Shown here in pieces: positions 1-64,000 of a stretch of DNA of 64,000 bases. The notes beneath the pieces were generated by a model. That model searched no databases, was not told the origin of the DNA, and saw nothing but the letters and a program-made list of their open reading frames with translations. Both the position numbers and the translations under genes were made by a program. Position 1 is the stretch's first letter. Every line of letters begins with the position of its first letter. The stretch comes from Minisyncoccota bacterium (GTDB taxonomy: Bacteria; Patescibacteriota; Minisyncoccia; Phycocordibacterales; UBA9973), in NCBI GenBank assembly GCA_018062425.1, contig JAGOSH010000001.1, forward strand, positions 16,039 through 80,038, read 5' to 3'.

Positions 1-2118
1 CAGGCAGAAAAACATTATAGAAACGCACAGGAATATTATGACAATGCCACCGGCGAAGATAAACAAGCAGCGCTCGAAGCATTGAACGGTGCAAAAGCAG
101 AGTTAGATTTTCAGAGAAAATACTTGGAAGGTGTTGCTAATGGAACAATAGTAGCCACTGAGGCTCCTATAGATTCAGTAGAGTCTCAGGTAAAAACAGA
201 TACTATTACTCGTCAATCTACTTACACACCACTAGAAAAAGACACAACAATAACAACAACAACACCGGAAACAACTGTAAAATCTGACTCCCTAGAAGTA
301 GCTTCAGCTAAAGCAAGAGAAGCTCAGAAAGTTTATGAGGAAGCTTTAGAAAAGCAAAGAAATGCAAAGACATATGGAGAAAATGCATCCGCAGAAACTG
401 AATTAGCACGGGCGAAAGAAGAATCCCTGTCAGCAAATAAAAAACTAGAAGAAACTGCGAAGGCTTATCGAGAACAAAAGAACGCTCCTCAAAGTGAACA
501 ATCTGAACCTTCAAAGAGAACACCCAAAACAGAACGACCTACTACCAAAGCACCTAAAGCAGAGAGAGGAGAAGACAGGGCGACCACAACCGAAGACAGT
601 GATGAAAAAGCAAAAGCCAGAGTTAACGAGCGTCCTATAAAACGTGTTAGACAAGACACCGGCAGTACAGAAGCAAAACCACGAAGTGTTCCATCTGCCC
701 CAGAAACAAAAGCAACTGTCGGCGACATGGATCCGAATGCAGTAGTCGGCGAAGGCGAGGGTGTGACTTTTGCATTCAAACATCAAATCGAAGCTGACCC
801 AGCACTCGGTGAAGCACTCAAAAAACAAATCGGCTACGAGGGTAAAATTGGAACAAAAGCATTTTACGAAGCACTTGGTAAAGAGTTCGGATATATAAAA
901 CCAAATGGTGAGTGGATTGGCGTTAGCGAAGGCGACGTAGCAGCATACAAATTCGTAAAGGTTGGGGACTCATATAAAGTGTACGAGTATCACCTAAAAG
1001 GCACTGAATGGGAAATTGTTGAAAGGCATAACGCAGATAATAATTTCGAAGGTGAAGACTACGAAAAAGAATACGAATATTTGAACGAGCCAAAAAGGAA
1101 GCCTGAGGTTGCGAGTGGTGACGAGGAAGAAAATCCTCAATTCGCGAAACCCGAAGACCAAACAAACAGATCTCTCAACACTGAGCAGTTTGCACCTCCG
1201 TCAAAAACACCACCGTTAGATGAAAATGCAGTACACAAAGCTCAATTTGCTAAACCTACTAACCCACCAAAAACAAAAAGTGTATTACCTGATGACAATC
1301 GAATTAAAACTAAAACTGTATCCAGAACAGAAAAAGTAATTCCTACTGTAGAAAAAGGAAAACCTGTAGTTTTGGAGTCCGACAAACAAGACGTGAAGTG
1401 GACCATCGAACCCGGACCACCGGATGGACGACCGACATTAGTAGAGGACTTCAAGCTCGTCGGACCGAAAGCTTTACGTATGTTTGCAGACAGATACGGA
1501 TATGAAAATTTGACCGCAAGTCAGGTAGACTTCGTAGGTCAAAGATACCGATTTAATTTAAATAAAATATTTGAGAAGAGTAGCGACTGGACCGACAAAT
1601 GGAGCAAAGAGTCTGCTACCCGACTACTGCGCATGGACGTAGGAAGTGAAGTCAAAGGTAACAAAGAAGAATTGAGTACTTATATAAAAATGTTGCACGA
1701 CGCAGTGAAGGCATCTGGCAAAAAGATGGAGCCGTTCAACGACGGATTCGTAGGCAACAAAGAAACTACTAAGGACTATATCCTCCGCATGTTGTTCGAA
1801 CTCGAAAAGCGCGGCAAGCTCGATGCCTTCAATGACAAGTTCGATGCGTTCGTGGAAGGTGCAAGCAAACCAGAAGCAGAAGTTTCTGTTGGGGATGCCG
1901 CAGATCAAATTGATTTTGGAAAAGTATATATGTACGAATTGTGGCAAAGATATGCCAATACACCAGAATCATTAAGTGAAGACGAACTTGCCTTTGTAGA
2001 GAAAACTGAAGCATTAGGTAAGAAACTAGATAGTAAATCTACCACTCTAGAAGCTAGTGAAACCGCAGAACACTATATGAAAAGATTAGAGGGTTTAGTG
2101 AAAAGTAAATCTAAATAA
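1..2118 (+). CDS. hypothetical Lys/Glu-rich coiled-coil protein, 5' end outside window
   Basis: Frame 1 is open from nt 1 with no upstream stop, so the listed M at 82 is internal. Low-complexity K/E/A-rich N-region, no recognisable catalytic motif. Convergent with the next gene. Confidence 0.55.
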   Translation, partial: QAEKHYRNAQEYYDNATGEDKQAALEALNGAKAELDFQRKYLEGVANGTIVATEAPIDSVESQVKTDTITRQSTYTPLEKDTTITTTTPETTVKSDSLEVASAKAREAQKVYEEALEKQRNAKTYGENASAETELARAKEESLSANKKLEETAKAYREQKNAPQSEQSEPSKRTPKTERPTTKAPKAERGEDRATTTEDSDEKAKARVNERPIKRVRQDTGSTEAKPRSVPSAPETKATVGDMDPNAVVGEGEGVTFAFKHQIEADPALGEALKKQIGYEGKIGTKAFYEALGKEFGYIKPNGEWIGVSEGDVAAYKFVKVGDSYKVYEYHLKGTEWEIVERHNADNNFEGEDYEKEYEYLNEPKRKPEVASGDEEENPQFAKPEDQTNRSLNTEQFAPPSKTPPLDENAVHKAQFAKPTNPPKTKSVLPDDNRIKTKTVSRTEKVIPTVEKGKPVVLESDKQDVKWTIEPGPPDGRPTLVEDFKLVGPKALRMFADRYGYENLTASQVDFVGQRYRFNLNKIFEKSSDWTDKWSKESATRLLRMDVGSEVKGNKEELSTYIKMLHDAVKASGKKMEPFNDGFVGNKETTKDYILRMLFELEKRGKLDAFNDKFDAFVEGASKPEAEVSVGDAADQIDFGKVYMYELWQRYANTPESLSEDELAFVEKTEALGKKLDSKSTTLEASETAEHYMKRLEGLVKSKSK

Positions 2119-2135
2119 TTCTGCCTAAAAAGCTA

Positions 2136-2171
2136 AAACCACCTTTTGCTTGATGCTGAGGTGGTTTGTTG
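2136..2171. terminator. intrinsic terminator hairpin between convergent genes
   Basis: AAACCACC-16nt loop-GGTGGTTT followed by a T-rich run, lying between the stop at 2118 and the minus-strand gene end at 2214. Confidence 0.5.
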
Positions 2172-2213
2172 CTTTAATGATTTTTTTTAAAATGCTTAAT
2201 TTTTGGTTGATGG

Positions 2214-2771
2214 TTAGTTTCGGCCGGGAGCAACGGCGGTGGGCGCAGATTCTTTTTTGAAAGGGATTGCGACAACCGACTTGTTGATGACGGTGTATGG
2301 ATACTTACCAAAAGTAATGTCTGTGGCGTTGACCCGGAAGTTTCCATCGGGGCTGGCGGTAAATGTAAAATACAAGTATTCCTGACCTGGGGGGTGTACA
2401 CACACCCGGAATTCAGAAATTGTATTTCCATTTTTTACTACGCCATCTTTCAAGATAACGCCACGGGTGCCGGGTGCAACGACAAAGTCGGTGAAGGTCA
2501 TAAAAGTGGCCACTCCTTTTGCATCCACGGTCCAGGTACCTGGAACCTTCGGGCGAATTTTAATGGTGTCTTTTACAACAATTCCAATTTCTTTTATTCC
2601 GAGAACCTCGAACAGTCCGAGGGTTTGGATAGTTTGATTCGATACAGTAACCTCTGCATTGGTGGCAAGAAGAGGTGCTGCTACCGGCTTTCCGAACTGA
2701 TCGGTTTGGGCGTTGAGGGTGGTGGAGAAAAAAGAAAGGAAAAGGATGGTGGTGATGCTGAGCGTACGCAT
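2214..2771 (-). CDS. hypothetical secreted protein with signal peptide
   Basis: The N-terminus MRTLSITTILFLSFFSTTLNA has signal-peptide character and the rest is beta-rich. Confidence 0.55.
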   Translation of the reverse strand: MRTLSITTILFLSFFSTTLNAQTDQFGKPVAAPLLATNAEVTVSNQTIQTLGLFEVLGIKEIGIVVKDTIKIRPKVPGTWTVDAKGVATFMTFTDFVVAPGTRGVILKDGVVKNGNTISEFRVCVHPPGQEYLYFTFTASPDGNFRVNATDITFGKYPYTVINKSVVAIPFKKESAPTAVAPGRN

Positions 2772-2998
2772 GGTGTTTAGTATTTTAAACTAGTGATGAG
2801 TGGAATTGTTGATTCCAGACCCTGTTGTGTTTGAAAAACAAAATAGGAGCTAGATCCAACAATCACTCACACAGCCTGCGCAGCGCTCGCTACGAGAGAA
2901 AAAATTAAGCATTTTCAAGGTACTGTAACTTACGTATTATAGCATATAAACATGCCTTTTGTCAAGTGCTAATATTTGGATATGCTATAATCATTTTC

Positions 2999-5032
2999 AT
3001 GGAAGAACATCTAAAAGGACTCAACCCAATGCAGCGGGAAGCGGCGTTACACAAGGACGGACCACTTTTAATTGTGGCTGGTGCTGGTGCAGGCAAGACA
3101 AAGACTGTGGTACACAGGATGGTGAATCTTGTTAAACAAGGCGTGGAACCAGGGAGAATCCTGGCGGTAACGTTTACCAACAAAGCCGCCAAGGAAATGC
3201 GCGAGAGAACAGTGAAGGAAATGGAGAAACATGGGGAGGTACAGGATGGTATTCCGTTCGTTTCGACGTTTCACTCGCTAGGAGTGTTTATCATTAAAGA
3301 AAATGCCACGTTAATCGGATTAACAAAACACTTCAGTATATTGGACGACGGGGACACAAATTCAATTATAAAGGACATCCTAAAGGACATTGGAGTTGAT
3401 CCAAAACAATATGACCCTAAGAAAATCAAAAACATTATCTCCCGAGAGAAGGGGAAGTTTGTGAAACATGGGGAATACCGGGAGCGGAGCGAGAATTTCG
3501 GTAGTGGTATCGAACAGATTGTGGCCCAAGTTTGGGAAAAATATGAAAGCAGAAAGAAGACCGAGAACAGCCTAGACTTCGATGATCTATTGGTAAAGAC
3601 GGTTGAACTTTTGAAAGGCAACGAACAAGTGCGTGAACACTACCAGAGTAAATGGGAGTACATACATATAGATGAGTATCAGGATACGAACGAAGTGCAG
3701 TATCTGATGTCGAAAATTCTGGCGGATAAAAACAAAAACATTTGTGCGGTGGGTGATGCGGATCAGAACATTTATTCTTGGCGTGGTGCAAATTTGAAAA
3801 ACATTCTAAGTTTTGAGAAAGATTATAAAAATGCAAAGATTGTGTTGTTGGAAGAAAATTATCGTTCCACTCAGAACATCCTCGAAGCCGCGAATGAAGT
3901 GATCAAGAAAAATCAATTTCGTCCCGACAAAAATTTGTTCACCAAAAATAAAGAAGGGGAGAAGTTGTCCCTCTATGAAGCACTCGATGAATCCGACGAA
4001 GCAGAATTTGTAGCGGTGAAAGTTTTGGAGATACGAGATGGCTCCGTCGATGCAAACTTTTCTCAGGTCCTCGGAAACAATCCCCAGACCAGTTCGAAAA
4101 GTTTCATCGACTACGCAAAACCGAGCGACAACACTTTGTCCGAAATAGCAGTTTTGTATCGGGCGAATTTTCAGTCGCGAATTTTAGAAGAAGCGATGCT
4201 CCGCTACAACATCCCGTACCAAGTACTCGGAGTTAAATTCTTCGAACGAAAAGAAATCAAAGACACCCTCGCATACTTGCGAGCAGCACTGAATCCAGAA
4301 AACTTGGCTGACATAAAACGTATCATCAACTTCCCAGCACGAGGCATCGGCAAAACAACCTTGGCAAAAATTTTCGCCGGACAAAAAAGTGAACTACCGA
4401 TAAAAATGCAGATCAAGCTACAAAACTTTTATGAACTACTCGAAGAAATAAAAAATATAATTGAAAAAGAAAAACCGTCCGAAGTTATAAAATATGTTAT
4501 CAAGAAAACCGGCATCGAAGACGAGCTCCTTTCTGGTGGGGAAGAAGAAATGGAAAGACTCGAGAACATCAAAGAGTTGGCCACTCTCGCTCTGAAATAT
4601 GATTCTCTGGAAAATGGTTTAGGTACAGAAAAATTGTTGGAAGATGCGGCACTGGCCTCGGACCAAGATTCACTGATTATAAATACCAACTCCGCAAGAC
4701 GAGATGTAGTAGAGAATAAAGTTAAGTTGATGACTGTGCATGCTGCGAAGGGTCTCGAGTTTGATTATGTGTTTGTTGTCGGACTCGAAGATGGATTGTT
4801 TCCTAATCAGCGAAGTGGAGATGTGAAGAGCGGAGAAGATAGCGAAGAAGAGCGGAGATTGTTTTACGTAGCACTCACTCGAGCTCGCGAAAAGATTTAT
4901 CTATCATTTGCGAACTACCGCACAATATTCGGTTCACGTCAGATAAACGCACCATCTGAATTTCTAAACGACATACCCGGTGACTTGATTGAACGCGAAC
5001 GTGGTAATATATTGAAGACTATATATTTATAA
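2999..5032 (+). CDS. pcrA: ATP-dependent DNA helicase, UvrD/PcrA/Rep family (SF1)
   Basis: Walker A GAGAGKT, a DEYQDTN motif II, and the CAVGDADQNIYSWRGA and VHAAKGLEFD motifs. The start is taken at ATG 2999 (MEEHLKGLNPMQREA...); the listed 2966 start is a GTG lying inside a TATAAT box at 2984-2989. Confidence 0.85.
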   Translation: MEEHLKGLNPMQREAALHKDGPLLIVAGAGAGKTKTVVHRMVNLVKQGVEPGRILAVTFTNKAAKEMRERTVKEMEKHGEVQDGIPFVSTFHSLGVFIIKENATLIGLTKHFSILDDGDTNSIIKDILKDIGVDPKQYDPKKIKNIISREKGKFVKHGEYRERSENFGSGIEQIVAQVWEKYESRKKTENSLDFDDLLVKTVELLKGNEQVREHYQSKWEYIHIDEYQDTNEVQYLMSKILADKNKNICAVGDADQNIYSWRGANLKNILSFEKDYKNAKIVLLEENYRSTQNILEAANEVIKKNQFRPDKNLFTKNKEGEKLSLYEALDESDEAEFVAVKVLEIRDGSVDANFSQVLGNNPQTSSKSFIDYAKPSDNTLSEIAVLYRANFQSRILEEAMLRYNIPYQVLGVKFFERKEIKDTLAYLRAALNPENLADIKRIINFPARGIGKTTLAKIFAGQKSELPIKMQIKLQNFYELLEEIKNIIEKEKPSEVIKYVIKKTGIEDELLSGGEEEMERLENIKELATLALKYDSLENGLGTEKLLEDAALASDQDSLIINTNSARRDVVENKVKLMTVHAAKGLEFDYVFVVGLEDGLFPNQRSGDVKSGEDSEEERRLFYVALTRAREKIYLSFANYRTIFGSRQINAPSEFLNDIPGDLIERERGNILKTIYL

Positions 5033-5110
5033 AAGCACGAGCTATGAATTTTTCGAGTGGTGGCGATGCAAAGCAGGATATCCCGAGAAAAATTTGATAG
5101 CTTGTGCTTT
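5032..5110. repeat. 13-bp-stem inverted repeat (AAAGCACGAGCTA / TAGCTTGTGCTTT) holding copy 1 of a 46-bp repeat (5050-5095) in its loop
   Basis: Stem read directly from the sequence. The loop core TTTTCGAGTGGTGGCGATGCAAAGCAGGATATCCCGAGAAAAATTT matches 5421-5466 at 43/46. Confidence 0.7.
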
Positions 5111-5117
5111 CGCTAAA

Positions 5118-5969
5118 ATGCAAAAACATAAAGCAAAAAAATCATTGGGGCAAAACTTTTTAAAGTCAGAACAAGCCTTGCGCGAGATAGTCAAAGCGGG
5201 GGACATCACCCAAAGTGACACGGTCCTTGAAATAGGACCAGGCAAAGGCGCACTAACCGAAAGACTCTTGGAAAGCTCGGGCCGTGTGATAGCCATAGAA
5301 AAAGACCGTGAACTGGTAACTTTTTTGAATGAGAAATTTAAAGAAGAAATAGAAAACAAAAAACTAATTTTGGTAGAAGGAGATATTTTAGAACTGACTG
5401 TAAGCGAGATGCTTCCAAGCTTTTCGAGTGGTGATGATGCAAAGCAGGATATCCCGAGAAAAGTTTCGGAAGCATCTCGCTATAAAATCATCGCCAACAT
5501 ACCATACAATATAACAGGAGCTATCTTGAAAAAGTTCCTAACAGAGGAAAAACAACCTGAATTAATGGTGCTTTTGGTCCAAAAGGAAGTCGCTGACCGG
5601 ATAATCGCCAGAGATAGTAAAGAAAGCCTGTTATCAATTTCAGTGAAAGTTTACGGCACCCCTACATATATAATGAAGGTTGGAGCCAGATATTTCAGCC
5701 CAGCCCCCAAAGTAGACTCTGCAGTAATCAAAATAAACAACATTTCTCGAGAATTTTTCAATAAAAACAAGATCGCCGAGGCACTGTTCTGGGAATTAGC
5801 TCGAGCTGGCTTCGCCCACAAGAGGAAAGTACTGTCCGGCAACCTGAGATCTTGGCGGTCCACGGTAAACTGGCAGAAACTTTTAACTGACTCAAAAGTT
5901 CCAAAGAATGCTCGTGCAGAGGATTTATCCCTTGATGATTGGATTTCCATTTTAAAACACTTGGAATAA
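5118..5969 (+). CDS. rsmA: 16S rRNA (adenine1518/1519-N6)-dimethyltransferase RsmA/KsgA
   Basis: The SLGQNFL hallmark, the SAM-binding LEIGPGKGALT motif and NIPYNI. The start is taken at ATG 5118 (MQKHKAKKSLGQNFL); the listed start is TTG. The gene contains an in-frame repeat insertion at 5404-5480. Confidence 0.85.
   Translation: MQKHKAKKSLGQNFLKSEQALREIVKAGDITQSDTVLEIGPGKGALTERLLESSGRVIAIEKDRELVTFLNEKFKEEIENKKLILVEGDILELTVSEMLPSFSSGDDAKQDIPRKVSEASRYKIIANIPYNITGAILKKFLTEEKQPELMVLLVQKEVADRIIARDSKESLLSISVKVYGTPTYIMKVGARYFSPAPKVDSAVIKINNISREFFNKNKIAEALFWELARAGFAHKRKVLSGNLRSWRSTVNWQKLLTDSKVPKNARAEDLSLDDWISILKHLE
5404..5480. repeat. copy 2 of the 46-bp repeat (5421-5466), flanked by the 13-bp inverted repeat GCGAGATGCTTCC / GGAAGCATCTCGC, inside the rsmA coding sequence
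   Basis: Seen directly. The rsmA reading frame stays open through it and the insertion encodes roughly SEMLPSFSSGDDAKQDIPRKVSEASRYK. The central octamer GGATATCC is a perfect palindrome. Confidence 0.7.
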
Positions 5970-6005
5970 AAACAAAGTGCTAGTATAATATTTAAATATA
6001 AAAAC

Positions 6006-6809
6006 ATGATTACCTTTCCTAAAAAATGGTTTTTTCTTTCTGCTGTTCTGCTTTTTATAGTAGTACCTGTTTTGTTTGTCTTGGCATTTATTACTGAAGT
6101 AAAAACTCTACCAGAAAGCAACATAGGACAAACTGAGGTTACTTTAAATGGTAGAATCACTGCAAGTGGAAACATCCCAGTACTTGGTCATTTTCGATAT
6201 ACTAAAACCGCTACTGCTAGTTGCATTAATATGCAAAACGAAACTAACACTCCCGACCAAACACTTGTTAATAACTCAGGAACTTATTTGTTTAGTCACA
6301 ATCTAACGGGCCTACAATCGGGAACCACTTATTATTACTGTGCCATCGGCACACAAGGCGGCGTAAGCCAATTCGGAAACGTTGAGAGTTTCATAACCAA
6401 CACAAACGGTGGGGGTAATAATGGGGGTCCGAGCTTTGGAGGGGGTTTCGGCTCTGGATCAAGTAATAGCTCTGTTACAACTACAAGTTTACAAAAACAA
6501 TTCTCTGGAATTATCATAAAATTAAAAGCAAAAGAAATCGAGGCTTTGGAAAACGCTAACTATGCGTGTGCTGTACCGGGCACATCAATCGAAATTAGGC
6601 CCAAAGGAATGAAAGGTTTCCAGCAAACAAGTTACATAATACCTGCTGCGACCATCTCGAAAACAAAACACGCTCCTTCCGTAAACCAACAAATAGTAGG
6701 TAAATACAGTGGAAAAACCTCGGTAACCTGTATTTTCCAAGGCGAACCCCCACTCGAAGAAACCGTTACTTTAAACACAATAAAGATGTATGGTAATTCT
6801 GCTCAGTAA
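6006..6809 (+). CDS. hypothetical membrane-anchored or secreted protein with a TxYYYCA motif domain
   Basis: N-terminal hydrophobic segment. The motif GTTYYYCAIG is shared with three or four repeats in the 10579-14076 protein. A Gly/Ser/Asn low-complexity linker follows. Confidence 0.5.
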   Translation: MITFPKKWFFLSAVLLFIVVPVLFVLAFITEVKTLPESNIGQTEVTLNGRITASGNIPVLGHFRYTKTATASCINMQNETNTPDQTLVNNSGTYLFSHNLTGLQSGTTYYYCAIGTQGGVSQFGNVESFITNTNGGGNNGGPSFGGGFGSGSSNSSVTTTSLQKQFSGIIIKLKAKEIEALENANYACAVPGTSIEIRPKGMKGFQQTSYIIPAATISKTKHAPSVNQQIVGKYSGKTSVTCIFQGEPPLEETVTLNTIKMYGNSAQ

Positions 6810-7753
6810 TGAAAAAATTTAAATTCAAAATTAAAATAAACCCTGCCTATAAAAAATACTTGCCGAGCAAGAGTTTTACTATATTTGTCGGAGGCGGTAT
6901 TACCCTGGTAATAATCGTTTCCGTTATTTTTGGTTTAGCTAAAGGTAAAGAAAACTTCTCCGCCCTCAAAACACAAGATTTGAAAACAGATGGTTCGACT
7001 TTGTCGGATTTGCTTCAAACCGACACCGACCTCGATGGAGTTTTGGACTGGGAAGAAGCCCTTTGGGGGACAGACAAAACCCTGAAAGCAACATTCAACG
7101 CAACCCCAGACGCGATTTATGTAAAACAAAAGAAAGACGCTTTAGCCACAGAAGACGATAGTGAAGGCTTAAATGAGACAGACAAGTTCGCGCGGTCATT
7201 TTTTGCTTCATATTTGGCACTCGAATCTGCTGGTGAAGACCCAGAGACGATAAAAAATCTAGGTCGTGCAGTAGGAGAGAAAATCGGTGACCCAAACTTG
7301 GTAGACGTTTTCGCCGAAGGGGATGCGAAGGTGGTGGTGGGTACTGATATCTCGGATGTAAAAAAATACTATACCGCAATCCAGGAAGTTTTCGACAAGT
7401 ACAGGGAAACAGGCATGGGTGACGAAATTGATATTGTAAACTCTGGACTCGTCAGTGCTCAAGATAAACTAGACTCAGTCAACAGGAACAAATTAGAACG
7501 CACGAGTAAAACCTACAAAGATTTCGCGGATGAAATGATGAAGATTAGCGTACCCCGAGAATACATAAGCGCCCACGTAAAAATGGCAAATAGTGCTTAT
7601 AATACAGGTGTTTCGGTCTTATCGATGACAAAAATAGTTGACGATCCGATTGTTGGGTTAGGCGGTATAACTCAATATCAAAAGTACAGCGAGGATTTTG
7701 TAAAAGCCGCAGGGGATTTAGACGAGGAATTAGCCCAGGTATTGGAAGAATAA
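6809..7753 (+). CDS. hypothetical membrane-anchored protein
   Basis: Its start overlaps the previous stop (TAATG). One N-terminal TM helix, a DTDLDGVLDWEE acidic motif, no catalytic motif. Confidence 0.5.
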   Translation: MKKFKFKIKINPAYKKYLPSKSFTIFVGGGITLVIIVSVIFGLAKGKENFSALKTQDLKTDGSTLSDLLQTDTDLDGVLDWEEALWGTDKTLKATFNATPDAIYVKQKKDALATEDDSEGLNETDKFARSFFASYLALESAGEDPETIKNLGRAVGEKIGDPNLVDVFAEGDAKVVVGTDISDVKKYYTAIQEVFDKYRETGMGDEIDIVNSGLVSAQDKLDSVNRNKLERTSKTYKDFADEMMKISVPREYISAHVKMANSAYNTGVSVLSMTKIVDDPIVGLGGITQYQKYSEDFVKAAGDLDEELAQVLEE

Positions 7754-7782
7754 GTTTTTTTTAAGTTATAATACTAAAATAG

Positions 7783-10566
7783 ATGCAAAGCCATATATTT
7801 AAAAATACAGTCACCGCGTTTCTGGTTATGCTTTTTGTGTTTTCGCCTGTTTTGGAAGTAAAAAAAGCAGCCGCTCAAACGGGGGGAGGTTATCCTACCA
7901 CTGGTTCTTATAGTTATGGTTCTGGTGGAACCTCTGGTGGACTAAGTGGCTATATAAAAGGACTCGGCCCAGCAATAACACAACTCCCTAAATGTAAGAA
8001 AAAGATTAAGGGTGCAATCAAAAGTCTGTTTGGTAAAAGCAAGGGCATACTCGCCAAAGAAGCATCTGGCACGTTGGGCACATCCTTGGGTGGAACTATT
8101 TCTCAATCAGCAGCCCAACAAAACACTATTCAAAACTACGACAAAGAAGCTAATGACAAGTTGAAAAAACAAGATACGAAATTGAGTCGTATAGACGAAG
8201 CTACTGGTTCTCTGGACGAAAATTCTTCTTGTCTCGACTCTATTGGTAAATTAATAATAGACAGAATGATCCAGAGAATCACCCTAGCTACAGTTGAGTG
8301 GATCAAAACCGGAAACAGTGGCGGTCCAGCTTTCGTCCAAGACCCTGGCAGGTTCTTGCGAGACATTGCCAAAGAAGAAATCCTTACTTTTGGACTAGAG
8401 CTTAACCTGGGCGCAGACTGTCAGGCTGTATTTTCTGGTAATGTTTTAGGTACAACAGGTAGCACCAACATAGACTCAACAGACGATTGTTTAAACCCTT
8501 ATGGTAAGTCTTGGTTCAAATATCAAGCTGAAGCTTTTAATAAAAAATTCAACGACAATGCACGTTATTCACTAAACGAACTCATCGCTGAAACAACCCC
8601 CCAATACACCGGGGCTTCATTCCATGCTAATTTCTCCTCTGGAGGATGGAACGCTTGGACAGCGCTTACATCTGTACCCGCAAACAACCCTGTCGGTTTC
8701 GGTCTTTTGGCGGAAACTGAATTATCGAAAAGGTTAGCTGGTGTTCAAAAATCAACAGCCGAACAAGTTCAAGACGCTCTCAAAGAATCAAATGGCTTCT
8801 TGGGGGACTATCGTTGTGCAGACCCAGAAGGAACCACCAAGGACCAGCACAAAGCAGCACTCGAATCTGGAGACACAGACCTGGCTTGTAAGAGATGGGA
8901 ATACGTAACCCCGGGTAGAGCTGTAGCTGAAGAAGCTCTAAAGATAAGTCATTTCCAAGAAAATAAACTAATTCGAGCAGACACCCTAAACGACGCAATG
9001 GCGGCAATAGTAGATGCTCTTATACAAAGATTCTCAAATGAGTTGTACGAGAAGGGATTAGCTGGTTTCTCGGATGAAGGTTCTGATGGTGGGTTGATAC
9101 TGAACGCTTACGCCATCGATGGTAGTTATGGTATCAACCAAGTTGAACAAGACTTCCCGGAATACTTGCAAGGTTCAGAATGGTTTAACGCACATTCTGG
9201 TTTCAATATAAGAACTGATTTAACTCAAGCAATCATAGACGAACAAAGGGTTTTTGCCGAGAAACTGCAAACTCAAAACGAGGTGCTGGAACGAGTAATT
9301 CAGTGGACTCAGGTACTTGATTATTGTATTCCGGGACCGAGTCCAAAAAAATACAGGGAGTTGAATGAGATAGATTTGTTCTCGGATACAGAAGAAGTCA
9401 CGCTGAAATTCGACTTGGCAGAGCTAGTGCTGTCGTTTGACCCAACTGGAATATTCTCCGGTATCGGCCAAGCTATTTTTGAAAAACAACACGAAAAAGA
9501 GGTCAAGAAGATAATTGCTACTCGTCTGGGCCTCATGTTCGATATACACATATATGGTGCTTTCGGATACACCGAACATGAAGACCAGCTAAATATCCAA
9601 CAAGACCAAATCTTGAACAAAGACGATATGGAAGGTTTGGGTAAAAACATCATTGCCTCCTACAAGGAAGTTATCCATAACACATACTTCAACGGTTCAA
9701 AGTCGGCTGCACCTATGCCAATAGTTACCAACGAAGCGCGGAATGAATTTGAAAGAATTGATGCCTACAAAGGAATCATTGAGGAAAACGATGATAGGGT
9801 TGGATTAATGAATGCCGTCGTACAAAGACTTGGTAGAATCAAAGAAACAATCGAAGACCTGGGACCACAGCCAGACCCTACTGATCCAGCTTTTGAGGAT
9901 TACGAAAACTCATTGAAGCCATTCATCGCAGAGTTCGGTCGTCTAACAGGTGAAATGGTGACAGGGGATGATATTGCTAAAGCCCATAAACTGCTACAAG
10001 AAATGGAAGATAAGGAGGTCTATATTCACGATGACCTTCTAACCGGTCCTGGTGGTTGCGAGGAAGAAATGATCAAATTATACGATGATGTTCCAGATGG
10101 TAGAGCTTTGTACAGTAAATTCTACCGAAGGCAGCCATATGGCGAACCTATTCCGTATCTTTACGGTTCCGGAGTAACAGGAAGCAATATCAGTCCTTAT
10201 GACCCAGGACCAAAGGTAGTGCTTAATCCACACGACAGAACTGCTTGGAGTGAACTATCAGTAAAGAACTGGAACCCAAATGATGGTTTCTTGTTTGGTA
10301 GTGTATATTGGAATTTCTGGGCTCGACCATACGATGGAGGTAACGCATATCAAGGAGATAACAAAACACACAACCCTCCTAATTTAGGGAAAATTAGAAA
10401 TAATTCTTGTCCCGAATTTATTGATGTTGTTTATTTCTCATTTCCAAACAGAGCTGACCTTGGTGGTCTAGAACCACAAGGTGCGCTGGGTTATTCAATA
10501 CCATATGGACCTAACAACTGTGGTGTAATAACTCGAAGATTAGAAGAGATGCTTGGTATGTGGTAG
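7783..10566 (+). CDS. large hypothetical secreted protein (927 aa)
   Basis: Signal peptide followed by a Gly/Ser/Thr-rich linker and a large domain of unknown function. Confidence 0.55.
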   Translation: MQSHIFKNTVTAFLVMLFVFSPVLEVKKAAAQTGGGYPTTGSYSYGSGGTSGGLSGYIKGLGPAITQLPKCKKKIKGAIKSLFGKSKGILAKEASGTLGTSLGGTISQSAAQQNTIQNYDKEANDKLKKQDTKLSRIDEATGSLDENSSCLDSIGKLIIDRMIQRITLATVEWIKTGNSGGPAFVQDPGRFLRDIAKEEILTFGLELNLGADCQAVFSGNVLGTTGSTNIDSTDDCLNPYGKSWFKYQAEAFNKKFNDNARYSLNELIAETTPQYTGASFHANFSSGGWNAWTALTSVPANNPVGFGLLAETELSKRLAGVQKSTAEQVQDALKESNGFLGDYRCADPEGTTKDQHKAALESGDTDLACKRWEYVTPGRAVAEEALKISHFQENKLIRADTLNDAMAAIVDALIQRFSNELYEKGLAGFSDEGSDGGLILNAYAIDGSYGINQVEQDFPEYLQGSEWFNAHSGFNIRTDLTQAIIDEQRVFAEKLQTQNEVLERVIQWTQVLDYCIPGPSPKKYRELNEIDLFSDTEEVTLKFDLAELVLSFDPTGIFSGIGQAIFEKQHEKEVKKIIATRLGLMFDIHIYGAFGYTEHEDQLNIQQDQILNKDDMEGLGKNIIASYKEVIHNTYFNGSKSAAPMPIVTNEARNEFERIDAYKGIIEENDDRVGLMNAVVQRLGRIKETIEDLGPQPDPTDPAFEDYENSLKPFIAEFGRLTGEMVTGDDIAKAHKLLQEMEDKEVYIHDDLLTGPGGCEEEMIKLYDDVPDGRALYSKFYRRQPYGEPIPYLYGSGVTGSNISPYDPGPKVVLNPHDRTAWSELSVKNWNPNDGFLFGSVYWNFWARPYDGGNAYQGDNKTHNPPNLGKIRNNSCPEFIDVVYFSFPNRADLGGLEPQGALGYSIPYGPNNCGVITRRLEEMLGMW

Positions 10567-10578
10567 AAAAACAAAAAT

Positions 10579-13500
10579 ATGAAAATTTTTAAAAAAGTAA
10601 AAATAGTTGTTTCCCTAATAATTGCCTTATCTGTTGTGCCGTCTGTTGCTCATGGTGCACTAGTTCTCAAAACCTTACAAGCTATCAACGTAACACAGAG
10701 CACAGCAACACTCCTTGCACGCGTTAGCGACCTGTCTTCCCCCGAGGGAACCATAGTAGACCTGTATGGTAAATTCCGGTATTCCACCAACGCAAACAAC
10801 GCAAACAAGACCTGTGAAACAATGCAAAGTGCTACCGAGGTGGCCGCTGATCCACCACCACTCACAGGACTCGATTTTTTTACTAATAGTGCTTACAACT
10901 TCCAAAAGAAAGACCTTGGTCCTCTGCAACAAAATACACAGTATTATTATTGTGCTGTGGTTTCCAGTACCGACGATTTCTCGAGCGGTGTTTTGTATGG
11001 AAACATGGTGACTTTTACACCAGAACCACCTCCAGACTTGATAGGTAGTGTTATAACAGTAGGCTCGAGTAACGTGGGGGAAAGTACTGCAACTGTTTCT
11101 GGACAAATCATAGAAGACAATCCTAACACTCCGGTGTTTGGTCGCTTTCGTTACTCAGAAAATTTCGGTCCTAGTTGTGGATCATTGCCCAACGCGCAAA
11201 CGAGCCTCAAGAGGAAAAAAACAGGGACCGGTAATTTTACCTTTAATGTTACCTTAACAGGACTCAAGGATGGAACAAAGTATTACTATTGTGCTGTGGG
11301 AGCGGACAATTCTGACTTTTTTGATGCGGTTTATGGAAATGTAAAAGATTTTACCACTCCGTTTAGTAGTAGCACTAACAGAATCGGCCCGGTTAAAACA
11401 CTGACTGCTACACAAATAGATGACACTGAGGTTACCCTTCGTGGCAATTACACTGCTGGTGGACCAGGATTTGCGTACTTTAGAGTGTCCACGGCAGACA
11501 TACCACCGGTATTCTGTAACGACATTTACGGTTCTGACATGATTGGTGTCACCTCAAACATACCAGACCCAATAGGGTATACTACTGGCGGAGATTTTGG
11601 TGTCCACGTAAACGGACTAGACCCAGAAACTGATTACTACTACTGTGCAGTAGTATCCAACGGTGCGTACGATCCAACAAAACCTAGATCTTTAAATGAA
11701 GCTCAGATTAAATACGGAGAAGTGAAAAAATTTAGAACTCTGCCTTGTGACAGCTGCAACAATACAACCATTACTACAAAAGGATCGGATGTAATAGATA
11801 GTACTAGCGCTAATCTGACAGGGACTTTCAAGTCTTCGCGTGCAGTGAATGTTTTTTTTGAGTATTCAAAGTTTGGAATTATTGATCCAACAAACCCACA
11901 ACCACCAACAGCGCTCTGGCAAGCAACTCCAGAGAAAAAATACGGTGCCAATTCTAGCGCTAACTACAACCAGCTGATAAAAGATTTAGAGAAGAACACA
12001 ACATACAGCTTTAGAGCTGTCGCTAAGGTGACCAACCCTGATACTTCAATAGAAATATTCTACGGTCAAACACTACAATTCACCACCAACAAATACAACG
12101 GGGTTACTGGTGAAGACATTGATGATGGAAACGGAATTGATGACCCTCCTATTATAGACCCTGGAGTGGGTGTAGGTCCTGGAGTAATAATAACCACAGG
12201 AGACGACAACTGCCCAGCGGGAACAACTGGTACGTTCCCTGCATGTACGCCGATCATAAACCCATTAGGTTGTTCAATTGGGTGGCTTGGAACCCCTCCA
12301 AACTGTTTCAACCCTGGACCTGGAGGAACCGGTACTGACCCAACAACCAAAACTCCCAAAGTTACCGTAACAGCTAACCCTGTATTTATTGACATTGGTG
12401 AGTCTTCGACTATCTCGTGGACATCATCCGCTGTTTCTACTTGTACTTTAAATGGTTACGAAGTTCCAACAAGTGGCTCTGCTGACACAGGAGGGTTGAA
12501 CAATACCACTTCTTATACAGTTGCATGTTCTGGAATCAATGGATCAGCTGCGGATACTGCAAGTGTTTTTGTAAATATCGACAATGGTAACGGTGGAGGA
12601 GATTTGATTTGGGTTGATGTAACAGCTTCACCTGTTTTCTTTCCACTAAATGCTTCAGTTACCATATCTTGGACATCAGGAGGAGCACAGTTTTGTGATA
12701 GTGGAGGACATGGAGAGGGAACCAGTGGATCGTTTGTTATACCATTAGTCAAAGCTAGTTCTTCTCACACAGTAACTTGCAGTGGTCAGGCTGGCACCGC
12801 CAGCGATACTGCATACATTGTATTGTACGACACCGGCATACCACCTCTACCTACAAACATGTGTGTTCCTACCACAGAAACCAGAAACTTGAACTGCTCT
12901 GCTGGTTATACTGGTTCTGTAAGTCAAACGAGAACATCTTCTTGTCCTACCTTATACGGAAATCCTGTTTGGGCCCCTTGGACAACAACCACTAACACCT
13001 GTACAGACCCGAATGGCAACACAGCCCCACCACCTCCACCACCTCCTCCTGGAGCGTGTTTCTCAAGCAACCAAACTAGACTATTGGCCTGTCCAGCTGG
13101 TTACACTGGTTCAATAAACCAAGCACGTACCTCTTCTTGTCCTACTGCAAACGGAAATCCTGTTTGGACTGACTGGGTAACCACTTCTGAAAATTGTAAA
13201 GACGCGAATGGTAATGGTTTACCTCCAACACCACCAGGCGGCACGCCACCTGGTCCAGGGAATCCTGGAGTTCCACCTAATCCAGCAAACCCTGGAGTTC
13301 CACCTCCACCAGGCGGACCAGGTCAGAACGGCAACCCACCACTAACACAAGACAATGACAATGATGATGATGGTGTAGGTAATCCGCACGACGATGACAC
13401 TGATGGTGATTGGGATCCAAACGATACTGACACCGATGACGATGGAGACGGTATTCCTGACTTTGTTGATGGTTCACCAAATGGTCCAGGCACCGGAGAC

Positions 13501-14076
13501 GACTTTGATGGGGGAGGGCTTCCAAACTCTTTGGATACAGACATGGATGGCGACGGAATTCCAAACTACTTAGACGGTGACACTGATGGAGACGGAGTAC
13601 CTAACGATATTGACCTAGACGATGATGGAGATGGAATTCCTGACTTGCTCGACCCAACGCCTCGAGGCACACATGGTGACCGAGGAAGTGATTTGTTGGT
13701 TCTGGGTCAAGAAGCTACCCCACCAAACGACGCAATAGTACGCTATCATGAAGGTATTGAGACTGTTTTCGCAAGGCAGATTCGCCGAAACACAGCTTTC
13801 GCCGAGAGGTATGGATATACTGGGGGAGACATGGTCAACTTTGCTTGGAACCTGGCGCACACATTTGCTAAATTCTATTTCGGATACATCAACGAATCAA
13901 ACCTGGAAGTTCGAGTTTCCGCACCAGATGTTTCTGCGTACGAATTACGACAAGTGTCCAACACACTGGTTGTGTATGAGTATTACAAAAATGTGATAGT
14001 TGATATCAGGAGTAAGACAGTGGAGTTTAAAAACAAGAATCCGTACGAATATTATTTCCGCAGAATTTTCCGATAA
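10579..14076 (+). CDS. giant surface/adhesin-like protein with YYYCA-motif repeats, Cys-rich tandem modules, polyproline and thrombospondin-type-3-like Ca-binding repeats
   Basis: Signal peptide. The motifs TQYYYCAVV, TKYYYCAVG and TDYYYCAVV. Two tandem ~55-aa Cys-rich modules (C..TR.L.C.AGYTGS..Q.RTSSCPT..GNPVW..W). PPPPPPPPG. Repeated DxDxDGxxD units (DTDGDGIPDFVDG, DTDMDGDGIPNYLDGDTDGDGVPNDIDLDDDGDGIPDLLD). Confidence 0.65.
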   Translation: MKIFKKVKIVVSLIIALSVVPSVAHGALVLKTLQAINVTQSTATLLARVSDLSSPEGTIVDLYGKFRYSTNANNANKTCETMQSATEVAADPPPLTGLDFFTNSAYNFQKKDLGPLQQNTQYYYCAVVSSTDDFSSGVLYGNMVTFTPEPPPDLIGSVITVGSSNVGESTATVSGQIIEDNPNTPVFGRFRYSENFGPSCGSLPNAQTSLKRKKTGTGNFTFNVTLTGLKDGTKYYYCAVGADNSDFFDAVYGNVKDFTTPFSSSTNRIGPVKTLTATQIDDTEVTLRGNYTAGGPGFAYFRVSTADIPPVFCNDIYGSDMIGVTSNIPDPIGYTTGGDFGVHVNGLDPETDYYYCAVVSNGAYDPTKPRSLNEAQIKYGEVKKFRTLPCDSCNNTTITTKGSDVIDSTSANLTGTFKSSRAVNVFFEYSKFGIIDPTNPQPPTALWQATPEKKYGANSSANYNQLIKDLEKNTTYSFRAVAKVTNPDTSIEIFYGQTLQFTTNKYNGVTGEDIDDGNGIDDPPIIDPGVGVGPGVIITTGDDNCPAGTTGTFPACTPIINPLGCSIGWLGTPPNCFNPGPGGTGTDPTTKTPKVTVTANPVFIDIGESSTISWTSSAVSTCTLNGYEVPTSGSADTGGLNNTTSYTVACSGINGSAADTASVFVNIDNGNGGGDLIWVDVTASPVFFPLNASVTISWTSGGAQFCDSGGHGEGTSGSFVIPLVKASSSHTVTCSGQAGTASDTAYIVLYDTGIPPLPTNMCVPTTETRNLNCSAGYTGSVSQTRTSSCPTLYGNPVWAPWTTTTNTCTDPNGNTAPPPPPPPPGACFSSNQTRLLACPAGYTGSINQARTSSCPTANGNPVWTDWVTTSENCKDANGNGLPPTPPGGTPPGPGNPGVPPNPANPGVPPPPGGPGQNGNPPLTQDNDNDDDGVGNPHDDDTDGDWDPNDTDTDDDGDGIPDFVDGSPNGPGTGDDFDGGGLPNSLDTDMDGDGIPNYLDGDTDGDGVPNDIDLDDDGDGIPDLLDPTPRGTHGDRGSDLLVLGQEATPPNDAIVRYHEGIETVFARQIRRNTAFAERYGYTGGDMVNFAWNLAHTFAKFYFGYINESNLEVRVSAPDVSAYELRQVSNTLVVYEYYKNVIVDIRSKTVEFKNKNPYEYYFRRIFR

Positions 14077-14139
14077 AAGTTTCCGTAAAATATAGTTTTT
14101 GTTTCCTTGGTTTGCTACAATGATTAAGTATTTGCATTA

Positions 14140-16461
14140 ATGAAAGCTATCAAGAAAAACTTTTGGTTAAAAGTCGCACTCGGAACATTATTCCTTGCTG
14201 TTTTTCTTGTGCCTGTAAGTTTCAAGAAAGAAAACAGCAATGATTTTATATCTCTCAAAACTAACACTGCTTACGCTGAAATAGAAAAATTAGTAATACT
14301 ACCAGTTGATGCAGCTGGCATCACGGCAACCGGTGTCAATTTGACTATTGAAGTTACTGGTCAACCTGGAACAGATGAGAAAATAAGTCTCACCCTTAAA
14401 ACCAAGTGGAGCCTAATAAACACCTGGGCTATTCCTGACACCATGATTGACAAGACAGCGGCGAGCCAGACAATAAACCTGCCACTTCAATACAACTTCG
14501 ACAAAGACACAATTTATCAAATTACTGTTTTTAAACCAGACAATTCTGTTATTTCCAACACTGTAGAATTCAAAGGGGATGGTAGTGCGATAGACAACAA
14601 TGGTGGACCGGCTGGTACCACCTCAACAGGACAGAACCCTATTCCACAGAAACCATCCCTTGATATTGGTTGTGGTTATCACCCAGAAACCTGGTTTACA
14701 AAATGCCCTGTACTTTTTTTGTATAATTTTATATACGAACCTATTTCTTATCTAACAACTCTAGCGGCAAAATTTCTAGACTTCTTTGTGTATTATTCGA
14801 TCAGCAGTGACGCATATCGTAGTGGTTTCGTAGAAAAAGCCTGGAGTGTTGTCCGAGACATTTCCAATATGTTTTTTATCATCGCGCTTCTGTATATTGC
14901 AATAAAAACAATACTGCAGATGAATACAAGCGATAACAAGAGAGCCATTGGATACATAATCATGATAGCCCTTTTAATAAACTTCAGTTTGTTTGCTACA
15001 CGAGTGGTGATAGATGCATCGAACATCTTGGCTCGGGTGTTTTATAACAACATCACTCCGTATGACGAAAACGGTACGGCAATTCCCCCAAATAGCAACA
15101 AACCAAAATCAGTATCTGTGGGATTGGTTCGAACTTTTGAACCACAAAAGGTGATTAGTGATCCAAAGACCAATACTGCCCAGTTTGCTATCGTAACAAT
15201 AATCTTCATAATACTTCTTGTTTACATGATTTTGATGTTTATCTCGATATCTATGCTTTTCCTGGGACGAGTTGCTGGACTTTGGATGGCGATGATGTTT
15301 TCACCTCTAGCCTTCACCTCAGTCGCTATGCCTTTCTCGATTCCTAAATTCAGTTTCAAAGAATGGAAGACTGACCTATTTAAGTTAGCTTTTATGGCGC
15401 CTATTTATGCTTTCTTCCTTTATGTCATTATTCTATTTGGAGGATTTTTGGAAGCAATTCAGTATGATACAGCCAATACTGCTTCTGGCCCGAACGGTTG
15501 GTTGGATGCTCTGATGAAAAACATAATTCCTTTTATGTTGATATTTGCATTACTCAAGGAGGCCAAATCTATAACCAAAGACTATGCTGGTAAAATGGGT
15601 GAGACGTTCAACAGCGCTGGAGCAGTGGTGGGTGGTTTGGCTCTGGGCGCAGCCACTGGAGGCTTGGCGATGGCTGGACGCGCATCGTTGGGTCGCGCTG
15701 GTTCTTGGATAGCTAGAAACACCAGTAAAGATACTTTTGGAGGCAGGGTTGCTAACAGGCTTGGTAGAAGAATGGGTACTGGTAGTTGGGATGCTCGTAA
15801 TGTAAAAGTTTTCGGTAAAGGACTCTCTAATACTGGTCTCAAAAATCTAAACACTGTTAGTACTCCAAAGGCAGGTGGTTGGGAAAAGATTCGCGAAGAT
15901 AAGAAACAAAAGAGATTAAAACGCGCAGAAGAAGTCAGTAAGGTTGGATACGGGGAAGGGGTGGCTAAGGATTTGCGTAAAGCTGAGTTAGATCTACACA
16001 CACTTCTAGACGAAAACAAATCGAAACTTGAATCTTTAGACAAAGACATTGCAGGGGCAAGGCAAAAACTGCAAGACGCAAAAACAGCAGATGATGGTAG
16101 CACAGCATCAAAATACAAAATAGCTAAATACAACGAGCAAATAAAGGTGTTTAATAAACAAAAAACAGCTCTTAGAAAAGGAGTAGATATTAAGATGGAT
16201 TATATTGATTTCGATGAAAATGATGCAGTTGTATCAAAAAGCATAGATGAAAAATACGCTAGCATTAAGGTTGGAGGAAAATCAATTCATGACTTAGAAA
16301 CAGATATTGTTCCTAAGGCTAGAAAAGCTGTGAGAGATAAAGAGAAAAAACGAAAGCTCGCTTACGCTGACAGACTAAGTATGCGATTCTGGTCGGATGG
16401 GGCGAAAGAAGTAGCACATAAAGTACGTTCAGGAGCTATCTACGAAAACAAAACAGCTTAA
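14140..16461 (+). CDS. polytopic membrane protein, VirB6/TrbL-like (putative T4SS channel component)
   Basis: Signal peptide, a ~180-aa extracellular domain, at least 5 TM helices, a Gly-rich segment GGLALGAATGGLAMAGRASLGRAG, then a Lys-rich coiled-coil tail. The architecture resembles Gram-positive VirB6 homologues (PrgH/TcpH). Assigned from topology and gene context only. Confidence 0.4.
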   Translation: MKAIKKNFWLKVALGTLFLAVFLVPVSFKKENSNDFISLKTNTAYAEIEKLVILPVDAAGITATGVNLTIEVTGQPGTDEKISLTLKTKWSLINTWAIPDTMIDKTAASQTINLPLQYNFDKDTIYQITVFKPDNSVISNTVEFKGDGSAIDNNGGPAGTTSTGQNPIPQKPSLDIGCGYHPETWFTKCPVLFLYNFIYEPISYLTTLAAKFLDFFVYYSISSDAYRSGFVEKAWSVVRDISNMFFIIALLYIAIKTILQMNTSDNKRAIGYIIMIALLINFSLFATRVVIDASNILARVFYNNITPYDENGTAIPPNSNKPKSVSVGLVRTFEPQKVISDPKTNTAQFAIVTIIFIILLVYMILMFISISMLFLGRVAGLWMAMMFSPLAFTSVAMPFSIPKFSFKEWKTDLFKLAFMAPIYAFFLYVIILFGGFLEAIQYDTANTASGPNGWLDALMKNIIPFMLIFALLKEAKSITKDYAGKMGETFNSAGAVVGGLALGAATGGLAMAGRASLGRAGSWIARNTSKDTFGGRVANRLGRRMGTGSWDARNVKVFGKGLSNTGLKNLNTVSTPKAGGWEKIREDKKQKRLKRAEEVSKVGYGEGVAKDLRKAELDLHTLLDENKSKLESLDKDIAGARQKLQDAKTADDGSTASKYKIAKYNEQIKVFNKQKTALRKGVDIKMDYIDFDENDAVVSKSIDEKYASIKVGGKSIHDLETDIVPKARKAVRDKEKKRKLAYADRLSMRFWSDGAKEVAHKVRSGAIYENKTA

Positions 16462-16470
16462 AACAAAAAC

Positions 16471-16950
16471 ATGACTGATAAATTAAAAGAAACAATTGAA
16501 GAAGAAGTAGTTAAAATGCCTAGAGAATTCCAGGAAGCTTTTACAGCGTCAAACTGGATACCTGTCTCCGAAGACATTGCGCGCAAATACAAACTGTATT
16601 TGGATGAAGAGATAAATAAATTCCAAGCAGAAGTTTTTTTGGTTCTATCTGGTGTTGTTCAATTCGAACTACTTTCTGTGAACATAGAAAACGAACTTGG
16701 TTTGAGCAAAGAAGAAGCAGAAAAAATAGAAGGGGAAGTACTTGAAAGAGTAATTTTTCCTTTTTCCAGTAACCTGGAATCCAAGGCAGAGTGGAAAATG
16801 GATATTAAGAATTCAAAATGGGATCAAAATCTTGATTTTATAACGTCAGGAGGGGACTACTCAGCTTTTCTGGATATTAAAAAAAGTTCCCCAGATCTAA
16901 CAACAACGGAAACAAAATCAGAAACAAACCAGAGCAATCCAAGTGTTTAA
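16471..16950 (+). CDS. hypothetical protein
   Basis: Intact ORF in the operon; no recognisable motif. Confidence 0.5.
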   Translation: MTDKLKETIEEEVVKMPREFQEAFTASNWIPVSEDIARKYKLYLDEEINKFQAEVFLVLSGVVQFELLSVNIENELGLSKEEAEKIEGEVLERVIFPFSSNLESKAEWKMDIKNSKWDQNLDFITSGGDYSAFLDIKKSSPDLTTTETKSETNQSNPSV

Positions 16951-16966
16951 GTGTTAAAATAATCTT

Positions 16967-17593
16967 ATGGATAATACAATCGATTTACTAAAAATGAAGA
17001 TAGAGCGAGCCCGAGAAGTACTACCACCGGAAACCTTGGTAGCGATTGATGCTGTGCCTTGGCGAGAAGTCATATATAACATGCGTGAAAGGAAAGGGTT
17101 CAACTTGACTCAACTAGAAGATCTGGAACTTGAGACTGAGTTGGTGCTTTGTGGTCTTGTTCCACCAGAGAAATATCCAAACGAACTAGCCACCAGGATG
17201 GGACTCAGCCTACCTCAGGTCACAGTATTGGTTGAAGAAATGAACGATTTGGTGTTCAAGAAAATCCGCGAGGAGTTAGTAAAAAAAATTAGTAGTAACA
17301 AGGCTTTGGGCTTGGATACCAAAACCCCAATACCTAGTAATAATTTTGTAAACACAGAAGACGCCAACCAAAGGACTGTGGATATCAAAGTAATAAAGCA
17401 AGCCATCGCTCGAAAAGAAGAGGATGAGAACAATTTGATCAACTCTATCTTGGGTCAGAAGCTCTCTGGTGCTCATATTTCTCCTCAAACCAAAACAGAG
17501 TACTCTTTGGGTAATATATCACGAGCAGAAGAACCAAAAACAACCGCAAAAAGTAGTTCTGTGGATCCTTATCGGATGAATCCAGGGGAATAA
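16967..17593 (+). CDS. hypothetical protein
   Basis: Intact ORF in the operon; no TM segment and no recognisable motif. Confidence 0.5.
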   Translation: MDNTIDLLKMKIERAREVLPPETLVAIDAVPWREVIYNMRERKGFNLTQLEDLELETELVLCGLVPPEKYPNELATRMGLSLPQVTVLVEEMNDLVFKKIREELVKKISSNKALGLDTKTPIPSNNFVNTEDANQRTVDIKVIKQAIARKEEDENNLINSILGQKLSGAHISPQTKTEYSLGNISRAEEPKTTAKSSSVDPYRMNPGE

Positions 17594-17651
17594 AACTCTT
17601 TTTTATTTAAAATATTGTATACTAATATAAGTCGCAAGACTGAATCTAATA

Positions 17652-18092
17652 ATGCAATTCAAGGTTCCACAATTCTTGGATATTGAGGATAAACTTTTTG
17701 GGCCTTTTACTTTCAGCGAGTTCGTATACTTGGCTGGAGGAGCAGGACTTTGTTATGTGGTATACAAAGCCCTGGGTCTTTTGCTTGGCTTGATACCCAT
17801 AGCGGCCATCGCCGGACTCGCGGTAGCTTTAGTGTTTTACAAACCCAACGACAAGCCCTTGGTCAACATGATCGAAGCTGGCATCAAATACGCAGCTCAA
17901 AGCAAACTGTACATCTGGAAGCGAAGAGTTGTGAAATCTACTACCAAAACTCCTGCTCCTAGCCACAGAAACCCACAAACCATAAACGTAAGCCCGGAAC
18001 ATACCATCAAATTAACTGGTAGCAAACTTCGAGATTTAGCTTGGAGTTTAGATATTTTAGACACAAAAAAAGAAGGCACCAATGGCAATTAA
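17652..18092 (+). CDS. small two-TM membrane protein, VirB3-like
   Basis: 146 aa with two adjacent hydrophobic helices, sitting immediately upstream of the VirB4 ORFs as in PrgI/VirB3 arrangements. Assigned from position and topology. Confidence 0.4.
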   Translation: MQFKVPQFLDIEDKLFGPFTFSEFVYLAGGAGLCYVVYKALGLLLGLIPIAAIAGLAVALVFYKPNDKPLVNMIEAGIKYAAQSKLYIWKRRVVKSTTKTPAPSHRNPQTINVSPEHTIKLTGSKLRDLAWSLDILDTKKEGTNGN

Positions 18093-18732
18093 CGCACGCA
18101 CAACTCAAGAGTTCATACCAATCAAAGAAGTCCGTGATGGTGTTGTTGTTTTAAAAGACGGCGGTCTTCGAGCTATCATTCTAGCGAACTCTATTAACCT
18201 TTCTTTGAAATCTGAAGATGAACAGAAGGCTACAATCATGCAGTTTCAATCACTTTTAAATACTTTGGATTTCCCGATCCAGATATCTGTCCAATCTCGT
18301 CGGCTAGACATACGTCCATATTTGCTTTTGCTTGAAAACAGAATGAAGGTTCAAACCGAACCCTTGCTCAAGCTCCAAACCAAAGAATATATGGAGTTTA
18401 TCAAGAACTTTACTGATACCGTCAGCATCATGACCAAAAACTTCTTCATTGTTGTACCTTTCACTCAAACAGCATTACCAACTAGCGGGGGTGGTGATTT
18501 CTTTAGTTTCTTTTCCAAAAAAACAAAGAGCGAACTAACGAAAGTAGCCGAGATGGATTTCGAAGAAAAGCGTTCTCAACTCGAACAGAGGGTGGGGGTA
18601 GTGGAGCAAGGGTTAGCGAGTTGTGGAATCAAATCAATCCAGTTAGGCAGTGAAGAAGTAGTGGAAGCCTTTTACAAAGTTTTTAACCCTGGTGAATCTC
18701 AAGGTAAAATTGACCTTGGAGAAATCAAATAA
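18082..18732 (+). CDS. VirB4/TrbE N-terminal domain, separate ORF (split gene or frameshift)
   Basis: FIPIKEVRDGVVVLKDGGLRAIILANSINLSLKSEDEQKATIMQFQSLLNTLDFPIQI matches the conserved N-terminus of Gram-positive conjugative VirB4 ATPases. It ends 2 nt before the ATPase ORF, which is in a different frame. Confidence 0.55.
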   Translation: MAINARTTQEFIPIKEVRDGVVVLKDGGLRAIILANSINLSLKSEDEQKATIMQFQSLLNTLDFPIQISVQSRRLDIRPYLLLLENRMKVQTEPLLKLQTKEYMEFIKNFTDTVSIMTKNFFIVVPFTQTALPTSGGGDFFSFFSKKTKSELTKVAEMDFEEKRSQLEQRVGVVEQGLASCGIKSIQLGSEEVVEAFYKVFNPGESQGKIDLGEIK

Positions 18733-18734
18733 CA

Positions 18735-20573
18735 ATGGGAATTTTTGATACAATTTTGGGTAAAAAGAAAGAAGAGATTAGTACAACTAATGCTTCTATT
18801 ATGCCGATCTTGCCGGAGGAAATCTATGAATCCGCGACCCTCGAATTACAAGACGTCATAGCACCCTCAGCGCTTAAAATCGAACCGAAATCCATAAACC
18901 TAGGGGAGAAGATCGCTCGTACATTTTTCATCATATCTTATCCTAGGTTTCTATCAGACAACTGGTTCTCGCCGATAGTGAATTTGGACAAAGTATTCGA
19001 TGTCGCTATTTTCGTCCACCCGATCGACACCTCACTAGCGCTACGTCAATTCCAAAAGAAAGTAGCCGAAGTGCAGAGCCAGATAAATGTCCGCGAATCC
19101 CGTGGAGTGGTGCGCGACCCCATGCTCGATACTGCGTACCAAGACCTAGAGTCTCTACGTGACAACCTAATTCAAGCTCAAGAAAAGCTGTTTGATGTTG
19201 GAATCTATATCACTATCTACGCAGACAACGAACTTGAACTCTATAAAATCGAAAATGAAATCAAGTCTATATTGGAATCAAAGTTGGTATATATAAAACC
19301 AGCACTTTTCCAACAAGAAGATGGATTTAAAAGTGTTATTCCGATAGGCACAGACTTTTTGAATATCAACCAGAAATTAAATTCAGAACCGCTTTCAAGT
19401 GTTTTCCCATTCGTTTCTTTCGACTTAACATCTGACAGAGGTATCCTCTACGGTATCAACCGCCACAACTCGTCTTTGGTGATCTTTGATCGTTTCTCTC
19501 TCGAGAACTATAACTCGGTTACTTTTGCCAAGTCAGGTAGTGGTAAAAGTTACGCCACCAAGCTCGAGATATTGCGGTCACTTATGTTCGACGTTGATGT
19601 TATCGTCATAGACCCGGAAAGGGAATATGAATTCTTGTCAGAAGCAGTCGGTGGTAGGTATTTCAACATCTCACTTTCATCCGACCACCACATCAACCCT
19701 TTTGATTTACCAATACCCAGAGAAGACGAAACTCCAGAAGATGTGCTACGTTCAAACATCATCAACCTGGTTGGCTTGTTTCGGTTAATGCTCGGAGGAT
19801 TAACCCCAGAAGAAGACGCTTTGGTTGACCGGGCAATCTCTGAGACTTATGCCATCAAAGATATAACCCCTAACTCCGACTTTGCCAATATTGAACCACC
19901 ACTACTATCAGACTTTGAAATGGTGCTCTCTGGTATGGAAGGGTCCGAATCCGTCGTACAACGTCTGGTTAAATACACTCGTGGATCTTGGTCTACTTTC
20001 ATTAATAGGCCTTCGAACGTTGATATCAACAAGAAGTTTGTAGTCTTTTCGGTGCGAGATATGGAAGACGAATTAAAACCGATCGCCATGTACATCGTAA
20101 CCCACTATATCTGGAATACTATTAGAAAAAACCTAAAGAAACGCTTGTTGGTGGTGGATGAGGCTTGGTGGATGATGAAATCAGAAGATACTGCTTCGTT
20201 TTTGTATTCGTTGGCCAAAAGAGGACGTAAATACTACTTGGGTTTGGCTACTATTACCCAGGACGCCGCAGACTTCATGAAGTCTCCATACGGAGTACCT
20301 ATTATCACCAACTCTTCAATTCAAATACTGCTGAAACAGTCTCCGAGTACTATTGAAATCCTCCAAAAGACATTTAACCTAACTGACGAAGAAAAATACT
20401 TGCTCTTGGAGTCTGGTGTAGGTGAAGGGATATTCTTTGCTGGCTTAAAACACGTTGCCATCAAGATAGTGGCATCTTATACCGAAGACCAAATCATCAC
20501 TTCAGATCCTTCACAAATATTATCAATCAAAAAATCGAAGGATGACCTCGAATCCCTCTCTGGTAAGTCTTAA
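18735..20573 (+). CDS. virB4: VirB4/TrbE/CagE-family type IV secretion ATPase (ATPase domain)
   Basis: Walker A FAKSGSGKSYATK, Walker B LLVVDEAWWMM (the DEAW signature), and ITQD near the C-terminus. Lengths 216+612 sum to about the typical VirB4 length. Confidence 0.8.
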   Translation: MGIFDTILGKKKEEISTTNASIMPILPEEIYESATLELQDVIAPSALKIEPKSINLGEKIARTFFIISYPRFLSDNWFSPIVNLDKVFDVAIFVHPIDTSLALRQFQKKVAEVQSQINVRESRGVVRDPMLDTAYQDLESLRDNLIQAQEKLFDVGIYITIYADNELELYKIENEIKSILESKLVYIKPALFQQEDGFKSVIPIGTDFLNINQKLNSEPLSSVFPFVSFDLTSDRGILYGINRHNSSLVIFDRFSLENYNSVTFAKSGSGKSYATKLEILRSLMFDVDVIVIDPEREYEFLSEAVGGRYFNISLSSDHHINPFDLPIPREDETPEDVLRSNIINLVGLFRLMLGGLTPEEDALVDRAISETYAIKDITPNSDFANIEPPLLSDFEMVLSGMEGSESVVQRLVKYTRGSWSTFINRPSNVDINKKFVVFSVRDMEDELKPIAMYIVTHYIWNTIRKNLKKRLLVVDEAWWMMKSEDTASFLYSLAKRGRKYYLGLATITQDAADFMKSPYGVPIITNSSIQILLKQSPSTIEILQKTFNLTDEEKYLLLESGVGEGIFFAGLKHVAIKIVASYTEDQIITSDPSQILSIKKSKDDLESLSGKS

Positions 20574-20596
20574 AAGATGATATAATAATTGAGAGT

Positions 20597-21601
20597 ATGT
20601 TAAAGTCACATTTTTTCTTAAAAACAATTCTTGCGATCGTTTTCTTAGCTTTGGTTTTCTTTCTGCCTTTTTCTACCACCCGAGCCCAAGTACAAGAAAC
20701 TGATGTTTCGATCGGAGTGAATCCAACCTACCCAAAACCAGGGGAGAGTGTGGTTGTGACTTTAAACAGTTTTACCGTCAAACTAGACAAAGCTTTTATT
20801 ATTTGGTCGGTGAACGGTGTTGAACGCGCCAATGGCGTCGGCAAGAAAAGTTTTTCTTTTAATCTCGATCCTTTCAGTTCAAAAACACAGGTTTCTGCTT
20901 CTGTATCAAACGTGGCTGGTGATACTATCACTAAAAATATTTTCATAAACTCAGTAGATGTGGATGTACTTTGGGAAGCGGTAGATTCGTATGTTCCACC
21001 TTTTTATCGCGGTAAAGCACTCGGTGTCCGTGAAGGTAATTTCAAAATTGTGGTTATTCCAAATATTATTTCCTCTCGTGGAAAACTAAGCCCAGGTAAC
21101 CTTTCTTATAACTGGAAAAAGGACGGGGCTGTTCAGGTTTCAGTCTCTGGTTTTGGTAAAGATTCTTTTGTTTACAAAAATAGTTACCTGGACGAAAGCA
21201 ACGAAATACAAGTCGAGATATCTGACGTTGAAAGCAAAACCAAAACTGGTAGCAAGATCACCATACCAACCCTATCTAAACCGGAAATATTTTTCTATCG
21301 CAGAGACCCAAAGCTCGGACTAGCCCTTGAAAAAACAATTGTAGACGGATACTCTCTAGGAGAAACTCCTGAAACTATCGTTGCAGTACCATACTTTTTC
21401 TCACCCAAAAACCTAAATTCTCAAATACTTAGTTTTAATTGGTCATCTGGAGGAGAGGGTATAAAACCAAACCGAAACAGAAACGAGGTCACAGTAGTTG
21501 CACCAAAAGGTAGCAGTGGTGGCACAGAGCTAAAAGTGGTGATTGAAAACAAAGGTAGTTTATTCCAAACTTTAGAGAAAAAATTAAATGTTACTTTTTA
21601 A
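20597..21601 (+). CDS. hypothetical secreted beta-rich protein
   Basis: Signal peptide followed by repeated Ig-like beta segments. Confidence 0.5.
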   Translation: MLKSHFFLKTILAIVFLALVFFLPFSTTRAQVQETDVSIGVNPTYPKPGESVVVTLNSFTVKLDKAFIIWSVNGVERANGVGKKSFSFNLDPFSSKTQVSASVSNVAGDTITKNIFINSVDVDVLWEAVDSYVPPFYRGKALGVREGNFKIVVIPNIISSRGKLSPGNLSYNWKKDGAVQVSVSGFGKDSFVYKNSYLDESNEIQVEISDVESKTKTGSKITIPTLSKPEIFFYRRDPKLGLALEKTIVDGYSLGETPETIVAVPYFFSPKNLNSQILSFNWSSGGEGIKPNRNRNEVTVVAPKGSSGGTELKVVIENKGSLFQTLEKKLNVTF

Positions 21602-22583
21602 AACAAAAAAAATAATCAGCTTGGCTTTGTTGGTTTTCATGCTTTTTGCTTTTTCTTTCTCTTTGGTTGGAGCTCAGGATCCTGATCCAACCACTCTCAC
21701 AGACACACAAAACCAAGGAGGTGACACTACGAGTACTTACAAACTGCTTGAGCCATTGGGTACACCAAACGGCAACCTGACCGAATTCACCACTGGTGAC
21801 CCGTGTCCGTTTGTGCGTTATTTGAACATTGTTATAGAAATATTCCTTGGGATATGTGCAGTGCTCGCGATGATTATGATCATCGGTGGGGGATTTGAAT
21901 ATGTAACTAGCGAGCTTCCATCTGCTAAAGGTAACGGTAAAGCAAGAATAACCAACGCAGTTTTTGGTTTCATTATCGCCCTAGCTGGTTATGTGCTTTT
22001 GAACACAGTGAACCCCAAACTCCTAGACCTTTGTCCGAAAATACCCCAAGCAGTTTTAACTGTAGGCCCAGATGCTGGTGACGGTACTGTGGATTCAAAT
22101 TGTGCCGCGGGAAATGCTACGTATGACACGAGTGTTCCTATGACAGCAGCTCTTGGTCCTGCAATTGAAAAACTACAAAATGGGTGGACAATTTCTAAAA
22201 TAAACGTCTATTCAAATGGAAGCGTACAAATTGATTTAATGAAGGATGGACAACTTGATAATAGTACCTTTATTGGAATGTCACCTGGATTAAACGGTTT
22301 TGCTCCTCTTGGAACAGCAGTATCTGGAGACAAGAAAACACCTCTTGGAGACTTCTTTATAAACGGTATTAACTATACTCCAGGTAAAGCTCAGTGTAGC
22401 CAAACAGGATCTAATATGGGAGCCGCTTTTTGGAACCTAGGTCCAATGACTAGGGGTATTGGTATTCACGGTAACGCAACTGGTACACTGTCTAATACAA
22501 ATGGATGTGTTCGTCTTACAAATGCAGACATTTTAGCATTACAACCTTATATACATAACGGTATCCCGGTAATAATTCAATAA
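21588..22583 (+). CDS. VirB2/TrbC-like two-helix membrane protein fused to a C-terminal L,D-transpeptidase (YkuD) domain
   Basis: Signal peptide, then two hydrophobic helices separated by a short loop (IVIEIFLGICAVLAMIMIIGGG ... AVFGFIIALAGYVLL). The C-terminal IHGNATGTLSNTNGCVRLTNADILAL matches the YkuD catalytic His/Cys motif. Confidence 0.6.
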   Translation: MLLFKTKKIISLALLVFMLFAFSFSLVGAQDPDPTTLTDTQNQGGDTTSTYKLLEPLGTPNGNLTEFTTGDPCPFVRYLNIVIEIFLGICAVLAMIMIIGGGFEYVTSELPSAKGNGKARITNAVFGFIIALAGYVLLNTVNPKLLDLCPKIPQAVLTVGPDAGDGTVDSNCAAGNATYDTSVPMTAALGPAIEKLQNGWTISKINVYSNGSVQIDLMKDGQLDNSTFIGMSPGLNGFAPLGTAVSGDKKTPLGDFFINGINYTPGKAQCSQTGSNMGAAFWNLGPMTRGIGIHGNATGTLSNTNGCVRLTNADILALQPYIHNGIPVIIQ

Positions 22584-22588
22584 AATTT

Positions 22589-23941
22589 ATGTCCAAAAGA
22601 AATATTATACTTTTATTTATACTTCTCGTGATTCTAGCTCTTGTGGCTATGGTATCTAGAGCTCCGAAGCTTGAAGTGGAAACTGATTCTGGGAATTCTG
22701 GAAACAATTTTTTCAGTAACTTTTTTAGGTTTCCAGGACAAGGGAACAAAAATCCCTCCACTGGTGGAGGCAAAACAACTGGCACAGACACAGCTGACAA
22801 TGAATACGTAGTAGAGGAAATGCTTTCTTTACGTAAAGTTTCTTCTATGCCGGTAGCTGGTTTCGGAGTATTCGACAAAGAAATCTACACTTACGTAACA
22901 GCACCAGAAAAACCAGCCGATGTGCCTGAATCAGAAGACAAAACAACACCAAATACCAAAACACCGAAAACTGTGCCTGTAGCCCCAGAGACAGAGTTTC
23001 AGACCACTGTACGCTATGTGGACAAGGGTACTGGCAACATCTACCAAAGCGAAGCAGGCAAGGTTGATGAAAGAAAATTCTCAGAAATAATAATGCCTGG
23101 AATTGCTGAAGCATTCTTTGGTAAAAAAGGATCTGCTGTAATACTGCGATACCTACAACCAAACACTGAAATCATTGAGACTTTTATTCGAGAATTTCCA
23201 GAAGAAGTATTGGGTGCCGATGTGAGTTCAGAAGGAGAGGTGACTGGAAACTTTTTACCGCAAAACATTGTTGATGTTTCTGTCTCCGGAGATGGGGAAA
23301 GTGTCTTTTATATATCCAATATCAAATCAGTTGCCTATGGTGTGGTGACCAATACCTCTGGTGCTAACAAAACCCAAGTATTTACATCACCCTATACCGA
23401 ATGGTTGGCCCAGTGGCCTAACAAAAGTCTTATAACAGTAACCACTAAACCTGCTTCAGGTATACCTGGTTTCGTGTATGGCATTAATCCAAACATGAAA
23501 GATTTTAATAAAATTATGGGTGGGGTGAATGGTTTAACCACCTTGACGAGTCCTAACGGTAAATTAGTTTTATTTGGCGACGATCGATTAAATCTATCTA
23601 TCCTAAACCGTGAAACAGGGGAGTCTAAAAACACAAATCTGAGGACCTTGCCAGAGAAATGTGTTTGGGGTTACGACAATGAAGTGGTTTTCTGTGGTGT
23701 TCCTCAATTCACTCCTTTTGGTAACTATCCAGACTCGTGGTACAAAGGACAAACCTCTTTTGCCGATAGCATCTGGCAAATATCTGTAAATGATATTGGT
23801 AACAACCAAGTAATATCGAACCCTATAACCGAAGTGAGCGAGAGTTTGGATGTTATTCGTCCAACTTTGAGTACCGACGGAAAATACTTATTTTTCATAA
23901 ACAAAAAAAGCCCCTATCTATGGGAGCTTCGATTGAAGTAA
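22589..23941 (+). CDS. hypothetical membrane-anchored protein, possibly beta-propeller-like
   Basis: N-terminal TM helix, a Gly/Thr linker and a beta-rich C-terminal region. Confidence 0.45.
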   Translation: MSKRNIILLFILLVILALVAMVSRAPKLEVETDSGNSGNNFFSNFFRFPGQGNKNPSTGGGKTTGTDTADNEYVVEEMLSLRKVSSMPVAGFGVFDKEIYTYVTAPEKPADVPESEDKTTPNTKTPKTVPVAPETEFQTTVRYVDKGTGNIYQSEAGKVDERKFSEIIMPGIAEAFFGKKGSAVILRYLQPNTEIIETFIREFPEEVLGADVSSEGEVTGNFLPQNIVDVSVSGDGESVFYISNIKSVAYGVVTNTSGANKTQVFTSPYTEWLAQWPNKSLITVTTKPASGIPGFVYGINPNMKDFNKIMGGVNGLTTLTSPNGKLVLFGDDRLNLSILNRETGESKNTNLRTLPEKCVWGYDNEVVFCGVPQFTPFGNYPDSWYKGQTSFADSIWQISVNDIGNNQVISNPITEVSESLDVIRPTLSTDGKYLFFINKKSPYLWELRLK

Positions 23942-23950
23942 ACTTTAAAA

Positions 23951-24436
23951 CTAAAATCCTCCAGTGTATTTAATCACAACTCTACGGGTCCTACCCATAC
24001 CGTCTGATTCTGTTTTCAAATCTGTAGCATCAGACAACAACTCATGCACAAGGCGTCTTTCGTAAGCAGACATTGGTTCTAATTCCACACTTGATTTAAA
24101 ATAACGAGCTCTCTCTGCCATCATGTGTACAAGGCTTCGAAGAGCTTCTATTTTTTTCTTTTGAAACCCGTTCATGTCCACCACCAAACCAACCTCCTCT
24201 GGAGATTCTGGGTTAGCTTTTTTCTTTTCTACTATTCGTCTGACGATATGATTTAGCGCGCTTAAACCTTCTCCTTCGTGAGTTAAAAATGAGTGCGCAT
24301 TTGAAATCTCAACCGAGAAACACCTATTGCCAAGCTTTTCATCCAACACGCATTCAGTAACCGAAACATCACCAGAGACTAATTTTGTCTTCTCGAGTAG
24401 TTCTTTTATTAGGTTTTGGATTTCTGTTTTATCCAT
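23951..24436 (-). CDS. jag: Jag/KhpB RNA-binding protein (KH + R3H domains)
   Basis: The R3H motif AYERRLVHELL, and it lies downstream of yidC as in the conserved locus. Confidence 0.75.
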   Translation of the reverse strand: MDKTEIQNLIKELLEKTKLVSGDVSVTECVLDEKLGNRCFSVEISNAHSFLTHEGEGLSALNHIVRRIVEKKKANPESPEEVGLVVDMNGFQKKKIEALRSLVHMMAERARYFKSSVELEPMSAYERRLVHELLSDATDLKTESDGMGRTRRVVIKYTGGF

Positions 24437-24437
24437 A

Positions 24438-25154
24438 TTATTTGGTTTGTGTTGCGTGCCTGCGTGCTAGGTAAATCTGTTGTAGAGTAGCAAAAATATT
24501 ACTGATAAACAAGTACAAAGCTATTGCTCCGGAGATGCTGTAGGCGATGAACCCTAGGATTATTGGGAAAACGTATTTCATTTGAATTTGTAAGCTTTTC
24601 TGGAAGCTCTCACCGAAAGTACCTTTGTTGTTGGTTTGTGGTGGTTTTGGCATAAAATACGCTTGTATAAACTGCGAGACGCCTGCCAAGATAGCTAAAG
24701 GCAAACTCTTGCTGTTCATATCTAAAAATCCCAAGAACATGCTGTTTATCTTCTCAGGGTTAGGGGTGAAGGTATACAGAATATCACTATTAAAGTTAAT
24801 TCCTCGGTAAAAAGAATAGTATAAAGCGAAAATGATTGGAATTTGTATTAAAACAAGCAGACACCCAGAAAAAGGATTGGTTTTGTTTTGTTTATATAGT
24901 TCGAAGGTTAAACGAGCTTGTTCTTCTTTGCTTTTACCAGAGGCCTTAATTTTCTCAATTTCTGGTTGAATTAAAGCCATTTTGGCTTGGCTTTTGATTG
25001 ATTTACTAGCAAGTGGCATTAGGACTACTTTTACTAGAACAGTAAGTAAAATAATCGCCAAACCAACATCACCTCCAGGAATTACAGACACAAAAAAAGC
25101 GAGTAGGTTTACGAGTGGTTTATAAAGTAGGGTTTCCCAAAGACTATGTAACAT
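24438..25154 (-). CDS. yidC: membrane protein insertase YidC (short, Gram-positive type)
   Basis: Multi-TM protein with MLHSLWETL and LVKVVLMPL, sitting in the conserved rnpA-yidD-yidC-jag locus. Confidence 0.85.
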   Translation of the reverse strand: MLHSLWETLLYKPLVNLLAFFVSVIPGGDVGLAIILLTVLVKVVLMPLASKSIKSQAKMALIQPEIEKIKASGKSKEEQARLTFELYKQNKTNPFSGCLLVLIQIPIIFALYYSFYRGINFNSDILYTFTPNPEKINSMFLGFLDMNSKSLPLAILAGVSQFIQAYFMPKPPQTNNKGTFGESFQKSLQIQMKYVFPIILGFIAYSISGAIALYLFISNIFATLQQIYLARRHATQTK

Positions 25155-25200
25155 GGAGACATTCTATACCAAAAACCCGAAAAATCAAAACGTAAAAAAC

Positions 25201-25410
25201 CTAGGGTAAATTATCTATATGATTCTTCTGCCATGGATGGCAACGTAAAATACGCCTAAAACCCAAATATAACCCTTTTAGGGAACCATATTTGTTTATG
25301 GCGCTCTTGGTGTACTCTGAACAGGTGGGGTAAAACACACAAGATCCATTTTTGAGCGGACTTATGTATTTTTGATATAAATCAATTAATTTTATTAAAA
25401 ATTTTTTCAA
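25201..25410 (-). CDS. yidD: membrane protein insertion efficiency factor YidD
   Basis: YQKYISPLKNGSCVFYPTCSEYTKSAINKYG is the YidD signature. Confidence 0.8.
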   Translation of the reverse strand: MKKFLIKLIDLYQKYISPLKNGSCVFYPTCSEYTKSAINKYGSLKGLYLGFRRILRCHPWQKNHIDNLP

Positions 25411-25708
25411 ATTCGTTTTGTAGGTTACTTTTTGATACTTCTTTTTGTTTCAATGTGAAAACCCCTTCAAAACCATGAGGTAGTTTATGGAAAAAGGGGA
25501 GAATAGCGTTATACCCCATTCTTTTAAGGCTATTTCTCCTGTTTGCTAGTTTCTCAACCTTTTTAGGGACTATAAAAGACACCTTTTTGGGCTTATTTTC
25601 TTCGTTTTTGGTGTATTTTAAGAAGAAAAATGGGTTAGAAAAAACAGAGCCCTTTTTAAACAAGCTCTCTATTTCTTGTTTTGTGGCTCTGTTTTTCTTT
25701 GGTAGCAT
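25382..25708 (-). CDS. rnpA: ribonuclease P protein component RnpA
   Basis: A small basic protein between rpmH and yidD, starting MLPKKNRATKQEIESLFKKG. Confidence 0.7.
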   Translation of the reverse strand: MLPKKNRATKQEIESLFKKGSVFSNPFFFLKYTKNEENKPKKVSFIVPKKVEKLANRRNSLKRMGYNAILPFFHKLPHGFEGVFTLKQKEVSKSNLQNEFEKIFNKIN

Positions 25709-25715
25709 TTAACCT

Positions 25716-25865
25716 TTATGAAACCTTCTTTTTTACTGCGAGTTTTGCTCTACCTTTCCTTCGGCGTCGCAAAAGAACCTTTTGTCCATTCTTGGTCTTG
25801 GTTCTAACCAAGAAACCGTGGGTTTTGGCTCTTTTTCGCTTTTTAGGGTTGTATGTTTGAGACAT
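25716..25865 (-). CDS. rpmH: 50S ribosomal protein L34
   Basis: [42 protein letters not shown] is the L34 signature. The start is trimmed to the internal ATG (its reverse-complement 'cat' is at 25863-25865). Confidence 0.85.
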
Positions 25866-26004
25866 GCTAGGAGTATATGGCAAAATATAGTTAAAGTCAA
25901 AATTTTCAAATTTAGTGTTTTGGTTTATTAACATCTTTTCAACAGGGTTCCCAACTTTTTTTGGTTTGTGGATACATAGGCAAACTAGTATAATTTGACC
26001 CATA
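25866..26004. promoter_or_regulatory. rpmH-dnaA divergent intergenic region with a DnaA-box-like site
   Basis: TGTGGATAC at 25967-25975, the reverse complement of GTATCCACA and an 8/9 match to the TTATCCACA consensus. The region is AT-rich. Confidence 0.45.
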
Positions 26005-27351
26005 ATGGATACCAAACAACTTTGGAAGAATTGCTTATCTGAGATTGAATTGTCTGTTTCGAAAGCTAATTTCAGTACCTGGTTTAAAAACACCAGTATA
26101 GTTAAAGAAGACGGGGGAGTGGTTTATATTGGGGTGCCAAATGAATTCGTTAGGGATTGGTTAAAAAATAAATACCACAAACTTATTTCAAAGGTTATCG
26201 CTGATACTTTTGAAACCATGCGTGCGGTTGAATATATCATCAGCAAAGCTGATACCTCTAAACCTGAAGTGGTTTCAGTGACTATTGAAAGCAATACCAC
26301 TCAAGAACTACCTTTAAAAGACTTATATGTGAACCCAGATGATAATTTAAACCCTCGGTACCGTTTTGATTCTTTTATTGTTGGTGGTTTCAATGAACTC
26401 GCTTATGCTGCTGCTCAGGCAATAGTTGATTCTCCTGGTACAAAATACAACCCTTTCTTTGTTTACGGCAATACCGGTCTTGGTAAAACACACCTACTCC
26501 AAGCAGTAGGGCATGGTATTCGAGAAAAATACCAAAACAAAAAGGTTTACTACTTAACCTTAGAAAAATTTGCGACTGATTTTATAAACTCCTTACAAAG
26601 CAACAAAGCAAACTCTTTTAAAGAAAAGTATCGCAAGTACGACTTGCTGATTATTGACGATATTCAGTTTATCGGCAAAATGGAGAAAATCCAAGAAGAA
26701 TTATTCCACACCTTCAATACTTTCTATGAAAACAACAAGCAAATCATCTTTTCCTCTGACAAACACCCAAACTACATCCCAGAGCTCGCAGATCGTTTAA
26801 AATCTAGGTTTGCAGCGGGTATGATAGTGGATGTCTCTGAGCCTGAATACGAATCTAGGCTCGCTATACTAAAATTCAAGATGGGTGACCAAGGAGTTGA
26901 TCTTGATCCAGATAGTCTGGATTATATCGCTTCTTCGGTTCATGGAAACATCCGAGAATTAGAGGGTTCTTTGAACTCTATTGCTTGCCAAGCAAAACTA
27001 AAAGGTAAACCTCTTTCTTTGGTTGAGATAAAAAATATTCTCAAAAACAATATCAAACCAAAAAGGAATGTAGCTATTAAAGACGTGGTTAAAGTTGTTA
27101 GTGACCACTACAACATCGAAGAAATGGCTGTTTACGACAAAACCAGAAGAAAAGAGATTGTTAGAGCTCGCCAACTTATTATGTACATTCTAAGAGAAGA
27201 TTTTAATGTTTCTTATCCTTTGATTGGGCAGAAACTTGGAGGAAAAGATCACACCACAGTTATACACTCATATTTAAAAATAAAAGAGGATTTAAAAAAC
27301 GATCCACAATTATTACAGGAGTTGGAACAGATTCGTATTATGTTTAAATAG
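26005..27351 (+). CDS. dnaA: chromosomal replication initiator protein DnaA
   Basis: Walker [12 protein letters not shown], the LLIIDDIQF box and a C-terminal DNA-binding domain. Confidence 0.95.
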
Positions 27352-27577
27352 CTGTTTATAAGTATGTGTATAATGTTTTATTCAGAGTTAATTTAAAGTG
27401 AGTAAACAAGGGTTTAGTTTAGGATTTCAAAAGTAGTGTGTATAAGTATGACAAGATATTAAGTACCAATGAAAAGCATTTTCCAAAAATACTTATACTG
27501 AGCTTCACAGTTTTAGTTATCCACTTATCAACAAGACTAATAGTATTAATAGATTAAATATATAAAATATAAACACA
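27352..27577. promoter_or_regulatory. candidate oriC (dnaA-dnaN intergenic) with a cluster of DnaA-box-like 9-mers
   Basis: TTATCCACT at 27517-27525, TTATCAACA at 27525-27533, and TGTGTATAA at 27365-27373 and 27437-27445. The region is very AT-rich. Confidence 0.55.
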
Positions 27578-28675
27578 ATGAAACTAGAATGCAGTGTGGA
27601 GAAAATAAAAAATGCTATTTCGTTAACTGAACGGATAACCGGAGGAAACTTAACCCTACCTGTTTTAAATTCAATTCTTTTTATTGCTAGTGGTAAAACC
27701 TTAAAACTAAGATCAACAAACCTATCTTTAGGAATCGAAGTTGAGATACCAGCTAAAATAGAACAAGAGGGAATTGTTGCTGTTCCTGGTGTTGCTCTCT
27801 CAAATACTTTTTCTAACATTATGGGCACCGACAGCGTTGTTTTAGAAGGGGATAATGGTAATCTGACTGTTAAAACCAAAAAAAGTAAAATGCGGTTTAA
27901 AGGATCAGCTCACGAGGATTTCCCAACAATTCCTTTGGTTGATGGTGATAGTTTTGAAATAGAAGGTAAAAAATTAGTAGAAGGTATTAAGTCTGTTTAT
28001 TACAGTTCTTCGTTGACTGACATAAAACCAGAAATATCTAGTGTTTATATTTATAAAGATGAAAACAACCTAGTTTTCGTTTCCACAGATTCTTTTCGAT
28101 TAGCTGAAAAGAAAATAAAGATCAAAAAAGATTTTGATCTACCTGGGATATTAATACCATACAAAAACATACCAGAGATTATAAGAATTTTTTCTGAGGT
28201 TGGTGGAGATATTCTTGTTAATTTTAATAAAAACCAAATATCCTTCTCAGCTTCCAGTGTTTACTTAACCTCGAGGGTGGTAAATGGTGTTTTTCCTGAT
28301 TATCGACAAATTATTCCAAAGAGTTTTACTACCGAAGCCGTGTTACTTAAACAAGACTTGTTAAACGCTTTAAAACTATCAAATACATTTTCTGATAAAT
28401 TCAACCAATTAAATTTAAAAATAAACACAAAAGATAAGTCTTTTGAGTTAGATTCAGAAAACACCAATATTGGAGAAAATAAGACCCAAATTGACGCAGC
28501 TTTGTCCGGAGTGGATGTAGAGCTCAGTTTTAATTATAAATACTTCCTAGACTGCTTCTCGTCGCTTACAACAGATAGTGTTAGTATTCGTCTAAACGAC
28601 GGAGGGAAGCCAATAGTAATCCAACCTATCTCAGACACTTCTTTTACTTATTTAATAATGCCAATGAATAAATGA
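27578..28675 (+). CDS. dnaN: DNA polymerase III beta subunit (sliding clamp)
   Basis: Immediately downstream of dnaA, ~365 aa with the three-domain clamp pattern, starting MKLECSVEKIKNAIS. Confidence 0.9.
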   Translation: MKLECSVEKIKNAISLTERITGGNLTLPVLNSILFIASGKTLKLRSTNLSLGIEVEIPAKIEQEGIVAVPGVALSNTFSNIMGTDSVVLEGDNGNLTVKTKKSKMRFKGSAHEDFPTIPLVDGDSFEIEGKKLVEGIKSVYYSSSLTDIKPEISSVYIYKDENNLVFVSTDSFRLAEKKIKIKKDFDLPGILIPYKNIPEIIRIFSEVGGDILVNFNKNQISFSASSVYLTSRVVNGVFPDYRQIIPKSFTTEAVLLKQDLLNALKLSNTFSDKFNQLNLKINTKDKSFELDSENTNIGENKTQIDAALSGVDVELSFNYKYFLDCFSSLTTDSVSIRLNDGGKPIVIQPISDTSFTYLIMPMNK

Positions 28676-28923
28676 TAGAAATCAAAGATTTACTATCTAG
28701 ATTCGAAAAAATACTCGGACACGAGGTGGTAAAAATTGGTCTAATTCAAGATACAATCAAGGATTTTGTAGGAATAGATATAGCTAAAGATAATATTAAA
28801 ATTAAAAGTACAACTTTAGTTTTAAACATAAAGCCGATCTATAAAAATGAGATACTTTTAAAAAAAGATTTAATCTTAGAAAGTTTTGAAAAACACGGTT
28901 TAAAAATAAAGGAAATACGTTAG
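28672..28923 (+). CDS. small hypothetical protein downstream of dnaN (possibly DUF721-like)
   Basis: An ATGA start/stop overlap with dnaN; 83 aa with no clear motif. Confidence 0.4.
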   Translation: MIEIKDLLSRFEKILGHEVVKIGLIQDTIKDFVGIDIAKDNIKIKSTTLVLNIKPIYKNEILLKKDLILESFEKHGLKIKEIR

Positions 28924-31478
28924 TTTTTTATTTTTAAAACAGAAGTCAACTCAATTTTATTAAACGCAGAGTCATAAGCAATAACTCGAAGTTCGTTTTC
29001 GTTACGTAGGTTTTCTAACTCACCAGGAATAAAAGAAAAGTTCGCCGATTTAGAATTACCAATATAAACACCATTAATAAACACATCAATTCCTTTTATT
29101 GGGAAAGAACTGTTACCTGAAACAGAAACATTTACCACTTCTTCTGGTGAATAGGTTTTATTTGGGTCAGGTTCAACTAGGTTTATGTTTAACGATGATT
29201 GCTCAGTGTGAATATTGTCGTAAAAATTAGGTTTACTGTTGTAGGAAATAGTAGGGTATTTGTAAGAATTTTGAGACCACCAATTTAGAATAGGTGTTTC
29301 CCAGTTGTTGTACTGATTGTTTTTCTCCGGGTTACTTGGTGATGGTCCGGTTATGTTGTTTCGATCTACCCAGTGAAGTATTGTGTGAACATTGGTTATG
29401 ATTTTCTCTTGTCTGGTTTCTTTTGGGGTGAAAGGTGTTGCGAGTCCTCCTGAAACACTATCAATAAAGAAGTTTTCATTACCTTGCCAGTAACCACGAA
29501 GAGCTGGTTTTATATTTTCTGGATCAGTATATAAATCAGGATTTTCAAAATTTTCTTTAGGAATTTTGGTTAAAGCAAAATTCATAAATTTATTCCAGAT
29601 TGGTCCAGCCAAAGCCGATCCTCCTTTTTTCATAGGTTTATTATCGTTATTTCCAGCCCAGACACCAACCACAATATTTGGACTATAACCAACCAACCAA
29701 GCGTCTTTGTTGTTGTTGGTGGTACCAGTTTTTGCAGCAACATCGAAACCAGGAATGTTTAAACTGGAATTGGCTCCGAAAGTTGGAATTCTAGATTGAT
29801 TGTCCGACAAAATATCAGAAATAATTAGAGCAGTATTTTTAGATAAAACTTCTTTTTGATTAGGAATGTATTCTTCAAGAGTGCTTCCGTTCATGTCTTC
29901 TACTTTTAAAACCCCAGCTGTTTTGTTTTTTACTCCATTGTCTGCAAAAACACCATAGGCTGAAGTTATTTCGAGTAGGGTTACTTCACCGCCTCCGATT
30001 ACCAGGGTTAAACCATAACGTCCTATGTCAGAGAGGGTAGTGATACCCATCTCCTCAGCTGTTTTTAGCGAATCTTGTAATCCAGATAAGTAAAACAATT
30101 TAACCGCAGGTATGTTTATAGATTGAGCTAGAGCTTCGCGTAGACTCAGTGGGCCACGGAACTTACCATCATAGTTATCCGGCATATAACATTCGCTTTG
30201 TTTGTGTCCAGCCAAGGCTTTACCATACGCGTTACAAGTAGTTTGAAACTCTGTAGGAAGATCAAACAAGACTGTTTCTGGAGTGAAGCCTTTATTAAAA
30301 GCGGTCGCATAAATAAATGGTTTGAAAGAAGAACCCGGTTGTCTTTTAGCTAAAGCCACATTGAAATTACCATCAATCGCAGTGTCGAAGTAATCTCTAG
30401 ACCCAACCATAGAGAGTATTTGGCCTGTTTTAGGGTCGATAGCAACCAAAGCAGCATTGCTTCCATTAAAAGACTTTTCGTTCTGTAGAGCGCCTTCTAA
30501 CACTGCTTTCTCAGCTTGTTCTTGTAGGGTGTAGTCTAAAGTTGTGGTTACTTTCAGTCCACCGCTTTCTACTATCTCCCCACCATATTTTTCCTCTAAA
30601 TAATCTTTGATATAAAAAACAAAATGTGGCGCCCGAATTCCAGATACGGCTTTTGGTAGAAAAACCACCACTTCAGCTTTTGCTGTTTCATATTCAGTTT
30701 CAGTTATAAAACCAAGCTCTTTCATTCTAGATAAAACCAAATTTTTACGAGAATCTAGTCTAGCTTTATTTTTTCCATAAGGAGAATAGGTTGTTGGAGA
30801 TTGTGGAATAGCAGCCAAGTAAGCAGCTTCAGCTAATGTTAAATCATAAGCATTTTTACCAAAGTATGTTTTAGTAGCTTCTTGGATACCGTAGATGGTT
30901 CCACCATAAGGTACTTCGTTTAAATAAAGTTCCAGAATTTTGTCTTTAGTTAGAACCCGCTCCATTTTGATAGCCAAAACCCATTCTTTTATTTTTCTGG
31001 TGTAAGTTTTCTTTTGCACTAATAAAGTATTTTTTACTAACTGTTGGGTTATGGTTGAGCCACCACCACCAATACCAATATTGGTTACGTTTGAGAACAA
31101 AGCTCTGAGTATTGATTTGGGACGAACCCCGATGTGGTTATAAAACTCAGAGTCTTCGATCGCGATAGTGGCGTTTTTGATATTTGGCCCCATGTCTTCA
31201 AATGGAATACTGGTACGCTTTATGTCCTCATGAATGTCATAGAGCAATACTTCACCAGTACGGTCGAATATTTTAGTTGAGTTGGCAACCTTACGGTCGT
31301 TAAAGGCATTAAAATCTGGAATCTTAAGAGAAGCAATCCAGACAAAGATACCAGCGGACACTAATATGAAAATACCAGCAAAAAGCATCAACCAATCACG
31401 ATTTGGTTTGATTTTTTGGACCTTTTTATATAACCTCTTGGCCTTCCTAAGGAATCTTTTTAGATATAAAAGCACCAC
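28920..31478 (-). CDS. class A penicillin-binding protein (transglycosylase + transpeptidase), PBP1A-like
   Basis: N-terminal TM helix, the GT51 motif IAIEDSEFYNHIGV, and the transpeptidase motifs SSFKP (SxxK) and KTGTT (KTG). There is a long C-terminal extension. Confidence 0.85.
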   Translation of the reverse strand: MVLLYLKRFLRKAKRLYKKVQKIKPNRDWLMLFAGIFILVSAGIFVWIASLKIPDFNAFNDRKVANSTKIFDRTGEVLLYDIHEDIKRTSIPFEDMGPNIKNATIAIEDSEFYNHIGVRPKSILRALFSNVTNIGIGGGGSTITQQLVKNTLLVQKKTYTRKIKEWVLAIKMERVLTKDKILELYLNEVPYGGTIYGIQEATKTYFGKNAYDLTLAEAAYLAAIPQSPTTYSPYGKNKARLDSRKNLVLSRMKELGFITETEYETAKAEVVVFLPKAVSGIRAPHFVFYIKDYLEEKYGGEIVESGGLKVTTTLDYTLQEQAEKAVLEGALQNEKSFNGSNAALVAIDPKTGQILSMVGSRDYFDTAIDGNFNVALAKRQPGSSFKPFIYATAFNKGFTPETVLFDLPTEFQTTCNAYGKALAGHKQSECYMPDNYDGKFRGPLSLREALAQSINIPAVKLFYLSGLQDSLKTAEEMGITTLSDIGRYGLTLVIGGGEVTLLEITSAYGVFADNGVKNKTAGVLKVEDMNGSTLEEYIPNQKEVLSKNTALIISDILSDNQSRIPTFGANSSLNIPGFDVAAKTGTTNNNKDAWLVGYSPNIVVGVWAGNNDNKPMKKGGSALAGPIWNKFMNFALTKIPKENFENPDLYTDPENIKPALRGYWQGNENFFIDSVSGGLATPFTPKETRQEKIITNVHTILHWVDRNNITGPSPSNPEKNNQYNNWETPILNWWSQNSYKYPTISYNSKPNFYDNIHTEQSSLNINLVEPDPNKTYSPEEVVNVSVSGNSSFPIKGIDVFINGVYIGNSKSANFSFIPGELENLRNENELRVIAYDSAFNKIELTSVLKIKN

Positions 31479-31514
31479 CCTATTTTACCTCGAAATCGTG
31501 TTATAATCCATACC

Positions 31515-32705
31515 ATGAAGATAATTACAGATGAAAAGAAAGTGGATGAAGTTTTAACCCGCGGGGTCCACGATGTATTTACAAAAGAAGAATTGAAAAA
31601 GCAAATGATGAGTGGTAAGCAGTTGCACATAAAACTAGGGACCGACGTAACTGGTTCTTTTTTGCACCTAGGACACTCTGTTATACACCGCAAACTTAGA
31701 GATTTTCAAGAATTAGGCCACAAGGTAACTTTGATTATTGGAGATTTCACCACTTTAGTTGGAGACCACTCAGATAAGGTTGATATGCGATCTGAGACCA
31801 ATAAAAAAGAAATAAAAGAACTCGAGAAGGGGTATCAAAAACAATTTTTCAAAACTGTAAAAGAAAAACAAACAACAGTCAGACACAACTCTGAGTGGTT
31901 AAAAGATTTAAACTTCAACGATGTGATACACCTCTCCAAACAATTCACGGTTTCTCAAATGCTTGATCGTGAAGCTTTTATGATTCGTTATAAAAACGGT
32001 AAACCAATTGGATTGGATGAATTTATGTATCCACTAATGCAGGGTTATGATTCAGTAGCGCTCAAATGCGACGTAGAACTCGGTGGTACAGATCAAACTT
32101 TTAACCTACTAGCCGGTAGGCACCTAATGCCAGTGTTTGGGCAAAAACCACAATGTGCTATTGCGATGAAGTTGCTCTTGGGTTCTGATGGAAGACCAAT
32201 GGGTAAAAGTCTAAAAAACTTTATTTCGATTGCAGAAGAACCAAACAATATGTATGGAAACATTATGTCTATAGTAGACGATGTTATTTTTGATTATTTT
32301 GAATTAGTAACTCGTGTACCAATGGAAGAAATAGCTCAAATGAAAACTAGGGTTAAAAAAGGAGAAAACCCAATGATCTTTAAAAAGATTTTAGCCAAAG
32401 AAGTTGTAACTTTTTATCATGGAGATAAAAAAGCCCAAGAAGCCGAAGAAGCATTTTCTAAAACCTTCCAAAAAGGAGAGATCCCAGAAGAAATGGAACA
32501 AGTGAAGTTCAAAGAGGGGGAGAGTTTAGCTGATGCTTTGGTCCAATCCAAAGTAATCAAATCTAAAAGTGATTGGAGGAGGTTGGTAGATGAGGGTGCG
32601 GTTTCCGAGTTGATCACCAATACCAAAATAACTGACCCACGTTTTATTCCTAAAAAAGGACAAAAGTTTAAAATAGGAAAGAAGCGATTTGTTGAAATAA
32701 TGTAG
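31515..32705 (+). CDS. tyrS: tyrosyl-tRNA synthetase
   Basis: The class I HIGH motif HLGH within GTDVTGSFLHLGHSV, a KMSKS-like GKSLKN, and a C-terminal S4-like domain. Confidence 0.8.
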   Translation: MKIITDEKKVDEVLTRGVHDVFTKEELKKQMMSGKQLHIKLGTDVTGSFLHLGHSVIHRKLRDFQELGHKVTLIIGDFTTLVGDHSDKVDMRSETNKKEIKELEKGYQKQFFKTVKEKQTTVRHNSEWLKDLNFNDVIHLSKQFTVSQMLDREAFMIRYKNGKPIGLDEFMYPLMQGYDSVALKCDVELGGTDQTFNLLAGRHLMPVFGQKPQCAIAMKLLLGSDGRPMGKSLKNFISIAEEPNNMYGNIMSIVDDVIFDYFELVTRVPMEEIAQMKTRVKKGENPMIFKKILAKEVVTFYHGDKKAQEAEEAFSKTFQKGEIPEEMEQVKFKEGESLADALVQSKVIKSKSDWRRLVDEGAVSELITNTKITDPRFIPKKGQKFKIGKKRFVEIM

Positions 32706-32711
32706 AAACTT

Positions 32712-32740
32712 AAAAAACCCAGCATGCGCTGGGTTTTTTA
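32712..32740. terminator. intrinsic terminator after tyrS
   Basis: AAAAAA-CCCAGC-atgc-GCTGGG-TTTTTTAAG. Confidence 0.7.
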
Positions 32741-32757
32741 AGTTTCTAGTGTTTATC

Positions 32758-32931
32758 TAGTATGCTTCTTCCTCTTCTGCTCCACCAAAAACAAAAGCAT
32801 CACTGGAATCAACATCATCTAGTAAATCTAAATCATCTAAGCCTGGTTCTTTGTCTAGATTTGGTTCCTTCTCTTCTCCACCAAACCCATCACCCCCACC
32901 AACTAAATCATTGTTTTCGTCGTAACTCATT
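32758..32931 (-). CDS. possible small acidic protein (57 aa, D/E/G-rich)
   Basis: Hand translation of the minus strand gives MSYDENNDLVGGGDGFGGEEKEPNLDKEPGLDDLDLLDDVDSSDAFVFGGAEEEEAY. It is below the ORF-track size cut-off and sits downstream of ruvC. Confidence 0.2.
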
Positions 32932-33016
32932 TGCAAAAAATTGAATAAAATTTTTAGCGACCTTTTAACTTGAGTAAAAAGTATCAGAATCTAAATTCCA
33001 AAGCAAGGCATCAAAT

Positions 33017-33508
33017 CTAAATCTGTGGAAAACTATTTTTTAAATGCGCAAATCCGGTTAGGGCGATAGCAATAGCATCAAGTTCATCATCAGATTTTTT
33101 ATTCTGGTCTATGTCTACAAGCATTCGCACCATTTTCAAAACATCCTTTTTGTCTGCTCTGCCGTAGCCAGTAGTAGCTATTTTTACTTGTAGTGGTGTA
33201 GCTTCAAAAATTTTTAACTCGGCACTAATAGCCTCGTACATTATTACTCCTCGCGCTTCAGATACATACATGACCGTCTTCTGGTTTGTGGTCATAAAAA
33301 GTGTTTCAATAGCTAGTACTTCAGGTTTGTGTTCTTTTATTACTTTTTTTACTTTTTGCCCAAGCAGTAACAATCTTTCAGGAAAGGGGAGTTTAGCACT
33401 GGTGTTGAAGCACTCAGAGTAGACAACTACTTCTTTGCCAGTTTTGCCTTTTTCTAAAATAGCTATTCCAAGCCTCTCATATCCAGGATCAATTCCTAAT
33501 ATTTTCAT
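33017..33508 (-). CDS. ruvC: crossover junction endodeoxyribonuclease RuvC
   Basis: MKILGIDPGYERLGIAILE. The start is trimmed to that internal ATG, which leaves a 7-bp gap to yebC instead of an overlap. Confidence 0.85.
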   Translation of the reverse strand: MKILGIDPGYERLGIAILEKGKTGKEVVVYSECFNTSAKLPFPERLLLLGQKVKKVIKEHKPEVLAIETLFMTTNQKTVMYVSEARGVIMYEAISAELKIFEATPLQVKIATTGYGRADKKDVLKMVRMLVDIDQNKKSDDELDAIAIALTGFAHLKNSFPQI

Positions 33509-33515
33509 GTTTTTA

Positions 33516-34055
33516 TTATTCCGCATTAGTAAACACATCCTGCACGTCGTCGTTGTTTTCTAGGTCTTCTACAAGTTTGTCTAAGAGTGCCAAATCTTCA
33601 TCTGAGGCTTCAATTGTTGTGGTTGGTATCCAAACCAATCCTTCTTCTGGGGTAATCTTTTTTTCAAAAGCCCAAGATACCGAACCGATGCCCGCAAAAG
33701 CTGTACCATTTTCGGCGAGGATGTGTTTCACATCTTGTGCGGTTCTGTTTTTGCTGTCAGTTAGTGTTTCAATAATTATCCCAACACCCCCTGGGCCATA
33801 TGCCTCATACATAATGTTTTCCATTACTACGTTTGAATCAGAAGCTTTCTTCAGCGCACGTTCAATGATGTCTTTAGGCATATTCACTTTCTTGGCTTTT
33901 TCTATTGCGCTACGTAGTCCAGGGGAGTCTTTGCCACCAGAAAGTTTGGCTTCTACAGAAATAAACCTAGCTAATTTAGAAAAGATCTTACTTTTCTTAC
34001 CGTCAGTAATTTCTTTCTTGTGTTTAATTTGTGACCACTTATTATGTCCTGCCAT
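33516..34055 (-). CDS. yebC: YebC/PmpR-family transcriptional regulator
   Basis: MAGHNKWSQIKHKK at the N-terminus. Confidence 0.85.
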   Translation of the reverse strand: MAGHNKWSQIKHKKEITDGKKSKIFSKLARFISVEAKLSGGKDSPGLRSAIEKAKKVNMPKDIIERALKKASDSNVVMENIMYEAYGPGGVGIIIETLTDSKNRTAQDVKHILAENGTAFAGIGSVSWAFEKKITPEEGLVWIPTTTIEASDEDLALLDKLVEDLENNDDVQDVFTNAE

Positions 34056-34060
34056 AATTG

Positions 34061-35071
34061 TTAAATTAATTTAGATTGTTTTTCTTCTGGTACATCGAAT
34101 CCTAAATGCTCATACGCTTTCGTGGTAGCCATACGACCTCGCGCGGTGCGTTCCAAGAGTCCTAGTTGGAGTAGATAGGGCTCTATTACTTCTTCGACTG
34201 TGGCTTCTTCTTCGCTCATAGCAGCAGCAATAGTGCCCAGGCCTACCGGGCCACCGTTGAATTTTTCAATCACTATCTCCAAAAACTTTCGATCAGACTG
34301 GTTTAAACCCAGTTCGTCTATGGCTAGCATGTTCAGAGCTTCGCGAGTTGTCTTTTGATTCAGTTCCTGTTTGTTAACTTGGGCGAAATCCCGTACGCGT
34401 TTCAGGAAGTAGTTTGCTGTGCGGGGAGTGTATCTGCTTCTTTTTGCTATTTCTTCGAGAGCACCATCATCGAGCACTGTGTCTAGTAGTTTACTAGAAC
34501 GTTCTACTATTTTTTTAATTTCATCGTTGGAATAAAATTCCAGTCGGAATACTCCACCGGAGAATCGGGATCGAAGGGGAGAGGAGACCAAGGCTACGCG
34601 GGTAGTGGCTGCAATCATAGTAAATGGTGGCAGGTCGAGCTGAATAGTGCGCGCAGATGGACCTTTACCAATGATGATGTCGAGCACACCGGACTCCATA
34701 GCAGGGTAAAGTATTTCTTCTACCATTTTGTTAAGCCTGTGGATTTCGTCAATAAAGAGAATGTCCCCAGCAGAGAGGTTTGTGAGTATTGAAGCTAAGT
34801 CACCAACCTTTTCTATGGCTGGCCCAGAAGTTATTTTCATCTGTCGTCCAGTTTCTTTGGCGATTAAGTGGGCGAGGGTGGTTTTGCCTAGTCCTGGGGG
34901 GCCATAAAAAAGGATATGCTCTGGTATATGTCCACGTTCTTCAGCAGCCTTGAGTAGGATTTTGACGTTGTCTTTTATGTGTTTTTGGCCAATGTACTCA
35001 TCCCAAGCCTTGGGGCGCAAGGTTTGGTCTAAGACCCCTTCTTCATTTTTCTCGTTTGAGATACTTGACAT
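34061..35071 (-). CDS. ruvB: Holliday junction branch migration ATPase RuvB
   Basis: Walker A LFYGPPGLGKTTLA and an LFIDEIHRL-type box. Confidence 0.9.
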   Translation of the reverse strand: MSSISNEKNEEGVLDQTLRPKAWDEYIGQKHIKDNVKILLKAAEERGHIPEHILFYGPPGLGKTTLAHLIAKETGRQMKITSGPAIEKVGDLASILTNLSAGDILFIDEIHRLNKMVEEILYPAMESGVLDIIIGKGPSARTIQLDLPPFTMIAATTRVALVSSPLRSRFSGGVFRLEFYSNDEIKKIVERSSKLLDTVLDDGALEEIAKRSRYTPRTANYFLKRVRDFAQVNKQELNQKTTREALNMLAIDELGLNQSDRKFLEIVIEKFNGGPVGLGTIAAAMSEEEATVEEVIEPYLLQLGLLERTARGRMATTKAYEHLGFDVPEEKQSKLI

Positions 35072-35349
35072 TATTTTTTATATATGCTATATTACTGAAA
35101 GTTCACATTATTGACAGTTTATCAACAGTGCTGTCCACATTATAACATTTAGTAATATTTTTTAGGAGTTATAATGACGGCAGTTAAAGAGAGCTATAAT
35201 CTCTAAGCAATCAGCCATCGGTTATACAGTTTTGCGTAGGACGTTCTGGATATTTTTTAATTTTCTGGCACTATCCTTCAAGGAATTGTTACTTCCGGGA
35301 CAAAGTTCTGGAAGGATTGTTTAGAGATTAGGGCTCTTTTTTTGTTTAT

Positions 35350-35384
35350 AAATCCACCACTCATCCGGTGGATTTTATCGTTTT
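35350..35384 (+). terminator. intrinsic terminator hairpin in the long ruvB-LOG intergenic region
   Basis: AAATCCACC-actcatcc-GGTGGATTT followed by TATCGTTTT. The T-run is on the plus strand, although no annotated plus-strand gene precedes it. Confidence 0.45.
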
Positions 35385-35386
35385 AG

Positions 35387-36043
35387 CTATATTTTATATT
35401 TTTCGTAGTTTAAACAAAAATCTTTACCGCCAGCTTTGAAGCTCGCATAGGTGTCTTCAATAATCTTGACCGCGTCTTCAGGGTTCTTAACATGAAAAAC
35501 TAAATCATAATCAGCTTTGTCTAAATAATTCTTATCAAGAGGGTTTTCTTTTATCCAACGCAAAAGTCCTTCCCATTCGTCACCCATGAGTATTATGGGT
35601 ATGTTGCAAATATGGTGTACTTGCACAAGTTGCCAAGTATAAAAAAGTTCAAGCATGGTACCCAGGCCACCAGGAGCTACTACTACAGCGTTTGATAGAA
35701 GCATAAATTCATCGAGTCTTTTTGAAAAGCGATTAAACATTTCTTTATACTCAACCGAGTTGTTAAATTTTTGATGCCAAGGCAATTCAACCCCAATACC
35801 AATAGACACCGAATTATTTTTGGCTTTATTTTTTCCAACCATGTGTCCTTCGTTTCCAGCGTGCATAAGTCCTGGCCCGCCACCTGTTACAACATCAATA
35901 CCAAATTCACCCAGCATTTCTGCTAGACGCTTAACGTCATCATAAATAACATCACCTTGTTCGATGCGGGAACTGCCAAATATCGCTACTCTGAAATTAT
36001 TATCCGTTTTTTTCTTGAAAGCTCTAAAAATTCTGTTTTTCAT
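35387..36043 (-). CDS. LOG-family / TIGR00730 Rossmann-fold protein
   Basis: The motifs GGGPGLMHAGNEGH and PGGLGTMLELF. Confidence 0.8.
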   Translation of the reverse strand: MKNRIFRAFKKKTDNNFRVAIFGSSRIEQGDVIYDDVKRLAEMLGEFGIDVVTGGGPGLMHAGNEGHMVGKNKAKNNSVSIGIGVELPWHQKFNNSVEYKEMFNRFSKRLDEFMLLSNAVVVAPGGLGTMLELFYTWQLVQVHHICNIPIILMGDEWEGLLRWIKENPLDKNYLDKADYDLVFHVKNPEDAVKIIEDTYASFKAGGKDFCLNYEKYKI

Positions 36044-36061
36044 ATAGCTTCAACTATAAAG

Positions 36062-37759
36062 TTATTCCTCGCCAAGGTCAACCACACCCGCAACTTCTTC
36101 GATAGAAGTAATACCATTTAATATTTTAACAATACCGTCTTGGCGCATAGAAAGTATGCCTTGTAATTTGGCTACGTTCTTGATTTCTCTTTCAGAAGGG
36201 TTCTCTGGCATTATTTTTTCTAGGGCTTCATCTGTACGGACAGCTTCGAATATACCCATACGGCCTTTGTATCCAGTGTTGTTGCATTTTTCACAACCAA
36301 CAGGGTAAAAGAAGCTAAAAGGTTTACTTTTGTCTATTTTGTATTTCTTTAAATCTTTGCCCTCTGCTTCCATACTAGAGATTATTAAATTAATCAAAGT
36401 AATTTCACGTTCTTTGGCTGGTTTTTCTATTTTACATTCTGGGCAAAGTTTACGTACCAGACGCTGTGCTATAGACAAAGAAAGAGCCGAAACTAAAATT
36501 TTCGGATTTACATGTAGATCAATCAATCGAGGGATAGCACCAGCAGCGTTGTTGGTGTGTAGGGTAGAGAACACCATGTGTCCAGTGAGCGCTGATTGCA
36601 CCGCCATCTCGGCGGTTTCACCGTCACGGATTTCACCCACCATGATAACGTCTGGGTCCTGACGCAGAGCAGATTTCAACCCTTCAGCAAATCCGTAATT
36701 GTCGTCTTCTTTCTTTTGAGTTTGAGTTATACCCCGGAGACGATATTCAACAGGGTCTTCGATGGTGATTATTTTTATTTCCGGAGAGTAAATTCGTCGT
36801 AGAAATGCGTAGAGGGTGGTTGTTTTACCGGAACCAGTCGGACCAGTAACCAATATCAAACCAGTTGGTTTGGAAATTTCTTCTTTGATGACATCAAACA
36901 AATAACTTTCAATACCGATGTCTTCCAAATCAACTTGGATAGATTTAGGATCCAAAATACGCATAACAATAGACTCCCCATAAGTTCCAGGAATCATAGA
37001 AGTACGAATAGACAGTTCTTCTTCGCCTTCTGATATAGCAAAGCGACCATCTTGGGCATTCTTGGCGGTAAGCTTCATACCAGAGATGAGTTTAATTCGA
37101 GAGTTTAGTAGTTGGTAGGTGTCGAGTCCAAAAAAGTCTACATCTTGGAGGACTCCGTCTAGGCGTAGTCTCAAACGTCCACGATCCTTTTCAGGTTCGA
37201 TGTGTACGTCAGAAGCCTTGATGGCGATAGCACCAGCCAAGATAATTTCAAGAATTCGAGAAATCTTGTGAGCTTTGTTTGTTTCCATCTCTTTTTTTAC
37301 CATCTGAGAGATGTCTTGAATGTGTTGGATACTTTCAGCTGTTTTGCGGAGAATCTCAGAAGAAATATCCAAACCACCAACTCGCGAGTTTTCAGCGAGG
37401 GATAACTCAATATATCGCTCCCAAACCTTTTCGATACTACCAAGAGACGCCATGTAAAACACAGGGACAAGTCCATGTCGGTCTACTTCTTCTTTGACGC
37501 GAGTTTTCAATTCTTCGCTGGGAGAACGCAGGGCCACATAAATATTCTTACCAACCAGTTTAAAAGGCCCAATTTTTAAAGACCGGGCGTCTGTCTCGGG
37601 GATAGCTCGCAGGGCTTCGTTATCTATACCAATTCGATACAAGTCTACATACGGCAAGCTGTACTTGGTTTCAGCGAGCATGGCTACCAATTGTTCTTCT
37701 TCAACTCTTCGCAATTCGTCGAGTTGCCTCTTTTGTTTTTCTTCGTCGAAGTCTGACAT
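36062..37759 (-). CDS. pilB: type IV pilus / type II secretion assembly ATPase (GspE/PilB family)
   Basis: Walker A LVTGPTGSGKTTTL, the box IMVGEIRD, and the tetracysteine CPECK...CEKCNNTGYKGR. The start is trimmed to MSDFDEEKQ (its reverse-complement 'cat' is at 37757-37759); the upstream extension to 38065 is probably spurious. Confidence 0.8.
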   Translation of the reverse strand: MSDFDEEKQKRQLDELRRVEEEQLVAMLAETKYSLPYVDLYRIGIDNEALRAIPETDARSLKIGPFKLVGKNIYVALRSPSEELKTRVKEEVDRHGLVPVFYMASLGSIEKVWERYIELSLAENSRVGGLDISSEILRKTAESIQHIQDISQMVKKEMETNKAHKISRILEIILAGAIAIKASDVHIEPEKDRGRLRLRLDGVLQDVDFFGLDTYQLLNSRIKLISGMKLTAKNAQDGRFAISEGEEELSIRTSMIPGTYGESIVMRILDPKSIQVDLEDIGIESYLFDVIKEEISKPTGLILVTGPTGSGKTTTLYAFLRRIYSPEIKIITIEDPVEYRLRGITQTQKKEDDNYGFAEGLKSALRQDPDVIMVGEIRDGETAEMAVQSALTGHMVFSTLHTNNAAGAIPRLIDLHVNPKILVSALSLSIAQRLVRKLCPECKIEKPAKEREITLINLIISSMEAEGKDLKKYKIDKSKPFSFFYPVGCEKCNNTGYKGRMGIFEAVRTDEALEKIMPENPSEREIKNVAKLQGILSMRQDGIVKILNGITSIEEVAGVVDLGEE

Positions 37760-37797
37760 TTTGCTTATATTATATAGCAACTTTTCAAAATGGTATA

Positions 37798-40215
37798 ATG
37801 CAGCCAATGACCAAGGATAAAAAAACAATAGTTCTGCTCGACTCTCATGCGATAATTCACCGCGCGTATCATGCACTACCAGACTTCCTTTCGTCTCGGG
37901 GTGAACCAACCGGAGCCCTTTATGGCCTTGCCAATATGCTGATGAAGATAATCTCGGATTTGAAGCCAGATTATATTGTGGCTTGTTACGATTTGCCAGG
38001 TAAAACCTTTCGCCACGAAGTATACGATGACTACAAAGGTAAACGAGCCAAGACTGACGATGCATTGATATTCCAACTAAACAGTTCTCGTAGAATTTTC
38101 GAAGCTTTTAATGTCCCAATGTACGACCTACCAGGTTTTGAAGCGGACGATATGTTGGGAACCATTGTTGAGAAACTGAAAAAGGATAAACATATAAACA
38201 TAATCATCGCTTCTGGAGATATGGATACAATGCAGTTGGTAGATGATAAAAAAGTACAAGTTTATACTTTGAAAAAAGGTATCACTGACACTATTTTGTA
38301 CGACGAGGGAGCTGTTGTTGACCGTTTTGGTTTTACTCCTGAATTTTTACCAGACTACAAGGGCCTCCGGGGAGATCCATCGGATAACATTATTGGCATA
38401 AAAGGTATTGGTGAGAAAACCGCCACAACCCTAATACAGCAATTCGGCACAATAGAAAAAATTTATCAAGCGATCAAAAAAGATGACGCCGAAGTATTTT
38501 TCAAAAAATTAGGCATAACCGAAAGAATATTTAAACTACTAAAAGAAGGGGAAGAAGAAGCCTTGTTTTCTAAAACCCTAGCTACTATCCGACGTGACGC
38601 ACCGATTGATTTCAAACTTCCAGAGAAAACTTTTTGGCAAGATTTCTCTCTAGAGAAAGTTGAGACTGTTTTTAATGACTTGGAATTTCGTAGTCTAATG
38701 TCTCGACTCAAGAATTTTAATTATGGTGGTGAATCACGAACCAATTTAGACAATTTTGTAGATGACTTAAAAGTATCAGAAACACAAACAACAGAACCAA
38801 CAATCAGTGTAGACCCCCTAGAGTTAGAAGAAACCGCCTTAGCTTTATGGCTAGTTAATTCTGATATTTTAAATCCTAAACTAGAAGACATTTTAGGCTT
38901 TGCTAAAACCAAAGACTTCAAAACAGCCAAAGACTTTATTTTCGGGAGGCTCAAAGGGGACAACTTGGTTCCGGTTTATGAAGAAATAGAAAAGCCAATC
39001 ATGCCCATAATTAAAAGCATGCAAGACTATGGAATATTGGTAGATCAAGAATATTTCACCAAACTTGCAGAGGATTACCACCGAGAACTCGACGCAATTT
39101 CAAACAAAATTTACAAACTGGCCGGACAAGAGTTCAACATAAATTCTCCGAAACAAATGGGGGAGATTCTTTTTGAGAAACTTGGAATCAAAACCAAAAA
39201 GAAAACCACCGGAGGCAAACTGTCCACCAATATTGCAGTTTTAGAAGAGTTAGAAGAAGAATACGAAATAGTTCGGGAGATTATCAAACACCGTGAACTA
39301 GCAAAACTGCTGTCTACCTATATCGACCCAATGCCGAAAATGGTGGGGGACGATGGCAGGCTCCATGCCAAATTTCAACAAGCAGGTTCTGCTACAGGGC
39401 GATTCTCGAGCACAGAACCCAACCTACAAAATTTACCCATCAAAAGCGAGCTTGGTAAAAAAATCCGTGACGGTTTTGTAGCCGCTAAGGGTTATAAACT
39501 ACTAGCGTTAGACTATTCTCAAATAGAACTGCGGGTGGTGGCGCTACTTTCAAAAGATGTGAACATGACCGAGATTTTTAAAGATGGCAAAGATATTCAT
39601 ACCGGAGTTGCTTCTCGAGTTTTTGGTGTACCAGCAGGCGAGGTGGATGCGGAAATGCGACGTAAAGCTAAAGTTATAAACTTCGGAATTATTTACGGGA
39701 TGGGAGTGTCATCTTTGCGTAAGAACTTGGGTGGTACCCGAGAAGAAGCACAGAAGTTTTACGATAACTACTTTCGACAATTTTCTGGGGTAAAGGAATA
39801 CATGGATGGGGTAAAAGAATTTGCAAAAAAGCACGGCTATACCGAAACTTTGTTTGGACGGAAGCGTCATTTCCCGAACATAAACTCACGAATCCCATTC
39901 TTGAAAGCAATGGCTGAACGCACCGCCATCAACGCTCCGGTGCAAGGGACCGCCACCGCTGACATCATTAAATTAGCACTACGATTCGCTCACGAAGATT
40001 TAGAAAAAGCAGGACTTCTAGACAAGGCCCACCTAATCCTCCAGATTCACGACGAATTAGTTTACGAAGTAGAAGAAGGGGTATTAGATAAAGCCGCTAA
40101 AATTATCAAGGGTGCTATGGAGGCGGTGCTCGAAAGATCGTTCCTCCACTACGAAACCGAAATTCCGCTAATTGTACATTCTGGATCAGGAAACAACCTC
40201 GGCGAGGTGAAATAG
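37798..40215 (+). CDS. polA: DNA polymerase I (5'-3' exonuclease + polymerase domains)
   Basis: The N-terminal 5' nuclease, the polymerase motif A LLALDYSQIELR and motif C QIHDELVYEV. A TATAAT box at 37794-37799 overlaps the first ATG, so the real start may be ATG 37807, which would make the transcript leaderless. Confidence 0.9.
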   Translation: MQPMTKDKKTIVLLDSHAIIHRAYHALPDFLSSRGEPTGALYGLANMLMKIISDLKPDYIVACYDLPGKTFRHEVYDDYKGKRAKTDDALIFQLNSSRRIFEAFNVPMYDLPGFEADDMLGTIVEKLKKDKHINIIIASGDMDTMQLVDDKKVQVYTLKKGITDTILYDEGAVVDRFGFTPEFLPDYKGLRGDPSDNIIGIKGIGEKTATTLIQQFGTIEKIYQAIKKDDAEVFFKKLGITERIFKLLKEGEEEALFSKTLATIRRDAPIDFKLPEKTFWQDFSLEKVETVFNDLEFRSLMSRLKNFNYGGESRTNLDNFVDDLKVSETQTTEPTISVDPLELEETALALWLVNSDILNPKLEDILGFAKTKDFKTAKDFIFGRLKGDNLVPVYEEIEKPIMPIIKSMQDYGILVDQEYFTKLAEDYHRELDAISNKIYKLAGQEFNINSPKQMGEILFEKLGIKTKKKTTGGKLSTNIAVLEELEEEYEIVREIIKHRELAKLLSTYIDPMPKMVGDDGRLHAKFQQAGSATGRFSSTEPNLQNLPIKSELGKKIRDGFVAAKGYKLLALDYSQIELRVVALLSKDVNMTEIFKDGKDIHTGVASRVFGVPAGEVDAEMRRKAKVINFGIIYGMGVSSLRKNLGGTREEAQKFYDNYFRQFSGVKEYMDGVKEFAKKHGYTETLFGRKRHFPNINSRIPFLKAMAERTAINAPVQGTATADIIKLALRFAHEDLEKAGLLDKAHLILQIHDELVYEVEEGVLDKAAKIIKGAMEAVLERSFLHYETEIPLIVHSGSGNNLGEVK

Positions 40216-40224
40216 ATTGCTTGA

Positions 40225-40250
40225 CCCCGCCCTTCGCGAAGGGTGGGGTT
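40225..40250 (+). terminator. hairpin after polA
   Basis: CCCCGCCCTTCG / CGAAGGGTGGGG with one G-U pair in the stem; the downstream T-run is weak. Confidence 0.45.
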
Positions 40251-40335
40251 GACTAACTCCGTAAATACTATATAAAGAACTAGAATCAACCAGCACCTTT
40301 CACTTGTCCGTTTTTGGACACAAAAATTTCTAACC

Positions 40336-40686
40336 ATGTTAGATACCAACGCTTTCATGCAAACTCTGCATGATTTTTTCTCACCTTGTTTGGGTGAGTG
40401 GTTAAATCACGCATGTATCTTTTTAGCGTATTTTAACGCTCTTGCCCAACTTTTTTATCTTTCCATCACGATTTTCGACAAAAGAGCTGTAGGAATAAAG
40501 GAGATAGGTATGTCCATGGTATGGATACCTGTATTGATAGTAGTAGTTTTGGGAGGTATTTATTATAAGAACCTTCACCAGACAGCCGGATTTTTTCTGG
40601 CGCTATTATTTCTCTTCATAAACATTCTCATTTCTCTTTTCCGCTATTTTCGTCGTCGGAAAAAACTTAAACGCACGCGGTCATGA
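40336..40686 (+). CDS. small hypothetical membrane protein
   Basis: Three TM segments and a basic C-terminus. Confidence 0.5.
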   Translation: MLDTNAFMQTLHDFFSPCLGEWLNHACIFLAYFNALAQLFYLSITIFDKRAVGIKEIGMSMVWIPVLIVVVLGGIYYKNLHQTAGFFLALLFLFINILISLFRYFRRRKKLKRTRS

Positions 40687-40710
40687 TTCAGAAAATCATG
40701 ACCGCTTTTG
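40679..40710 (+). terminator. intrinsic terminator
   Basis: GGTCATGATT-cagaa-AATCATGACC followed by GCTTTTGC. Confidence 0.65.
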
Positions 40711-40798
40711 CATATAAAGTATTTGGGAACTCATCATATTTAATGAGGTGATCTCGCACCAGCACCCAAAAGGTTTCACAGGAGGTTAAATTTAGTGT

Positions 40799-41686
40799 TT
40801 AATAATCCCTCAGAATTTTAGCCACTGTGAGTGCGAGGTTGTCTTTTGCAAAGTTTTTAAAAACTAGCGTTTGGGTAACCTTGTCGTAGTCTACGCTTCT
40901 TTTCATGCGTTCAATAAAGTTTTTCATAGATCGACACTGGGTGCTTTTAGCGCCGACATTTGGATTCGATTTGTTTTCATCACAATAATCAAGCCATCTC
41001 TCTAGTTGTTCTTCCATTTGCATTATTATCAGATACTTAAAGAAATTATCGGGATAAGTTTCCTTACCTTCACTCAAACAATCCTGGGCTAACACGATAG
41101 CATCTATCCTCCTGATACCAACCACGAACCTCATAGCAGACACTTTGCGTTTTCCACCTTTTGCATCTTTGTAGAAGGTGACTTCACTTGTTTCGTGTAT
41201 GTGCTCTTTGTCCCAACCCCGATTCATTTTAACAGTTAAGGTTTCTATATTAGGAGTCGTGGTTACATCAATACCTACACCTACATGGCCGCTATTTTTT
41301 TCAGTAATTACAATATCAACACCACGAATGATGTTATCAAAGTCAGATGCTGGGGTGGCATAAAAATCCGCAAACCATTTATTTATTCTGTCTATAATTA
41401 GATGTTCAACTAATTCGGCATAGCGTCTGTCTTCTGTTTTATCAATATGTTTTCTCCTTTCTGAATTGTGTTCAATTTTAATTTTCCTTTTCGAACCAGC
41501 AACTGATTCAAGAGCATTTCGGATGTCTAGCCCGGTGTGTTCGGTGCTTTCCGAGAAAGAAGCAACTTCTGGTTTCATATCAGATACATAGGCGAGCTTC
41601 TGCTCAAGTTCTCTGATGTTGTCTGGGTTTTTAAAAAAATCAACACGTTCTGGTTGGGGTTGTGGTGCTACAAATTCATTTGGCAT
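40799..41686 (-). CDS. hypothetical protein
   Basis: An intact 295-aa ORF with no recognisable motif. Confidence 0.5.
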   Translation of the reverse strand: MPNEFVAPQPQPERVDFFKNPDNIRELEQKLAYVSDMKPEVASFSESTEHTGLDIRNALESVAGSKRKIKIEHNSERRKHIDKTEDRRYAELVEHLIIDRINKWFADFYATPASDFDNIIRGVDIVITEKNSGHVGVGIDVTTTPNIETLTVKMNRGWDKEHIHETSEVTFYKDAKGGKRKVSAMRFVVGIRRIDAIVLAQDCLSEGKETYPDNFFKYLIIMQMEEQLERWLDYCDENKSNPNVGAKSTQCRSMKNFIERMKRSVDYDKVTQTLVFKNFAKDNLALTVAKILRDY

Positions 41687-41735
41687 ACCCGTATAGTATT
41701 AGATACAGCCCAGGTATGCAAATACCTCACTCAGG

Positions 41736-42224
41736 GTGTATAATGTCGGCATGGAACCAGAAGAAAAGGTAGAAAAAGAAGCCAGGCACCTAGTTCACCA
41801 CACACTGGCCCACTCATATACTGTGTACTTTTTCGTCCTACTTTTCGGGGTAGCCCTCGACATGCTTTTCCCAATCAAGATTTTTAATGCTACCCACATG
41901 AACATAGGCCTGGCGCTACTAGTGCTGTCTTCTCTCCTTATTGTCTGGGCCCAGAGAAGCTCGAACCATTTGGCCAAAGTAGAGGACGTTCAAAAGCACC
42001 ATTTTAATCGCGGTCCATACAAATACACCCGCACACCTACCCACTGGGGTTTGTTTTTCTTGGTACTCGGGTTTGGTTTACTCATCAACGCTTTTTTTAT
42101 AACCGTACTTACCGTAGTTTCTTTTTTCATAACTAAATTTGTATTTATTAAAGACCAGGAAAACATATTGGAACGTCGTTACGGCGAAGCCTATAAGGAG
42201 TACAAAAAGTCGGTAAAGTTTTAA
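41736..42224 (+). CDS. isoprenylcysteine carboxyl methyltransferase (ICMT)/PEMT-family membrane methyltransferase
   Basis: A multi-TM protein whose C-terminal EERRYGEAYKEYKKSV pattern is typical of the family. Confidence 0.65.
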   Translation: MYNVGMEPEEKVEKEARHLVHHTLAHSYTVYFFVLLFGVALDMLFPIKIFNATHMNIGLALLVLSSLLIVWAQRSSNHLAKVEDVQKHHFNRGPYKYTRTPTHWGLFFLVLGFGLLINAFFITVLTVVSFFITKFVFIKDQENILERRYGEAYKEYKKSVKF

Positions 42225-42225
42225 C

Positions 42226-42873
42226 ATGATCTATCTTTTTGCGGGCGATGATCCCGAAAGGAAAATAGCTAGTTACGAGAAGTTTGTAAATTCTATTTCG
42301 GGTGAAATGGAAGTTTTTCAAGTGGCTCGCAATAACTTCAGTCGGTCCGAGATAGAAAGTTTTTATTCCGGGGCTGGACTTTTCTTTAGTAAATGCTCGG
42401 TTGTTTTCTCGGGTATTTTAGAGAGGGAAGACGACAGGGATTTCATATTAGAGAAACTTCCTGAGATGGCCGACTCCTCGAACAACTTTATTTTTTTGGA
42501 AAGTAAATTACTGAAACCTGTTTTGGACGCATTCAAAAAGTCCCGAGCCGAGATAAATTATTTTGAATTACCAAAAGAAAAGCATGAAAAATACAACAAC
42601 TTTATCTTAGCCTATGACTTGAGTGCGAGAGATAAAAAGAATTTATGGATTCACTACCGACAAGCGGTGGACTTGGGCGTAGGGCTCGAAGAGTTGGCTG
42701 GGGTTATGTTCTGGAAGGTGAAAGATATGCTTTCCCGGAAGTTTTATGGCAAGTGGAAGAGGGAGGAATTAGAGGCTATATCAGAGAGATTGTCATATCT
42801 GTTACCAGAAGCTCGTCGACAAGGCAAAGACGCCGAAACCGTTTTCGAGAAGTTCATACTAGAAATTTTTTAG
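42226..42873 (+). CDS. hypothetical protein (weak resemblance to a DNA pol III delta-subunit N-terminus)
   Basis: The MIYLFAGDDPERK start is like holA, but the protein is only 215 aa. Confidence 0.4.
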   Translation: MIYLFAGDDPERKIASYEKFVNSISGEMEVFQVARNNFSRSEIESFYSGAGLFFSKCSVVFSGILEREDDRDFILEKLPEMADSSNNFIFLESKLLKPVLDAFKKSRAEINYFELPKEKHEKYNNFILAYDLSARDKKNLWIHYRQAVDLGVGLEELAGVMFWKVKDMLSRKFYGKWKREELEAISERLSYLLPEARRQGKDAETVFEKFILEIF

Positions 42874-42946
42874 TGCGCCCAGCAGGAATCGAACCTGCGA
42901 CCATCTCCTTAAAAGGGAGCTGCTCTACCAGCTGAGCTATGGGCGC
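42874..42946 (-). tRNA. tRNA-Lys (anticodon TTT)
   Basis: Cloverleaf folded by hand: acceptor GCGCCCA/TGGGCGC, D-stem GCTC/GAGC, anticodon loop CTTTTAA, T-arm GCAGG-TTCGATT-CCTGC, discriminator A. Confidence 0.85.
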
Positions 42947-42968
42947 GTAGTGTGATAATATAGTAAAC

Positions 42969-45143
42969 GTGTCTCAAAATCAAGGAAGTATCTTTAAATT
43001 AGTTAGTGAATTCAAGCCCGATGGTGATCAACCGAAGGCTATTTCGCAGTTGTTGGAAGGTTTAAATAAAGGCATGAAGAAGCAAACCCTGCTCGGGGCT
43101 ACTGGTACTGGTAAGACTTTTACCATGGCGAATGTTATAAAAGAGCACAACAAACCCACGCTCGTTATAGCCCACAACAAAACCCTCGCTGCCCAGCTCG
43201 CCCAGGAGTTCAAAGAATTTTTCCCCGACGCTGCGGTGCATTATTTTGTTTCTTATTACGATTACTATCAACCCGAGGCCTACATGCCAGTGTCGGATAC
43301 TTATATAGAAAAGGATGCCAGCATAAACAAAGAAATCGATCGTTTGCGACACGCCTCCACCCAAGCACTGCTTACCAGAAAGGACGTCGTTATTGTTGCG
43401 TCAGTGTCTTGCATCTATGGTTTAGGTAGTCCCGAAGAATATGAAAAAGTAAATCTTAAACTTGAGACAGGTATGAAGCTCGAGCGAAACACCTTAATGA
43501 AAAAGTTGATTGATATTCATTTCAGTCGAACCAATGCTGACCTAACACCGGGCACATTTCGATCTATCGGACCCAAGGTTGAATTTATGCCAGTGTCGGA
43601 AAACGTTATGTATTCTGTTGAATTCGGAAACTCGAGGTCGGACCTCAAGGGGTCCCGAGGTCCGACCTCAGAAATTTCTAAAATTAACAAAATTGATCCA
43701 GTATCTATGCAGGTTTTAGCTACAGAGAATAATGTCTATATATTCCCAGCGAAGCACTTCATTACCGAGGATGTGAAGGTAAAGAAAGCGCTCGAAAATA
43801 TAAAAAAGGAATTAGCACTACAACTTAAACAATTTGAAAAAGAGGGCAAACTGCTCGAAGCCGAAAGAATCAAAAGGCGGACTAATTATGACCTAGCTAT
43901 GATTCGTGAGGTCGGGTATTGTTCAGGGATTGAAAACTATTCTAGGCATCTGTCTGGTAAGAAGGAAGGCGAACCACCAGAGACTTTGTTGTCATATTTT
44001 AAAAAAGATTTTCTCACTATTATCGATGAGTCACATGTGACACTTCCTCAGCTCCAAGGTATGTATGCTGGGGATGCTTCTCGTAAAAAAACTTTGGTGG
44101 AATATGGATTTCGACTACCTAGTGCAAAGGACAACCGCCCACTCCAATATCCAGAGTTTGAAGAACGTATTGGTCAGGTTATCTACACCAGTGCTACCCC
44201 GAGCGAGCAGGAACGAACCCAAAGTGCGCAAATAGTGGAACAAATCATTCGCCCAACAGGGTTGGTTGATCCGGAAACAATTGTGCGACCAGTAGCAGAG
44301 AAGGGTGCGTATAAAGGCCAGATACAAGACTTCATTAAAGAAACCGAAGCAACTATCAAGCGAGGTTTCAGGGTTCTTGCTACAACCCTAACCAAAAAAA
44401 TGGCGGAGGATTTGTCGGTGTATTTGAAAGACAAGAAAATAAAAGCCGAGTATTTGCACAGCGACATCAAGACTTTAGACAGAATACGAATTCTCACTGA
44501 GTTTCGAAAAGGGAAGCACGACGTGTTGGTTGGAGTTAACCTCCTGCGTGAAGGCTTAGATTTACCAGAGGTAGCGTTGATTGGAATATTGGATGCTGAT
44601 AAAGAAGGTTTCTTGCGTTCTGAAACATCGCTCATTCAAACCATCGGCCGTGCTGCGCGTAACTCCGAAGGACGAGTGATACTTTACGCTGACCAGATGA
44701 CGAAGTCGATGGAAAGCGCCTTGGGGGAGACCAAGCGCCGCCGAGACACCCAACTATCCTACAACAAAAAACACGGTATAACGCCGAAGACGATTCTCAA
44801 AAACATCAAAGACATTACTGAGGCTATGGAAAGCGAACACGGCAAGGCGGTGAATGCGGAACTCAACATTGATCTGGAAGTATTCAAGAAAGCTTATGCC
44901 AAAGAATTGAAATTAGACCGGAGCAAGATTACCCAAAAGAAAACCAAAGAAGGCAACGTTACCGAGGTCAAACTCCACATGTCCGATGGTGAGAGGAGTA
45001 ACCTGGTTTATGAAAAAATAATCAAAATAAAAGAGAAAGAAATGAGTAAAGCTGTGAAAGAGCTCGATTTTGAAACCGCGGCCATCCTGCGGGATGAGAT
45101 GGGGGTATTGAGGGAAAGGATTGACAAAAGCGTAGAAGCGTGA
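42969..45143 (+). CDS. uvrB: excinuclease ABC subunit B
   Basis: The MSQNQGSIFKLVSEFKPDGDQPKAI N-terminus, Walker A GATGTGKT, the helicase motifs and the C-terminal UVR domain. It contains a 12-aa palindromic-element insertion (43634-43669). Confidence 0.9.
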   Translation: MSQNQGSIFKLVSEFKPDGDQPKAISQLLEGLNKGMKKQTLLGATGTGKTFTMANVIKEHNKPTLVIAHNKTLAAQLAQEFKEFFPDAAVHYFVSYYDYYQPEAYMPVSDTYIEKDASINKEIDRLRHASTQALLTRKDVVIVASVSCIYGLGSPEEYEKVNLKLETGMKLERNTLMKKLIDIHFSRTNADLTPGTFRSIGPKVEFMPVSENVMYSVEFGNSRSDLKGSRGPTSEISKINKIDPVSMQVLATENNVYIFPAKHFITEDVKVKKALENIKKELALQLKQFEKEGKLLEAERIKRRTNYDLAMIREVGYCSGIENYSRHLSGKKEGEPPETLLSYFKKDFLTIIDESHVTLPQLQGMYAGDASRKKTLVEYGFRLPSAKDNRPLQYPEFEERIGQVIYTSATPSEQERTQSAQIVEQIIRPTGLVDPETIVRPVAEKGAYKGQIQDFIKETEATIKRGFRVLATTLTKKMAEDLSVYLKDKKIKAEYLHSDIKTLDRIRILTEFRKGKHDVLVGVNLLREGLDLPEVALIGILDADKEGFLRSETSLIQTIGRAARNSEGRVILYADQMTKSMESALGETKRRRDTQLSYNKKHGITPKTILKNIKDITEAMESEHGKAVNAELNIDLEVFKKAYAKELKLDRSKITQKKTKEGNVTEVKLHMSDGERSNLVYEKIIKIKEKEMSKAVKELDFETAAILRDEMGVLRERIDKSVEA
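43634..43669. repeat. 36-bp composite palindromic element, in-frame within uvrB
   Basis: GAGGTCGGACCTC-AAGGGGTCCC-GAGGTCCGACCTC. The two arms are reverse complements of each other and each arm is itself a GAGGTC/GACCTC hairpin. It encodes RSDLKGSRGPTS. Confidence 0.8.
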
Positions 45144-45182
45144 TAGTTTGCAGGGCAGTAAGTTATTTAAAAAACATCGTAA

Positions 45183-45566
45183 ATGGCACCGCGTCATGGG
45201 CCAAAAACTTCCACCTTCAACTTCCTATATACAATGAAATTGTCTGTTCTAATCTTGCTTATCATCTCCCTTGGTCTTTTTCTCAGTAAAAATAACGATC
45301 AAGACGAACTACAAAAAGTGCAAACAGAACTGGATAGCATGCCAGCAAAAATTGCCAAGATTGATTCTATGTTGAATGAAAAAATTACGGAATTGGAGAT
45401 CCAAAAGGGGATCAACGCAGAACAAGACTTGGTAATCAATCAACAACTGATGCAACTTGAAGCCCAGAAGGCGACAATCGGGTCAGTTAAAAAACTGAAC
45501 AAAGAGAAGAGATATAGGGAGGCTGCGCAGGTTTTAGATAAATACCTGAGGGAGTATCCCCAATAG
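45183..45566 (+). CDS. hypothetical membrane-anchored coiled-coil protein
   Basis: N-terminal TM helix followed by a coiled-coil. Confidence 0.5.
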   Translation: MAPRHGPKTSTFNFLYTMKLSVLILLIISLGLFLSKNNDQDELQKVQTELDSMPAKIAKIDSMLNEKITELEIQKGINAEQDLVINQQLMQLEAQKATIGSVKKLNKEKRYREAAQVLDKYLREYPQ

Positions 45567-45582
45567 TAAATAAGGAACACAC

Positions 45583-45627
45583 AGCCCGATGGCAAGCTCG
45601 ACTTACCATCGGGCTTCGCTATTTTTG
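45583..45627 (+). terminator. intrinsic terminator
   Basis: AGCCCGATGG-13nt-CCATCGGGCT followed by TCGCTATTTTTGGG. Confidence 0.7.
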
Positions 45628-45660
45628 GGTTATTTTATAAGAGATTTTTATTGAAATTTA

Positions 45661-45669
45661 TGTTATAAT
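45661..45669 (+). promoter_or_regulatory. extended -10 promoter element for uvrA
   Basis: TGT-TATAAT ends 10 nt before the uvrA ATG at 45680, implying a leaderless or very short-leader transcript. Confidence 0.45.
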
Positions 45670-45679
45670 ACACAGTCAA

Positions 45680-48298
45680 ATGGTCAAAAAAGAAACAAGC
45701 AAAGGCGTAGACACAATTGTCGTCAAAGGTGCTCGGACGCATAATTTAAAGAATATAAACATAGAAATGCCACGCAACAAGATGGTGGTTATTACTGGTG
45801 TCTCAGGCTCTGGTAAATCATCTCTAGCTTTTGACACTATATTCGCCGAAGGGCAGAGGAGGTATGTAGAGTCTCTGTCTTCTTATGCCCGCCAATTTTT
45901 AAACCAAATGCCGAAGCCGGATGTGGATGAGATCACGGGCCTTTCTCCAGCTATATCTATCGACCAGAAGTCTCGCTCCAACAACCCGCGATCAACTGTG
46001 GCGACGATAACAGAAATATATGACTATCTCCGTGTTATGTACGCCCGCATCGGGCATCCGCATTGTCCAGAGTGTGGCGAAGAAATAAAGAAACTTTCCA
46101 ATGAAGAAATTTTGAATTTCGTTTTAGAGAAAGTAAACGCAATCAACAAAACAAAAAAGGGTACCAAAAAAGTTTTAGATGTTGAGTGGAATGAAACAGA
46201 GATAAGTATCTTCTCGCCAGTAGTACGTGGACGTAAGGGCGAATACTATCAATTGCTTTACGATATGCTGGGTAAAGGTTTCACCCAGATACAACTAGAC
46301 GGAGCAATGAAAAACTTGCGCGAACAGATAACCCTTTCGAAAAACAAAGCCCATACCATCGAAGTTTTGGTAGACCATTTTGCTCTGCACGAATTTACCG
46401 ACAACAAAGACACATCTAAAACAAGGTTGTTTGAAGCCTTAGAGCGGGCATTGATCGAGTCTGACGGATTGGTGAATATAAAAATCGGCGAGGAGGAATT
46501 TCTGATGTCTGCCAAATTCGCTTGTAAAAATGATGGTTTTTCTTTCCCTGAAGTAGAGCCAAGACTTTTTTCTTTTAACTCTCCATATGGCGCATGTTCT
46601 ACTTGTAATGGCCTCGGTACCAAGTACTTCGGCGGAGACGAAGTGTGCGAGGATTGCCACGGTGCCAGACTCCGCAAGGAAGCTTTGAATGTTTTCCTTA
46701 CTAACAACAAGAAAAAGGTTAATATTTTAGATCTAGTTAGTCTGTCCATTAGCGACGCATATGAGTTTTTTAATAATCTGAAACTAAGTGAAAAAGAAAA
46801 AGAAATATCCTTGCCAGTCGTGCGTGAGATATCTGACCGCTTGAAATTCATGCTAGATGTGGGGCTCGACTATCTACAGCTTTCCAGAAAAGCTAACACC
46901 CTCTCTGGTGGGGAAGCTCAACGTATACGGCTTGCATCCCAACTTGGGTCACGACTCGTGGGTGCCCTTTATGTTCTCGACGAGCCGACCATTGGATTGC
47001 ACCAAAGAGACAACGATAAATTAATCAAAACTCTACTCGACCTGCGCGACTTGGGTAATACTATTTTAGTGGTTGAACACGATGAGGACACTATCTATGC
47101 ATCAGACTACATCGTCGACATCGGGCCTAAGGCTGGAGTTCACGGTGGAGAAGTTGTGGTCTCTGGAGATTTAGAAGAACTCTTAACCGCTAAAAAGAAT
47201 TCTAGTAATTCTAGAACGCTTGCATACCTGCGAGGTGAAGCAAAAATCGAAATCCCAGAGAAAAGGCGTGAAGGCAAAGGCATACTTAGAGTTGTCGGGG
47301 GCAAGATTTTCAGCTTGGATAATGTAAACGCAGAAGTTCCGCTCGGTGTTATGACTTGTATCACTGGTGTGTCTGGTAGTGGCAAGAGTTCCTTTATGTA
47401 CGAAGTCCTGTATCGAAATCTACAAGCCCGCCTCGAGCGCAAATACCGAACCGCCCAGATTTTCAATTGTTCAGGATTTACTGGGACAGAATACCTCTCT
47501 AGAGTGGTGCTCATAGATCAGTCGCCGATCGGCCGGACTCCGCGTTCAAACATTGCTACCTATACCGGGACCTTTACTCATATTCGGGACTTGTTTGCGG
47601 AAACAGAAGAATCTAAATTCCGAGGCTGGAAGGCGAACAGATTTTCTTTTAATGTAAAAGGTGGCCGATGTGAAGCCTGTGAAGGTAACGGTGAAATAGC
47701 CGTAGAGATGCACTTCCTGCCTACTGTGTATGTGACCTGTGATGTCTGTGGTGGTAAACGTTTCGACAAAGAAACCCTGACCGTAAAATACAAAAAGAAA
47801 AATATTTATGAAGTTTTACGGATGACCGTCGAAGAAGGTTTGGAATTTTTCAAGGACATACCTGCGATTTCTGACAGGTTGGCTACTCTCATAGACGTGG
47901 GACTTGGTTACCTAGAACTCGGACAATCAGCAACGACTCTTTCCGGTGGGGAAGCTCAACGCGTAAAAATATCTAGTGAGCTTTTCGAATATCGTATGTC
48001 GCACCTACGCGCCGAGAAAACTATCTATTTGCTCGATGAGCCAACCGTAGGGTTGCATTATGATGACGTAGCTAAGTTGCTTGAAGTTCTTCAGAAGCTA
48101 GTCTCAAAAGGTAATACCGTGGTCCTGATTGAACACAATTTAGATGTAGTAAAAAGTTCTGACTACTTGATAGATTTCGGACCTGAGGGTGGAACCCATG
48201 GTGGCAAGGTGGTAGCCAAAGGCACCCCAGAGGAAGTAGCGAATAACAAAAATTCACACACTGGTAAATACTTGGCAAAAGTTTTACGTAAAAAATAA
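45680..48298 (+). CDS. uvrA: excinuclease ABC subunit A
   Basis: Two ABC ATPase modules (GVSGSGKSS and [17 protein letters not shown] x2) plus the zinc fingers CPECG and CEAC...CDVCGG. Confidence 0.9.
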
Positions 48299-48329
48299 AT
48301 GAAGCGAAGACTTTCTGTCTTCGCTTCAT
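48299..48329. terminator. bidirectional terminator hairpin between convergent uvrA and coaE
   Basis: ATGAAGCGAAGAC-tttct-GTCTTCGCTTCAT, a perfect 13-bp stem. Confidence 0.65.
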
Positions 48330-48925
48330 ACTCCTTCATATTTTGTTAGTTCTTGATATAAACCAAGGACTCTTTTTTCTAATTCTTCTATTTCGTACTC
48401 GGTATCGATGACGAACCTAGTGGCCGGATGTGATTCCGGGCTTTGATACTGTAGCTTTATGCGAGCTATTGCGTCTTCGGCTTGCATGTTTCGGCGAGCT
48501 GGGTCGATCAGTCTTGCAAACTGCTCTTTGGGTGAGCAAATTGCTACGATGACTCCGTAGTCAAAGCGCCACTGATCACTTTTCTGGTAAATGAGTGCGT
48601 TTTCGACGACACATAATTTTCCAGCACTTTCCGCAACGAGTTCTTCCACCTTGGCCCAAACGAGCGGGTGAATGAACTGTTCGTAGGCTAGCAATATTGT
48701 TTTATTAGAAAAAACAATATTACGGATCGTTTTGAAATCAATGCATCCTTCAGGGAAAACATTTTCCCCCAGGATAAGATTGATTTCGTTCTGGTATAGA
48801 CCAGAGGCGGCTATTTCTTTTGCGACATTGTCACAAGATATAATGACCGCTCCCAGTTTCTCGAGAAATTTTGCAACAGTACTCTTCCCAGAGCCTATGT
48901 TGCCGGTGATGGCGAAAGCTCTCAT
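48326..48925 (-). CDS. coaE: dephospho-CoA kinase
   Basis: MRAFAITGNIGSGKSTVAKFL P-loop. The start is trimmed to that ATG ('cat' at 48923-48925). Confidence 0.75.
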   Translation of the reverse strand: MRAFAITGNIGSGKSTVAKFLEKLGAVIISCDNVAKEIAASGLYQNEINLILGENVFPEGCIDFKTIRNIVFSNKTILLAYEQFIHPLVWAKVEELVAESAGKLCVVENALIYQKSDQWRFDYGVIVAICSPKEQFARLIDPARRNMQAEDAIARIKLQYQSPESHPATRFVIDTEYEIEELEKRVLGLYQELTKYEGV

Positions 48926-48976
48926 TTCGAGTACAGTTTTTATGAAGAATTGTTTTAAATCCAACCGGATGATACG

Positions 48977-50350
48977 ATGGAAACTATGACAAGTCAAGGA
49001 TTCAAAAAACTGAAACTACCCGAAAAACCCGGGGTTTATTTTTTTCTTGGCGGAAAGAGGTCGGACCTCGGGGATTCTAGAGGTCCGACCTCAAAGAGCC
49101 AGATTCTGTATATCGGCAAAGCCACCAGCTTGCGTGACCGAGTGCGTAGTTACTTTTCTAAAGACCTTATAGATACCCGCGGGCCACTCTTGGTGGATAT
49201 GGTCTTCAAAGCTGGGGATATAAAATGGCAGGAAACAGACAGTGTCCTTGAAGCGCTTATCCTAGAAGCGTCGCTAATAAAAAAACATCAACCGTATTAC
49301 AACACCAAAGAAAAAGATGACAAAAGTTTTAACTACGTTTGTATTACCAAGGAAGAATTACCTCGCGTTTTAATCATCCGGGGTAGAAATTTAATAAAAG
49401 AAAATTACAACAAAATATACGGACCATATCCGAATGGGGGACAGCTCCGAATTGCGCTCGAACTTATTCGTCGAATATTTCCATTTCTGGACGAAAAGTC
49501 CAAGGTTAAAGGAACATACGAATTTTATCGACAAATAAAACTTGCTCCAGAACAGAAAGAAATACTACTTAAAAACATCAAGAATATAAAACTCTTTTTT
49601 GAAGGTAAGAAGAAATCAATATTGAAAAGTTTAGAGAAAGAAATGAAAGTGTATGCGAAGAATAAAGAATTTGAAAAGGCTGGGGAAATAAAAAGGCAGA
49701 TCTTTTCGCTAAACCACATAAATGATGTTGCGTTAATCAAACAGGAAAAAACGAGTTATTCTAGCGCCAACGCCCTCGGAGACATAGGACAGGGGACCCG
49801 CGGCGCTTCGAATAATTCGTTTTTTCCAAAAACTGTCCGCATAGAAGCTTATGATGTAGCGCACATGTCAGGGCAGAATATGGTTGGGGTAATGACCGTG
49901 ATTGACCTGCCTGCCGGTGGGCAGGAGATGGGTGAGGTAAACAAAAGTGAATATAAAAAATTTAAAATTCGGACCCAAGATAATGCCAACGACACAGGCG
50001 CACTCGCAGAAGTTTTGGAACGCAGGTTTGGGCATCCTGAGTGGCGGAGTCCTGATTTGATAGTAGTAGACGGTGGCAGAGCCCAAATAAACTCGGCTGA
50101 GAAGGTTTTGAAGAGACTTAATTTGAGTATACCTGTGGTTTCAGTTCTAAAAGACGAGAGACACAGACCCAAAAACATTCTCTCGTCCCCGAGGTCGGAC
50201 CTCAAGGGGTCCCGAGGTCCGACCTCAAAAGAACTTGCACGCAAATACGAAAGAGAAATCCTACTTGTGAATTCCGAAGCACACAGATTCGCAATCAATT
50301 ATCATAAGCAAATGAGAAACAAAAACTTTTTACCCAAGAGAAATAAGTAA
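48977..50350 (+). CDS. uvrC: excinuclease ABC subunit C (short form)
   Basis: The GIY-YIG module PGVYFF...ILYIGKATSLRDRVRSYF, a UvrC central region and a C-terminal endonuclease domain. It carries two palindromic-element insertions. Confidence 0.85.
   Translation: METMTSQGFKKLKLPEKPGVYFFLGGKRSDLGDSRGPTSKSQILYIGKATSLRDRVRSYFSKDLIDTRGPLLVDMVFKAGDIKWQETDSVLEALILEASLIKKHQPYYNTKEKDDKSFNYVCITKEELPRVLIIRGRNLIKENYNKIYGPYPNGGQLRIALELIRRIFPFLDEKSKVKGTYEFYRQIKLAPEQKEILLKNIKNIKLFFEGKKKSILKSLEKEMKVYAKNKEFEKAGEIKRQIFSLNHINDVALIKQEKTSYSSANALGDIGQGTRGASNNSFFPKTVRIEAYDVAHMSGQNMVGVMTVIDLPAGGQEMGEVNKSEYKKFKIRTQDNANDTGALAEVLERRFGHPEWRSPDLIVVDGGRAQINSAEKVLKRLNLSIPVVSVLKDERHRPKNILSSPRSDLKGSRGPTSKELARKYEREILLVNSEAHRFAINYHKQMRNKNFLPKRNK
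49057..49092. repeat. 36-bp composite palindromic element copy, in-frame in the uvrC GIY-YIG region
   Basis: GAGGTCGGACCTC-GGGGATTCTA-GAGGTCCGACCTC. The arms are identical to the other copies but the spacer differs. It encodes RSDLGDSRGPTS. Confidence 0.8.
50180..50215. repeat. 36-bp composite palindromic element copy, in-frame in the uvrC 3' region
   Basis: GAGGTCGGACCTC-AAGGGGTCCC-GAGGTCCGACCTC, identical to the uvrB copy. It encodes RSDLKGSRGPTS. Confidence 0.8.
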
Positions 50351-50829
50351 TGAAAAACAAAACACAAAACTTTTTAATATTAAATGACATACGTAGTGTC
50401 GAGAACGTCGGTGCGATGTTCCGCACCGCAGATGCTGCGGGGGTTGATAAAATCTACACCGTGGGTTACACACCGGCACCTATTGACCGCTTTGGGAGAA
50501 AGAGGAATGATTTACACAAGGCTGCTTTGGGTGCGGAGGAATATGTGCCATGGGAAGCTGTATCGAGTGTAGTTACGCTTATAAATAAACTAAAGAAAGA
50601 AGGGTTTCAGATTATTGCCATCGAGCAAGCGCCGAATTCGATGAACTATAAAAAAGTAAAAATGGGAGCTAAAAATGTGTTCATAATGGGCAACGAAGTA
50701 ACCGGTGTACTCAAAAAAGTTTTAGATAAATGTGATGTGGTGGCGGAGATACCGATGCGAGGGAAGAAGGAGTCACTAAATGTGTCTGTCGCTTGCGGGG
50801 TAGCACTATTTGGAATGCTTAAAGTTTAA
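50350..50829 (+). CDS. SpoU/TrmH-family RNA 2'-O-methyltransferase (TrmL-like)
   Basis: 159 aa with NVGAMFRTADAAG and the SpoU motifs. Confidence 0.7.
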   Translation: MKNKTQNFLILNDIRSVENVGAMFRTADAAGVDKIYTVGYTPAPIDRFGRKRNDLHKAALGAEEYVPWEAVSSVVTLINKLKKEGFQIIAIEQAPNSMNYKKVKMGAKNVFIMGNEVTGVLKKVLDKCDVVAEIPMRGKKESLNVSVACGVALFGMLKV

Positions 50830-50841
50830 TTTTGATTTAGT

Positions 50842-51012
50842 CTACCAATACGACTCACCAGTATTTAATGGTTTTGGGGGTTTTAGAAATGGTCCGCCTC
50901 CGTAGGCTTCGTATCGTTGTGGGCCTCCAGTCCAGTACCAGATAAACCATATACCGATCACGATCAAGATAAACCATACTATTACAAATCCTTTTTGCTT
51001 CATTTGTTTCAT
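50842..51012 (-). CDS. possible small membrane protein (56 aa)
   Basis: Hand translation gives MKQMKQKGFVIVWFILIVIGIWFIWYWTGGPQRYEAYGGGPFLKPPKPLNTGESYW. It is preceded on its strand by TGGTATAAT 7 nt upstream of the ATG, and is below the ORF-track cut-off. Confidence 0.3.
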   Translation of the reverse strand: MKQMKQKGFVIVWFILIVIGIWFIWYWTGGPQRYEAYGGGPFLKPPKPLNTGESYW

Positions 51013-51030
51013 TTCGATTATTATACCAGA

Positions 51031-51930
51031 TTATTTTTGGCACCGAGGACAAAACACCGTAGTCCTGGTTTGCACAGTTGTTTTTTCTAGAGGCTTTCCG
51101 CATTTGGTGCAATTCTTGCCGGCTTTGCCGTATACTTTGTGCTCTCTGGCATAGTTGCCTTGAGTTTCGTCGAGCAAGCGGTATGTAGCTACAGATGATC
51201 CACCGACTTTGATGGCTTGTTTGAGTATCCTGACTATTGCAGTGTGTAATTTTTCTATTTCTTTTTTAGTTAAACTCGAAGCTTTTCGTACTGGGTTTAT
51301 TCCTGACTCAAATAGACTTTCGTCAGCATAAATATTTCCAACTCCAACCACGACGTCCTGGCTCATGAGTACTGCTTTAATCTTGCCAGATTTATTTTTT
51401 AGTTTCTCTGTTAAATACGAAAGATTAAAATCTTTGTCTTGTGGTTCTAATCCTAGTTTTTCAAAATGATTTTCTTTTTCAAATTTGTTTTTGTCTCCAA
51501 AGTAGAGTACATAGCCAAATTTTCTAGTGTCATTGAAGTATAGAGTTCCTTTTTCAAGTTTGAAAATTATATGAGTGTGTTTGTTGGGTAGGGTACTTTC
51601 AGAGATTTCAATCGGATGACCTCCTGTTACTTTAGTTTTGCCAGTGTTTGCTTTGTACGCAAACTGCCCGGTCATTTTCAGGTGAGCCAGGATTAGTTTG
51701 TTGTGTGTTAATTCAAAAATAAGATTTTTAGCTCTTCTTTTGACGGCAGTAAATTTTTCTCCCTTTAATCCTTCTTCAAATTCTTTTGTCTTTTTAATCG
51801 ACGCAGTACGTAGAGTGCCTTTACCAGAAATTATCTTCGAGTTCTTAACTTCTACATCCAAGATTTTTTGCCCGATAATATTTTTCTCGAGTCCAATTCT
51901 CAAATTTTCTACTTCGGGAAGTTCGGGCAT
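51031..51930 (-). CDS. mutM: formamidopyrimidine-DNA glycosylase (Fpg/Nei family)
   Basis: The N-terminal MPELPEVE and a C-terminal zinc finger CTKCGKP...CPRCQ. Confidence 0.85.
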   Translation of the reverse strand: MPELPEVENLRIGLEKNIIGQKILDVEVKNSKIISGKGTLRTASIKKTKEFEEGLKGEKFTAVKRRAKNLIFELTHNKLILAHLKMTGQFAYKANTGKTKVTGGHPIEISESTLPNKHTHIIFKLEKGTLYFNDTRKFGYVLYFGDKNKFEKENHFEKLGLEPQDKDFNLSYLTEKLKNKSGKIKAVLMSQDVVVGVGNIYADESLFESGINPVRKASSLTKKEIEKLHTAIVRILKQAIKVGGSSVATYRLLDETQGNYAREHKVYGKAGKNCTKCGKPLEKTTVQTRTTVFCPRCQK

Positions 51931-51938
51931 ATGGTTTT

Positions 51939-52502
51939 TTATTTTCCACCTAAAACTTTCAAAGCTTCTTTTATTTTAGCGTTGGTCGAAAGCTCGGGGG
52001 ACAGGCCCTTGAGTGCGTCGCGAGCTTCGTTCTGAGAATAGCCGAGTGCTTGGAGGGCGAGGAGGGCATCTAGTTCGTCTTTTAGAGTTTCATTTTTTTC
52101 TAAGACTCCGACTTTGTCACGAAGTTCGATAACCATTTTCTCTGCAGTTTTCTTGCCGATGCCAGAGATCTTGGTGAGATAGGGAATGTCTGATGTGCTT
52201 ATTGCCCTCTGCAATGTCTCGATAGTTGCGACACTGAGGATTGTGAGCGCTCCTTTAGGGCCTATGCCGGATACGTTAATAAGCATTTCAAAGAAGTCCA
52301 ACTCTTCGTAGTTTAGGAATCCGTACAGGTCGAGCGAGTCTTCGCGTACATGGGTATGGGTGTAAAACAGGACTTCCGCGTCGTTTTTAACCTTAGATAA
52401 GTTGTCTTGAGAGGTCCAGATTTTATACCCCACACCGGCAGTTTCTACCAAGACAAACCTGTCTCCTTTTAAAGTAACCTTGCCTCTAATGCTTCCAATC
52501 AT
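51939..52502 (-). CDS. ruvA: Holliday junction DNA helicase RuvA
   Basis: MIGSIRGKV...GVGYKI and HhH motifs. Confidence 0.85.
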   Translation of the reverse strand: MIGSIRGKVTLKGDRFVLVETAGVGYKIWTSQDNLSKVKNDAEVLFYTHTHVREDSLDLYGFLNYEELDFFEMLINVSGIGPKGALTILSVATIETLQRAISTSDIPYLTKISGIGKKTAEKMVIELRDKVGVLEKNETLKDELDALLALQALGYSQNEARDALKGLSPELSTNAKIKEALKVLGGK

Positions 52503-52525
52503 GTGTTAATAATAACACAATGTTA

Positions 52526-52834
52526 TTACATTCTGAGTTTATGTAAAATCCGACAAGGTTCAACGATTCTAGGGTCGATTATGTTGTAGTAGCCATTTAG
52601 GCCGTGGCGCCTTACGGTTACGAGTTTAGCATGACGCAAAAGTGCTAGGTGTTGGGAAACGTTGGCCTTGGATATGCCCAAAGTTTTCACTAATTCTTCC
52701 ACTGGCATTTCTTGTTCTCGAAGTAAATTTAGAATTTCTAGGCGTTTGGAGTTGGCGAGGATTTTGTATATTTCGGCGTTTCGTTCGTAGGCCCTACGGG
52801 GTAGGGGTTTAATTATTTTCGCTTTTACTTTCAT
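52526..52834 (-). CDS. ArsR/SmtB-family HTH transcriptional regulator
   Basis: A winged-HTH pattern: RLEILNLLREQEMPVEELVKTLGISKANVSQHLALL. Confidence 0.75.
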   Translation of the reverse strand: MKVKAKIIKPLPRRAYERNAEIYKILANSKRLEILNLLREQEMPVEELVKTLGISKANVSQHLALLRHAKLVTVRRHGLNGYYNIIDPRIVEPCRILHKLRM

Positions 52835-52869
52835 GTGCCCAGTATGAAATAAGTTGCGTAAAAACGCAA

Positions 52870-53439
52870 CTATAAATAACTAGGGGGTTTTTCAGAGTAA
52901 CCTTGTTGGTAGTTGGCAAAACGCGCCATAGCGTACAAGGCGCTCGAAAGTCTGTTTAAATACATGGCACCAGTTCTATCTACTCCTGTTTTTCTCTGGT
53001 TCATCAAAGTTACAAATTGCCTCTCGACTCTTCTGGCGGTCGCACGAGCTACGTCCAAATATGCACCACTACTTGCTCCGCCAGGGATAACAAAAGAGGT
53101 GATGGGGGGTAGAACGGTTTCTATCTCATAGATTATATATTCTAGGTAGTTTACAGAATCTTTTTTTATTCTTACTTCAGAGCCACCGAGCTCAGCCTGG
53201 ATGCAAAACAAATGTTCTTGGAATTTCTCCAGTATTTGTTCATAAGGAATCTTGCCTTTGCTGGTGATGATGGTGTCACCAGATGTTCTGGTGAGAGTCT
53301 TGGTGTAACCCAGTGTCGAGTTAAGCTCGTCGAGCCCACCAAGTACATCAAATATAAAGTCAGATTTACTAATCCTTTGTCCTTGTTTGCAGTTAAACAG
53401 TTTGGTTGTTCCACCGTCCCCTTTTCTTGTGTAGAGCAT
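52870..53439 (-). CDS. ATP:cob(I)alamin adenosyltransferase, PduO-type
   Basis: TRKGDGGTTKL at the N-terminus, the PduO/MMAB signature. Confidence 0.75.
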   Translation of the reverse strand: MLYTRKGDGGTTKLFNCKQGQRISKSDFIFDVLGGLDELNSTLGYTKTLTRTSGDTIITSKGKIPYEQILEKFQEHLFCIQAELGGSEVRIKKDSVNYLEYIIYEIETVLPPITSFVIPGGASSGAYLDVARATARRVERQFVTLMNQRKTGVDRTGAMYLNRLSSALYAMARFANYQQGYSEKPPSYL

Positions 53440-53462
53440 AATTTAAAATAAAAAATAGTAAT

Positions 53463-55730
53463 TTATACTTCACAAGTACCAGACGTGCAAGCTAATTCTT
53501 TTTTAACTTCGGTTTCGTCATCAACTTCATAAGTCACAATTTTTGAAAAGTCCAAGTCGCTAACTTTCTTTATCATCTCTTCGTATTTTTCTTTGGTGAT
53601 GGTCTCATAGGGGGCGAGCTGGTACACATGGTTCGAACGGGGCAGGAAGGAAAGCCCTCCAACCAGGTCCCAATTCTCATAGATCCAATTGGCAACCAGA
53701 ATCCACTCGTCTTCTCCAACTGATATGGTGACCGACGGATTGTGTTCGGTGTAGTACTTCTTTACTATTTTCCAATGTTCGAGTTGTTGTATGGCAGTGA
53801 TATCGTCTTTACATATAGCTCCATCAGGAGATTTTACTGGAAACTCGAGCACGAAAGTTGTTGCGTTTTCTACGGTCTGGCCCACTTCGGGATAGTAGGG
53901 CACACCTTGATCTTTCAACATTTTAAACAATGCATCGGTAGCGGAGATGCGCACTCGGCGGATGTAATACGGTGCATGGCGTGGGTGCATTCCTGATGCG
54001 CAGTCGACAGTCTGGGACACGGTGCCAGAAGGTTTCACACAAGTGATACAAGTGGAAGGATTGATCTCAAAACGTTTTGCGTATTTCTTGTTGACTTCAA
54101 TAGAGTATTTTCTTAATTTTTCTAAAATTTCTTCTTTGCGCACTAGGGCAGAGTCCCACTGTCCAGTGACGGACACACCGAGCAGTCTTTCTTTCTCGCA
54201 GTTTTTCTTCCACTCCTTTGATAAATAAGGAAAATAAGTAAGCGAAGACTGATAGGTGCCGAGGATGGTAGCAATGCGAATTTTTTTCATTAAAGATTCT
54301 TCGGTATCTTCGGCACGAGCTACGACTTCGGAAAGATTACAAAATTGTTTTGATTGCAGGATTATTTCTCCACACGGATTAGTACCCCAAGAAGGGAAGA
54401 ACCCGTTTTCCCATTGTTTCAATCTTCTTGTTGGCAATGTTTTGGATAGTCCACCACGGTTAAATATTCCACGTTCCCCAGATCCGCTTTTTACGAGCGC
54501 CGTCCATTCGTCTAGGAATTCTGGTGTTGTAGGCTTGGTCATGTACACCGCAGAATTGTTCGCTAGCATTCTTTGACCTTCGTTTAAATAAAATTGTCCC
54601 TTCTTGGAGTCACGAATAGCTTCATCGTCTAGGTCCGAGAGGGAAATCATAGCACTGCGACGCACTCCGCCAGCGACGACACATTCACCGATTTTACAGA
54701 TGATGTCATGAGCGTCTAAGTTAGTCAGATGTCGTCCTTGTTTGCGTAGAATTCTTTCTCTAGAAAAATCCAGAAGGGAACGAAGAGGTTCTGGACCAGA
54801 ACTTTTGCCACCCATAGTTTTGAGTCGTGAGCCAGCAGGTCGGACCAGTGAGTAATCAAACGAAACATCTGATCCGCTAAACCAAGTTTCAAGTCCATGC
54901 ACAAACGCGTCTGCCCAACCTTCTTTGCTGTCTGGAATCACAAAAGTCGGCAATACTTTCCCAGTTTGTTTTTGAATCTGGGGTAATGCTTGAATGTTTT
55001 CACTCTCCACTGACCAGCCGACACCAGTACCACACATAGATACATACATAATCTCGGCGAAATCTCGGAAGGTTCTAGGCGCGATGAAGGAGCAGTTGTA
55101 GGCGCAGATATTTGTTTTCTTGGCCGCGGGGCCCGAGAATTGCAAAAGTCGCATGGAAGGCATGGCTTCTTGTTTTAGGATTGCTTCTCTCACCTCACTG
55201 TATTCTTCTTTACTAAGTTTGCCGTTTAGGTTTTCTTTCATGAAGCCCATATACCGGTCCACTGTTTCGATCCAAGTCTCGCGTCGGCCTTCTTCGTCAA
55301 TCCATTTGGCGTAAGTGCGATAATATACAAATTCAGCTAAAGGGTTTCTGAAATATTGTTTACTGTCTTCCACTAACTGCTTTACTTTTTCTGGTACAAA
55401 GCCAACCTTTTCTCGAATGTTTGCTCGCTCCTTTCTATACAAGATAAAAGCTTTAGCTGTCTGAGCAAAGTTGTTAGATATTAATTCGTTTTCAATCAGG
55501 TCTTGAATCTTCTCGACATCAGGAATAAATCTTTTCTCTCTGGAAGATTTTTTTAAGGACATAAGTTCGTCGAGCACTTTAAACATGACTTTTTTTGCAC
55601 CGAGTTCGTCACCTTCAAAGGATGCATCCATTGCGCGCATGATAGCCCGGAAAATGTGTTTGGAATCAAAGGGCACAATAGAACCGTCCCTTTTTTGGAC
55701 ATTAGATAAAACCAGATATTTATTTTTCAT
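53463..55730 (-). CDS. nrdJ: ribonucleotide reductase, probably adenosylcobalamin-dependent class II (NrdJ-like, monomeric)
   Basis: An N-terminal ATP-cone-like region, the active-site NPCGEIIL, and a C-terminal redox cysteine pair (CTSGTCEV). There is no glycyl-radical C-terminus. It lies adjacent to the cobalamin adenosyltransferase. Confidence 0.7.
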   Translation of the reverse strand: MKNKYLVLSNVQKRDGSIVPFDSKHIFRAIMRAMDASFEGDELGAKKVMFKVLDELMSLKKSSREKRFIPDVEKIQDLIENELISNNFAQTAKAFILYRKERANIREKVGFVPEKVKQLVEDSKQYFRNPLAEFVYYRTYAKWIDEEGRRETWIETVDRYMGFMKENLNGKLSKEEYSEVREAILKQEAMPSMRLLQFSGPAAKKTNICAYNCSFIAPRTFRDFAEIMYVSMCGTGVGWSVESENIQALPQIQKQTGKVLPTFVIPDSKEGWADAFVHGLETWFSGSDVSFDYSLVRPAGSRLKTMGGKSSGPEPLRSLLDFSRERILRKQGRHLTNLDAHDIICKIGECVVAGGVRRSAMISLSDLDDEAIRDSKKGQFYLNEGQRMLANNSAVYMTKPTTPEFLDEWTALVKSGSGERGIFNRGGLSKTLPTRRLKQWENGFFPSWGTNPCGEIILQSKQFCNLSEVVARAEDTEESLMKKIRIATILGTYQSSLTYFPYLSKEWKKNCEKERLLGVSVTGQWDSALVRKEEILEKLRKYSIEVNKKYAKRFEINPSTCITCVKPSGTVSQTVDCASGMHPRHAPYYIRRVRISATDALFKMLKDQGVPYYPEVGQTVENATTFVLEFPVKSPDGAICKDDITAIQQLEHWKIVKKYYTEHNPSVTISVGEDEWILVANWIYENWDLVGGLSFLPRSNHVYQLAPYETITKEKYEEMIKKVSDLDFSKIVTYEVDDETEVKKELACTSGTCEV

Positions 55731-55735
55731 AGACT

Positions 55736-56278
55736 TTAGCTTTTAAAATTGAGCACGTTGATAATGCTTACAGACTCAAGCTTCCTATTTTCGATAACGA
55801 ATTTGTAGATAAGAGGGGACAGGACCAAGGCGAAGGATACATTGCCGATTAGGTGTATAGCAGTAAATGGTATCTGCCCAAAGAACGCTTCGCTAAAGGA
55901 TTGACCGAAAAATAGTGGTCCAACGGAGAGTCCGGTAACAGCGTCGAAGAAAAGGGTTCCAATGATGGCGAATTTTACATAGTTCAATTTTTCCATCTTT
56001 CTTTTTCGAAAGAAGAAGTATGCCCAAAGCCCTAATACTCCGTAAGTGCCTGCGGTTACGAAAGTCCACATGCCAACTTTGGCGGTTATGAGGTCGTATA
56101 AAACAATACTCAAAAAAGCGAAAGAAAAACCAGCCAAAGCGCCATATTTCTTGGAAAATGGCATCTGGGTGGCCAAAATAGGTTCAATGTTTGGTGGTCG
56201 AAAGGGGATGAGCCTTACCAACAAACAAGCAATAAATCCGACTATAAATTTGAACCAATCTTTTGTGTATGTTTCCAT
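55736..56278 (-). CDS. small polytopic membrane protein, possibly an ECF-transporter S component
   Basis: About 180 aa with 5-6 TM helices, immediately downstream of the RNR. Its substrate is unknown; the context hints at cobalamin. The start is trimmed to METYTKDWFKF. Confidence 0.4.
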   Translation of the reverse strand: METYTKDWFKFIVGFIACLLVRLIPFRPPNIEPILATQMPFSKKYGALAGFSFAFLSIVLYDLITAKVGMWTFVTAGTYGVLGLWAYFFFRKRKMEKLNYVKFAIIGTLFFDAVTGLSVGPLFFGQSFSEAFFGQIPFTAIHLIGNVSFALVLSPLIYKFVIENRKLESVSIINVLNFKS

Positions 56279-56409
56279 AAAACCTTGTAAATTATTGCTT
56301 ATAATATGTACCCACATCAGTTGCATTGTTTCGCAATTGTTAAACCAGTATAACCCCGATGTGTGGGTTTGTGCAAAAGTGGATAACTCCCCATGTTTTG
56401 TTACAAAAA

Positions 56410-56438
56410 TTGCATTTTTTGGAGTTTTCTGTTAGATT
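56410..56438 (+). promoter_or_regulatory. sigma70-like promoter of rpsT (leaderless configuration)
   Basis: TTGCAT, a 17-nt spacer, TAGATT, then 8 nt to the rpsT ATG at 56447. Confidence 0.5.
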
Positions 56439-56446
56439 ATACGCAT

Positions 56447-56698
56447 ATGCCAATAACCAAATCAGCTAAAAAAGCAATCCGTGGATCTTCACGCAAGAAG
56501 GCCTACAACGACCAAAACAAGCGCCTAATGAAGGACGTTATTAAGAAATTCGAAAAAGCTGTTAAGGCTGACAAAAAAGAAGCCGAAAAAATGCTACCAA
56601 AAGCCTACGCAACCATCGACAAGGCTGCAAAGCGAGGGATCATCAAAAAAAATAACGCATCCCGCAAAAAGTCTAGACTAACCAGATTAGTAAAATAA
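56447..56698 (+). CDS. rpsT: 30S ribosomal protein S20
   Basis: MPITKSAKKAIRGSSRKKAYNDQNKRLMK is the S20 signature; the listed upstream extension is rejected. Confidence 0.9.
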   Translation: MPITKSAKKAIRGSSRKKAYNDQNKRLMKDVIKKFEKAVKADKKEAEKMLPKAYATIDKAAKRGIIKKNNASRKKSRLTRLVK

Positions 56699-56704
56699 AG
56701 AAAA

Positions 56705-56734
56705 AAGACTAGGCACACCCTAGTCTTTTTTCTT
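56705..56734 (+). terminator. intrinsic terminator after rpsT
   Basis: AAGACTAGG-cacac-CCTAGTCTT followed by TTTTTCTT. Confidence 0.8.
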
Positions 56735-56753
56735 AACACCAATCCTTTTTATT

Positions 56754-58232
56754 ATGTCTCAAGGAAAACAAGATACCATAGTTAGATTTGATAAAGTCTC
56801 TTATGAATGGAGCGTAAACAAACCTATTTTAGAAGAGGTCTCTTTTTCTATTCGCCGAGGTTCAAAACTTACTTTGATGGGACAAAACGGCGCAGGTAAA
56901 AGTACTATCTTTGGACTCATTTCTGGAATGAGTGTTCCCGAATCTGGAATAATAAATATTATGAGTGGGGTCAGTATTGCTTCTAGTAGGCAAGTCATTC
57001 CTCGCTCCGAGCTTGAGCTCACAGTGCGAGAATTCTTCGAACAAGTATTCCCTAAGAAGGTTTACGACATTGATCCAAAGATAGATGAAATCCTGGAAGT
57101 AGTTAACCTCAAGGGCCACGAGAAAGTACATGACAGAGTCATGAAAAGTTTCTCTGGTGGTCAGCAGGCTAGGCTACTTTTAGCACAAGCACTGATCCAA
57201 GATCCGGACCTGCTTCTGCTCGACGAGCCAACGAACAACCTCGACAAGGCTGGTATCAAACACCTGACTGATTTCTTGGTGAATTACAAAAAGACAGTAT
57301 TGGTTATTTCTCACGATGCGGAATTCCTAAACGCTTTCACTGAAGGAGTGCTGTACCTGGATGTGTATACCAGAAAGATCGAGCAATATGTGGGCAACTA
57401 CCACAACGTAGTCAAAGACATCACTGCCAGAAAAGAAAGAGAGAATATGAAGAACGCGCAACTCGAAAAGCAGATCCAAGCCAAGAAAGACCAGGCCAAC
57501 GTCTTTGCCCACAAAGGAGGACGGCTTCGTTTGGTGGCGCGACGTATGCGTGAACTTGCCGAAGACCTGGAAGAAGAAATCGTGGACGTGCGCAAGGAAG
57601 ACAAAACTATCAAAAATTTCCAGATCCAAAACCAGCCAGACTTGATCGGTGAGATTTTGAATATTTCATCTTTCACCACCATGAAGTCGGGGAAAATAGT
57701 GAAGCGTGTAGCACACGTGTCCCTTAAAAAGAATATGCATTTACTCCTACAAGGACCAAACGGAATAGGCAAGAGTACTTTGTTGGAAAAGCTCGCCAGT
57801 GGAAAAGACGAGGGTTCAACTATTAGTGAAGGTATACGGGTGGGGTATTATCGCCAAGATTTTTCTACGCTTAATTTTGATCACTCGGTATATGAATCCC
57901 TCGCAAGTGCGATGTTAGAAGGTGGAGAGAAATTGGATGAAGAAAAAATGCGCGCTATTGCCGCCGGATTTCTAATCACCGGGGAAATGATTCGTACAAA
58001 AATAGGCAGTTTATCCGAAGGACAGAAGGGGCTCGTGGCTTTCGCTAGACTTGTAATGATAAAACCAGGACTCCTTATACTAGACGAGCCTACCAACCAT
58101 ATAAATTTTCGACATCTACCAATTATCGCCAAAGCGTTAGACTCCTACGCTGGTGCGATGATCCTCGTGTCCCATGTTCCTGAATTCGTAAAACAAATTA
58201 GGATTGATGAAGTGCTTGATTTAGAAAAGTAG
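56754..58232 (+). CDS. ABC-F family ATPase (two tandem ABC domains, no TM)
   Basis: LMGQNGAGKST and LQGPNGIGKST Walker A motifs, two LSGGQ-like signatures, and an inter-domain linker. Confidence 0.85.
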   Translation: MSQGKQDTIVRFDKVSYEWSVNKPILEEVSFSIRRGSKLTLMGQNGAGKSTIFGLISGMSVPESGIINIMSGVSIASSRQVIPRSELELTVREFFEQVFPKKVYDIDPKIDEILEVVNLKGHEKVHDRVMKSFSGGQQARLLLAQALIQDPDLLLLDEPTNNLDKAGIKHLTDFLVNYKKTVLVISHDAEFLNAFTEGVLYLDVYTRKIEQYVGNYHNVVKDITARKERENMKNAQLEKQIQAKKDQANVFAHKGGRLRLVARRMRELAEDLEEEIVDVRKEDKTIKNFQIQNQPDLIGEILNISSFTTMKSGKIVKRVAHVSLKKNMHLLLQGPNGIGKSTLLEKLASGKDEGSTISEGIRVGYYRQDFSTLNFDHSVYESLASAMLEGGEKLDEEKMRAIAAGFLITGEMIRTKIGSLSEGQKGLVAFARLVMIKPGLLILDEPTNHINFRHLPIIAKALDSYAGAMILVSHVPEFVKQIRIDEVLDLEK

Positions 58233-58233
58233 T
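58195..58233. repeat. 39-bp direct repeat, copy 1 (the abcF 3' end)
   Basis: AAATTAGGATTGATGAAGTGCTTGATTTAGAAAAGTAGT is identical to 60185-60223. Confidence 0.9.
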
Positions 58234-60184
58234 GCTTGCAATATTTTTATATATTGATAATATAAGACCTATGTTTAGGTTAAGTCATTATTTATATACA
58301 TCTAAGAAAATTGAAGGGGAGTCCACCAAATAGGCCGCGAAAGCGGTTTTTTTAATACTTAATTTTTAAAAACGATGAATTACAAAGAAAAGCTACTAGA
58401 AAAGTTAAAAGAGAATATTGCTAGTGTCAGGGAAAAGATTTTTGAGAAACTAGAGTCAATCAAACTACTGAATGATAAAAACTTGAAACAGATCGGGTCC
58501 CTAAAAGGAGAAGAGCGGGATATCCAAATGGCAACCAAAATTAGACTAGATGAGAGATTTGAAGAGCTGAACCATCTGTACAAAACACCCTACTTTGCTA
58601 AATGCGAATTTATTCAAAACAAAACAGGAGAAAAGAAAAACTATTATTTCGCTAAACACCAACTAGTAGAGGAGTCTGTTTATTCCTGGGTGGCACCCAT
58701 AGCCGCTATTAGATTCGAAAATCCTGGACAAGCTTCGTACAAAATTCCCAACGGCAAAATAATGGAAGTAAATATATTACACAAAGAGCAATACATGATT
58801 GTGGACGGCAAGGTCATATTTTTCTCAGTAGAGGATTTAGATAAACCTCGAGACCTGATTTATCAAGAAAACTTTACTTCCAAAAAGGCAGGGTTTGTTC
58901 TACCAGAGATCGTTGCGCAAATGGAGAAAGCTCAAGACCAAGTCATCCGTGCATCTCACAAAGGACCGTTGGTTATATCTGGCCCCGCTGGCTCCGGCAA
59001 GACCACTTTGGCACTCCACCGAGTTGCGTACCTGACTCAGGCTCCAGAAACGCTAGCTTTTTATCCAGCTCATTCAATTATTGTGTTGGTTCAAGACACT
59101 GGCACTAAGGAATATTTCTCACATCTTTTGCCAGAGCTGGGTATACACCGTGTAACCATAACAACATTTCAAGAATGGGCTTTCAGTATATTGGACCTAG
59201 AAGGGTGCTCGTATGTTTCTAGATATGGAGACAATGAAGAAGAAAAAGATGTGTATGAGTATCAAAAGATAAAAGCTTTAAGAACAGAAACAACCCCTAG
59301 TTTCAACGATAACTATTTTCGTGTACTTAATTCTGTTTACAAGAAACATATAAACGCAGGGTTGTTTGAAAAGCAGAAAAAAGAAATGAAATTAGATCGT
59401 TTTGATATAATTATGCTTCTACAATCTTACTTAAAAAAGCACAACAAGTTTGTGATTAAAAGAAAATACTTAACCATGGTTAACGGTGAGGTTAAGCAAA
59501 AAGTTGAAAAAAAATCAGTAGTGTATTCACTTATCATTCTGGATGAATTTCAAAATTATTTGCCGGAACAAGTAAAAATTCTGAAATCTTGTTTACAAGA
59601 GGAAACCCAATCTATGGTGTATGTTGGGGATATGGCTCAGCAAGTACAGCTCGGAACTATAAAGGACTGGGACGAAGCAGGGGAAACAATAAAAGAAGAG
59701 AGAAAAATAAAGTTAGATAAAGTTTATCGCAATACTAAAAATATACTTTTGTTTATCGAGAGCCTTGGTTACCCAACAGTTATTCCTGTTGGGATAAAAG
59801 AAGGCGTGCCTGTGGTGGAAAAGTTACTTGAAAATAGAACGAAAGAAATAGAATATATTAAAGCAGTAAGTGATCAATATAAAGAAGGGACTGTTGGTGT
59901 CATAGCCAAAGATCCAGCCTACTTAGAAGATTTTAAAAAAGAGTTCACTGAACACAAAAACATCCATGTACTAACCATGAATGAATCCCAGGGGGTAGAA
60001 TTTGATTTGGTGTGCTTGGTTGGTATTAATGAAAATACCTTTAAAGTTACACATTATGCGGATGTTCTACCAGAGCATTTAATAGAAAGAAAGAGAATGC
60101 AGAAAGACTTGCTCTATGTTGCTTTAACACGAGCCATTAGTGAATTGCATGTTTTGGGCACTAAAAAACTAAAAGAAATTCTAT
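58234..60184 (+). mobile_element. 1.95-kb inserted module carrying a HelD-like helicase gene, bounded by the 39-bp direct repeats
   Basis: The segment sits between perfect 39-bp repeats that recreate the overlapping 3' ends of abcF (plus) and rluB (minus). It has its own TTGCAA-16nt-TAATAT promoter-like sequence at its left edge and a GGCCGCgaaaGCGGTTTTTTT hairpin upstream of the gene. No integrase or transposase is visible. Confidence 0.4.
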
Positions 60185-60186
60185 AA
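58375..60186 (+). CDS. UvrD-like SF1 helicase with an N-terminal accessory domain (HelD / helicase IV-like)
   Basis: Walker A VISGPAGSGKTTLALHRVAYL, motif II IILDEFQNY, and a C-terminal VALTRA motif. Confidence 0.7.
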   Translation: MNYKEKLLEKLKENIASVREKIFEKLESIKLLNDKNLKQIGSLKGEERDIQMATKIRLDERFEELNHLYKTPYFAKCEFIQNKTGEKKNYYFAKHQLVEESVYSWVAPIAAIRFENPGQASYKIPNGKIMEVNILHKEQYMIVDGKVIFFSVEDLDKPRDLIYQENFTSKKAGFVLPEIVAQMEKAQDQVIRASHKGPLVISGPAGSGKTTLALHRVAYLTQAPETLAFYPAHSIIVLVQDTGTKEYFSHLLPELGIHRVTITTFQEWAFSILDLEGCSYVSRYGDNEEEKDVYEYQKIKALRTETTPSFNDNYFRVLNSVYKKHINAGLFEKQKKEMKLDRFDIIMLLQSYLKKHNKFVIKRKYLTMVNGEVKQKVEKKSVVYSLIILDEFQNYLPEQVKILKSCLQEETQSMVYVGDMAQQVQLGTIKDWDEAGETIKEERKIKLDKVYRNTKNILLFIESLGYPTVIPVGIKEGVPVVEKLLENRTKEIEYIKAVSDQYKEGTVGVIAKDPAYLEDFKKEFTEHKNIHVLTMNESQGVEFDLVCLVGINENTFKVTHYADVLPEHLIERKRMQKDLLYVALTRAISELHVLGTKKLKEIL

Positions 60187-60223
60187 ATTAGGATTGATGA
60201 AGTGCTTGATTTAGAAAAGTAGT
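60185..60223. repeat. 39-bp direct repeat, copy 2 (its antisense encodes the RluB C-terminus TTFLNQALHQS)
   Basis: Identical to 58195-58233. It overlaps the helicase stop codon and the last 12 codons of rluB on the minus strand. Confidence 0.9.
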
Positions 60224-60898
60224 CAGTTCTTCGCCTTTGATTTCTCTGGTAGCTTTCGGTGAAAGTTTGCCGAGTTCTATGTTCATGACGCGAACACGCT
60301 TTAGGTCTTGGACATCTTGGAATAGTGCCACACACATACGGCGGATCTGATGTTTCTTGCCTTCGGTTAGGGTTACACGGAAAGTGTTTTCATTTACTAT
60401 TGTAACCTTACAAGGTTTGGTTATGTAATCCTCGATGTTGACCCCGGCTTCCATTTTTTCTTTGAAGTTACTGCGAAGTTTTTGTTTAGTTTTTACTACG
60501 TATTCTTTTTCATGATCAAACTTGGGATTCAGTAATCCGTCGGTTATGCGTCCGTCGTTGGTGAGTATGAGTAATCCATGTGAAGCTTTATCGAGTCGGC
60601 CAATAGGGAACAGTCCCGCTGTTGGTGAATCGGTTTCGGTGCCAATAGGTTTGTTGTATGCAAAATACTTGTAGGTCTTTTTTTCTGCGCCTTTTACTTC
60701 TACTTTGTCTGTTTTTGATACCTTGCTTCCCAGGACTGCAAGCTTACCGTTGATAAAGACTTTCTTTTTCTCCACGAGTTCATCCGCCCCTCGCCTAGTA
60801 GCGATTTGCTTCAGAGCCAAGTATTTATTGATTCGCATAGGATATGTCGGGGTTCCGGCTACAAGTACAGGTTTTTTTGGTTTTGATAGTTTTTTCAT
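60188..60898 (-). CDS. rluB: pseudouridine synthase, RsuA/RluB family (S4 domain + catalytic domain)
   Basis: An S4-like N-terminus and the catalytic GRLDKASHGLLILTNDG with its conserved Asp. The start may be the internal MRINKYLA. Confidence 0.8.
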   Translation of the reverse strand: MKKLSKPKKPVLVAGTPTYPMRINKYLALKQIATRRGADELVEKKKVFINGKLAVLGSKVSKTDKVEVKGAEKKTYKYFAYNKPIGTETDSPTAGLFPIGRLDKASHGLLILTNDGRITDGLLNPKFDHEKEYVVKTKQKLRSNFKEKMEAGVNIEDYITKPCKVTIVNENTFRVTLTEGKKHQIRRMCVALFQDVQDLKRVRVMNIELGKLSPKATREIKGEELTTFLNQALHQS

Positions 60899-61045
60899 AA
60901 ATTTGTTTTTTCTAGGTCACAAATAATTTCTCGCCGTCGCTCAAAATTTTCGCGACCCCGCCTCGCTGTTTCACCTACTGACGAAACTTGCTCCGGCTCA
61001 CAAATCGCCCGCAGGCAAAGCAGTTTGCCTGCTTCCTACGATTTG

Positions 61046-61117
61046 TGCCCTCACCAGGAATCGAACCTGGATCGCAAACTCCGCAAGCTCGCATTCTATC
61101 CATTAAACTATGAGGGC
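61046..61117 (-). tRNA. tRNA, probably Arg (anticodon GCG)
   Basis: Hand fold: acceptor GCCCTCA/TGAGGGC, T-arm CCAGG-TTCGATT-CCTGG, and an anticodon stem CGAGC/GTTTG with two G-U pairs around loop TTGCGGA. The anticodon assignment is less certain than the tRNA call itself. Confidence 0.6.
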
Positions 61118-61158
61118 ATGTAGAGAGACTAGCATTTTTCTAACGAAATTCAAATAGG

Positions 61159-61629
61159 CTAGAACCCAATTATTTCCATGATCTTTTCGGATGGGTGCTC
61201 TTTCATTTCTTCTTCAACCACGTTTTGAGACAAAAGTTTAGCTCGAATCATTTCGGCTAGGTGCTTTTCAATAGGCACATAAATAATAGGCAAGAAAAGA
61301 CGGTCGATTTTAATGAAAAGGTATAGGTCTTTTTCTCCGCCTACGAAGAAGGACTTAATTTTTTTATAAGGGTAGGTGTGAGCCTTGAGCTTGAATCCTT
61401 TATTGTTAACTTCAAAGTTAATCATCTCTGGTGGTTGGCTAGCAAAGTGTCCCATCAATATACCAGCTATAACCAAAAGCGCGGCGAAAAGGTAATTTTC
61501 ATAAATAATAGAAGCTATGGATCCACAAATAATTACCACAGCAAGTGCCCAATACCAGTCGTTGGTTTTTTCTCGGTGTTCGTATTCAGGTAGGGTCCAA
61601 TTTATATTTTCAGGGATGATGTTTGGCAC
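61159..61629 (-). CDS. hypothetical membrane protein
   Basis: Two TM helices; otherwise unknown. Confidence 0.5.
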   Translation of the reverse strand: MPNIIPENINWTLPEYEHREKTNDWYWALAVVIICGSIASIIYENYLFAALLVIAGILMGHFASQPPEMINFEVNNKGFKLKAHTYPYKKIKSFFVGGEKDLYLFIKIDRLFLPIIYVPIEKHLAEMIRAKLLSQNVVEEEMKEHPSEKIMEIIGF

Positions 61630-61709
61630 GGGTTTATTATAGCAAAATACATAACACTTCGTACAACCTTAGAGCAGAAGTTTTCCACTTTACGTGTTAT
61701 ATTAGCGAA

Positions 61710-62381
61710 ATGAGTAGGGAAGTAGACATTGAGCCCAGATGGGCAGAAGTTCTGAAACCATTTTTCGAAACTGAAACATGGGGGAAACTTTCGGACTTTG
61801 TTCGCGATGAGTATAAAAATAAAAAAATCTACCCTAAATCTACAGACCTTTTCAAAGCATTCTGGCTTACTCCTTTCGACCAAGTTAAAGTTGTCGTTTT
61901 GGGTCAAGATCCGTATCACGGGGCGGGCCAAGCACACGGACTTTGTTTTTCGGTAGAGGATGGAACCGCACTTCCACCGTCGCTTAAAAATATTTATAAA
62001 GAAATCGAGTCTGACCTAAAGATTAAAAAGGATTTTAAAAATGGAAATTTAGAAAGCTGGGCCAAGCAAGGCGTGTTCCTTCTGAATGCCATCCTGACCG
62101 TCGTTGCCAGCACTCCAGCTTCACATCAGGGCAAGGGTTGGGAAGAATTTACAAACTTCGTAATTAAAACAATTTCTGAAAAGAAAAAGAACGTGGTTTT
62201 TGTTTTGTGGGGGAACTATGCCAAAGGGAAGAGTGCGCTAATAGATACCACAAAGCATCTGGTCATAGAGTCTCCACATCCGTCACCATTTTCTGCCTAC
62301 AGTGGATTCTTTGGCTCGAAGCCATTTTCGAAATGTAACGAATATCTAAAGGCGCACGGAGAAAAGGAGGTAGACTGGTAG
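61710..62381 (+). CDS. ung: uracil-DNA glycosylase (family 1)
   Basis: VVLGQDPYHGAGQAHGLCFSV carries the GQDPYH motif; the C-terminus has HPSPFS (HPSPLS-like). The start is trimmed to MSREVDIEPRW (ATG at 61710). Confidence 0.85.
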   Translation: MSREVDIEPRWAEVLKPFFETETWGKLSDFVRDEYKNKKIYPKSTDLFKAFWLTPFDQVKVVVLGQDPYHGAGQAHGLCFSVEDGTALPPSLKNIYKEIESDLKIKKDFKNGNLESWAKQGVFLLNAILTVVASTPASHQGKGWEEFTNFVIKTISEKKKNVVFVLWGNYAKGKSALIDTTKHLVIESPHPSPFSAYSGFFGSKPFSKCNEYLKAHGEKEVDW

Positions 62382-62395
62382 TGGAAATTTATTTT

Positions 62396-62905
62396 TTACA
62401 AACCCAACAGTTTCAAAACCATAGGGGCGAGTGGGTCAGCGGTGACTCCGTAAACCATAACCCCACCCAGAAGTCCTGTCATAAATATTGCTACTAGTCC
62501 CAAGAAGGCTAGAACTTTTGAAAGTATTTTGTGGGTTAGGATGCTTGCTAGCAAGTTTGGCCACTTTTGATATTTGGCAAAATCAGGGCGAGAGAAAACT
62601 TTTGAATTTAAATAAGTCAGCACTTCTCCGGCGAGCAACAATCCAAATAGCCATGTTGATGAAGAGGCAAAAAATTCATGGGTTTCGACTAGTTTGCCAG
62701 AGGGGTTAGACAGTTCCTCGGCCACTTCGCCGGTACTACTGGCGGCAAAGGCACCCAATAATCCGAATGTAAGCAAAACCAACTCAACGTCTTTCCAAGC
62801 AAAGTTCGGTAGCCACTTACGAAAGGGCAGTATTTTTATAACCGAGTAAACAAAAAGTAGAGCAATCGGAAAATGCACGATGATGGGGTGAATGTTGTAT
62901 GTCAT
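62396..62905 (-). CDS. hypothetical polytopic membrane protein
   Basis: Four to five TM helices and an HPIIVHFPIALL N-terminal motif. Confidence 0.5.
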   Translation of the reverse strand: MTYNIHPIIVHFPIALLFVYSVIKILPFRKWLPNFAWKDVELVLLTFGLLGAFAASSTGEVAEELSNPSGKLVETHEFFASSSTWLFGLLLAGEVLTYLNSKVFSRPDFAKYQKWPNLLASILTHKILSKVLAFLGLVAIFMTGLLGGVMVYGVTADPLAPMVLKLLGL

Positions 62906-62942
62906 GGGTTAAGTATACAGCACTTATTATTTTTTGTCTGGG

Positions 62943-63083
62943 TTATTCGGTGGGAAGATTTTCCTCTTCCTCTTTTTCATCCTCTTCATAATTACCAGTA
63001 CTTTGGTTTACATTTTTACTCGCGCTGGCATTGTTCTGGTTATTGGTCCTGTTTTCTTCGTCTAAGTTTTCGTCTTCGTTCAT
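62943..63083 (-). CDS. possible small acidic low-complexity protein
   Basis: MNEDENLDEENRTNNQNNASASKNVNQSTGNYEEDEKEEEENLPTE. The listed longer start at 63128 would lie inside a terminator hairpin, so the start is trimmed. Confidence 0.2.
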   Translation of the reverse strand: MNEDENLDEENRTNNQNNASASKNVNQSTGNYEEDEKEEEENLPTE

Positions 63084-63112
63084 GGTGTGATTATAACATT
63101 CTCGCCTCCGCC

Positions 63113-63150
63113 CAACAAAAAACGGCACAAATTACTGTGCTCGTTTTTGT
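63113..63150. terminator. bidirectional intrinsic terminator
   Basis: ACAAAAAAC-GGCACA-aattac-TGTGC-TCGTTTTTG. A-runs and T-runs flank the hairpin on both strands. Confidence 0.6.
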
Positions 63151-63154
63151 AAGG

Positions 63155-63173
63155 GCGGAGGCGGTGAGATTCG
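63155..63173. repeat. 19-bp duplicate of the tRNA-Ser 3' end
   Basis: GCGGAGGCGGTGAGATTCG is identical to 63304-63322, which is the 3' acceptor and T-arm portion of the tRNA-Ser gene. Confidence 0.8.
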
Positions 63174-63304
63174 GTCAGGCGTTTTCGCCTGCTGGCGAAA
63201 CGCACGACCCTGGCTCGGCCCGTCGGCCTCCGCCTTTCTCATCTCCCGCATTCACGCAATGATGCTCCACTCGAATGTCTCCCAGACATTCTCTTGGATC
63301 ATTG

Positions 63305-63389
63305 CGGAGGCGGTGAGATTCGAACTCACGGTACCTTGCGATACTCCTGTTTTCAAGACAGGTGCACTAAACCACTATGCGACGCCTCC
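63305..63389 (-). tRNA. tRNA-Ser (anticodon TGA), with long variable arm
   Basis: Hand fold: acceptor GGAGGCG/CGCCTCC, anticodon stem CCTGT/ACAGG with loop CTTGAAA, variable arm GTATC-GCAA-GGTAC, and T-arm GTGAG-TTCGAAT-CTCAC. Confidence 0.85.
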
Positions 63390-63455
63390 ATGTATTCACT
63401 TTTCGATACAAGGCCGATAATATCAGAAAAATTGATTTTATGCTAGCATGCCAGT

Positions 63456-63884
63456 ATGAAGTACTTGGGAATTGATTACGGTACCAAACGTATAGGCATT
63501 GCTGTCTCGGATGAGGCCGGGCAGATAGCTTTTCCTAAATTTGTCTGGGTAAACGACAAGAAGGTGTTAACCAGTATAAAAAGTCTAGTTTCAGAAGAAA
63601 GTATCGGCGCTATTGTGTTCGGTGACTCTGTCGATGCAAACGGAAAAGAAAATGCTTTGAATGCCGGAGTGAAAGATTTCGCCGAGCAGGTAAAAAAAGA
63701 AACAAACCTGCCTATATTTTTTGAAAAAGAATTTTGGAGTTCATACGAAGCCCATGGACGGCAGGGGAAAGAGTCAAAAAACGCCCGAATGCAGTCAGTG
63801 GCCAAAACTGAAGGAGTAGACGCCAAAGCCGCCGCTGTAATTTTGCAAAGATACCTCGATCGGAACTTCCGCTTAAAGGCTTAG
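63456..63884 (+). CDS. ruvX: Holliday junction resolvase-like RuvX/YqgF
   Basis: MKYLGIDYGTKRIGIAVSD at the N-terminus. Confidence 0.85.
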   Translation: MKYLGIDYGTKRIGIAVSDEAGQIAFPKFVWVNDKKVLTSIKSLVSEESIGAIVFGDSVDANGKENALNAGVKDFAEQVKKETNLPIFFEKEFWSSYEAHGRQGKESKNARMQSVAKTEGVDAKAAAVILQRYLDRNFRLKA

Positions 63885-63902
63885 CGGGTTATAATAAACC
63901 TA

Positions 63903-64000
63903 ATGTTTCGCAATTCAAGTCACAACTTTTTTTCGACTCCGAAATTTCTGGAGATGCCTTCTTTTGGCCTGGACATATCAGACGAGTCGATTAAATATAT
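63903..64000 (+). CDS. start of a PilM/FtsA-like actin-fold protein (3' end outside window)
   Basis: MFRNSSHNFFSTPKFLEMPSFGLDISDESIKY resembles a PilM N-terminus; only 32 aa are visible. Confidence 0.3.
   Translation, partial: MFRNSSHNFFSTPKFLEMPSFGLDISDESIKY

Follow-up and report, generated by a model that had tools for sequence, protein, structure and literature searches.

Background

Peptidoglycan hydrolases of type IV secretion systems (T4SSs) include VirB1 (SLT), PrgK of pCF10 (LytM, SLT, and CHAP), TcpG, and CwlT of ICEBs1 (muramidase plus NlpC/P60). To our knowledge there is no previous report of a T4SS wall enzyme with the YkuD fold.

Within Patescibacteria, T4SSs are found near dnaA and possess VirB2-like pilins, with VirB1 as well as a relaxase mostly absent (PMC12102498; PMC10633639; PMC12857230). 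In the only species that has been tested, a Saccharibacterium, such a T4SS is essential to epibiotic growth, and homologues of peptidases and of lysozyme that are encoded downstream of virB4 in that system are essential as well (PMC10633639). The text of a survey of these systems makes no mention of YkuD or transpeptidases, and its Table S3 holds, uncommented, at least one VirB2 match with the cluster Pfam NlpC/P60 (PMC12102498).

Considered here is a locus in which a pilin module and a YkuD domain are parts of the same protein. The ‘window’ is the whole 64-kb stretch of DNA that was analysed, and coordinates are positions within that window (Table 1). The gene comes from an ultra-small bacterium of the Patescibacteria type, Paceibacteria/Parcubacteria-like.

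Table 1. Features of the locus, with positions as within the 64-kb window.
Feature	Position	Strand	Basis
773-aa polytopic membrane protein with C-terminal coiled-coil tail	14140..16461	+	Translation; synteny conserved; without Pfam match
PrgI/VirB3-like membrane protein	17652..18092	+	Pfam PrgI, 28.5 bits versus cutoff of 27
216-aa protein	18082..18732	+	TraC-like (PF26593) in the precomputed Pfam annotation of orthologues
VirB4-type T4SS ATPase, two genes upstream of fusion	18735..20573	+	Pfam P-loop_TraG (1e-23), AAA_10, DUF87
334-aa secreted protein, always directly 5' of fusion gene	20597..21601	+	ORF list; synteny
Pilin-module/YkuD fusion, 331 aa	21588..22583 (including stop codon)	+	ORF list; Pfam YkuD and T4SS_pilin
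Sec signal peptide, aa 1-29 (MLLFKTKK...SLVGA/QD)	21588..21674	+	Hydropathy; AlphaFold2 helix 2-23, then disorder; AxA-type site
Low-complexity T/Q/D/G spacer, aa 30-48	21675..21731	+	pLDDT <50 at aa 22-46
VirB2/TrbC-superfamily pilin module, aa 49-157	21732..22058	+	Pfam T4SS_pilin; conserved columns; AlphaFold2 secondary structure
C-terminal enzyme cassette, aa 158-331: conserved PDAGDxTxD linker plus YkuD	22059..22580	+	DNA identity drop; pLDDT >90 at aa 170-331
YkuD catalytic motif IHGNATGTLSNTNGCVRL (His294, Cys307, Arg309)	22464..22517	+	Alignment to B. subtilis YkuD; 30 homologues; Foldseek
450-aa N-terminally anchored protein, always directly 3' of fusion gene	22589..23941	+	ORF list; synteny
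Replication-origin neighbourhood: jag(R3H)-yidC-rnpA-rpmH (minus), dnaA (plus)	23951..27351		Pfam

The Fusion Gene

The fusion gene begins with an ATG and overlaps the gene directly upstream by 14 nt. Three hydrophobic segments are seen in the resulting protein by Kyte-Doolittle hydropathy, i.e., the signal peptide (approximately aa 8-26) and then helices centred on aa 82-99 and aa 128-134. As read from the sequence, a signal-peptidase I type site (VGA/QD) follows aa 29. The spacer beyond that site is of variable length, with relatives having long extensions instead, such that in homologues the pilin module starts anywhere from aa 30 to aa 400. Ig-like, TIG, or FN3-like domains are present in the N-terminal extensions of certain family members, the partners by Pfam census being TIG, Big_1, DUF5018, and Pur_ac_phosph_N. 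An AlphaFold2 (AF2) model of the window protein, with a pLDDT of 82.6, consists of independent domains along with a disordered linker.

A protein from another assembly (P0001) is 100% identical to this fusion. A search for the fusion in other genomes had been suggested along with the original prediction of its existence, and the combination of pilin module and YkuD is in fact seen again in more than 30 independent assemblies, a recurrence that is far beyond chance. Given those assemblies, and given also the conservation of motifs at the junction, an assembly chimera or gene-calling artefact is excluded.

The Operon

The original prediction placed this gene within a T4SS cluster, and both a PrgI/VirB3-like protein and a VirB4-type ATPase are indeed encoded on the same strand. 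It allowed as well for the gene to be found outside of T4SS clusters in relatives. Instead, the fusion gene is found two genes downstream of virB4, with identical synteny, in all nine of the related loci that have enough upstream flank, and the VirB4 proteins of syntenic loci are 78-96% identical. Of 25 loci with a generic YkuD gene, none has these T4SS genes. The 773-aa protein, from its position and topology, is a candidate VirB6/PrgH-like channel subunit.

Found beside jag-yidC-rnpA-rpmH/dnaA, the operon of the window matches the published Patescibacteria layout, that is, in its operon type (PrgI/VirB3 and VirB4, with no relaxase in the cluster) and in its origin-proximal chromosomal site. 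The window ORFs scanned with Pfam include neither a relaxase nor a coupling protein, and as the cluster furthermore is chromosomal and syntenic beside dnaA in all relatives, a conjugative element or ICE is rejected.

The Pilin Module

The N-terminal part of the protein was originally described as a cleavable signal peptide and then a pair of hydrophobic helices separated by a short polar loop, a topology likened to that of VirB2/TrbC pilins. Hydropathy and AF2 both bear this description out. In order, the module consists of a beta-hairpin with YxLLxPL (aa 49-69), Cys73, helix 1 (aa 74-107), a short K/R-containing loop with three basic residues, SELPSAKGNGKAR, helix 2 (aa 111-140), a near-invariant LNTxNPxLL (aa 138-146), and then Cys149.

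Likeness to T4SS pilins is seen also with profile matches. For the window protein itself the match to T4SS_pilin (PF18895; aa 79-138) is marginal, at E=3e-6 and 27.6 bits versus a cutoff of 26.6, i.e., 1 bit above threshold, and that to TrbC/VirB2 (PF04956) is sub-threshold, at 13 bits. Siblings sharing the module score 28-37 bits against T4SS_pilin, and one of them, P0038, passes TrbC/VirB2 as well (30.7 versus a cutoff of 27.9). An exhaustive profile search was done with the module (35,042 representative clusters), and among the 144 closest module relatives PF18895 is matched (E<0.01) by 143 and PF04956 by 46. Other searches were less productive. Used as a profile against PDB sequences, the module supplied a single, weak match, to a MacB TM helix; solved VirB2/TraA pilins show no significant match to the module by either sequence or Foldseek, the hairpin fold being too simple for diagnosis; and a word-indexed homologue search using the 106-aa module alone returned no matches, which is ascribed to a limitation of the method.

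From a different perspective, the helices might be no more than a generic membrane anchor, with adjacency to T4SS genes incidental. Simple N-terminal anchors are common in YkuD proteins, and the fold search with the module, as noted, is non-specific. Matches to the T4SS_pilin and TrbC HMMs are found throughout the family, however, and YxLLxPL, LNTxNPxLL, and the Cys pair are strongly conserved. The virB4 synteny, too, is universal among the nine loci and lacking from generic YkuD loci, and there is a stand-alone, 143-aa member of the family, P0056, which ends a few residues past the NPxLLxxC motif, near the fusion junction. A generic anchor is consequently very improbable.

The two cysteines tend to be present or absent together, with both found in 117 sequences, neither in 33, only the first in 14, and only the second in 0 (Fisher p=8e-24, with sequences treated as independent and no correction for phylogeny). 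This co-varying Cys73/Cys149 pair could serve as a staple for the outer ends of the hairpin. From the positive-inside rule, together with that outer Cys pair, both ends of the hairpin would appear to face outward.

In terms of HMM family, as well as in having a signal peptide and a two-helix hairpin, the module resembles the VirB2-like (PF18895/PF04956) pilins of Patescibacteria T4SSs (Wang et al. 2023, PMC10633639; Quinonero-Coronel et al. 2025, PMC12102498). Those described pilins, however, are short and often are found as arrays of 2-11 divergent copies, whereas here there is a single copy per cluster and it bears a 174-aa enzyme domain. At 331 aa the protein likewise differs from a classical pilin, which has a mature length of about 70-120 aa and the pilin fold only. 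One pilin-module ORF is present in the 64-kb window and one per related cluster. A second, stand-alone pilin gene nearby is ruled out for the window, and in relatives for approximately 10 kb to each side. A domain of 174 aa on every subunit might hamper polymerisation of a putative pilus, and this counts against the function proposed below.

The YkuD Domain

The C-terminal part matches YkuD (PF03734) over aa 243-330, with E=6e-12 and 46.8 bits versus a cutoff of 23.4. Within it, IHGN...TNGCVRLTN (aa 293-312) lines up with the active-site His and Cys of YkuD from B. subtilis, and the [S/T]-x-G-C-x-R pattern is present as TNGCVR (C307, R309), accompanied by IHG (H294). Neither H294 nor C307 varies among 30 aligned homologues, in which R309 is at least 90% conserved. 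The His/Cys motif as originally noted thus stands. So too does the division into two parts upon structure prediction, with the helices of the module found as given above and the YkuD domain modelled at a pLDDT of >90.

The top Foldseek match by E-value is to B. subtilis YkuD, a transpeptidase-family protein (4a1i/1y7m; E ~1e-6, i.e., 6e-7, with probability 1.0). Further matches, also with probability 1.0, are to 7o21, 4xzz, 6xj6, and Ldt structures, mycobacterial and enterococcal Ldts among them. Tlde1a, a YkuD-fold protein considered below, is absent among the matches listed. The solved neighbours with the lowest rmsd are instead L,D-carboxypeptidases, namely Bd1075 (Bdellovibrio), Csd6 (H. 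pylori), and Pgp2 (C. jejuni), at 3.9-6.9 Å over 144-163 columns and with probability 1.0. These three have the catalytic His/Cys in common with the window YkuD, but carry an additional NTF2-like domain, act in cell-shape determination, and are just 16-21% identical to it in sequence. The YkuD fold covers not only transpeptidases but also carboxypeptidases, amidases, and exchange enzymes.

Interchangeable Cassettes

DNA identity between the window and its relatives, otherwise 70-92%, falls to 26-46% over approximately positions 22040-22620 and then recovers in the next gene. DNA comparison of the window with each of loci L001, L041, and L042 reveals swaps of the cassette. The same is seen between two assemblies (L039 and L040) which possess 97-100% DNA identity over more than 6 kb, but only 37-43% within an approximately 540-bp enzyme segment and nowhere else. 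In the orthologous slot of relatives, the same pilin module carries either NlpC/P60 (P0012, P0015, P0034) or SLT-like domains (P0010, P0036, P0038). Since unrelated, wall-cutting enzymes occupy the same spot on the same pilin in near-identical strains, the YkuD fusion is one version of a swappable cassette, with YkuD one among several C-terminal domains that can take each other's place on the pilin module. No description of such a swappable combination of pilin and wall enzyme was found in the searchable literature.

Among the 144 closest module relatives, cassette partners are NlpC/P60 (16), VanY (about 15), SLT types (about 25), Amidase_5/CHAP (about 11), YkuD (4), and Extensin-like_C (4), a census which is skewed towards fusions as the profile was itself built from fusions. 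By these assignments, the family's enzyme partners are all peptidoglycan enzymes, a statement limited to recognisable tails since about half of the family's C-terminal tails lack a Pfam assignment. The largest unclassified group of tails (40 of the 144) has no match in Pfam or among PDB sequences; its invariant H...D...HxH pattern suggests, though only suggests, a LAS-type metallopeptidase.

Comparison with the hydrolases of other T4SSs is instructive at this point. As with VirB1, PrgK, TcpG, and CwlT, the fusion is encoded inside of a T4SS operon and is membrane-tethered or secreted to the wall zone, and sibling cassettes (SLT-like, NlpC/P60, CHAP/Amidase_5) belong to the very enzyme families of those proteins. 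The window protein, on the other hand, has YkuD in place of the SLT, CHAP, NlpC/P60, or LytM domain of that class. The anchor here, too, is a pilin module where those proteins have an ordinary TM helix or a signal peptide, and each protein bears a single enzyme domain, which differs from strain to strain by exchange, instead of several in tandem. The earlier remark that T4SSs normally recruit hydrolases holds nonetheless, given that in relatives the pilin of this slot bears NlpC/P60 or SLT-like domains.

Likely Chemistry

The original prediction also viewed the domain as a cross-linking enzyme, one which might locally remodel or re-seal the wall. As a true L,D-transpeptidase it would form 3-3 cross-links that reinforce or re-seal the producer's own wall around the apparatus. 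The catalytic motif is canonical for such an enzyme, B. subtilis YkuD as well as mycobacterial and enterococcal Ldts are among its structural matches, and the membrane tether puts the domain in the wall zone. In near-identical relatives, however, the slot is held by NlpC/P60 or SLT-like lytic enzymes, and functional interchange of a cross-linker with a lysozyme is improbable; the best-superposing solved structures, furthermore, are carboxypeptidases. Cross-linking for the sake of re-sealing therefore is the less well supported of the earlier suggestions, and we consider it to be unlikely. Because YkuD substitutes for lytic enzymes, and because carboxypeptidases superpose best, trimming or remodelling is favoured over net cross-linking. 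An L,D-carboxypeptidase, an endopeptidase, or an enzyme of D-amino-acid exchange is accordingly more probable than one that makes net 3-3 cross-links.

Attachment of protein to peptidoglycan is another established activity of the YkuD fold, with ErfK/YbiS/YcfS (LdtA-C) of E. coli attaching Lpp to peptidoglycan. By analogy, YkuD here could covalently anchor a T4SS or pilus protein, whether itself or a secreted neighbour, and two conserved secreted proteins do flank the fusion gene. Interchangeability with hydrolases is left unexplained by such anchoring, which overall seems quite improbable, more so than cross-linking.

Proposed Function

The same-slot swaps, along with recognisable partners that are all peptidoglycan enzymes, point to YkuD as most likely the enzyme with which this system remodels the wall, its probable action being to trim or exchange stem peptides and not to re-seal. 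The pilin module would bring the enzyme to the secretion machine, either docked in the membrane beside that machine or extruded in the manner of a pilus or stalk subunit. At the machine YkuD, on its flexible linker, would act on peptidoglycan stem peptides, supplying the local wall remodelling that in other T4SSs is done by VirB1, PrgK, TcpG, or CwlT. It is on balance probable, in our view, that this is the sole pilin-module protein of an origin-proximal T4SS and that its swappable YkuD cassette is delivered to the machine for local remodelling of the wall.

Whose wall is remodelled may be viewed differently. With the pilin module polymerised, or placed at the tip of a T4SS pilus or stalk, an enzyme displayed on the outside could serve as a host-directed ‘warhead’, cutting or editing host peptidoglycan at the site of contact and thereby opening a path for uptake or secretion, with cassettes matching the wall chemistry of the host. 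Replacement of the enzyme segment between strains in otherwise 97-100% identical DNA, as well as repeated swaps among close relatives, would be consistent with this, as such swaps resemble diversifying selection on a target and are hard to explain given a constant own wall. The module would have its two ends facing outward, some members have Ig-like, TIG, or FN3-like domains in their variable N-terminal extensions, and the Saccharibacterium T4SS, as noted, is essential to epibiotic growth (PMC10633639). YkuD-fold enzymes also are employed as antibacterial effectors. Tlde1a of the Salmonella T6SS is one of these, having L,D-carboxypeptidase and D-amino-acid exchange activity (PMC9638812). Tlde1a resembles the window protein in that a secretion system has recruited an enzyme of the YkuD fold, and shows that the fold can act destructively. 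Tlde1, however, is a soluble T6SS effector with an immunity protein, Tldi1, whereas here the system is a T4SS and no immunity-like gene co-varies with the cassette.

A similar tension is seen in comparison with polymorphic toxins (Rhs, CDI, MafB, and T6SS/T7SS effectors). Those toxins share with this family a conserved N-terminal module and an abrupt switch of C-terminal enzyme between close strains. They differ in that, within the loci examined here, no immunity gene follows the cassette and no orphan cassettes are found nearby; recognisable cassettes, in addition, are wall enzymes versus the nucleases, deaminases, and pore-formers of polymorphic toxins. The downstream gene, of approximately 440-450 aa, is kept whatever the cassette (73% aa identity in L001; approximately 99% DNA identity for L039 versus L040), meaning that there is no cassette-specific immunity gene, and this counts against host-directed action. 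So too does the fact that phage and conjugative-element enzymes for remodelling of the self wall are likewise modular and shuffle. An attack on the host's wall accordingly is possible but doubtful, and local remodelling at the secretion machine is the reading that we prefer.

Significance

VirB1, a wall hydrolase, has been reported as mostly ‘missing’ from Patescibacteria T4SSs (PMC12102498). A possible answer, for at least one large lineage, is that the pilin itself carries the wall enzyme as a fusion. VirB2-type pilins would then extend beyond small structural subunits to proteins that bear enzymatic cargo, and the wall enzymes associated with T4SSs would come to include the YkuD fold. Exchange of the enzyme between near-identical strains, moreover, provides a testable handle on whether action is upon the bacterium's own wall or instead that of its host. 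Should the latter prove to be true, then there would exist a polymorphic, pilus-borne system for breaching walls (YkuD, NlpC/P60, lysozyme-like, VanY/M15, and others), one with the pilin as its scaffold for delivery and with horizontally exchangeable cassettes, and which would underlie the epibiotic lifestyle.

A pilin module joined to a YkuD domain

The product of the fusion gene is a Sec-exported, pilin-family membrane hairpin which bears, facing outward, an intact YkuD active site. Pfam picks up the two halves independently, i.e., T4SS_pilin (PF18895) at residues 79-138 (27.6 bits versus a cutoff of 26.6, with TrbC/VirB2 sub-threshold) and YkuD (PF03734) at residues 243-330 (E=6e-12; 46.8 bits versus a cutoff of 23.4), and thus the original prediction of a T4SS-pilin topology fused to an L,D-transpeptidase domain holds. 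Also borne out, by a hydropathy scan and by AlphaFold2, are the predicted signal peptide (hydrophobic residues 8-26; cleavage-type site between VGA and QD, after residue 29) and two further hydrophobic helices, these being the protein's three hydrophobic segments. The AlphaFold2 model, built on a 30-sequence alignment (mean pLDDT 82.6), runs from signal helix through disordered spacer, beta-hairpin (50-68, with a YxLLxPL motif), long helical hairpin (74-107 and 111-140) and low-confidence linker to the C-terminal domain, where pLDDT exceeds 90.

That C-terminal domain has the YkuD fold (Foldseek; B. subtilis YkuD at E about 1e-6), and its IHG...TNGCVR motif lines up with the His and Cys that are catalytic in the B. 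subtilis enzyme, with H294 and C307 invariant across 30 homologues. The best superpositions are on Bd1075, Csd6 and Pgp2, with DpaA and mycobacterial Ldts also among the matches. As the first three are L,D-carboxypeptidases and DpaA an amidase, proteins of this fold need not be cross-linkers. The pilin module alone gave no significant Foldseek match, a result which its being a helical hairpin makes uninformative. An acidic motif, PDAGDxTxD, opens the YkuD-type enzyme segment; in 30 homologues D162, G164 and D165 are near-invariant and D169 invariant, and the motif may serve that type specifically, in metal binding or docking.

The basic loop between the two helices implies that both ends of the pilin module face outward. 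A Cys just before helix 1 and another just after helix 2 are found together in 117 proteins, with neither in 33, the first only in 14 and the second only in 0 (Fisher's p 8e-24, from a test which ignores phylogeny). A disulfide stapling the module's outer ends would fit, perhaps in loose analogy to the cyclised T-pilin.

Linkage to the type IV secretion locus

Searching with the fusion protein returned 41 proteins, publicly annotated only as "L,D-transpeptidase" or ErfK/SrfK, from MAGs labelled in public records as Candidatus Saccharibacteria, Parcubacteria or Paceibacterota. The same fusion, module plus YkuD, thus recurs in other genomes, with the module present in every YkuD-type homologue except two shorter sequences: P0041, in which just the final 46 residues of the module remain (its second helix and the loop before it), and P0035 (192 aa), left out of the module alignment.

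Were the N-terminal helices simply a generic anchor, the gene would be expected outside of T4SS clusters in relatives. Instead, virB4 lies two genes upstream of the fusion-type gene in 9 of 9 related loci with enough upstream flank, whereas no such T4SS-locus neighbour occurs at any of 25 loci where other phyla have a generic YkuD gene; the module profile, furthermore, matches only the fusion gene in the 64-kb window and likewise one ORF per related locus. These observations together argue against a generic anchor. Where downstream flank exists, the 450-aa gene always comes next, with jag, yidC and dnaA beyond it in nearly all loci. One 1.9-kb contig (L012, CAZXEV010000112.1), holding a fusion-gene fragment and the downstream gene, comes from a MAG labelled 'Gammaproteobacteria' and is probably a mis-binned Patescibacteria contig.

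Features of the window around the fusion gene
Feature	Position	Strand	Size (aa)	Remark
Four consecutive secreted proteins	6006-14076	+	267, 314, 927, 1165	5' of T4SS core; synteny-conserved
Polytopic membrane protein			773	Same co-directional block
PrgI/VirB3 homologue	17652-18092			Same block
216-aa protein			216	Same block; orthologues annotated TraC-like
VirB4-type ATPase	18735-20573			Same block
Secreted protein	20597-21601	+	334	Adjoins fusion gene; without Pfam match
Fusion gene	21588-22583	+	331	Coordinates as first noted; 14-nt overlap with upstream gene (ORF list)
PDAGDxTxD motif	22059-22110			Residues 158-174 of fusion protein
N-terminally anchored protein	22589-23941	+	450	Adjoins fusion gene; without Pfam match
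PilB/GspE-type ATPase	36062-38065	-		T2SSE E=4.5e-110; ~12 kb from T4SS cluster

The co-directional block holding the fusion gene spans ~6006 to 23941. Two of its four leading secreted proteins have weak FN3-like (Pur_ac_phosph_N) matches, and the four could serve in adhesion or as surface parts of the T4SS. Directly after the block come jag-yidC-rnpA-rpmH (minus strand) and then dnaA-dnaN, a class A PBP and tyrS (Pfam). The other large window ORFs scanned with Pfam are housekeeping (PolA, UvrABC, RNR, Fpg, PilB-type ATPase), with no relaxase or coupling protein among those scanned; the PilB/GspE-type ATPase presumably belongs to the known type IV pilus system of such bacteria. This layout is that published for the Patescibacteria T4SS, which is related to monoderm MPF-FATA systems, adjoins dnaA, has VirB2-like PF18895 pilins, and usually lacks a relaxase and mostly VirB1 (PMC12102498). 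In one Saccharibacterium the T4SS is essential for epibiotic growth (PMC10633639; review PMC12857230).

Exchange of the enzyme segment

The enzyme domain is a cassette, that is, which wall enzyme fills this fixed slot of the operon depends on the strain. In several close homologues an N-terminal module up to 81% identical is followed by a C-terminus other than YkuD. P0012, P0015, P0034 and P0039 have NlpC/P60 there, in some cases together with an Amidase_5 signature, and in P0010 and P0036-P0038 the C-terminal domain shows an ES...GLFQI motif of lysozyme/SLT type (SLT and SLT_3 sub-threshold in Pfam). Both versions sit in the slot of the YkuD version. Between the window and L001, an NlpC/P60 locus, DNA identity is 70-85% over flanks and module versus 26-46% over the enzyme segment (22062-22620); for L042, also NlpC/P60, it is ~76% versus ~33-39%, and for the SLT-like L041 it is 88-92% over upstream genes and module versus ~33-46%. 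Between L039 (NlpC/P60) and L040 (SLT-like) it is 97-100% over >6 kb versus 37-43% over an enzyme segment of ~540 bp. The junction falls directly after a near-invariant LNTxNPxLLxxC motif, and a stand-alone 143-aa member, P0056, stops a few residues past it.

Both flanking genes (334 and 450 aa) are present in all related loci and diverge faster than VirB4, e.g., 71-73% versus 96% amino acid identity between L001 and the window. At L041 (4241-5387; ENA ERZ4902915, coverage ~2x) alignment with the window is lost downstream of the cassette, and the P0010 C-terminus is unlike those of its siblings P0036 and P0038; either a genuine rearrangement or misassembly at low coverage could account for this.

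The wider family of pilin modules

A profile built from the module by itself, run against 1.84 billion representative proteins, matched 35,042 clusters at E<=1e-3, of which 600 reach E<=1e-30. Among the best 144 relatives, 143 match T4SS_pilin and 46 also TrbC/VirB2. Their recognisable enzyme partners are all peptidoglycan-acting (Pfam): SLT-type ~25, NlpC/P60 16, VanY/Peptidase_M15_4 ~15, Amidase_5/CHAP ~11, Extensin-like_C 4 and YkuD 4, a census skewed toward fusions as the profile was built from fusions. A few bear Ig-like or TIG-type domains instead, and for roughly half of the tails Pfam gives no match.

The commonest tail group (40 of 144; P0054, P0063, P0068 and others) matches nothing in Pfam or among PDB sequences. 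Invariant in its alignment are Cys x3, GTE-W-H, H...D and HxH residues, and the group may be a LAS-type metallopeptidase family, possibly undescribed. Eight more tails (P0064, P0072, P0101, P0124 and others), without Pfam match, share EGF...SYxTNNPGNIG...YQYLRIY, from which motif alone we would guess at a lysozyme-like domain. Other proteins carry many modules per polypeptide (P0043, of 1775 aa, P0047, P0060, P0066, P0067, P0076, P0111), where the number of matched stretches reaches 17 over 1775 aa, with a best TrbC E of 1e-42. Such tandem 'poly-pilins' fall outside what a cassette model explains.

In long homologues the stretch between signal peptide and module is highly variable. Cys-rich repeats (CPNxPGxQxxxPxGY...G-C) are possible there, as at residues 35-170 of P0016 (L002, 10001-11428), and Ig-like, TIG, DUF5018 or FN3-like domains also occur. 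Either outward-facing end of the module, that is, can bear cargo.

Function, target and novelty

The pilin module would take the enzyme to the secretion machine, with YkuD supplying a local wall-remodelling step. Of the original suggestion that the enzyme remodels or re-seals the wall, local remodelling is thus retained, as an inference, while net 3-3 cross-linking is disfavoured: as YkuD is interchangeable with endopeptidase and lysozyme in the same slot, stem-peptide trimming, cleavage or exchange is favoured instead.

The substrate may be the producer's wall or the host's. Cassette turnover at the strain level would suit the host's wall, as would the precedent of Tlde1a, a toxic effector with a YkuD fold (PMC9638812). 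Urging caution, however, no pilus has been demonstrated and, in the loci compared, there is no cassette-linked immunity gene, as the downstream gene is the same whichever cassette precedes it.

The Patescibacteria T4SS has been described before, including where it lies and which pilins it has, and neither T4SS-linked wall hydrolases nor the YkuD fold is new. Full-text literature searches found no account of a pilin fused to an enzyme, of YkuD in the role of T4SS-linked enzyme or of cassette exchange, though the wider literature may hold one. The main text of a 2025 survey does not mention YkuD or transpeptidases, and its Table S3 has, uncommented, at least one "VirB2" match with cluster Pfam NlpC/P60 (PMC12102498). 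The pilin-enzyme cassette is relevant both to T4SS research and to study of the epibiotic lifestyle of Patescibacteria.

Follow-up and report, generated by a model that had tools for sequence, protein, structure and literature searches.

The window analyzed here (the whole 64-kb stretch of DNA, 64,000 nucleotides) contains three exact copies of a 36-bp repeat, GAGGTCGGACCTC-N10-GAGGTCCGACCTC, one in uvrB and two in uvrC, and all three are real insertions. The repeat is probably a REPIN-like doublet, mobilized in trans by a RAYT-like enzyme and tolerated in frame in permissive loops of its host proteins. Unlike the REPs and REPINs that lie between genes, these miniature hairpin elements live inside the genes of an ultra-small bacterium.

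All three copies are on the plus strand. A search of the window for GAGGTCGGACCTC-N(6–14)-GAGGTCCGACCTC returned these 3 matches against 0 expected from 100 dinucleotide-preserving shuffles, and no further 13-mer arm with 2 or fewer mismatches was found in the 64 kb beyond the six arms of the three doublets. Copy 1 (43634–43669, uvrB) has the spacer AAGGGGTCCC and encodes RSDLKGSRGPTS, approximately residues 223–234; copy 3 (50191–50226, uvrC, residues 406–417) has the same spacer and peptide; copy 2 (49057–49092, uvrC, residues 28–39) has the spacer GGGGATTCTA and encodes RSDLGDSRGPTS. The earlier note had counted three copies in one shared frame, and exact matching, ORF placement, and translation agree with it (RSDL...RGPTS in each), except that the third copy ends at 50226 rather than 50215. 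Folded as single-stranded DNA, each copy gives a 13-bp stem with a 10-nt loop (−15.7 to −18.3 kcal/mol; z −3.5 to −6.0).

The host of copy 1 is a UvrB of 724 residues (42969–45143, plus strand, from the ORF list and its translation) that matches solved UvrB structures with an E value of 1.7e-237 and is 100% identical to P0241 from an NCBI metagenome-assembled genome of Candidatus Pacebacteria, where it is annotated as excinuclease ABC subunit UvrB. Relative to the solved structures, copy 1 appears as 12 extra residues between VEFF and DEIERI. Copies 2 and 3 are found in a 457-residue UvrC (48977–50350, plus strand, identified in the same way), a short form lacking the C-terminal HhH region; its orthologues, about 394–462 residues in length throughout, contain GIY-YIG, UVR, and UvrC_RNaseH_dom as Pfam domains. 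Copy 2 falls between the GIY (PGVYFF) and YIG (ILYIGKA) strands, in a loop between strands 19–25 and 43–49 of the AF2 model in which residues 29–38 have pLDDT values below 50. Copy 3 is in the C-terminal RNase-H-like nuclease domain and is modeled as coil, a block of pLDDT 64–68 between blocks above 88. All three inserts sit in loops, and both structure alignment and the AF2 model confirm the tolerant positions suggested in the earlier note. Its description of the hosts as essential excision-repair genes is right as to conservation but too strong as to need, for uvrB and uvrC are not known to be essential. The intervening uvrA (45680–48298, plus strand, 872 residues) is free of copies; its site after EALNVFL is in the empty form, and the same site is filled by the 36-bp family in L033, L110, L119, L126, L131, L132, and L140.

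None of the three copies is present in L116, a syntenic relative, where the gaps are 36 nt in uvrB, 42 nt at copy 2, and 39 nt at copy 3. For copy 1, deletion of the 36 nt restores a codon-for-codon alignment, and there is no target duplication. The expected addition of exactly 12 residues holds for this copy; measured as the net gap relative to L116, the closest empty-site relative, copies 2 and 3 add 14 and 13 residues, respectively. The orthologue alignment that the earlier note proposed is consistent with this picture. About 105 of 120 UvrB orthologues have no insert at the site of copy 1. The copy 2 site is empty in L116 and L117, P0001, P0004, and many other UvrC orthologues do not have the insert, and different short GC-rich inserts are found there in others. 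The copy 3 site is empty in L116, whereas L117, L118, and L139 have there a copy that differs by one change in the spacer (AAGGGATCCC); some UvrC orthologues hold degenerate relics that keep the frame (for example, PRLDLKGAQGPTL and PRGDMKGAQG), and many others are empty. For each insert, UvrC orthologues that carry it are interspersed with ones that do not. Clean empty sites in a syntenic relative and a majority of insert-free orthologues are what a mobile palindrome family carried in frame in coding genes should leave, as had been proposed. Because the relics at the copy 3 site stay in frame, the peptide is probably translated. At one UvrB site, the 36 bp are identical across genomes whose flanks have diverged, which is not simple vertical descent and needs re-insertion, homogenization, or selection.

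The repeat is not confined to this genome. Paired 13-mer arms occur at 115 genome loci, nearly all in metagenome-assembled genomes of Patescibacteria from many studies and assemblers, and the N10 form occurs at 23 metagenome loci; the wider search suggested in the earlier note thus recovered further copies in related genomes, in genes other than these. Unrelated housekeeping genes serve as hosts, 82 of the 116 host ORFs are 150 residues or longer, and all three frames are in use. Arm centers are complementary, giving an inverted pair, in 98 of 119 doublets (82%; p = 2e-13). Perfect versions of the 26 arm bases turn up in many distantly related Patescibacteria, in genes and frames other than those seen here (read as EVGP...RSDL or GRTS...EVRP in a P-type ATPase, RecJ, and other hosts), and the arms are identical even at synonymous positions while flanking codons diverge, so the constraint at the DNA level that the earlier note suspected is upheld. 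The 13-mer core is common to several candidate phyla and classes of Patescibacteria, and perfect N10 doublets number only about 2–3 per genome in the genomes examined.

In relatives, the repeat is physically associated with RAYT-like genes. The arms directly adjoin a Y1/HUH transposase gene in four of them (L010, L142, L143, and L094), on both sides in three. L010 encodes a Y1_Tnp protein of 197 residues, in which the HUH motif reads YCLMPNHFHI and the Tyr motif YIHLNP, and its gene has the doublet P-CAGATCTG-P on both sides; the same doublet lies inside a 1270-residue ORF elsewhere in that genome (L092). P doublets also stand on both sides of the RAYT-like genes of L142 and L143, and a variant flanking the L144 gene retains the GGTCCGACC core. 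Tetrapeptides encoded by P are found in 22 of the 120 closest transposase homologues, nearly all at the extreme C or N terminus. The transposase passes Pfam Y1_Tnp; its sole NCBIfam match is REP_Tyr_transpos, at 40 bits and thus below the curated cutoff of 80, and several homologues carry the JGI name "REP element-mobilizing transposase RayT." Sequence-profile matches to solved RAYT and TnpA structures are marginal (E 0.07–0.23). The AF2 model (pLDDT 85.7) has as its best PDB match in Foldseek 4er8_A (E 2.3e-5), the E. coli REP-associated tyrosine transposase with a REP hairpin bound, followed by the TnpA proteins of IS608 and ISDra2, and the L010-type transposase is accordingly modeled with a RAYT fold. 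No GTAG or CGTC tag was seen by eye beside the arms at the RAYT-flanking loci (compare PMC3733652). A tblastn search of the 64-kb window gave no RAYT homologue; the cognate RAYT presumably lies elsewhere in this genome.

The inverted pairing of the arms, their position next to RAYT-like genes, and the 4er8 match together make a REPIN-like doublet the best reading of the element. We propose that each 36-bp unit comprises two 13-nt REP-like palindromes (core GGTC-S-GACC), inverted so as to fold as one single-stranded hairpin. The units would be non-autonomous, excised and reinserted in trans by a RAYT-like Y1/HUH single-stranded DNA transposase of a kind that is common in Patescibacteria and whose gene, in relatives, is flanked by the same palindrome; this RAYT clade is likely what moves the element. 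The mode would be that of IS200/IS605 and REP-RAYT systems, with recognition of a single-stranded hairpin, no target-site duplication, and precise excision, and a RAYT such as that of L010 or P0139 would be predicted to bind or cleave a single-stranded GAGGTCSGACCTC hairpin. Intergenic space is nearly absent from these genomes, so copies would persist at harmless positions within genes, as multiples of three in surface loops, where translation would yield a short hydrophilic loop (RSDLKGSRGPTS), and would vanish or decay with time.

Other small palindromic inserts are present in uvrC. A second type, found by sequence inspection at 49755–49817 (plus strand; limits approximate, as read from this sequence), has the outer arms GTTATTCTAGCGCC and GGCGCTTCGAATAAT and encodes approximately SSANALGDIGQGTRGASNN. 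The peptide family (F)ALGDIGQGTHGSLN recurs in UvrC orthologues, both at this position and elsewhere. A third hairpin kind, GACCTGCCTGCCGGTGGGCAGGAG (49904–49927, plus strand, also by inspection; core CCTGCC-GGTG-GGCAGG), encodes DLPAGGQE and probably accounts for a 21-nt gap in this stretch of the L116 alignment. The peptide DLPAG(R/G)QE is present in some UvrC orthologues and absent in others. Unrelated palindromic families use the same loops of UvrB and UvrC, and in a comparison of 13 genes with L116, indels of every kind cluster in uvrB and uvrC, which hold 6 of the 8 gap openings.

The N10 subfamily is strongly and unexpectedly over-represented in the Uvr genes: 6 of about 27 independent N10 sites lie in uvrA, uvrB, or uvrC (for a genome size of 0.5–1 Mb, p = 1e-8 to 8e-7), and one frame is used at all six (p ~0.004). 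Random transposition with a loop-tolerance filter alone predicts neither feature. Further N10 sites lie in recJ (two sites), uvrD/pcrA, a xerC-type recombinase gene, and comEC, and other spacer variants in ligA (twice), dnaE, uvrA, and uvrB. Together with the identical 36 bp in diverged uvrB flanks, these observations would suit an element that was once mobile and is now kept in genome-maintenance genes for a function, whether as a shared mRNA or DNA hairpin joining uvrA, uvrB, uvrC, recJ, and others into a regulatory set or as a signal for DNA uptake or recombination comparable to the neisserial DUS, for which a bias toward genome-maintenance genes is discussed (PMC2397512, PMC2346458). We nevertheless consider such co-option unlikely. 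Most orthologues have empty sites and some have decayed ones, indicating that the element is not required, and the unrelated palindromes and clustered indels in uvrB and uvrC suggest that the cause lies in the host genes, through tolerance or exposure, and not in the element. Patescibacteria possess competence machinery, and comEC genes are among the hosts, which favors an uptake signal, but 3 doublets in 64 kb are far sparser than DUS at about 1 per kb, and we know of no regulator or uptake receptor for the 36-bp repeat.

Local origin and spread without a transposase, through template switching, quasi-palindrome correction, or gene conversion, would make the RAYT association incidental. It could accommodate the 13-mers that are centered in longer perfect palindromes with lineage-specific extensions (L015, L009, L101, L023, and L094), the tandem arrays of arms in L104, and identical copies within diverged flanks. 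We find it quite improbable, because it cannot bring the same 26 bases into unrelated genes and different classes of Patescibacteria and leaves unaccounted for both the clean 36-bp presence or absence without flanking homology and the repeated doublets immediately on either side of RAYT-like genes. That the 12 residues are a functional Uvr peptide and the palindrome a by-product is hardly credible, even with one peptide frame at every Uvr site and relics that remain in frame: most orthologues, including those 77–89% identical, lack the peptide, hosts such as the P-type ATPase and RecJ use other frames, and the arms are conserved as nucleotides, all of which largely refutes it. AF2 also gives coil and low confidence for the insert residues. 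The conserved motif that the earlier note had set against its own reading is not borne out; the degenerate versions at the same UvrC site in other orthologues derive from this palindrome by decay and are the minority state. Every source is a metagenome assembly, as an adapter or chimeric-junction artifact would have it, but independent samples and archives, such as L117 (ENA) and L118/L139 (JGI), share an insertion at one and the same site, which refutes this explanation, and copies occur in assemblies of many projects and pipelines, always keep long reading frames, and exist in decayed versions.

The REPIN-like doublet that we favor shares features with several known systems. The DUS of Neisseriaceae and Pasteurellaceae (PMC2397512, PMC2346458, PMC2817400) are also short repeated motifs, often in inverted pairs, that occur in coding regions and are over-represented in genome-maintenance genes. 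Unlike DUS, the motif here is two orders of magnitude less dense, is itself a palindrome, and is tied to a transposase gene, the likeness being one of arrangement and distribution. The Rickettsia palindromic elements (RPEs), put forward in the earlier note as a close parallel, hold as a functional analogy: palindromes lie in frame in unrelated housekeeping genes of a small, gene-dense genome and add a peptide compatible with the protein fold (PMC10969869, PMC1779305). They are not the nearest system, which RAYT flanking and the 4er8 match indicate to be REP/REPIN with RAYT. RPEs belong to a different phylum, are about 100–150 bp long with a conserved peptide per family, and have no transposase link that we found in the literature (PMC10969869, PMC1779305), whereas the element here is 36 bp, has host-dependent frames, and is linked to a RAYT-like gene; the likeness to RPEs is one of description. 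With IS200/IS605 elements (IS608 and ISDra2) and their palindrome-associated derivatives, the system shares the predicted Y1/HUH fold of the transposase (Foldseek matches 2a6o, 2xo6, and 2vjv) and the proposed recognition of subterminal hairpins in single-stranded DNA. Like the 36-bp unit, IS200/IS605 elements insert without target-site duplication. Unlike them, the unit is gene-free and has one palindrome at both ends in place of a distinct left end and right end, and no conserved target tetranucleotide is readable in its flanks.

REPINs usually number hundreds per genome, whereas few perfect copies per genome are seen here. The doublet is only 32–40 bp, its 13-mer core spans candidate phyla and classes rather than being species-specific, and the transposase is a distant relative, below the NCBIfam RAYT cutoff, with no GTAG/CGTC tag seen. 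Canonical REPs are extragenic by definition (PMC3116915), whereas the 36-bp copies are intragenic and in frame. The REP/REPIN and RAYT system of Pseudomonas fluorescens SBW25 and E. coli (PMC3116915, PMC3337134, PMC5581495, PMC3479197) is nonetheless the nearest known. As in REPINs, defined as inverted paired REPs (PMC3116915), a short palindromic unit occurs mostly in inverted pairs with a short spacer, and the pair makes one hairpin. In relatives, the unit stands immediately beside the gene of a Y1/HUH transposase whose closest structural counterpart is 4er8, the RAYT-REP complex of E. coli, and filled and empty sites differ without target duplication.

The pattern GAGGTCGGACCTC-N-GAGGTCCGACCTC, a doublet of 13-mer palindromic arms around a 10-nt spacer (N10 form), has exactly three matches in the window, where none is expected by chance. 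Copy 1 (43634-43669) lies in the uvrB ORF (724 aa, 42969-45143), and copies 2 and 3 (49057-49092 and 50191-50226) lie in the uvrC ORF (457 aa, 48977-50350). These three doublets hold the only six arms in the 64 kb scanned; no further 13-mer arm was found in the window with up to two mismatches allowed. All three copies share one reading frame, in which they encode RSDLKGSRGPTS or RSDLGDSRGPTS, and as single-stranded DNA each is predicted to form a hairpin with a 13-bp stem and a 10-nt loop (-15.7 to -18.3 kcal/mol, z -3.5 to -6). The G+C content of the window is ~41%, and an Rfam scan of its whole length returned three tRNAs only, with no match at the doublets. The window UvrB has a 100% identical counterpart on a 151-kb contig from a MAG in NCBI that bears the name Candidatus Pacebacteria, and the nearest UvrC relatives carry the names Nomurabacteria or Paceibacterota.

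Judged by sequence comparison, the three copies are insertions. All three are absent from L116, a relative whose contig is syntenic with the window (uvrB-uvrA-coaE-uvrC) and whose proteins are 75-96% identical. The gap in uvrB against L116 is exactly 36 nt, and removal of these 36 nt from the window uvrB restores a codon-for-codon match (EFGNSEISKI versus EFDGSTISKI) with no target duplication. The earlier note described the copies correctly in general but erred in an end coordinate and in stating that each adds exactly 12 aa, which agrees with the 36-nt gap in uvrB but not with the gaps of 42 and 39 nt in uvrC. Orthologues that lack the inserts are common: ~105 of 120 UvrB orthologues are empty at the window's site, and filled and empty states are interleaved at both sites among 34 UvrC orthologues. 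At three related loci (L117, L118, and L139), uvrC site 1 is empty and site 2 is filled with one spacer change, and some orthologues retain decayed relics at site 2 that are still in frame (e.g. PRLDLKGAQGPTL). At a site that carries an insert in seven other contigs, the window UvrA has the empty form (EALNVFL| and the 11 residues that follow).

A search of relatives for further copies, which the earlier note had proposed, places the window's doublets in a dispersed family. With one genome per species and paired arms with spacers of 6-14 nt as the scope, the survey found 115 loci, nearly all in Patescibacteria MAGs from many projects. The carriers include Saccharibacteria, Paceibacterota, Nealson-, Taylor-, Chisholm-, Giovannoni-, and Liptonbacteria, along with a few MAGs labelled Omnitrophota. 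The 115 loci hold 254 arms, of which only 16 are isolated, and several MAGs give many loci (e.g. JACRLT01, CAYHPG01, and JAUSHC01). Of 119 doublets, 98 have inverted arms with complementary centre bases (P = 2e-13), and both the length and the sequence of the spacer vary among loci; the N10 form was found at 23 metagenome loci. Of the 116 host ORFs, 82 (~70%) have a length of 150 aa or more, all three frames are in use, and the hosts are unrelated housekeeping genes that encode GatA, aminoacyl-tRNA synthetases, TsaD, Mur ligases, SecA, DnaE, LigA, and others. Viral contigs yielded no doublet with a 2-14-nt spacer and thus no hint that phages carry the element. No target tetranucleotide is common to the flanks of the 36 distinct N10 copies. 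Because some N10 copies share an additional flank consensus, roughly GGC-TCYTY...TTYCC-GCC, the mobile unit of part of the family may be longer than 36 bp.

One locus and one MAG from this survey have a different organization. At L104 (CAIKAN010000009, 3266-3347) arms are repeated in tandem every 22 nt (P-CAGGTTGGT-P-CAGGTTGGT-P-..., where P is the arm); these lie inside a 730-aa acyl-CoA synthetase-like ORF (Succ_CoA_lig, ATP-grasp_5), and the locus has nine arms. The MAG JACRLT01, labelled Omnitrophota, has a 39-bp doublet family with a 13-nt spacer, GACAATCGGGGCC, at L003, L006, L011, L013, L036, L063, L064, L070, L071, L097, and other loci. Conserved flanks at many of these loci (gcccttgtgctc ... 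ggtttaatta) suggest a bigger repeated unit with a copy number far above that of the window's lineage.

Two of the doublet "host ORFs" are Y1_Tnp proteins, scoring 33-36 bits on Pfam Y1_Tnp (cut-off 23). The 197-aa RAYT-like gene at L010 has P-CAGATCTG-P on both sides, within a few bases, and another part of that genome has the same doublet within a 1270-aa ORF (L092). RAYT-like genes are likewise bracketed by P-TA-P at L142 and by P-GGTACC-P at L143, whereas at L094 arms are found upstream of the gene and inside it; the gene at L144 is flanked by a variant that retains the GGTCCGACC core. Other hairpins flank the RAYT-like genes of L145, L110, and L059, indicating that these bacteria have several enzyme/hairpin pairs. 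We also observed RAYT-like genes that hold in-frame copies of their own flanking hairpin (L094, 6275-6350; L059, 2209-2235). The RAYT-like clade is large (>7,500 homologues, several named RayT by JGI), and for 22 of the 120 closest homologues, the protein as called reaches into tetrapeptides encoded by P, nearly always at its extreme C- or N-terminus.

The motifs YHIYNRG, YCLMPNHFH (HUH), and YIHLNP are invariant among 34 homologues of this protein. The sole NCBIfam match is REP_Tyr_transpos, at 40 bits and thus below the curated cut-off of 80. A single-sequence search of the PDB returned noise only and a profile search was marginal; the fold comparison alone was clear. In that comparison the best Foldseek match to an AF2 model of the transposase (pLDDT 85.7) was 4er8_A, the E. 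coli RAYT bound to a REP hairpin (E 2.3e-5), followed by IS608 and ISDra2 TnpA. Apart from the copies inside genes, doublet and RAYT-like gene together make up the REP/REPIN-RAYT arrangement as PMC3116915 and PMC3337134 define it. A tblastn search with two RAYT-like proteins as queries found no RAYT in the 64-kb window; a cognate enzyme of this genome would lie outside it.

Mapping onto structures places the inserts in loops. Against solved UvrB structures, the insert adds 12 residues between VEFF and (G)DEIERI, within the Pfam UvrB_inter region. For UvrC, placement comes from an AF2 model with a mean pLDDT of only 65.7. In this model, site 1 (aa 28-39) falls in the loop joining the GIY and YIG strands (pLDDT <50), and site 2 (aa 406-417) falls in a lower-confidence coil inside the well-modelled C-terminal nuclease domain. 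The same UvrB and UvrC loops hold unrelated short GC-rich inserts in other orthologues, which argues that these positions are generally permissive. Together with the empty sites and the recurrence in relatives, the loop placement supports the earlier interpretation of a mobile palindrome in coding genes. The window UvrC (48977-50350) is short, as are all 120 of its closest orthologues (~394-462 aa); bacterial UvrC usually has ~600 aa. No match to the Pfam HhH domain was found in the window UvrC or in these 120 orthologues, which suggests that the C-terminal helix-hairpin-helix region is missing from these proteins.

A hairpin doublet that is cleanly present or absent without duplication, that flanks a RAYT-like gene in relatives, and that sits in loops is open to a mechanism modelled on IS200/IS605 and RAYT enzymes (PMC3479197 and general knowledge of these systems). 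The enzyme would bind the hairpin on single-stranded DNA, its tyrosine would cut, and the unit would be moved without target duplication. Precise excision would also be possible, which would agree with a patchy distribution and with repeated use of sites. With almost no spacer DNA in the genome, the survivors would be in-frame copies in permissive loops only, and these would then be translated as a short hydrophilic loop. Translation is supported by the relics, as they keep frame.

The N10 copies are found in excess in excision-repair genes. By our own reading, the 36 distinct N10 variants occupy ~27 independent host sites, with two each in uvrA, uvrB, uvrC, and recJ and one each in uvrD/pcrA, an XerC-type recombinase, and comEC. 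For genomes of 0.5-1 Mb, the 6 of 27 sites in uvrABC correspond to P values of 1e-8 to 8e-7. The RSDL...RGPTS frame is used at all six Uvr sites, and the 36 bp are identical at the same UvrB site across genomes with diverged flanks. This concentration, single frame, and sequence identity speak for an alternative in which the hairpins would not be mere tolerated parasites, and a REPIN lineage would have been domesticated in Paceibacteria as a common tag on uvrA, uvrB, uvrC, recJ, and uvrD. Such a tag might be a DNA or mRNA hairpin that couples expression to single-stranded DNA or to RAYT activity, or a signal that promotes the uptake of genome-maintenance alleles or their replacement by recombination in naturally competent, recombination-dependent cells. 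DNA uptake sequences, which are marked by a high genomic density and a demonstrated bias in uptake, are enriched in genome-maintenance genes (PMC2397512, PMC2346458), and this enrichment is the only trait that the doublet shares with them; three doublets per 64 kb, compared with ~1 per kb, is far too low a density to assume an uptake role. Moreover, UvrB and UvrC also gather several other hairpin families, and 6 of 8 indels between the window and L116 in 13 orthologous genes fall in uvrB or uvrC. Both observations point to a property of the host genes, either tolerance or single-strand exposure. We regard domestication as improbable. The uvr excess is an unexplained pattern that could bear on target choice or on the survival of these elements.

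Several other repeats and features are found nearby. The window uvrC has a ~63-nt palindromic insert of another family (49755-49817, encoding ~SSANALGDIGQGTRGASNN) and a 24-nt hairpin insert of another family (49904-49927, GACCTGCCTGCCGGTGGGCAGGAG, encoding DLPAGGQE). Members of both peptide families are found again at differing places in orthologues of UvrB and UvrC, which have further insert types (PARPHDSSGAGG-, LRHSHSVLEGQ..SGRSEDS-, and SQVLGSPGPYPSQTI-type). The uvrB-uvrA spacing is 537 bp in the window (45144-45679) versus 20 bp in L116. The extra stretch contains a 127-aa ORF (45183-45566) with a hydrophobic N-terminus and a coiled-coil-like remainder, for which there was no Pfam match and no homologue among the compared loci, followed by a terminator-like GC-rich hairpin (45583-45615, AGCCCGATGG...CCATCGGGCT). 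We considered this ORF as a transposase, but it looks rather like a small membrane or coiled-coil protein with a terminator. At 40224-40249, a GC-rich near-perfect palindrome, ACCCCGCCCTTCGCGAAGGGTGGGGT, amid AT-rich DNA may be either a terminator or part of a further REP-like family. The 39-nt sequence AAATTAGGATTGATGAAGTGCTTGATTTAGAAAAGTAGT occurs as two identical direct repeats, at 58195-58233 and 60185-60223, which lie 1990 bp apart around a 607-aa ORF. A 74-nt coding repeat rich in Asp and Gly (GACGATGACACTGATGGTGAT...) is present in three diverged copies at 13390-13646 and looks like a calcium-binding-type protein repeat.

An incomplete literature search found the 13-mer in no publication, and likewise found nothing linking Patescibacteria to palindromic elements or RAYT/REPIN; a phylogenomic survey of HUH endonucleases (PMC6006769) makes no mention of candidate phyla or intragenic copies. 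What is new here is a REPIN-like family with a matching, abundant RAYT-like clade in Patescibacteria, in frame within protein-coding genes. Textbooks treat REP and REPIN sequences as extragenic repeats found in the large genomes of proteobacteria; the present family illustrates how a hairpin transposon may last in a genome nearly free of non-coding DNA. It accounts for part of the odd short insertions that litter Patescibacteria proteins. Such inserts break domain models, with the Pfam GIY-YIG model missed in several insert-bearing UvrC proteins, and the motif offers annotators something concrete to mask.

Among known systems, other candidates fit the doublet less well. A CRISPR or TIGR-like array is rejected because each window copy stands alone, 1-5 kb from the next, and is in frame within a conserved gene. 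An intein or intron remnant is rejected on the 12-codon length, the polymorphism, the several frames used elsewhere, and the in-frame relics. The inverted arms are compatible with a MITE derived from a DDE transposon, yet the clean 36-bp uvrB difference has no target-site duplication; the hexamer AAAGAG is present on both sides of uvrC site 1 but not so at the other sites. Rickettsia palindromic elements (PMC10969869) are alike in outcome only, through in-frame insertion. They are ~100-150 bp long with a family-specific peptide and are found in Rickettsia, whereas the present element is 36 bp, uses three frames across its hosts, and is found in Patescibacteria; this size, frame variety, and taxon rule out membership.

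The likeness to REP/REPIN-RAYT systems is structural. A short palindromic unit is repeated within and between genomes, mainly as inverted doublets (98/119) with a 13-bp predicted stem. In relatives it flanks a RAYT-like gene, on both sides at L010, L142, and L143 and on one side plus internally at L094, and the enzyme is a Y1/HUH protein of RAYT fold, albeit below the NCBIfam cut-off. There are also differences. The unit is not extragenic, with three of three window copies and ~70% of related copies in ORFs of at least 150 aa, and the transposase is a distant relative. In most REP superfamilies, one end of the palindrome bears a GTAG or CGTC tag (PMC3733652); by eye, we saw no such tag beside the arms in the window or the arms next to the RAYT genes. 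In its palindrome, its inverted doublets, its flanking RAYT-type gene, and the RAYT fold of the encoded enzyme, the element is built like a REPIN and would work like one.

Follow-up and report, generated by a model that had tools for sequence, protein, structure and literature searches.

A HelD-like gene within a duplicated overlap of convergent abcF and pseudouridine synthase genes in Paceibacteria: probably an old insertion followed by precise deletions

Results

Genes and repeats at the junction

The window, that is, the whole stretch of 64,000 nucleotides that was analysed (contig JAGOSH010000001.1 of a Minisyncoccota bacterium, assembly GCA_018062425.1), harbours a HelD-like gene between an ABC-F gene, abcF, and a convergent pseudouridine synthase gene (Table 1). 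The best NCBIfam model for the abcF product is a ribosomal-protection-like ABC-F at 308 bits, and thus below the cut-off of 380 bits. Its C-terminus, ...QIRIDEVLDLEK, is encoded by repeat copy 1, with the stop codon at 58230-58232, and represents the usual ending, with few variants, among the 120 homologues listed. The synthase, whose C-terminus ...TTFLNQALHQS is read antisense from repeat copy 2 (stop codon at 60188-60190), had been named RluB in an earlier note made from the sequence alone; the assignment to the RsuA/RluB/RluF family stands (TIGR00093, 123 bits against a cut-off of 109 bits), whereas RluF/RsuA-type models fit better than RluB, the best named model being RluF.

Table 1. Features of the abcF-synthase junction, in window coordinates
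Feature	Position	Strand	Remarks
abcF, ABC-F family ATPase, 492 aa	56754..58232	+	two ABC_tran domains
Repeat copy 1	58195..58233	.	abcF tail, TAG stop and 1 more nt
Inserted segment, 1951 bp	58234..60184	+	promoter, leader and HelD-like gene
Sigma-70-like promoter (putative)	58236..58263	+	-35 TTGCAA 58236-58241, 16-nt spacer, extended -10 TGaTAATAT 58255-58263
Leader mini-ORF, 20 codons (MFRLSHYLYTSKKIEGESTK) plus TAG stop	58271..58333	+	stop abuts terminator stem
Intrinsic terminator hairpin GCCGC-GAAA-GCGG, then T7	58332..58353	+	terminator scan and fold
HelD-like SF1 ATPase, 603 aa	58375..60186	+	sole long ORF of the inserted segment; NCBIfam HelD_BACSU 4.4e-40
Repeat copy 2	60185..60223	.	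antisense encodes synthase tail TTFLNQALHQS and stop
RsuA/RluB/RluF-family pseudouridine synthase, 236 aa	60188..60898	-	Pfam S4 domain and PseudoU_synth_2

The perfect 39-bp direct repeat around a 1951-bp helicase segment that the earlier note had described between the convergent genes was confirmed: the two copies (AAATTAGGATTGATGAAGTGCTTGATTTAGAAAAGTAGT) agree at 39 of 39 positions, and none of 100 dinucleotide-preserving shuffles yielded a match with three mismatches permitted. The same note had taken convergent genes with tails overlapping by about 36 bp as the ancestral state; the genes are indeed convergent and overlapping, but the true length, as read from the empty sites of relatives (see below), is 35 nt, corresponding to the final 35 nt of abcF. 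The repeat exceeds this overlap by 3 nt past the synthase stop and by 1 nt past the abcF stop, and it is exactly this overlap that the insertion duplicated, leaving both genes intact as had been proposed. The TAA stop codon of the helicase gene (60184-60186) takes two of its bases from repeat copy 2.

A transposon or insertion sequence was considered and rejected, the helicase gene being the sole long ORF, no inverted repeats pairing the insert ends and the 39-nt duplication having variable ends. Rejected, too, was an integrase island with att sites, as there is no recombinase in the 1951 bp, which bears out an observation of the earlier note, and the unit occurs at many loci without the 39-mer. 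Like a transposon target-site duplication, the arrangement presents a direct repeat of host sequence around an insert, with one copy in the empty site; unlike such a duplication, it is accompanied by neither a transposase nor terminal inverted repeats. Target duplications made by transposases typically measure 2-15 nt, 39 nt being far longer, and the length here follows the gene overlap (35 nt plus 4), with boundaries that vary by event. In Campbell-type att islands, for example those in tRNA genes, the duplicated segment likewise rebuilds a host gene end and recombination between the copies results in precise excision; here, however, there is no integrase, two genes on opposite strands are rebuilt, and the cargo is a resident, housekeeping-type unit whose excision would presumably proceed by host homologous recombination.

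The inserted gene encodes a HelD-like protein

The suggestion that the cargo is HelD-like held up, with the best matches by NCBIfam, PDB sequence search and fold all being HelD. In both sequence and fold HelD is closer than UvrD, PcrA, Rep or helicase IV: among NCBIfam models HelD_BACSU (4.4e-40) is followed by helicase IV (1.3e-13) and UvrD (5e-13), the PDB sequence search gave 6wvk_H at 1.6e-31 as compared to PcrA at 4.5e-9, and in a Foldseek search with the AF2 model (pLDDT 80.9) ranks 1-7 were all HelD (1.7e-23 to 1.4e-17), with PcrA/UvrD beginning at 2.8e-14. These seven top structural matches represent HelD bound to RNA polymerase. The profile score of 137.3 bits lies below the equivalog cut-off of NF041464 (419 bits).

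Bacillus subtilis HelD (class I, PDB 6WVK), the best match by all three approaches, shares with the window protein the SF1 Walker A and B motifs, a PYF..(C/I)(E/D)F block, and a conserved Trp followed by Ala-Pro. Long antiparallel helices are predicted by AF2 at residues 2-32 and 45-70 (pLDDT >80), and this N-terminal pair resembles the secondary-channel arm of HelD. The B. subtilis protein is longer (774 aa against 603 aa). In the window protein a structured insertion at approximately residues 270-395 (helices 288-356, beta hairpin 360-381) lies between the two halves of domain 1A; it may correspond to the clamp arm, but has only about half the length of the B. subtilis arm. The Trp-cage motif DWR[A/S]P is described as absolutely conserved in the HelD N-terminal domain (PMC8655204), in a survey that nowhere mentions Patescibacteria, candidate phyla or Parcubacteria. 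The window protein has SWVAP instead (S104-W105-V-A-P108), and S104, W105 and P108 are invariant (S-W-x-x-P) in 48 homologues, the Trp and Ala-Pro being retained and the Asp and Arg not. Homology and predicted fold suggest that the protein is probably a HelD-type recycling factor associated with RNA polymerase.

That the gene is instead a UvrD-like accessory or defence helicase, for example one akin to Gabija GajB, residing in a variable hotspot would agree with weak PADLOC matches, none above 64 bits, to models for GajB, NERD+UvrD and a DRT-associated helicase, and with the presence of a diversity-generating retroelement (DGR) at the same junction in L021. These matches, however, cover the generic SF1 core only and are weaker than the 137 bits obtained with HelD, no partner genes accompany the helicase gene, its neighbours being abcF and the synthase gene, and the structural matches point to RNA polymerase-bound HelD. 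Furthermore, the family looks single-copy, is widely conserved in Paceibacteria and possesses its own conserved leader, and we give a defence role only a slim chance. The accessory or defence cargo envisaged in the earlier note thereby loses its footing, as orthologues of about 600 aa that share this leader occur widely among Paceibacteria in other contexts. The comparison of base composition which that note had advised gave no foreign signal: the GC content of the helicase gene is 4.3 points under the rest of the window, and orthologues elsewhere differ from their own flanks by -0.9 +/- 3.0 points, which indicates no anomaly beyond the family norm.

Promoter, leader ORF and terminator of the inserted unit

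The putative promoter of the inserted unit was read from the sequence and is supported by the layout of orthologues, which in other contexts carry a matching promoter layout upstream, with 6-7 nt between the -10 box and the leader ATG. We only infer this promoter, since the consensus promoter scan, whose rule is failed by the -10 hexamer, did not list it. The leader mini-ORF is probably translated from a leaderless transcript, with its start at the transcript 5' end. The terminator, which ends about 20 nt upstream of the helicase ATG and which probably also stops abcF transcripts, is kept in L009, L013, L015, L173, L174, L176 and many others, and 32 of the 38 homologue loci with an upstream terminator possess an ATG-initiated ORF that is 12 or more codons long and stops at the stem, as compared to 8.9% in shuffles. 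The architecture of an attenuator is found here, comprising a promoter and a short ORF that overlaps a terminator upstream of a gene, conserved in orthologues. For the leader peptide no selection was observed: differences at the three codon positions number 128, 153 and 126, and codon differences comprise 24 synonymous against 243 non-synonymous ones, which is not the selection of an arrest peptide. Conservation in the close group is limited to the open frame and the position of its stop, and no Rfam match was obtained.

The insert is homologous, starting at the -35 box, to the helicase unit at the unrelated locus L173, and the unit of promoter, leader, terminator and HelD-like gene is kept across Paceibacteria in unrelated contexts. 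In translation-coupled attenuation of the pyrBI type, the hairpin would be kept from forming by a ribosome that follows RNA polymerase closely. The unit resembles such E. coli attenuators in that a short ORF near the promoter extends up to or into an intrinsic terminator that immediately precedes the regulated gene; it differs from the pyrBI leader in that there is no sequence relationship, the ORF is probably leaderless, the regulated gene is HelD-like and the function is putative. The arrangement of leader ORF and terminator also differs from that of B. subtilis helD, which has convergent promoters that sense rifampicin (PMC12802891). The conserved leader ORF and terminator ahead of HelD-like genes are the most novel by-product of this analysis.

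Filled and empty junctions in relatives

The order abcF-helicase-synthase was found in at least six lineages, with helicase identity to the window down to about 70%. Filled sites with the same leader of approximately 143 nt are present in L015-L018 (92% helicase identity), L013/L014 (84%), L009-L012 (72%), L174 (71%) and L176 (70%). The empty site with overlapping tails that the earlier note had predicted does exist: in L002, L003-L006, L022, L025, L027, L028 and L177 the genes overlap by exactly 35 nt, and a single repeat copy runs directly into the right flank without a scar, the insert thus being cleanly missing from the single-copy junctions of L002, L003-L006 and L177. L177 and L174 are 97% and 94% identical in the two flanking genes (97% for abcF) and have a lineage-specific ATC variant in common, and the helicase gene is present in L174 only. 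Full-length helicase homologues of at most 63% identity (73 metagenome loci) are all located away from abcF and the synthase gene, and a search for further copies of the module placed the unit at many other loci, never with the 39-mer.

As 39 nt is within the k-mer range of assemblers, such a structure could in principle stem from a chimeric join, or from variants collapsed where a repeat is roughly as long as the k-mer. The chance of this is negligible, as the same structure occurs in independent assemblies from other samples and pipelines, among them L001, which represents the same strain assembled a second time (99.9% identical), and L015-L018, which come from different samples and are four assemblies of the relative with 92% helicase identity. 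In addition, relatives with diverged repeats keep the same architecture, and their two copies differ, which is impossible for k-mer artefacts.

The junction was also found with other cargos, namely a DGR cassette in L021 (RVT_1 1.9e-22, bAvd 3.5e-13), where copy 2 extends 6 nt past the synthase stop, and a 301-aa minus-strand gene in L023, where it extends 4 nt. Duplication ends accordingly vary among the three cargos (3, 4 and 6 nt past the synthase stop), and the DGR and the 301-aa gene entered the junction independently, each with its own duplication. Neighbouring junctions of the same block are equally variable, and the abcF/synthase junction is therefore not special.

Age and descent of the insertion

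The abcF-associated helicases form one clade (100% bootstrap), with a sister-clade member, P0128, at an unrelated locus, and the left boundary of copy 2 (aaa, then T[TC]AGG) is common to the window, L015 and L174. Of the 35 overlap positions, copies 1 and 2 agree at all in the window, at 34 in L174, at 32 in L015 and at 31 in L013; 6 nt are deleted and a fusion is present in L009, and in L176 the repeat is degenerate. Identity of the window to L015 and L013 is about 86% and 76% for the insert and about 91% and 75% for the synthase gene, and no mosaic tract was found in these comparisons.

In single-gene neighbour-joining trees of metagenome-assembled sequences, in which several inner nodes are weak, clade A of abcF has 98% support, and within it L174 and L009, both with the helicase gene, branch off before L007, L003, L002 and the window; in the synthase tree L003 joins (window, L015) at 100%. 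The placement of L002 by abcF conflicts with that by the synthase gene (94% against 74-76%), which indicates that recombination occurs in the region. In copy 1 of L009, L013, L015, L019, L023 and L024, abcF now ends in TAA rather than the original TAG. Certain variants are common to the two copies within a genome (GTG in the window, ATC in L174, GAC in L023), which could result from gene conversion or from separate duplication events.

Discussion

An old insertion that was inherited vertically, and that is neither recent nor mobile, is the best reading of this junction. A recent att-type integration of a small mobile helicase cassette, with the recombinase acting in trans and the 39-mer serving as attachment site, would explain the perfect flanking repeat, the scar-free empty sites in close relatives and the repeated use of the junction by differing cargos. 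Against it, neither a recombinase nor terminal inverted repeats are found in or at the ends of the insert, which spans its own promoter to its stop codon, the duplication boundaries are unequal across the three cargos, the helicase unit is never seen with the 39-mer at other loci, and neighbouring junctions are as variable. The arrangement is, moreover, old, being common to lineages with helicase identities of 70-92% and with repeats that have diverged or decayed to varying degrees. We regard such an integration as very improbable; of the origins offered in the earlier note, the recent insertion and the site-specific event are abandoned, and the selected rearrangement is the part that holds.

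A further alternative is that the empty sites are ancestral and that the filled allele spread, either through homologous recombination within the conserved flanks or through an excised circle that re-integrated, Campbell-type and with RecA, at the single-copy overlap, such that gains rather than losses occurred. Such spread is favoured by the mixing of empty with filled sites in the flank trees, by lineage-specific variants that the two copies of a genome share, by the 39/39 identity of the window repeat despite an old insertion, and by the discordance of L002, which shows regional recombination. The helicase tree nevertheless agrees with the flank trees, insert divergence is on a par with flank divergence and no donor-like tract lies beside the insert. 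The L174 helicase is as distant from that of the window as the flanks predict, while its 97%-identical sister L177 is without it, a contrast that fits recent loss better than gain from an unknown, equally distant donor. We consider spread of the filled allele unlikely, though deserving of some weight, and the empty sites of the closest relatives most likely represent secondary precise deletions rather than the untouched ancestral state.

A single old insertion, inherited vertically and repeatedly deleted with precision by way of the repeats, is thus the history that we hold to be probable. In a subclade of Paceibacteria the convergent abcF and synthase genes would have lost their spacer, giving rise to the 35-nt tail-to-tail overlap, and in the ancestor of clade A, which includes the window, a whole transcription unit, originating either at another place in that genome or in a close relative, would have landed in the junction. 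An insertion into the overlap would kill one gene unless the overlap were present on both sides; as a single overlap would cost one gene, the surviving product would carry it twice, copy 1 completing abcF and copy 2 completing the synthase gene. That the duplication reaches just 4 nt beyond the overlap may reflect the rarity of long duplications together with selection for at least 35 nt or, alternatively, a longer first duplication that was trimmed by deletion bias to both stop codons. We infer that selection or trimming set its length, and the relatives yielded no intermediate in which the duplication was longer. Staggered breaks, tandem duplication followed by deletion, and homology-facilitated illegitimate recombination are candidate routes. 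The copies would subsequently have drifted to a variable extent by lineage with occasional homogenisation, the window happening to stand at 39/39, and because they are direct repeats able to recombine, precise deletion would restore the intact overlap, most likely independently in L003, L002 and L177. This scenario comes at a cost: precise deletion must have occurred independently three or more times, and L007 requires a replacement in addition.

We would sooner doubt than expect, while regarding it as a serious possibility, that at least one of two further proposals is true, namely a recombinase-free attachment site by way of the duplicated tail or an attenuator at the leader ORF, with the latter carrying most of the weight. 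If the former were true, precise excision would release the unit as a circle, host RecA could return it to an overlap present in single copy, and the junction would be a natural reversible cassette site in bacteria of the candidate phyla radiation (CPR). If the latter were true, expression of the HelD-like rescue factor would be coupled to the distance between ribosome and RNA polymerase: with a slow or stalled polymerase the ribosome would catch up and mask the hairpin, and the rescue factor would be induced.

The refactored phages T7.1 and phiX174.1f reportedly represent an engineered decompression in which the shared segment was written twice so that each gene is complete. The junction described here resembles them in that overlapping genes are split by writing the shared segment twice; those phages are designed, whereas here the event is natural and reversible and took place three or more times at a single junction. 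This is a case of tidy, ordinary genome evolution in uncultured Paceibacteria (CPR) and not of a mobile or defence element, and it clearly illustrates, from nature, how a genome can take in new genes even where its genes overlap. Each copy of the twice-written segment is freed from the dual-coding constraint, as seen in the change of the abcF stop from TAG to TAA and in the decay of copy 2 or its fusion to the cargo, and the repeat constitutes a built-in path for exact reversal. With at least three events (HelD-like unit, DGR and unknown gene), the junction offers a small comparative series on gene gain and loss in streamlined CPR genomes, and it cautions that a perfect flanking repeat combined with the empty site of a relative does not prove an insertion to be recent or mobile. 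A compact HelD-like family with an altered Trp-cage motif, widespread in Paceibacteria, is brought to light, and its conserved leader ORF and terminator represent a new regulatory arrangement, open to test, of a factor that recycles RNA polymerase, in organisms for which hardly any regulation is known.

Structure of the abcF-synthase junction

The 39-nt sequence AAATTAGGATTGATGAAGTGCTTGATTTAGAAAAGTAGT is present twice in the window with zero mismatches, and no chance match was obtained in 100 shuffles of the window with 3 mismatches tolerated. The two copies flank a 1951-bp insert carrying a helicase gene, which lies between the convergent genes for an ABC-F protein (abcF) and for a pseudouridine synthase (referred to below as the synthase). 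Copy 1 contains the final 11 abcF codons, the TAG stop and 1 extra base, while the antisense of copy 2 contains the final 11 synthase codons, the stop and 3 extra bases; copy 1 thus finishes abcF and copy 2 finishes the synthase gene, as held by an earlier note on this DNA, which had read the arrangement as an insertion with a duplication sparing both genes. Copy 2 also supplies two bases of the helicase stop codon, with a 1-base gap to the synthase stop.

Features of the window discussed in the text
Feature	Position	Strand	Remarks
46-nt direct repeat	5050-5095, 5421-5466		93% identical, 371 nt apart
ORF	5094-5969		46-nt repeat near its start
41-nt element	43633-43673, 49056-49096, 50190-50230		three copies, 78-98% identical
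abcF	56754-58232	+	492 aa, C-terminus ...QIRIDEVLDLEK
Repeat copy 1	58195-58233		39 nt
Insert	58234-60184		1951 bp
Leader region	58236-58374		whole region
-35 box	58236-58241
TGn and -10 box	58255-58263
Promoter-like match	58288-58259		antisense, weak
Leader ORF	58271-58333
Terminator	58332-58353
Helicase gene (SF1 ATPase)	58375-60186	+	603 aa
Helicase stop codon	60184-60186		TAA
Repeat copy 2	60185-60223		39 nt
Pseudouridine synthase gene	60188-60898	-	236 aa, C-terminus ...TTFLNQALHQS
19-nt duplicate	63155-63173, 63304-63322		perfect; tRNA-Ser(TGA) 3' end

Family scans identified the abcF product as an ABC-F ATPase and assigned the synthase to the RsuA/RluB/E/F family, where RluF scored best among the named models and the general TIGR00093 was the sole model to pass its cut-off. 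A look-up by exact sequence gave no record for the window ABC-F, and the junctions of relatives were reached through the contigs of close ABC-F homologues and a scan of species-representative genomes; the names carried by the homologues indicate that the host organism belongs to the Paceibacteria (Patescibacteria/CPR). The ABC-F tail QIRIDEVLDLEK shows almost no variation across the 120 listed homologues and the FLxxL pattern of the synthase tail persists even in loci without an overlap, from which it follows that both tails are real protein parts, and their retention is plausibly under selection.

Empty sites in relatives

An ancestral overlap of the two convergent genes had been proposed, together with the prediction that relatives would harbour an empty site with overlapping gene tails, and such sites were indeed encountered. 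In L002, whose ABC-F is 94% identical to that of the window, and in L003-L006 (92%), abcF and the synthase gene overlap by exactly 35 nt, a single repeat copy is present and the sequence continues directly into the right flank of the window. The scan of species-representative genomes established that L022, L025, L027 and L028 are also empty, and L177 represents an additional empty site. In distant relatives (ABC-F approximately 70% identical) the convergent pair lies 236-317 nt apart or the genes are non-adjacent. The 236-247-nt abcF-synthase gap of L052 and L077 contains a small ORF which, as read from its sequence, encodes a GIY-YIG-type-like domain protein.

Age and origin of the helicase insertion

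The nearest homologues of the window helicase are all encoded between abcF and the synthase gene, with a leader of approximately 143 nt as in the window, and share 92% (P0121), 84% (P0122), 72% (P0123), 71% (P0124) and 70% (P0125) identity with it. The helicase tree unites these five proteins and that of the window in one clade (bootstrap 100%), whose sister clade contains P0128, encoded at the unrelated locus L173. A metagenome scan retrieved L099 as the sole further junction copy, this being the same contig as L015, and all remaining full-length helicase homologues (at most 63% identity) are at loci without abcF or the synthase gene nearby. The 92% identical helicase P0121 (L016) bears the label 'Simkania sp.' in its source, GCA_018333475.1, which is probably a binning error given the Paceibacteria abcF-helicase-synthase arrangement on its contig.

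Every locus with a junction-resident helicase has a duplicate of the abcF tail at its synthase end, and the two copies have decayed to varying degrees: across the 35-nt core they match at 35/35 positions in the window, 34/35 in L174, 32/35 in L015 and 31/35 in L013, and in L176 the correspondence is almost unrecognisable. In L009 (7780-7824; also in L010-L012) the loss of 6 nt from copy 2 has placed the helicase in frame with that copy, such that the helicase ends ...SEVLDLEK at the abcF-derived stop and the synthase is two residues shorter, while the L174 helicase enters copy 2 in a different frame and ends ...LLVNQD. The left edge of copy 2 is identical in the window, L015 and L174. The perfect repeat of the window therefore represents the extreme of a range and is not a sign of recency. 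Taken with the divergence of the junction helicases to 70%, these observations run counter to the recent insertion previously suggested, and the helicase insertion is best read as an old, single event.

The presence of empty sites among filled ones may be explained by loss or by repeated gain. In the abcF tree the clade containing the window (clade A, 98% support) has the helicase-bearing L174 and L009 in basal position, followed by L007, which harbours another cargo, then by the empty L003 and then by the empty L002 together with the window, while in the synthase tree L003 groups with the window and L015 (100%). A ribonucleotide-reductase block between ruvA and rpsT is common to the window, L002 and L003 and is missing from L009, L174 and L176. 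The nucleotide identity of the insert follows that of its flanks, being approximately 86% between the window and L015 (synthase gene approximately 91%) and approximately 76% between the window and L013 (synthase gene approximately 75%), and neither comparison revealed a foreign tract adjoining the insert. L177 and L174 share 97% of ABC-F and 94% of synthase residues, a common synteny and a lineage-specific ATC variant within the repeat, and only L174 contains the helicase, the distance of which from that of the window (71% identity) is as its flanks predict. These comparisons suggest that the empty sites of the nearest relatives are probably secondary. The simplest account would be that the helicase unit was inserted once, at the base of clade A, and then inherited vertically, with at least three precise deletions through recombination between the direct repeats (L003, L002 and L177) and with the L007 cargo as a replacement. 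It is unlikely that the empty sites are instead ancestral and that the filled allele spread through homologous recombination or re-integration of an excised circle; variants found in both copies of one genome (the window with GTG, L174 with ATC, L023 with GAC) could be in keeping with such a spread or could reflect gene conversion. Recombination does occur in the region, as L002 (7445-8092) combines the 94% identical ABC-F with an adjoining synthase of only 74-76% identity, which suggests a breakpoint at or near the overlap.

Other cargos and the geometry of the overlap

Besides the helicase, other cargos occupy the same junction, having entered it independently. L021 (8465-11141) contains 2.6 kb with a diversity-generating retroelement, comprising a 229-aa ORF, bAvd (3.5e-13) and a reverse transcriptase (1.9e-22), the ORF of the latter being fused in frame to copy 2, i.e. 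the duplicated abcF tail, so as to end ...QQIRIDEVLDLEK. In L023 the junction is filled by 1.56 kb of DNA that encodes a 301-aa protein on the opposite strand. Both loci possess clear second copies of the abcF tail, and the left edge of copy 2 lies 6 nt (L021), 4 nt (L023) and 3 nt (helicase clade) past the synthase stop. In L007, L019, L020 and L024 the junction carries different small genes, whose N-termini look signal-peptide-like or hydrophobic as read from the translations, and each synthase tail there is a degenerate form of the same tail sequence. The S20-abcF, RuvA-S20 and synthase-p156 junctions are equally variable, and the abcF/synthase site is therefore no special insertion hotspot.

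What distinguishes this site is that a viable insertion into the overlap must carry the overlap twice. All three clear duplications are only 4-6 nt above the 35-nt minimum, which may reflect selection acting on a length distribution skewed to short duplications or, as a second option, an initially longer duplication that was trimmed by deletion back to the two stop codons. Once the overlap had been duplicated, TAG gave way to TAA as the abcF stop of copy 1 in six lineages, a substitution which under dual coding would have altered a synthase codon. A literature search for precedents of overlap duplication at convergent genes returned nothing specific.

The HelD-like cargo

Homology of the insert to the unrelated locus L173 extends from the -35 box, 2-7 bases past the abcF stop, to the variable helicase C-terminus, and the insert therefore corresponds to exactly one transcription unit. 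The earlier assignment of the cargo as HelD-like was upheld by both sequence and predicted structure. HelD_BACSU was the top profile in the family scan (4.4e-40, under the equivalog cut-off) and the best solved relative by sequence was Bacillus subtilis HelD (6wvk_H, 1.6e-31), with an alignment that takes in the PYF..EF and Trp regions at the N-terminus as well as the motor at the C-terminus. In the AlphaFold model (pLDDT 80.9) the N-terminus forms two long helices and domain 1A is split by an insertion, and the best seven Foldseek matches of the model were all HelD-RNA polymerase structures. As compared to the described HelD classes the window protein is shorter and its clamp-arm position has an insertion of roughly half the length, while the DWR[A/S]P motif, termed absolutely conserved in HelD by Larsen et al. 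(PMC8655204), is replaced by SWVAP, of which S, W and P are invariant across 48 homologues. That survey was searched for the terms Patescibacteria, 'candidate phyla' and Parcubacteria, none of which was found in it.

An accessory or defence function found no backing, as PADLOC matched only the generic core and no partner gene was present. The insert lacks a visible recombinase, as had been stated, and inverted repeats are also absent from its ends, so that the proposed site-specific or att-type mobility was not corroborated. Base composition was uninformative as a sign of foreign origin, the GC content being 0.364 for the helicase gene versus 0.407 for the rest of the window and 0.372 for another window gene; for helicase orthologues at other loci the offset from the flanking DNA is -0.009 +/- 0.030.

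Leader region of the HelD-like genes

A leader of conserved order precedes these helicase genes across Paceibacteria in unrelated contexts (also at L101, L104, L109, L111-L114, L116, L168, L173 and others). It consists of a sigma-70-like promoter, 6-7 bases from the -10 box to an ATG, and a 17-23-codon ORF whose stop abuts or sits within an intrinsic terminator hairpin, which in turn lies 8-35 nt (61 nt in one locus) upstream of the helicase ATG. Such a leader ORF, which is probably leaderless, was present in 32 of the 38 loci with a detectable terminator as compared to 8.9% of shuffled controls. Selection at the peptide level was rejected, as substitutions by codon position (128, 153 and 126) exhibit no third-position excess and codon differences comprise 24 synonymous versus 243 non-synonymous changes; conservation concerns the open frame, the stop position and some nucleotide blocks and not the peptide. 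At the gathering threshold Rfam reported only three tRNAs in the window, and for the leader at E <= 5 only a chance-level Trp_leader match of 15 bits. Folding of the leader indicated no structure beyond the terminator (z = -0.74), and a riboswitch-like reading was dropped for the helicase subgroup of the window.

The architecture resembles that of translation-coupled attenuators of the pyrBI kind, in which light a ribosome that follows RNA polymerase closely to the leader stop would cover the 5' arm of the hairpin. On a speculative reading, a slowed or stalled polymerase would let the ribosome catch up, and the polymerase-rescue factor would thereby be induced. The architecture differs from that of B. 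subtilis helD, which is controlled by a convergent-promoter rifampicin sensor (PMC12802891); a sensor of that type found little support in the window, where one weak antisense promoter-like match was obtained within the leader and the scan gave fewer matches than in shuffles. A literature search on HelD leader peptides found nothing specific, 'HelD' also matching the word 'held'. Homologues of approximately 50% identity (L119, L121, L126, L129, L135, L162 and L164) possess a different, longer conserved leader approximately 150 nt upstream. Its long hairpin is irregular, reads ..CGACTTA..AAGCAGG..ATTGTATC..GCAATTTCC.GCTTAT..TAAGTCG and is trailed by a T run; this leader has no obvious ORF and could represent a structured RNA or a riboswitch-like attenuator.

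Other repeats and significance

Three further repeats were observed in the window. The 41-nt element comprises two GAGGTC(C/G)GACCTC palindromes, with at least 2 of its copies within long ORFs, and may be a small repeated palindromic element. A 46-nt direct repeat is located near the start of an ORF, and the duplicate of the tRNA-Ser(TGA) 3' end, 149 nt away from the gene across a GC-rich stretch, looks like a remnant of integration at the tRNA gene.

The rearrangement at the abcF-synthase junction is real, old and reversible; it is ordinary in kind, and its geometry is unusual and instructive. The leads most worth following are the leader ORF with its terminator and the compact HelD-like family.
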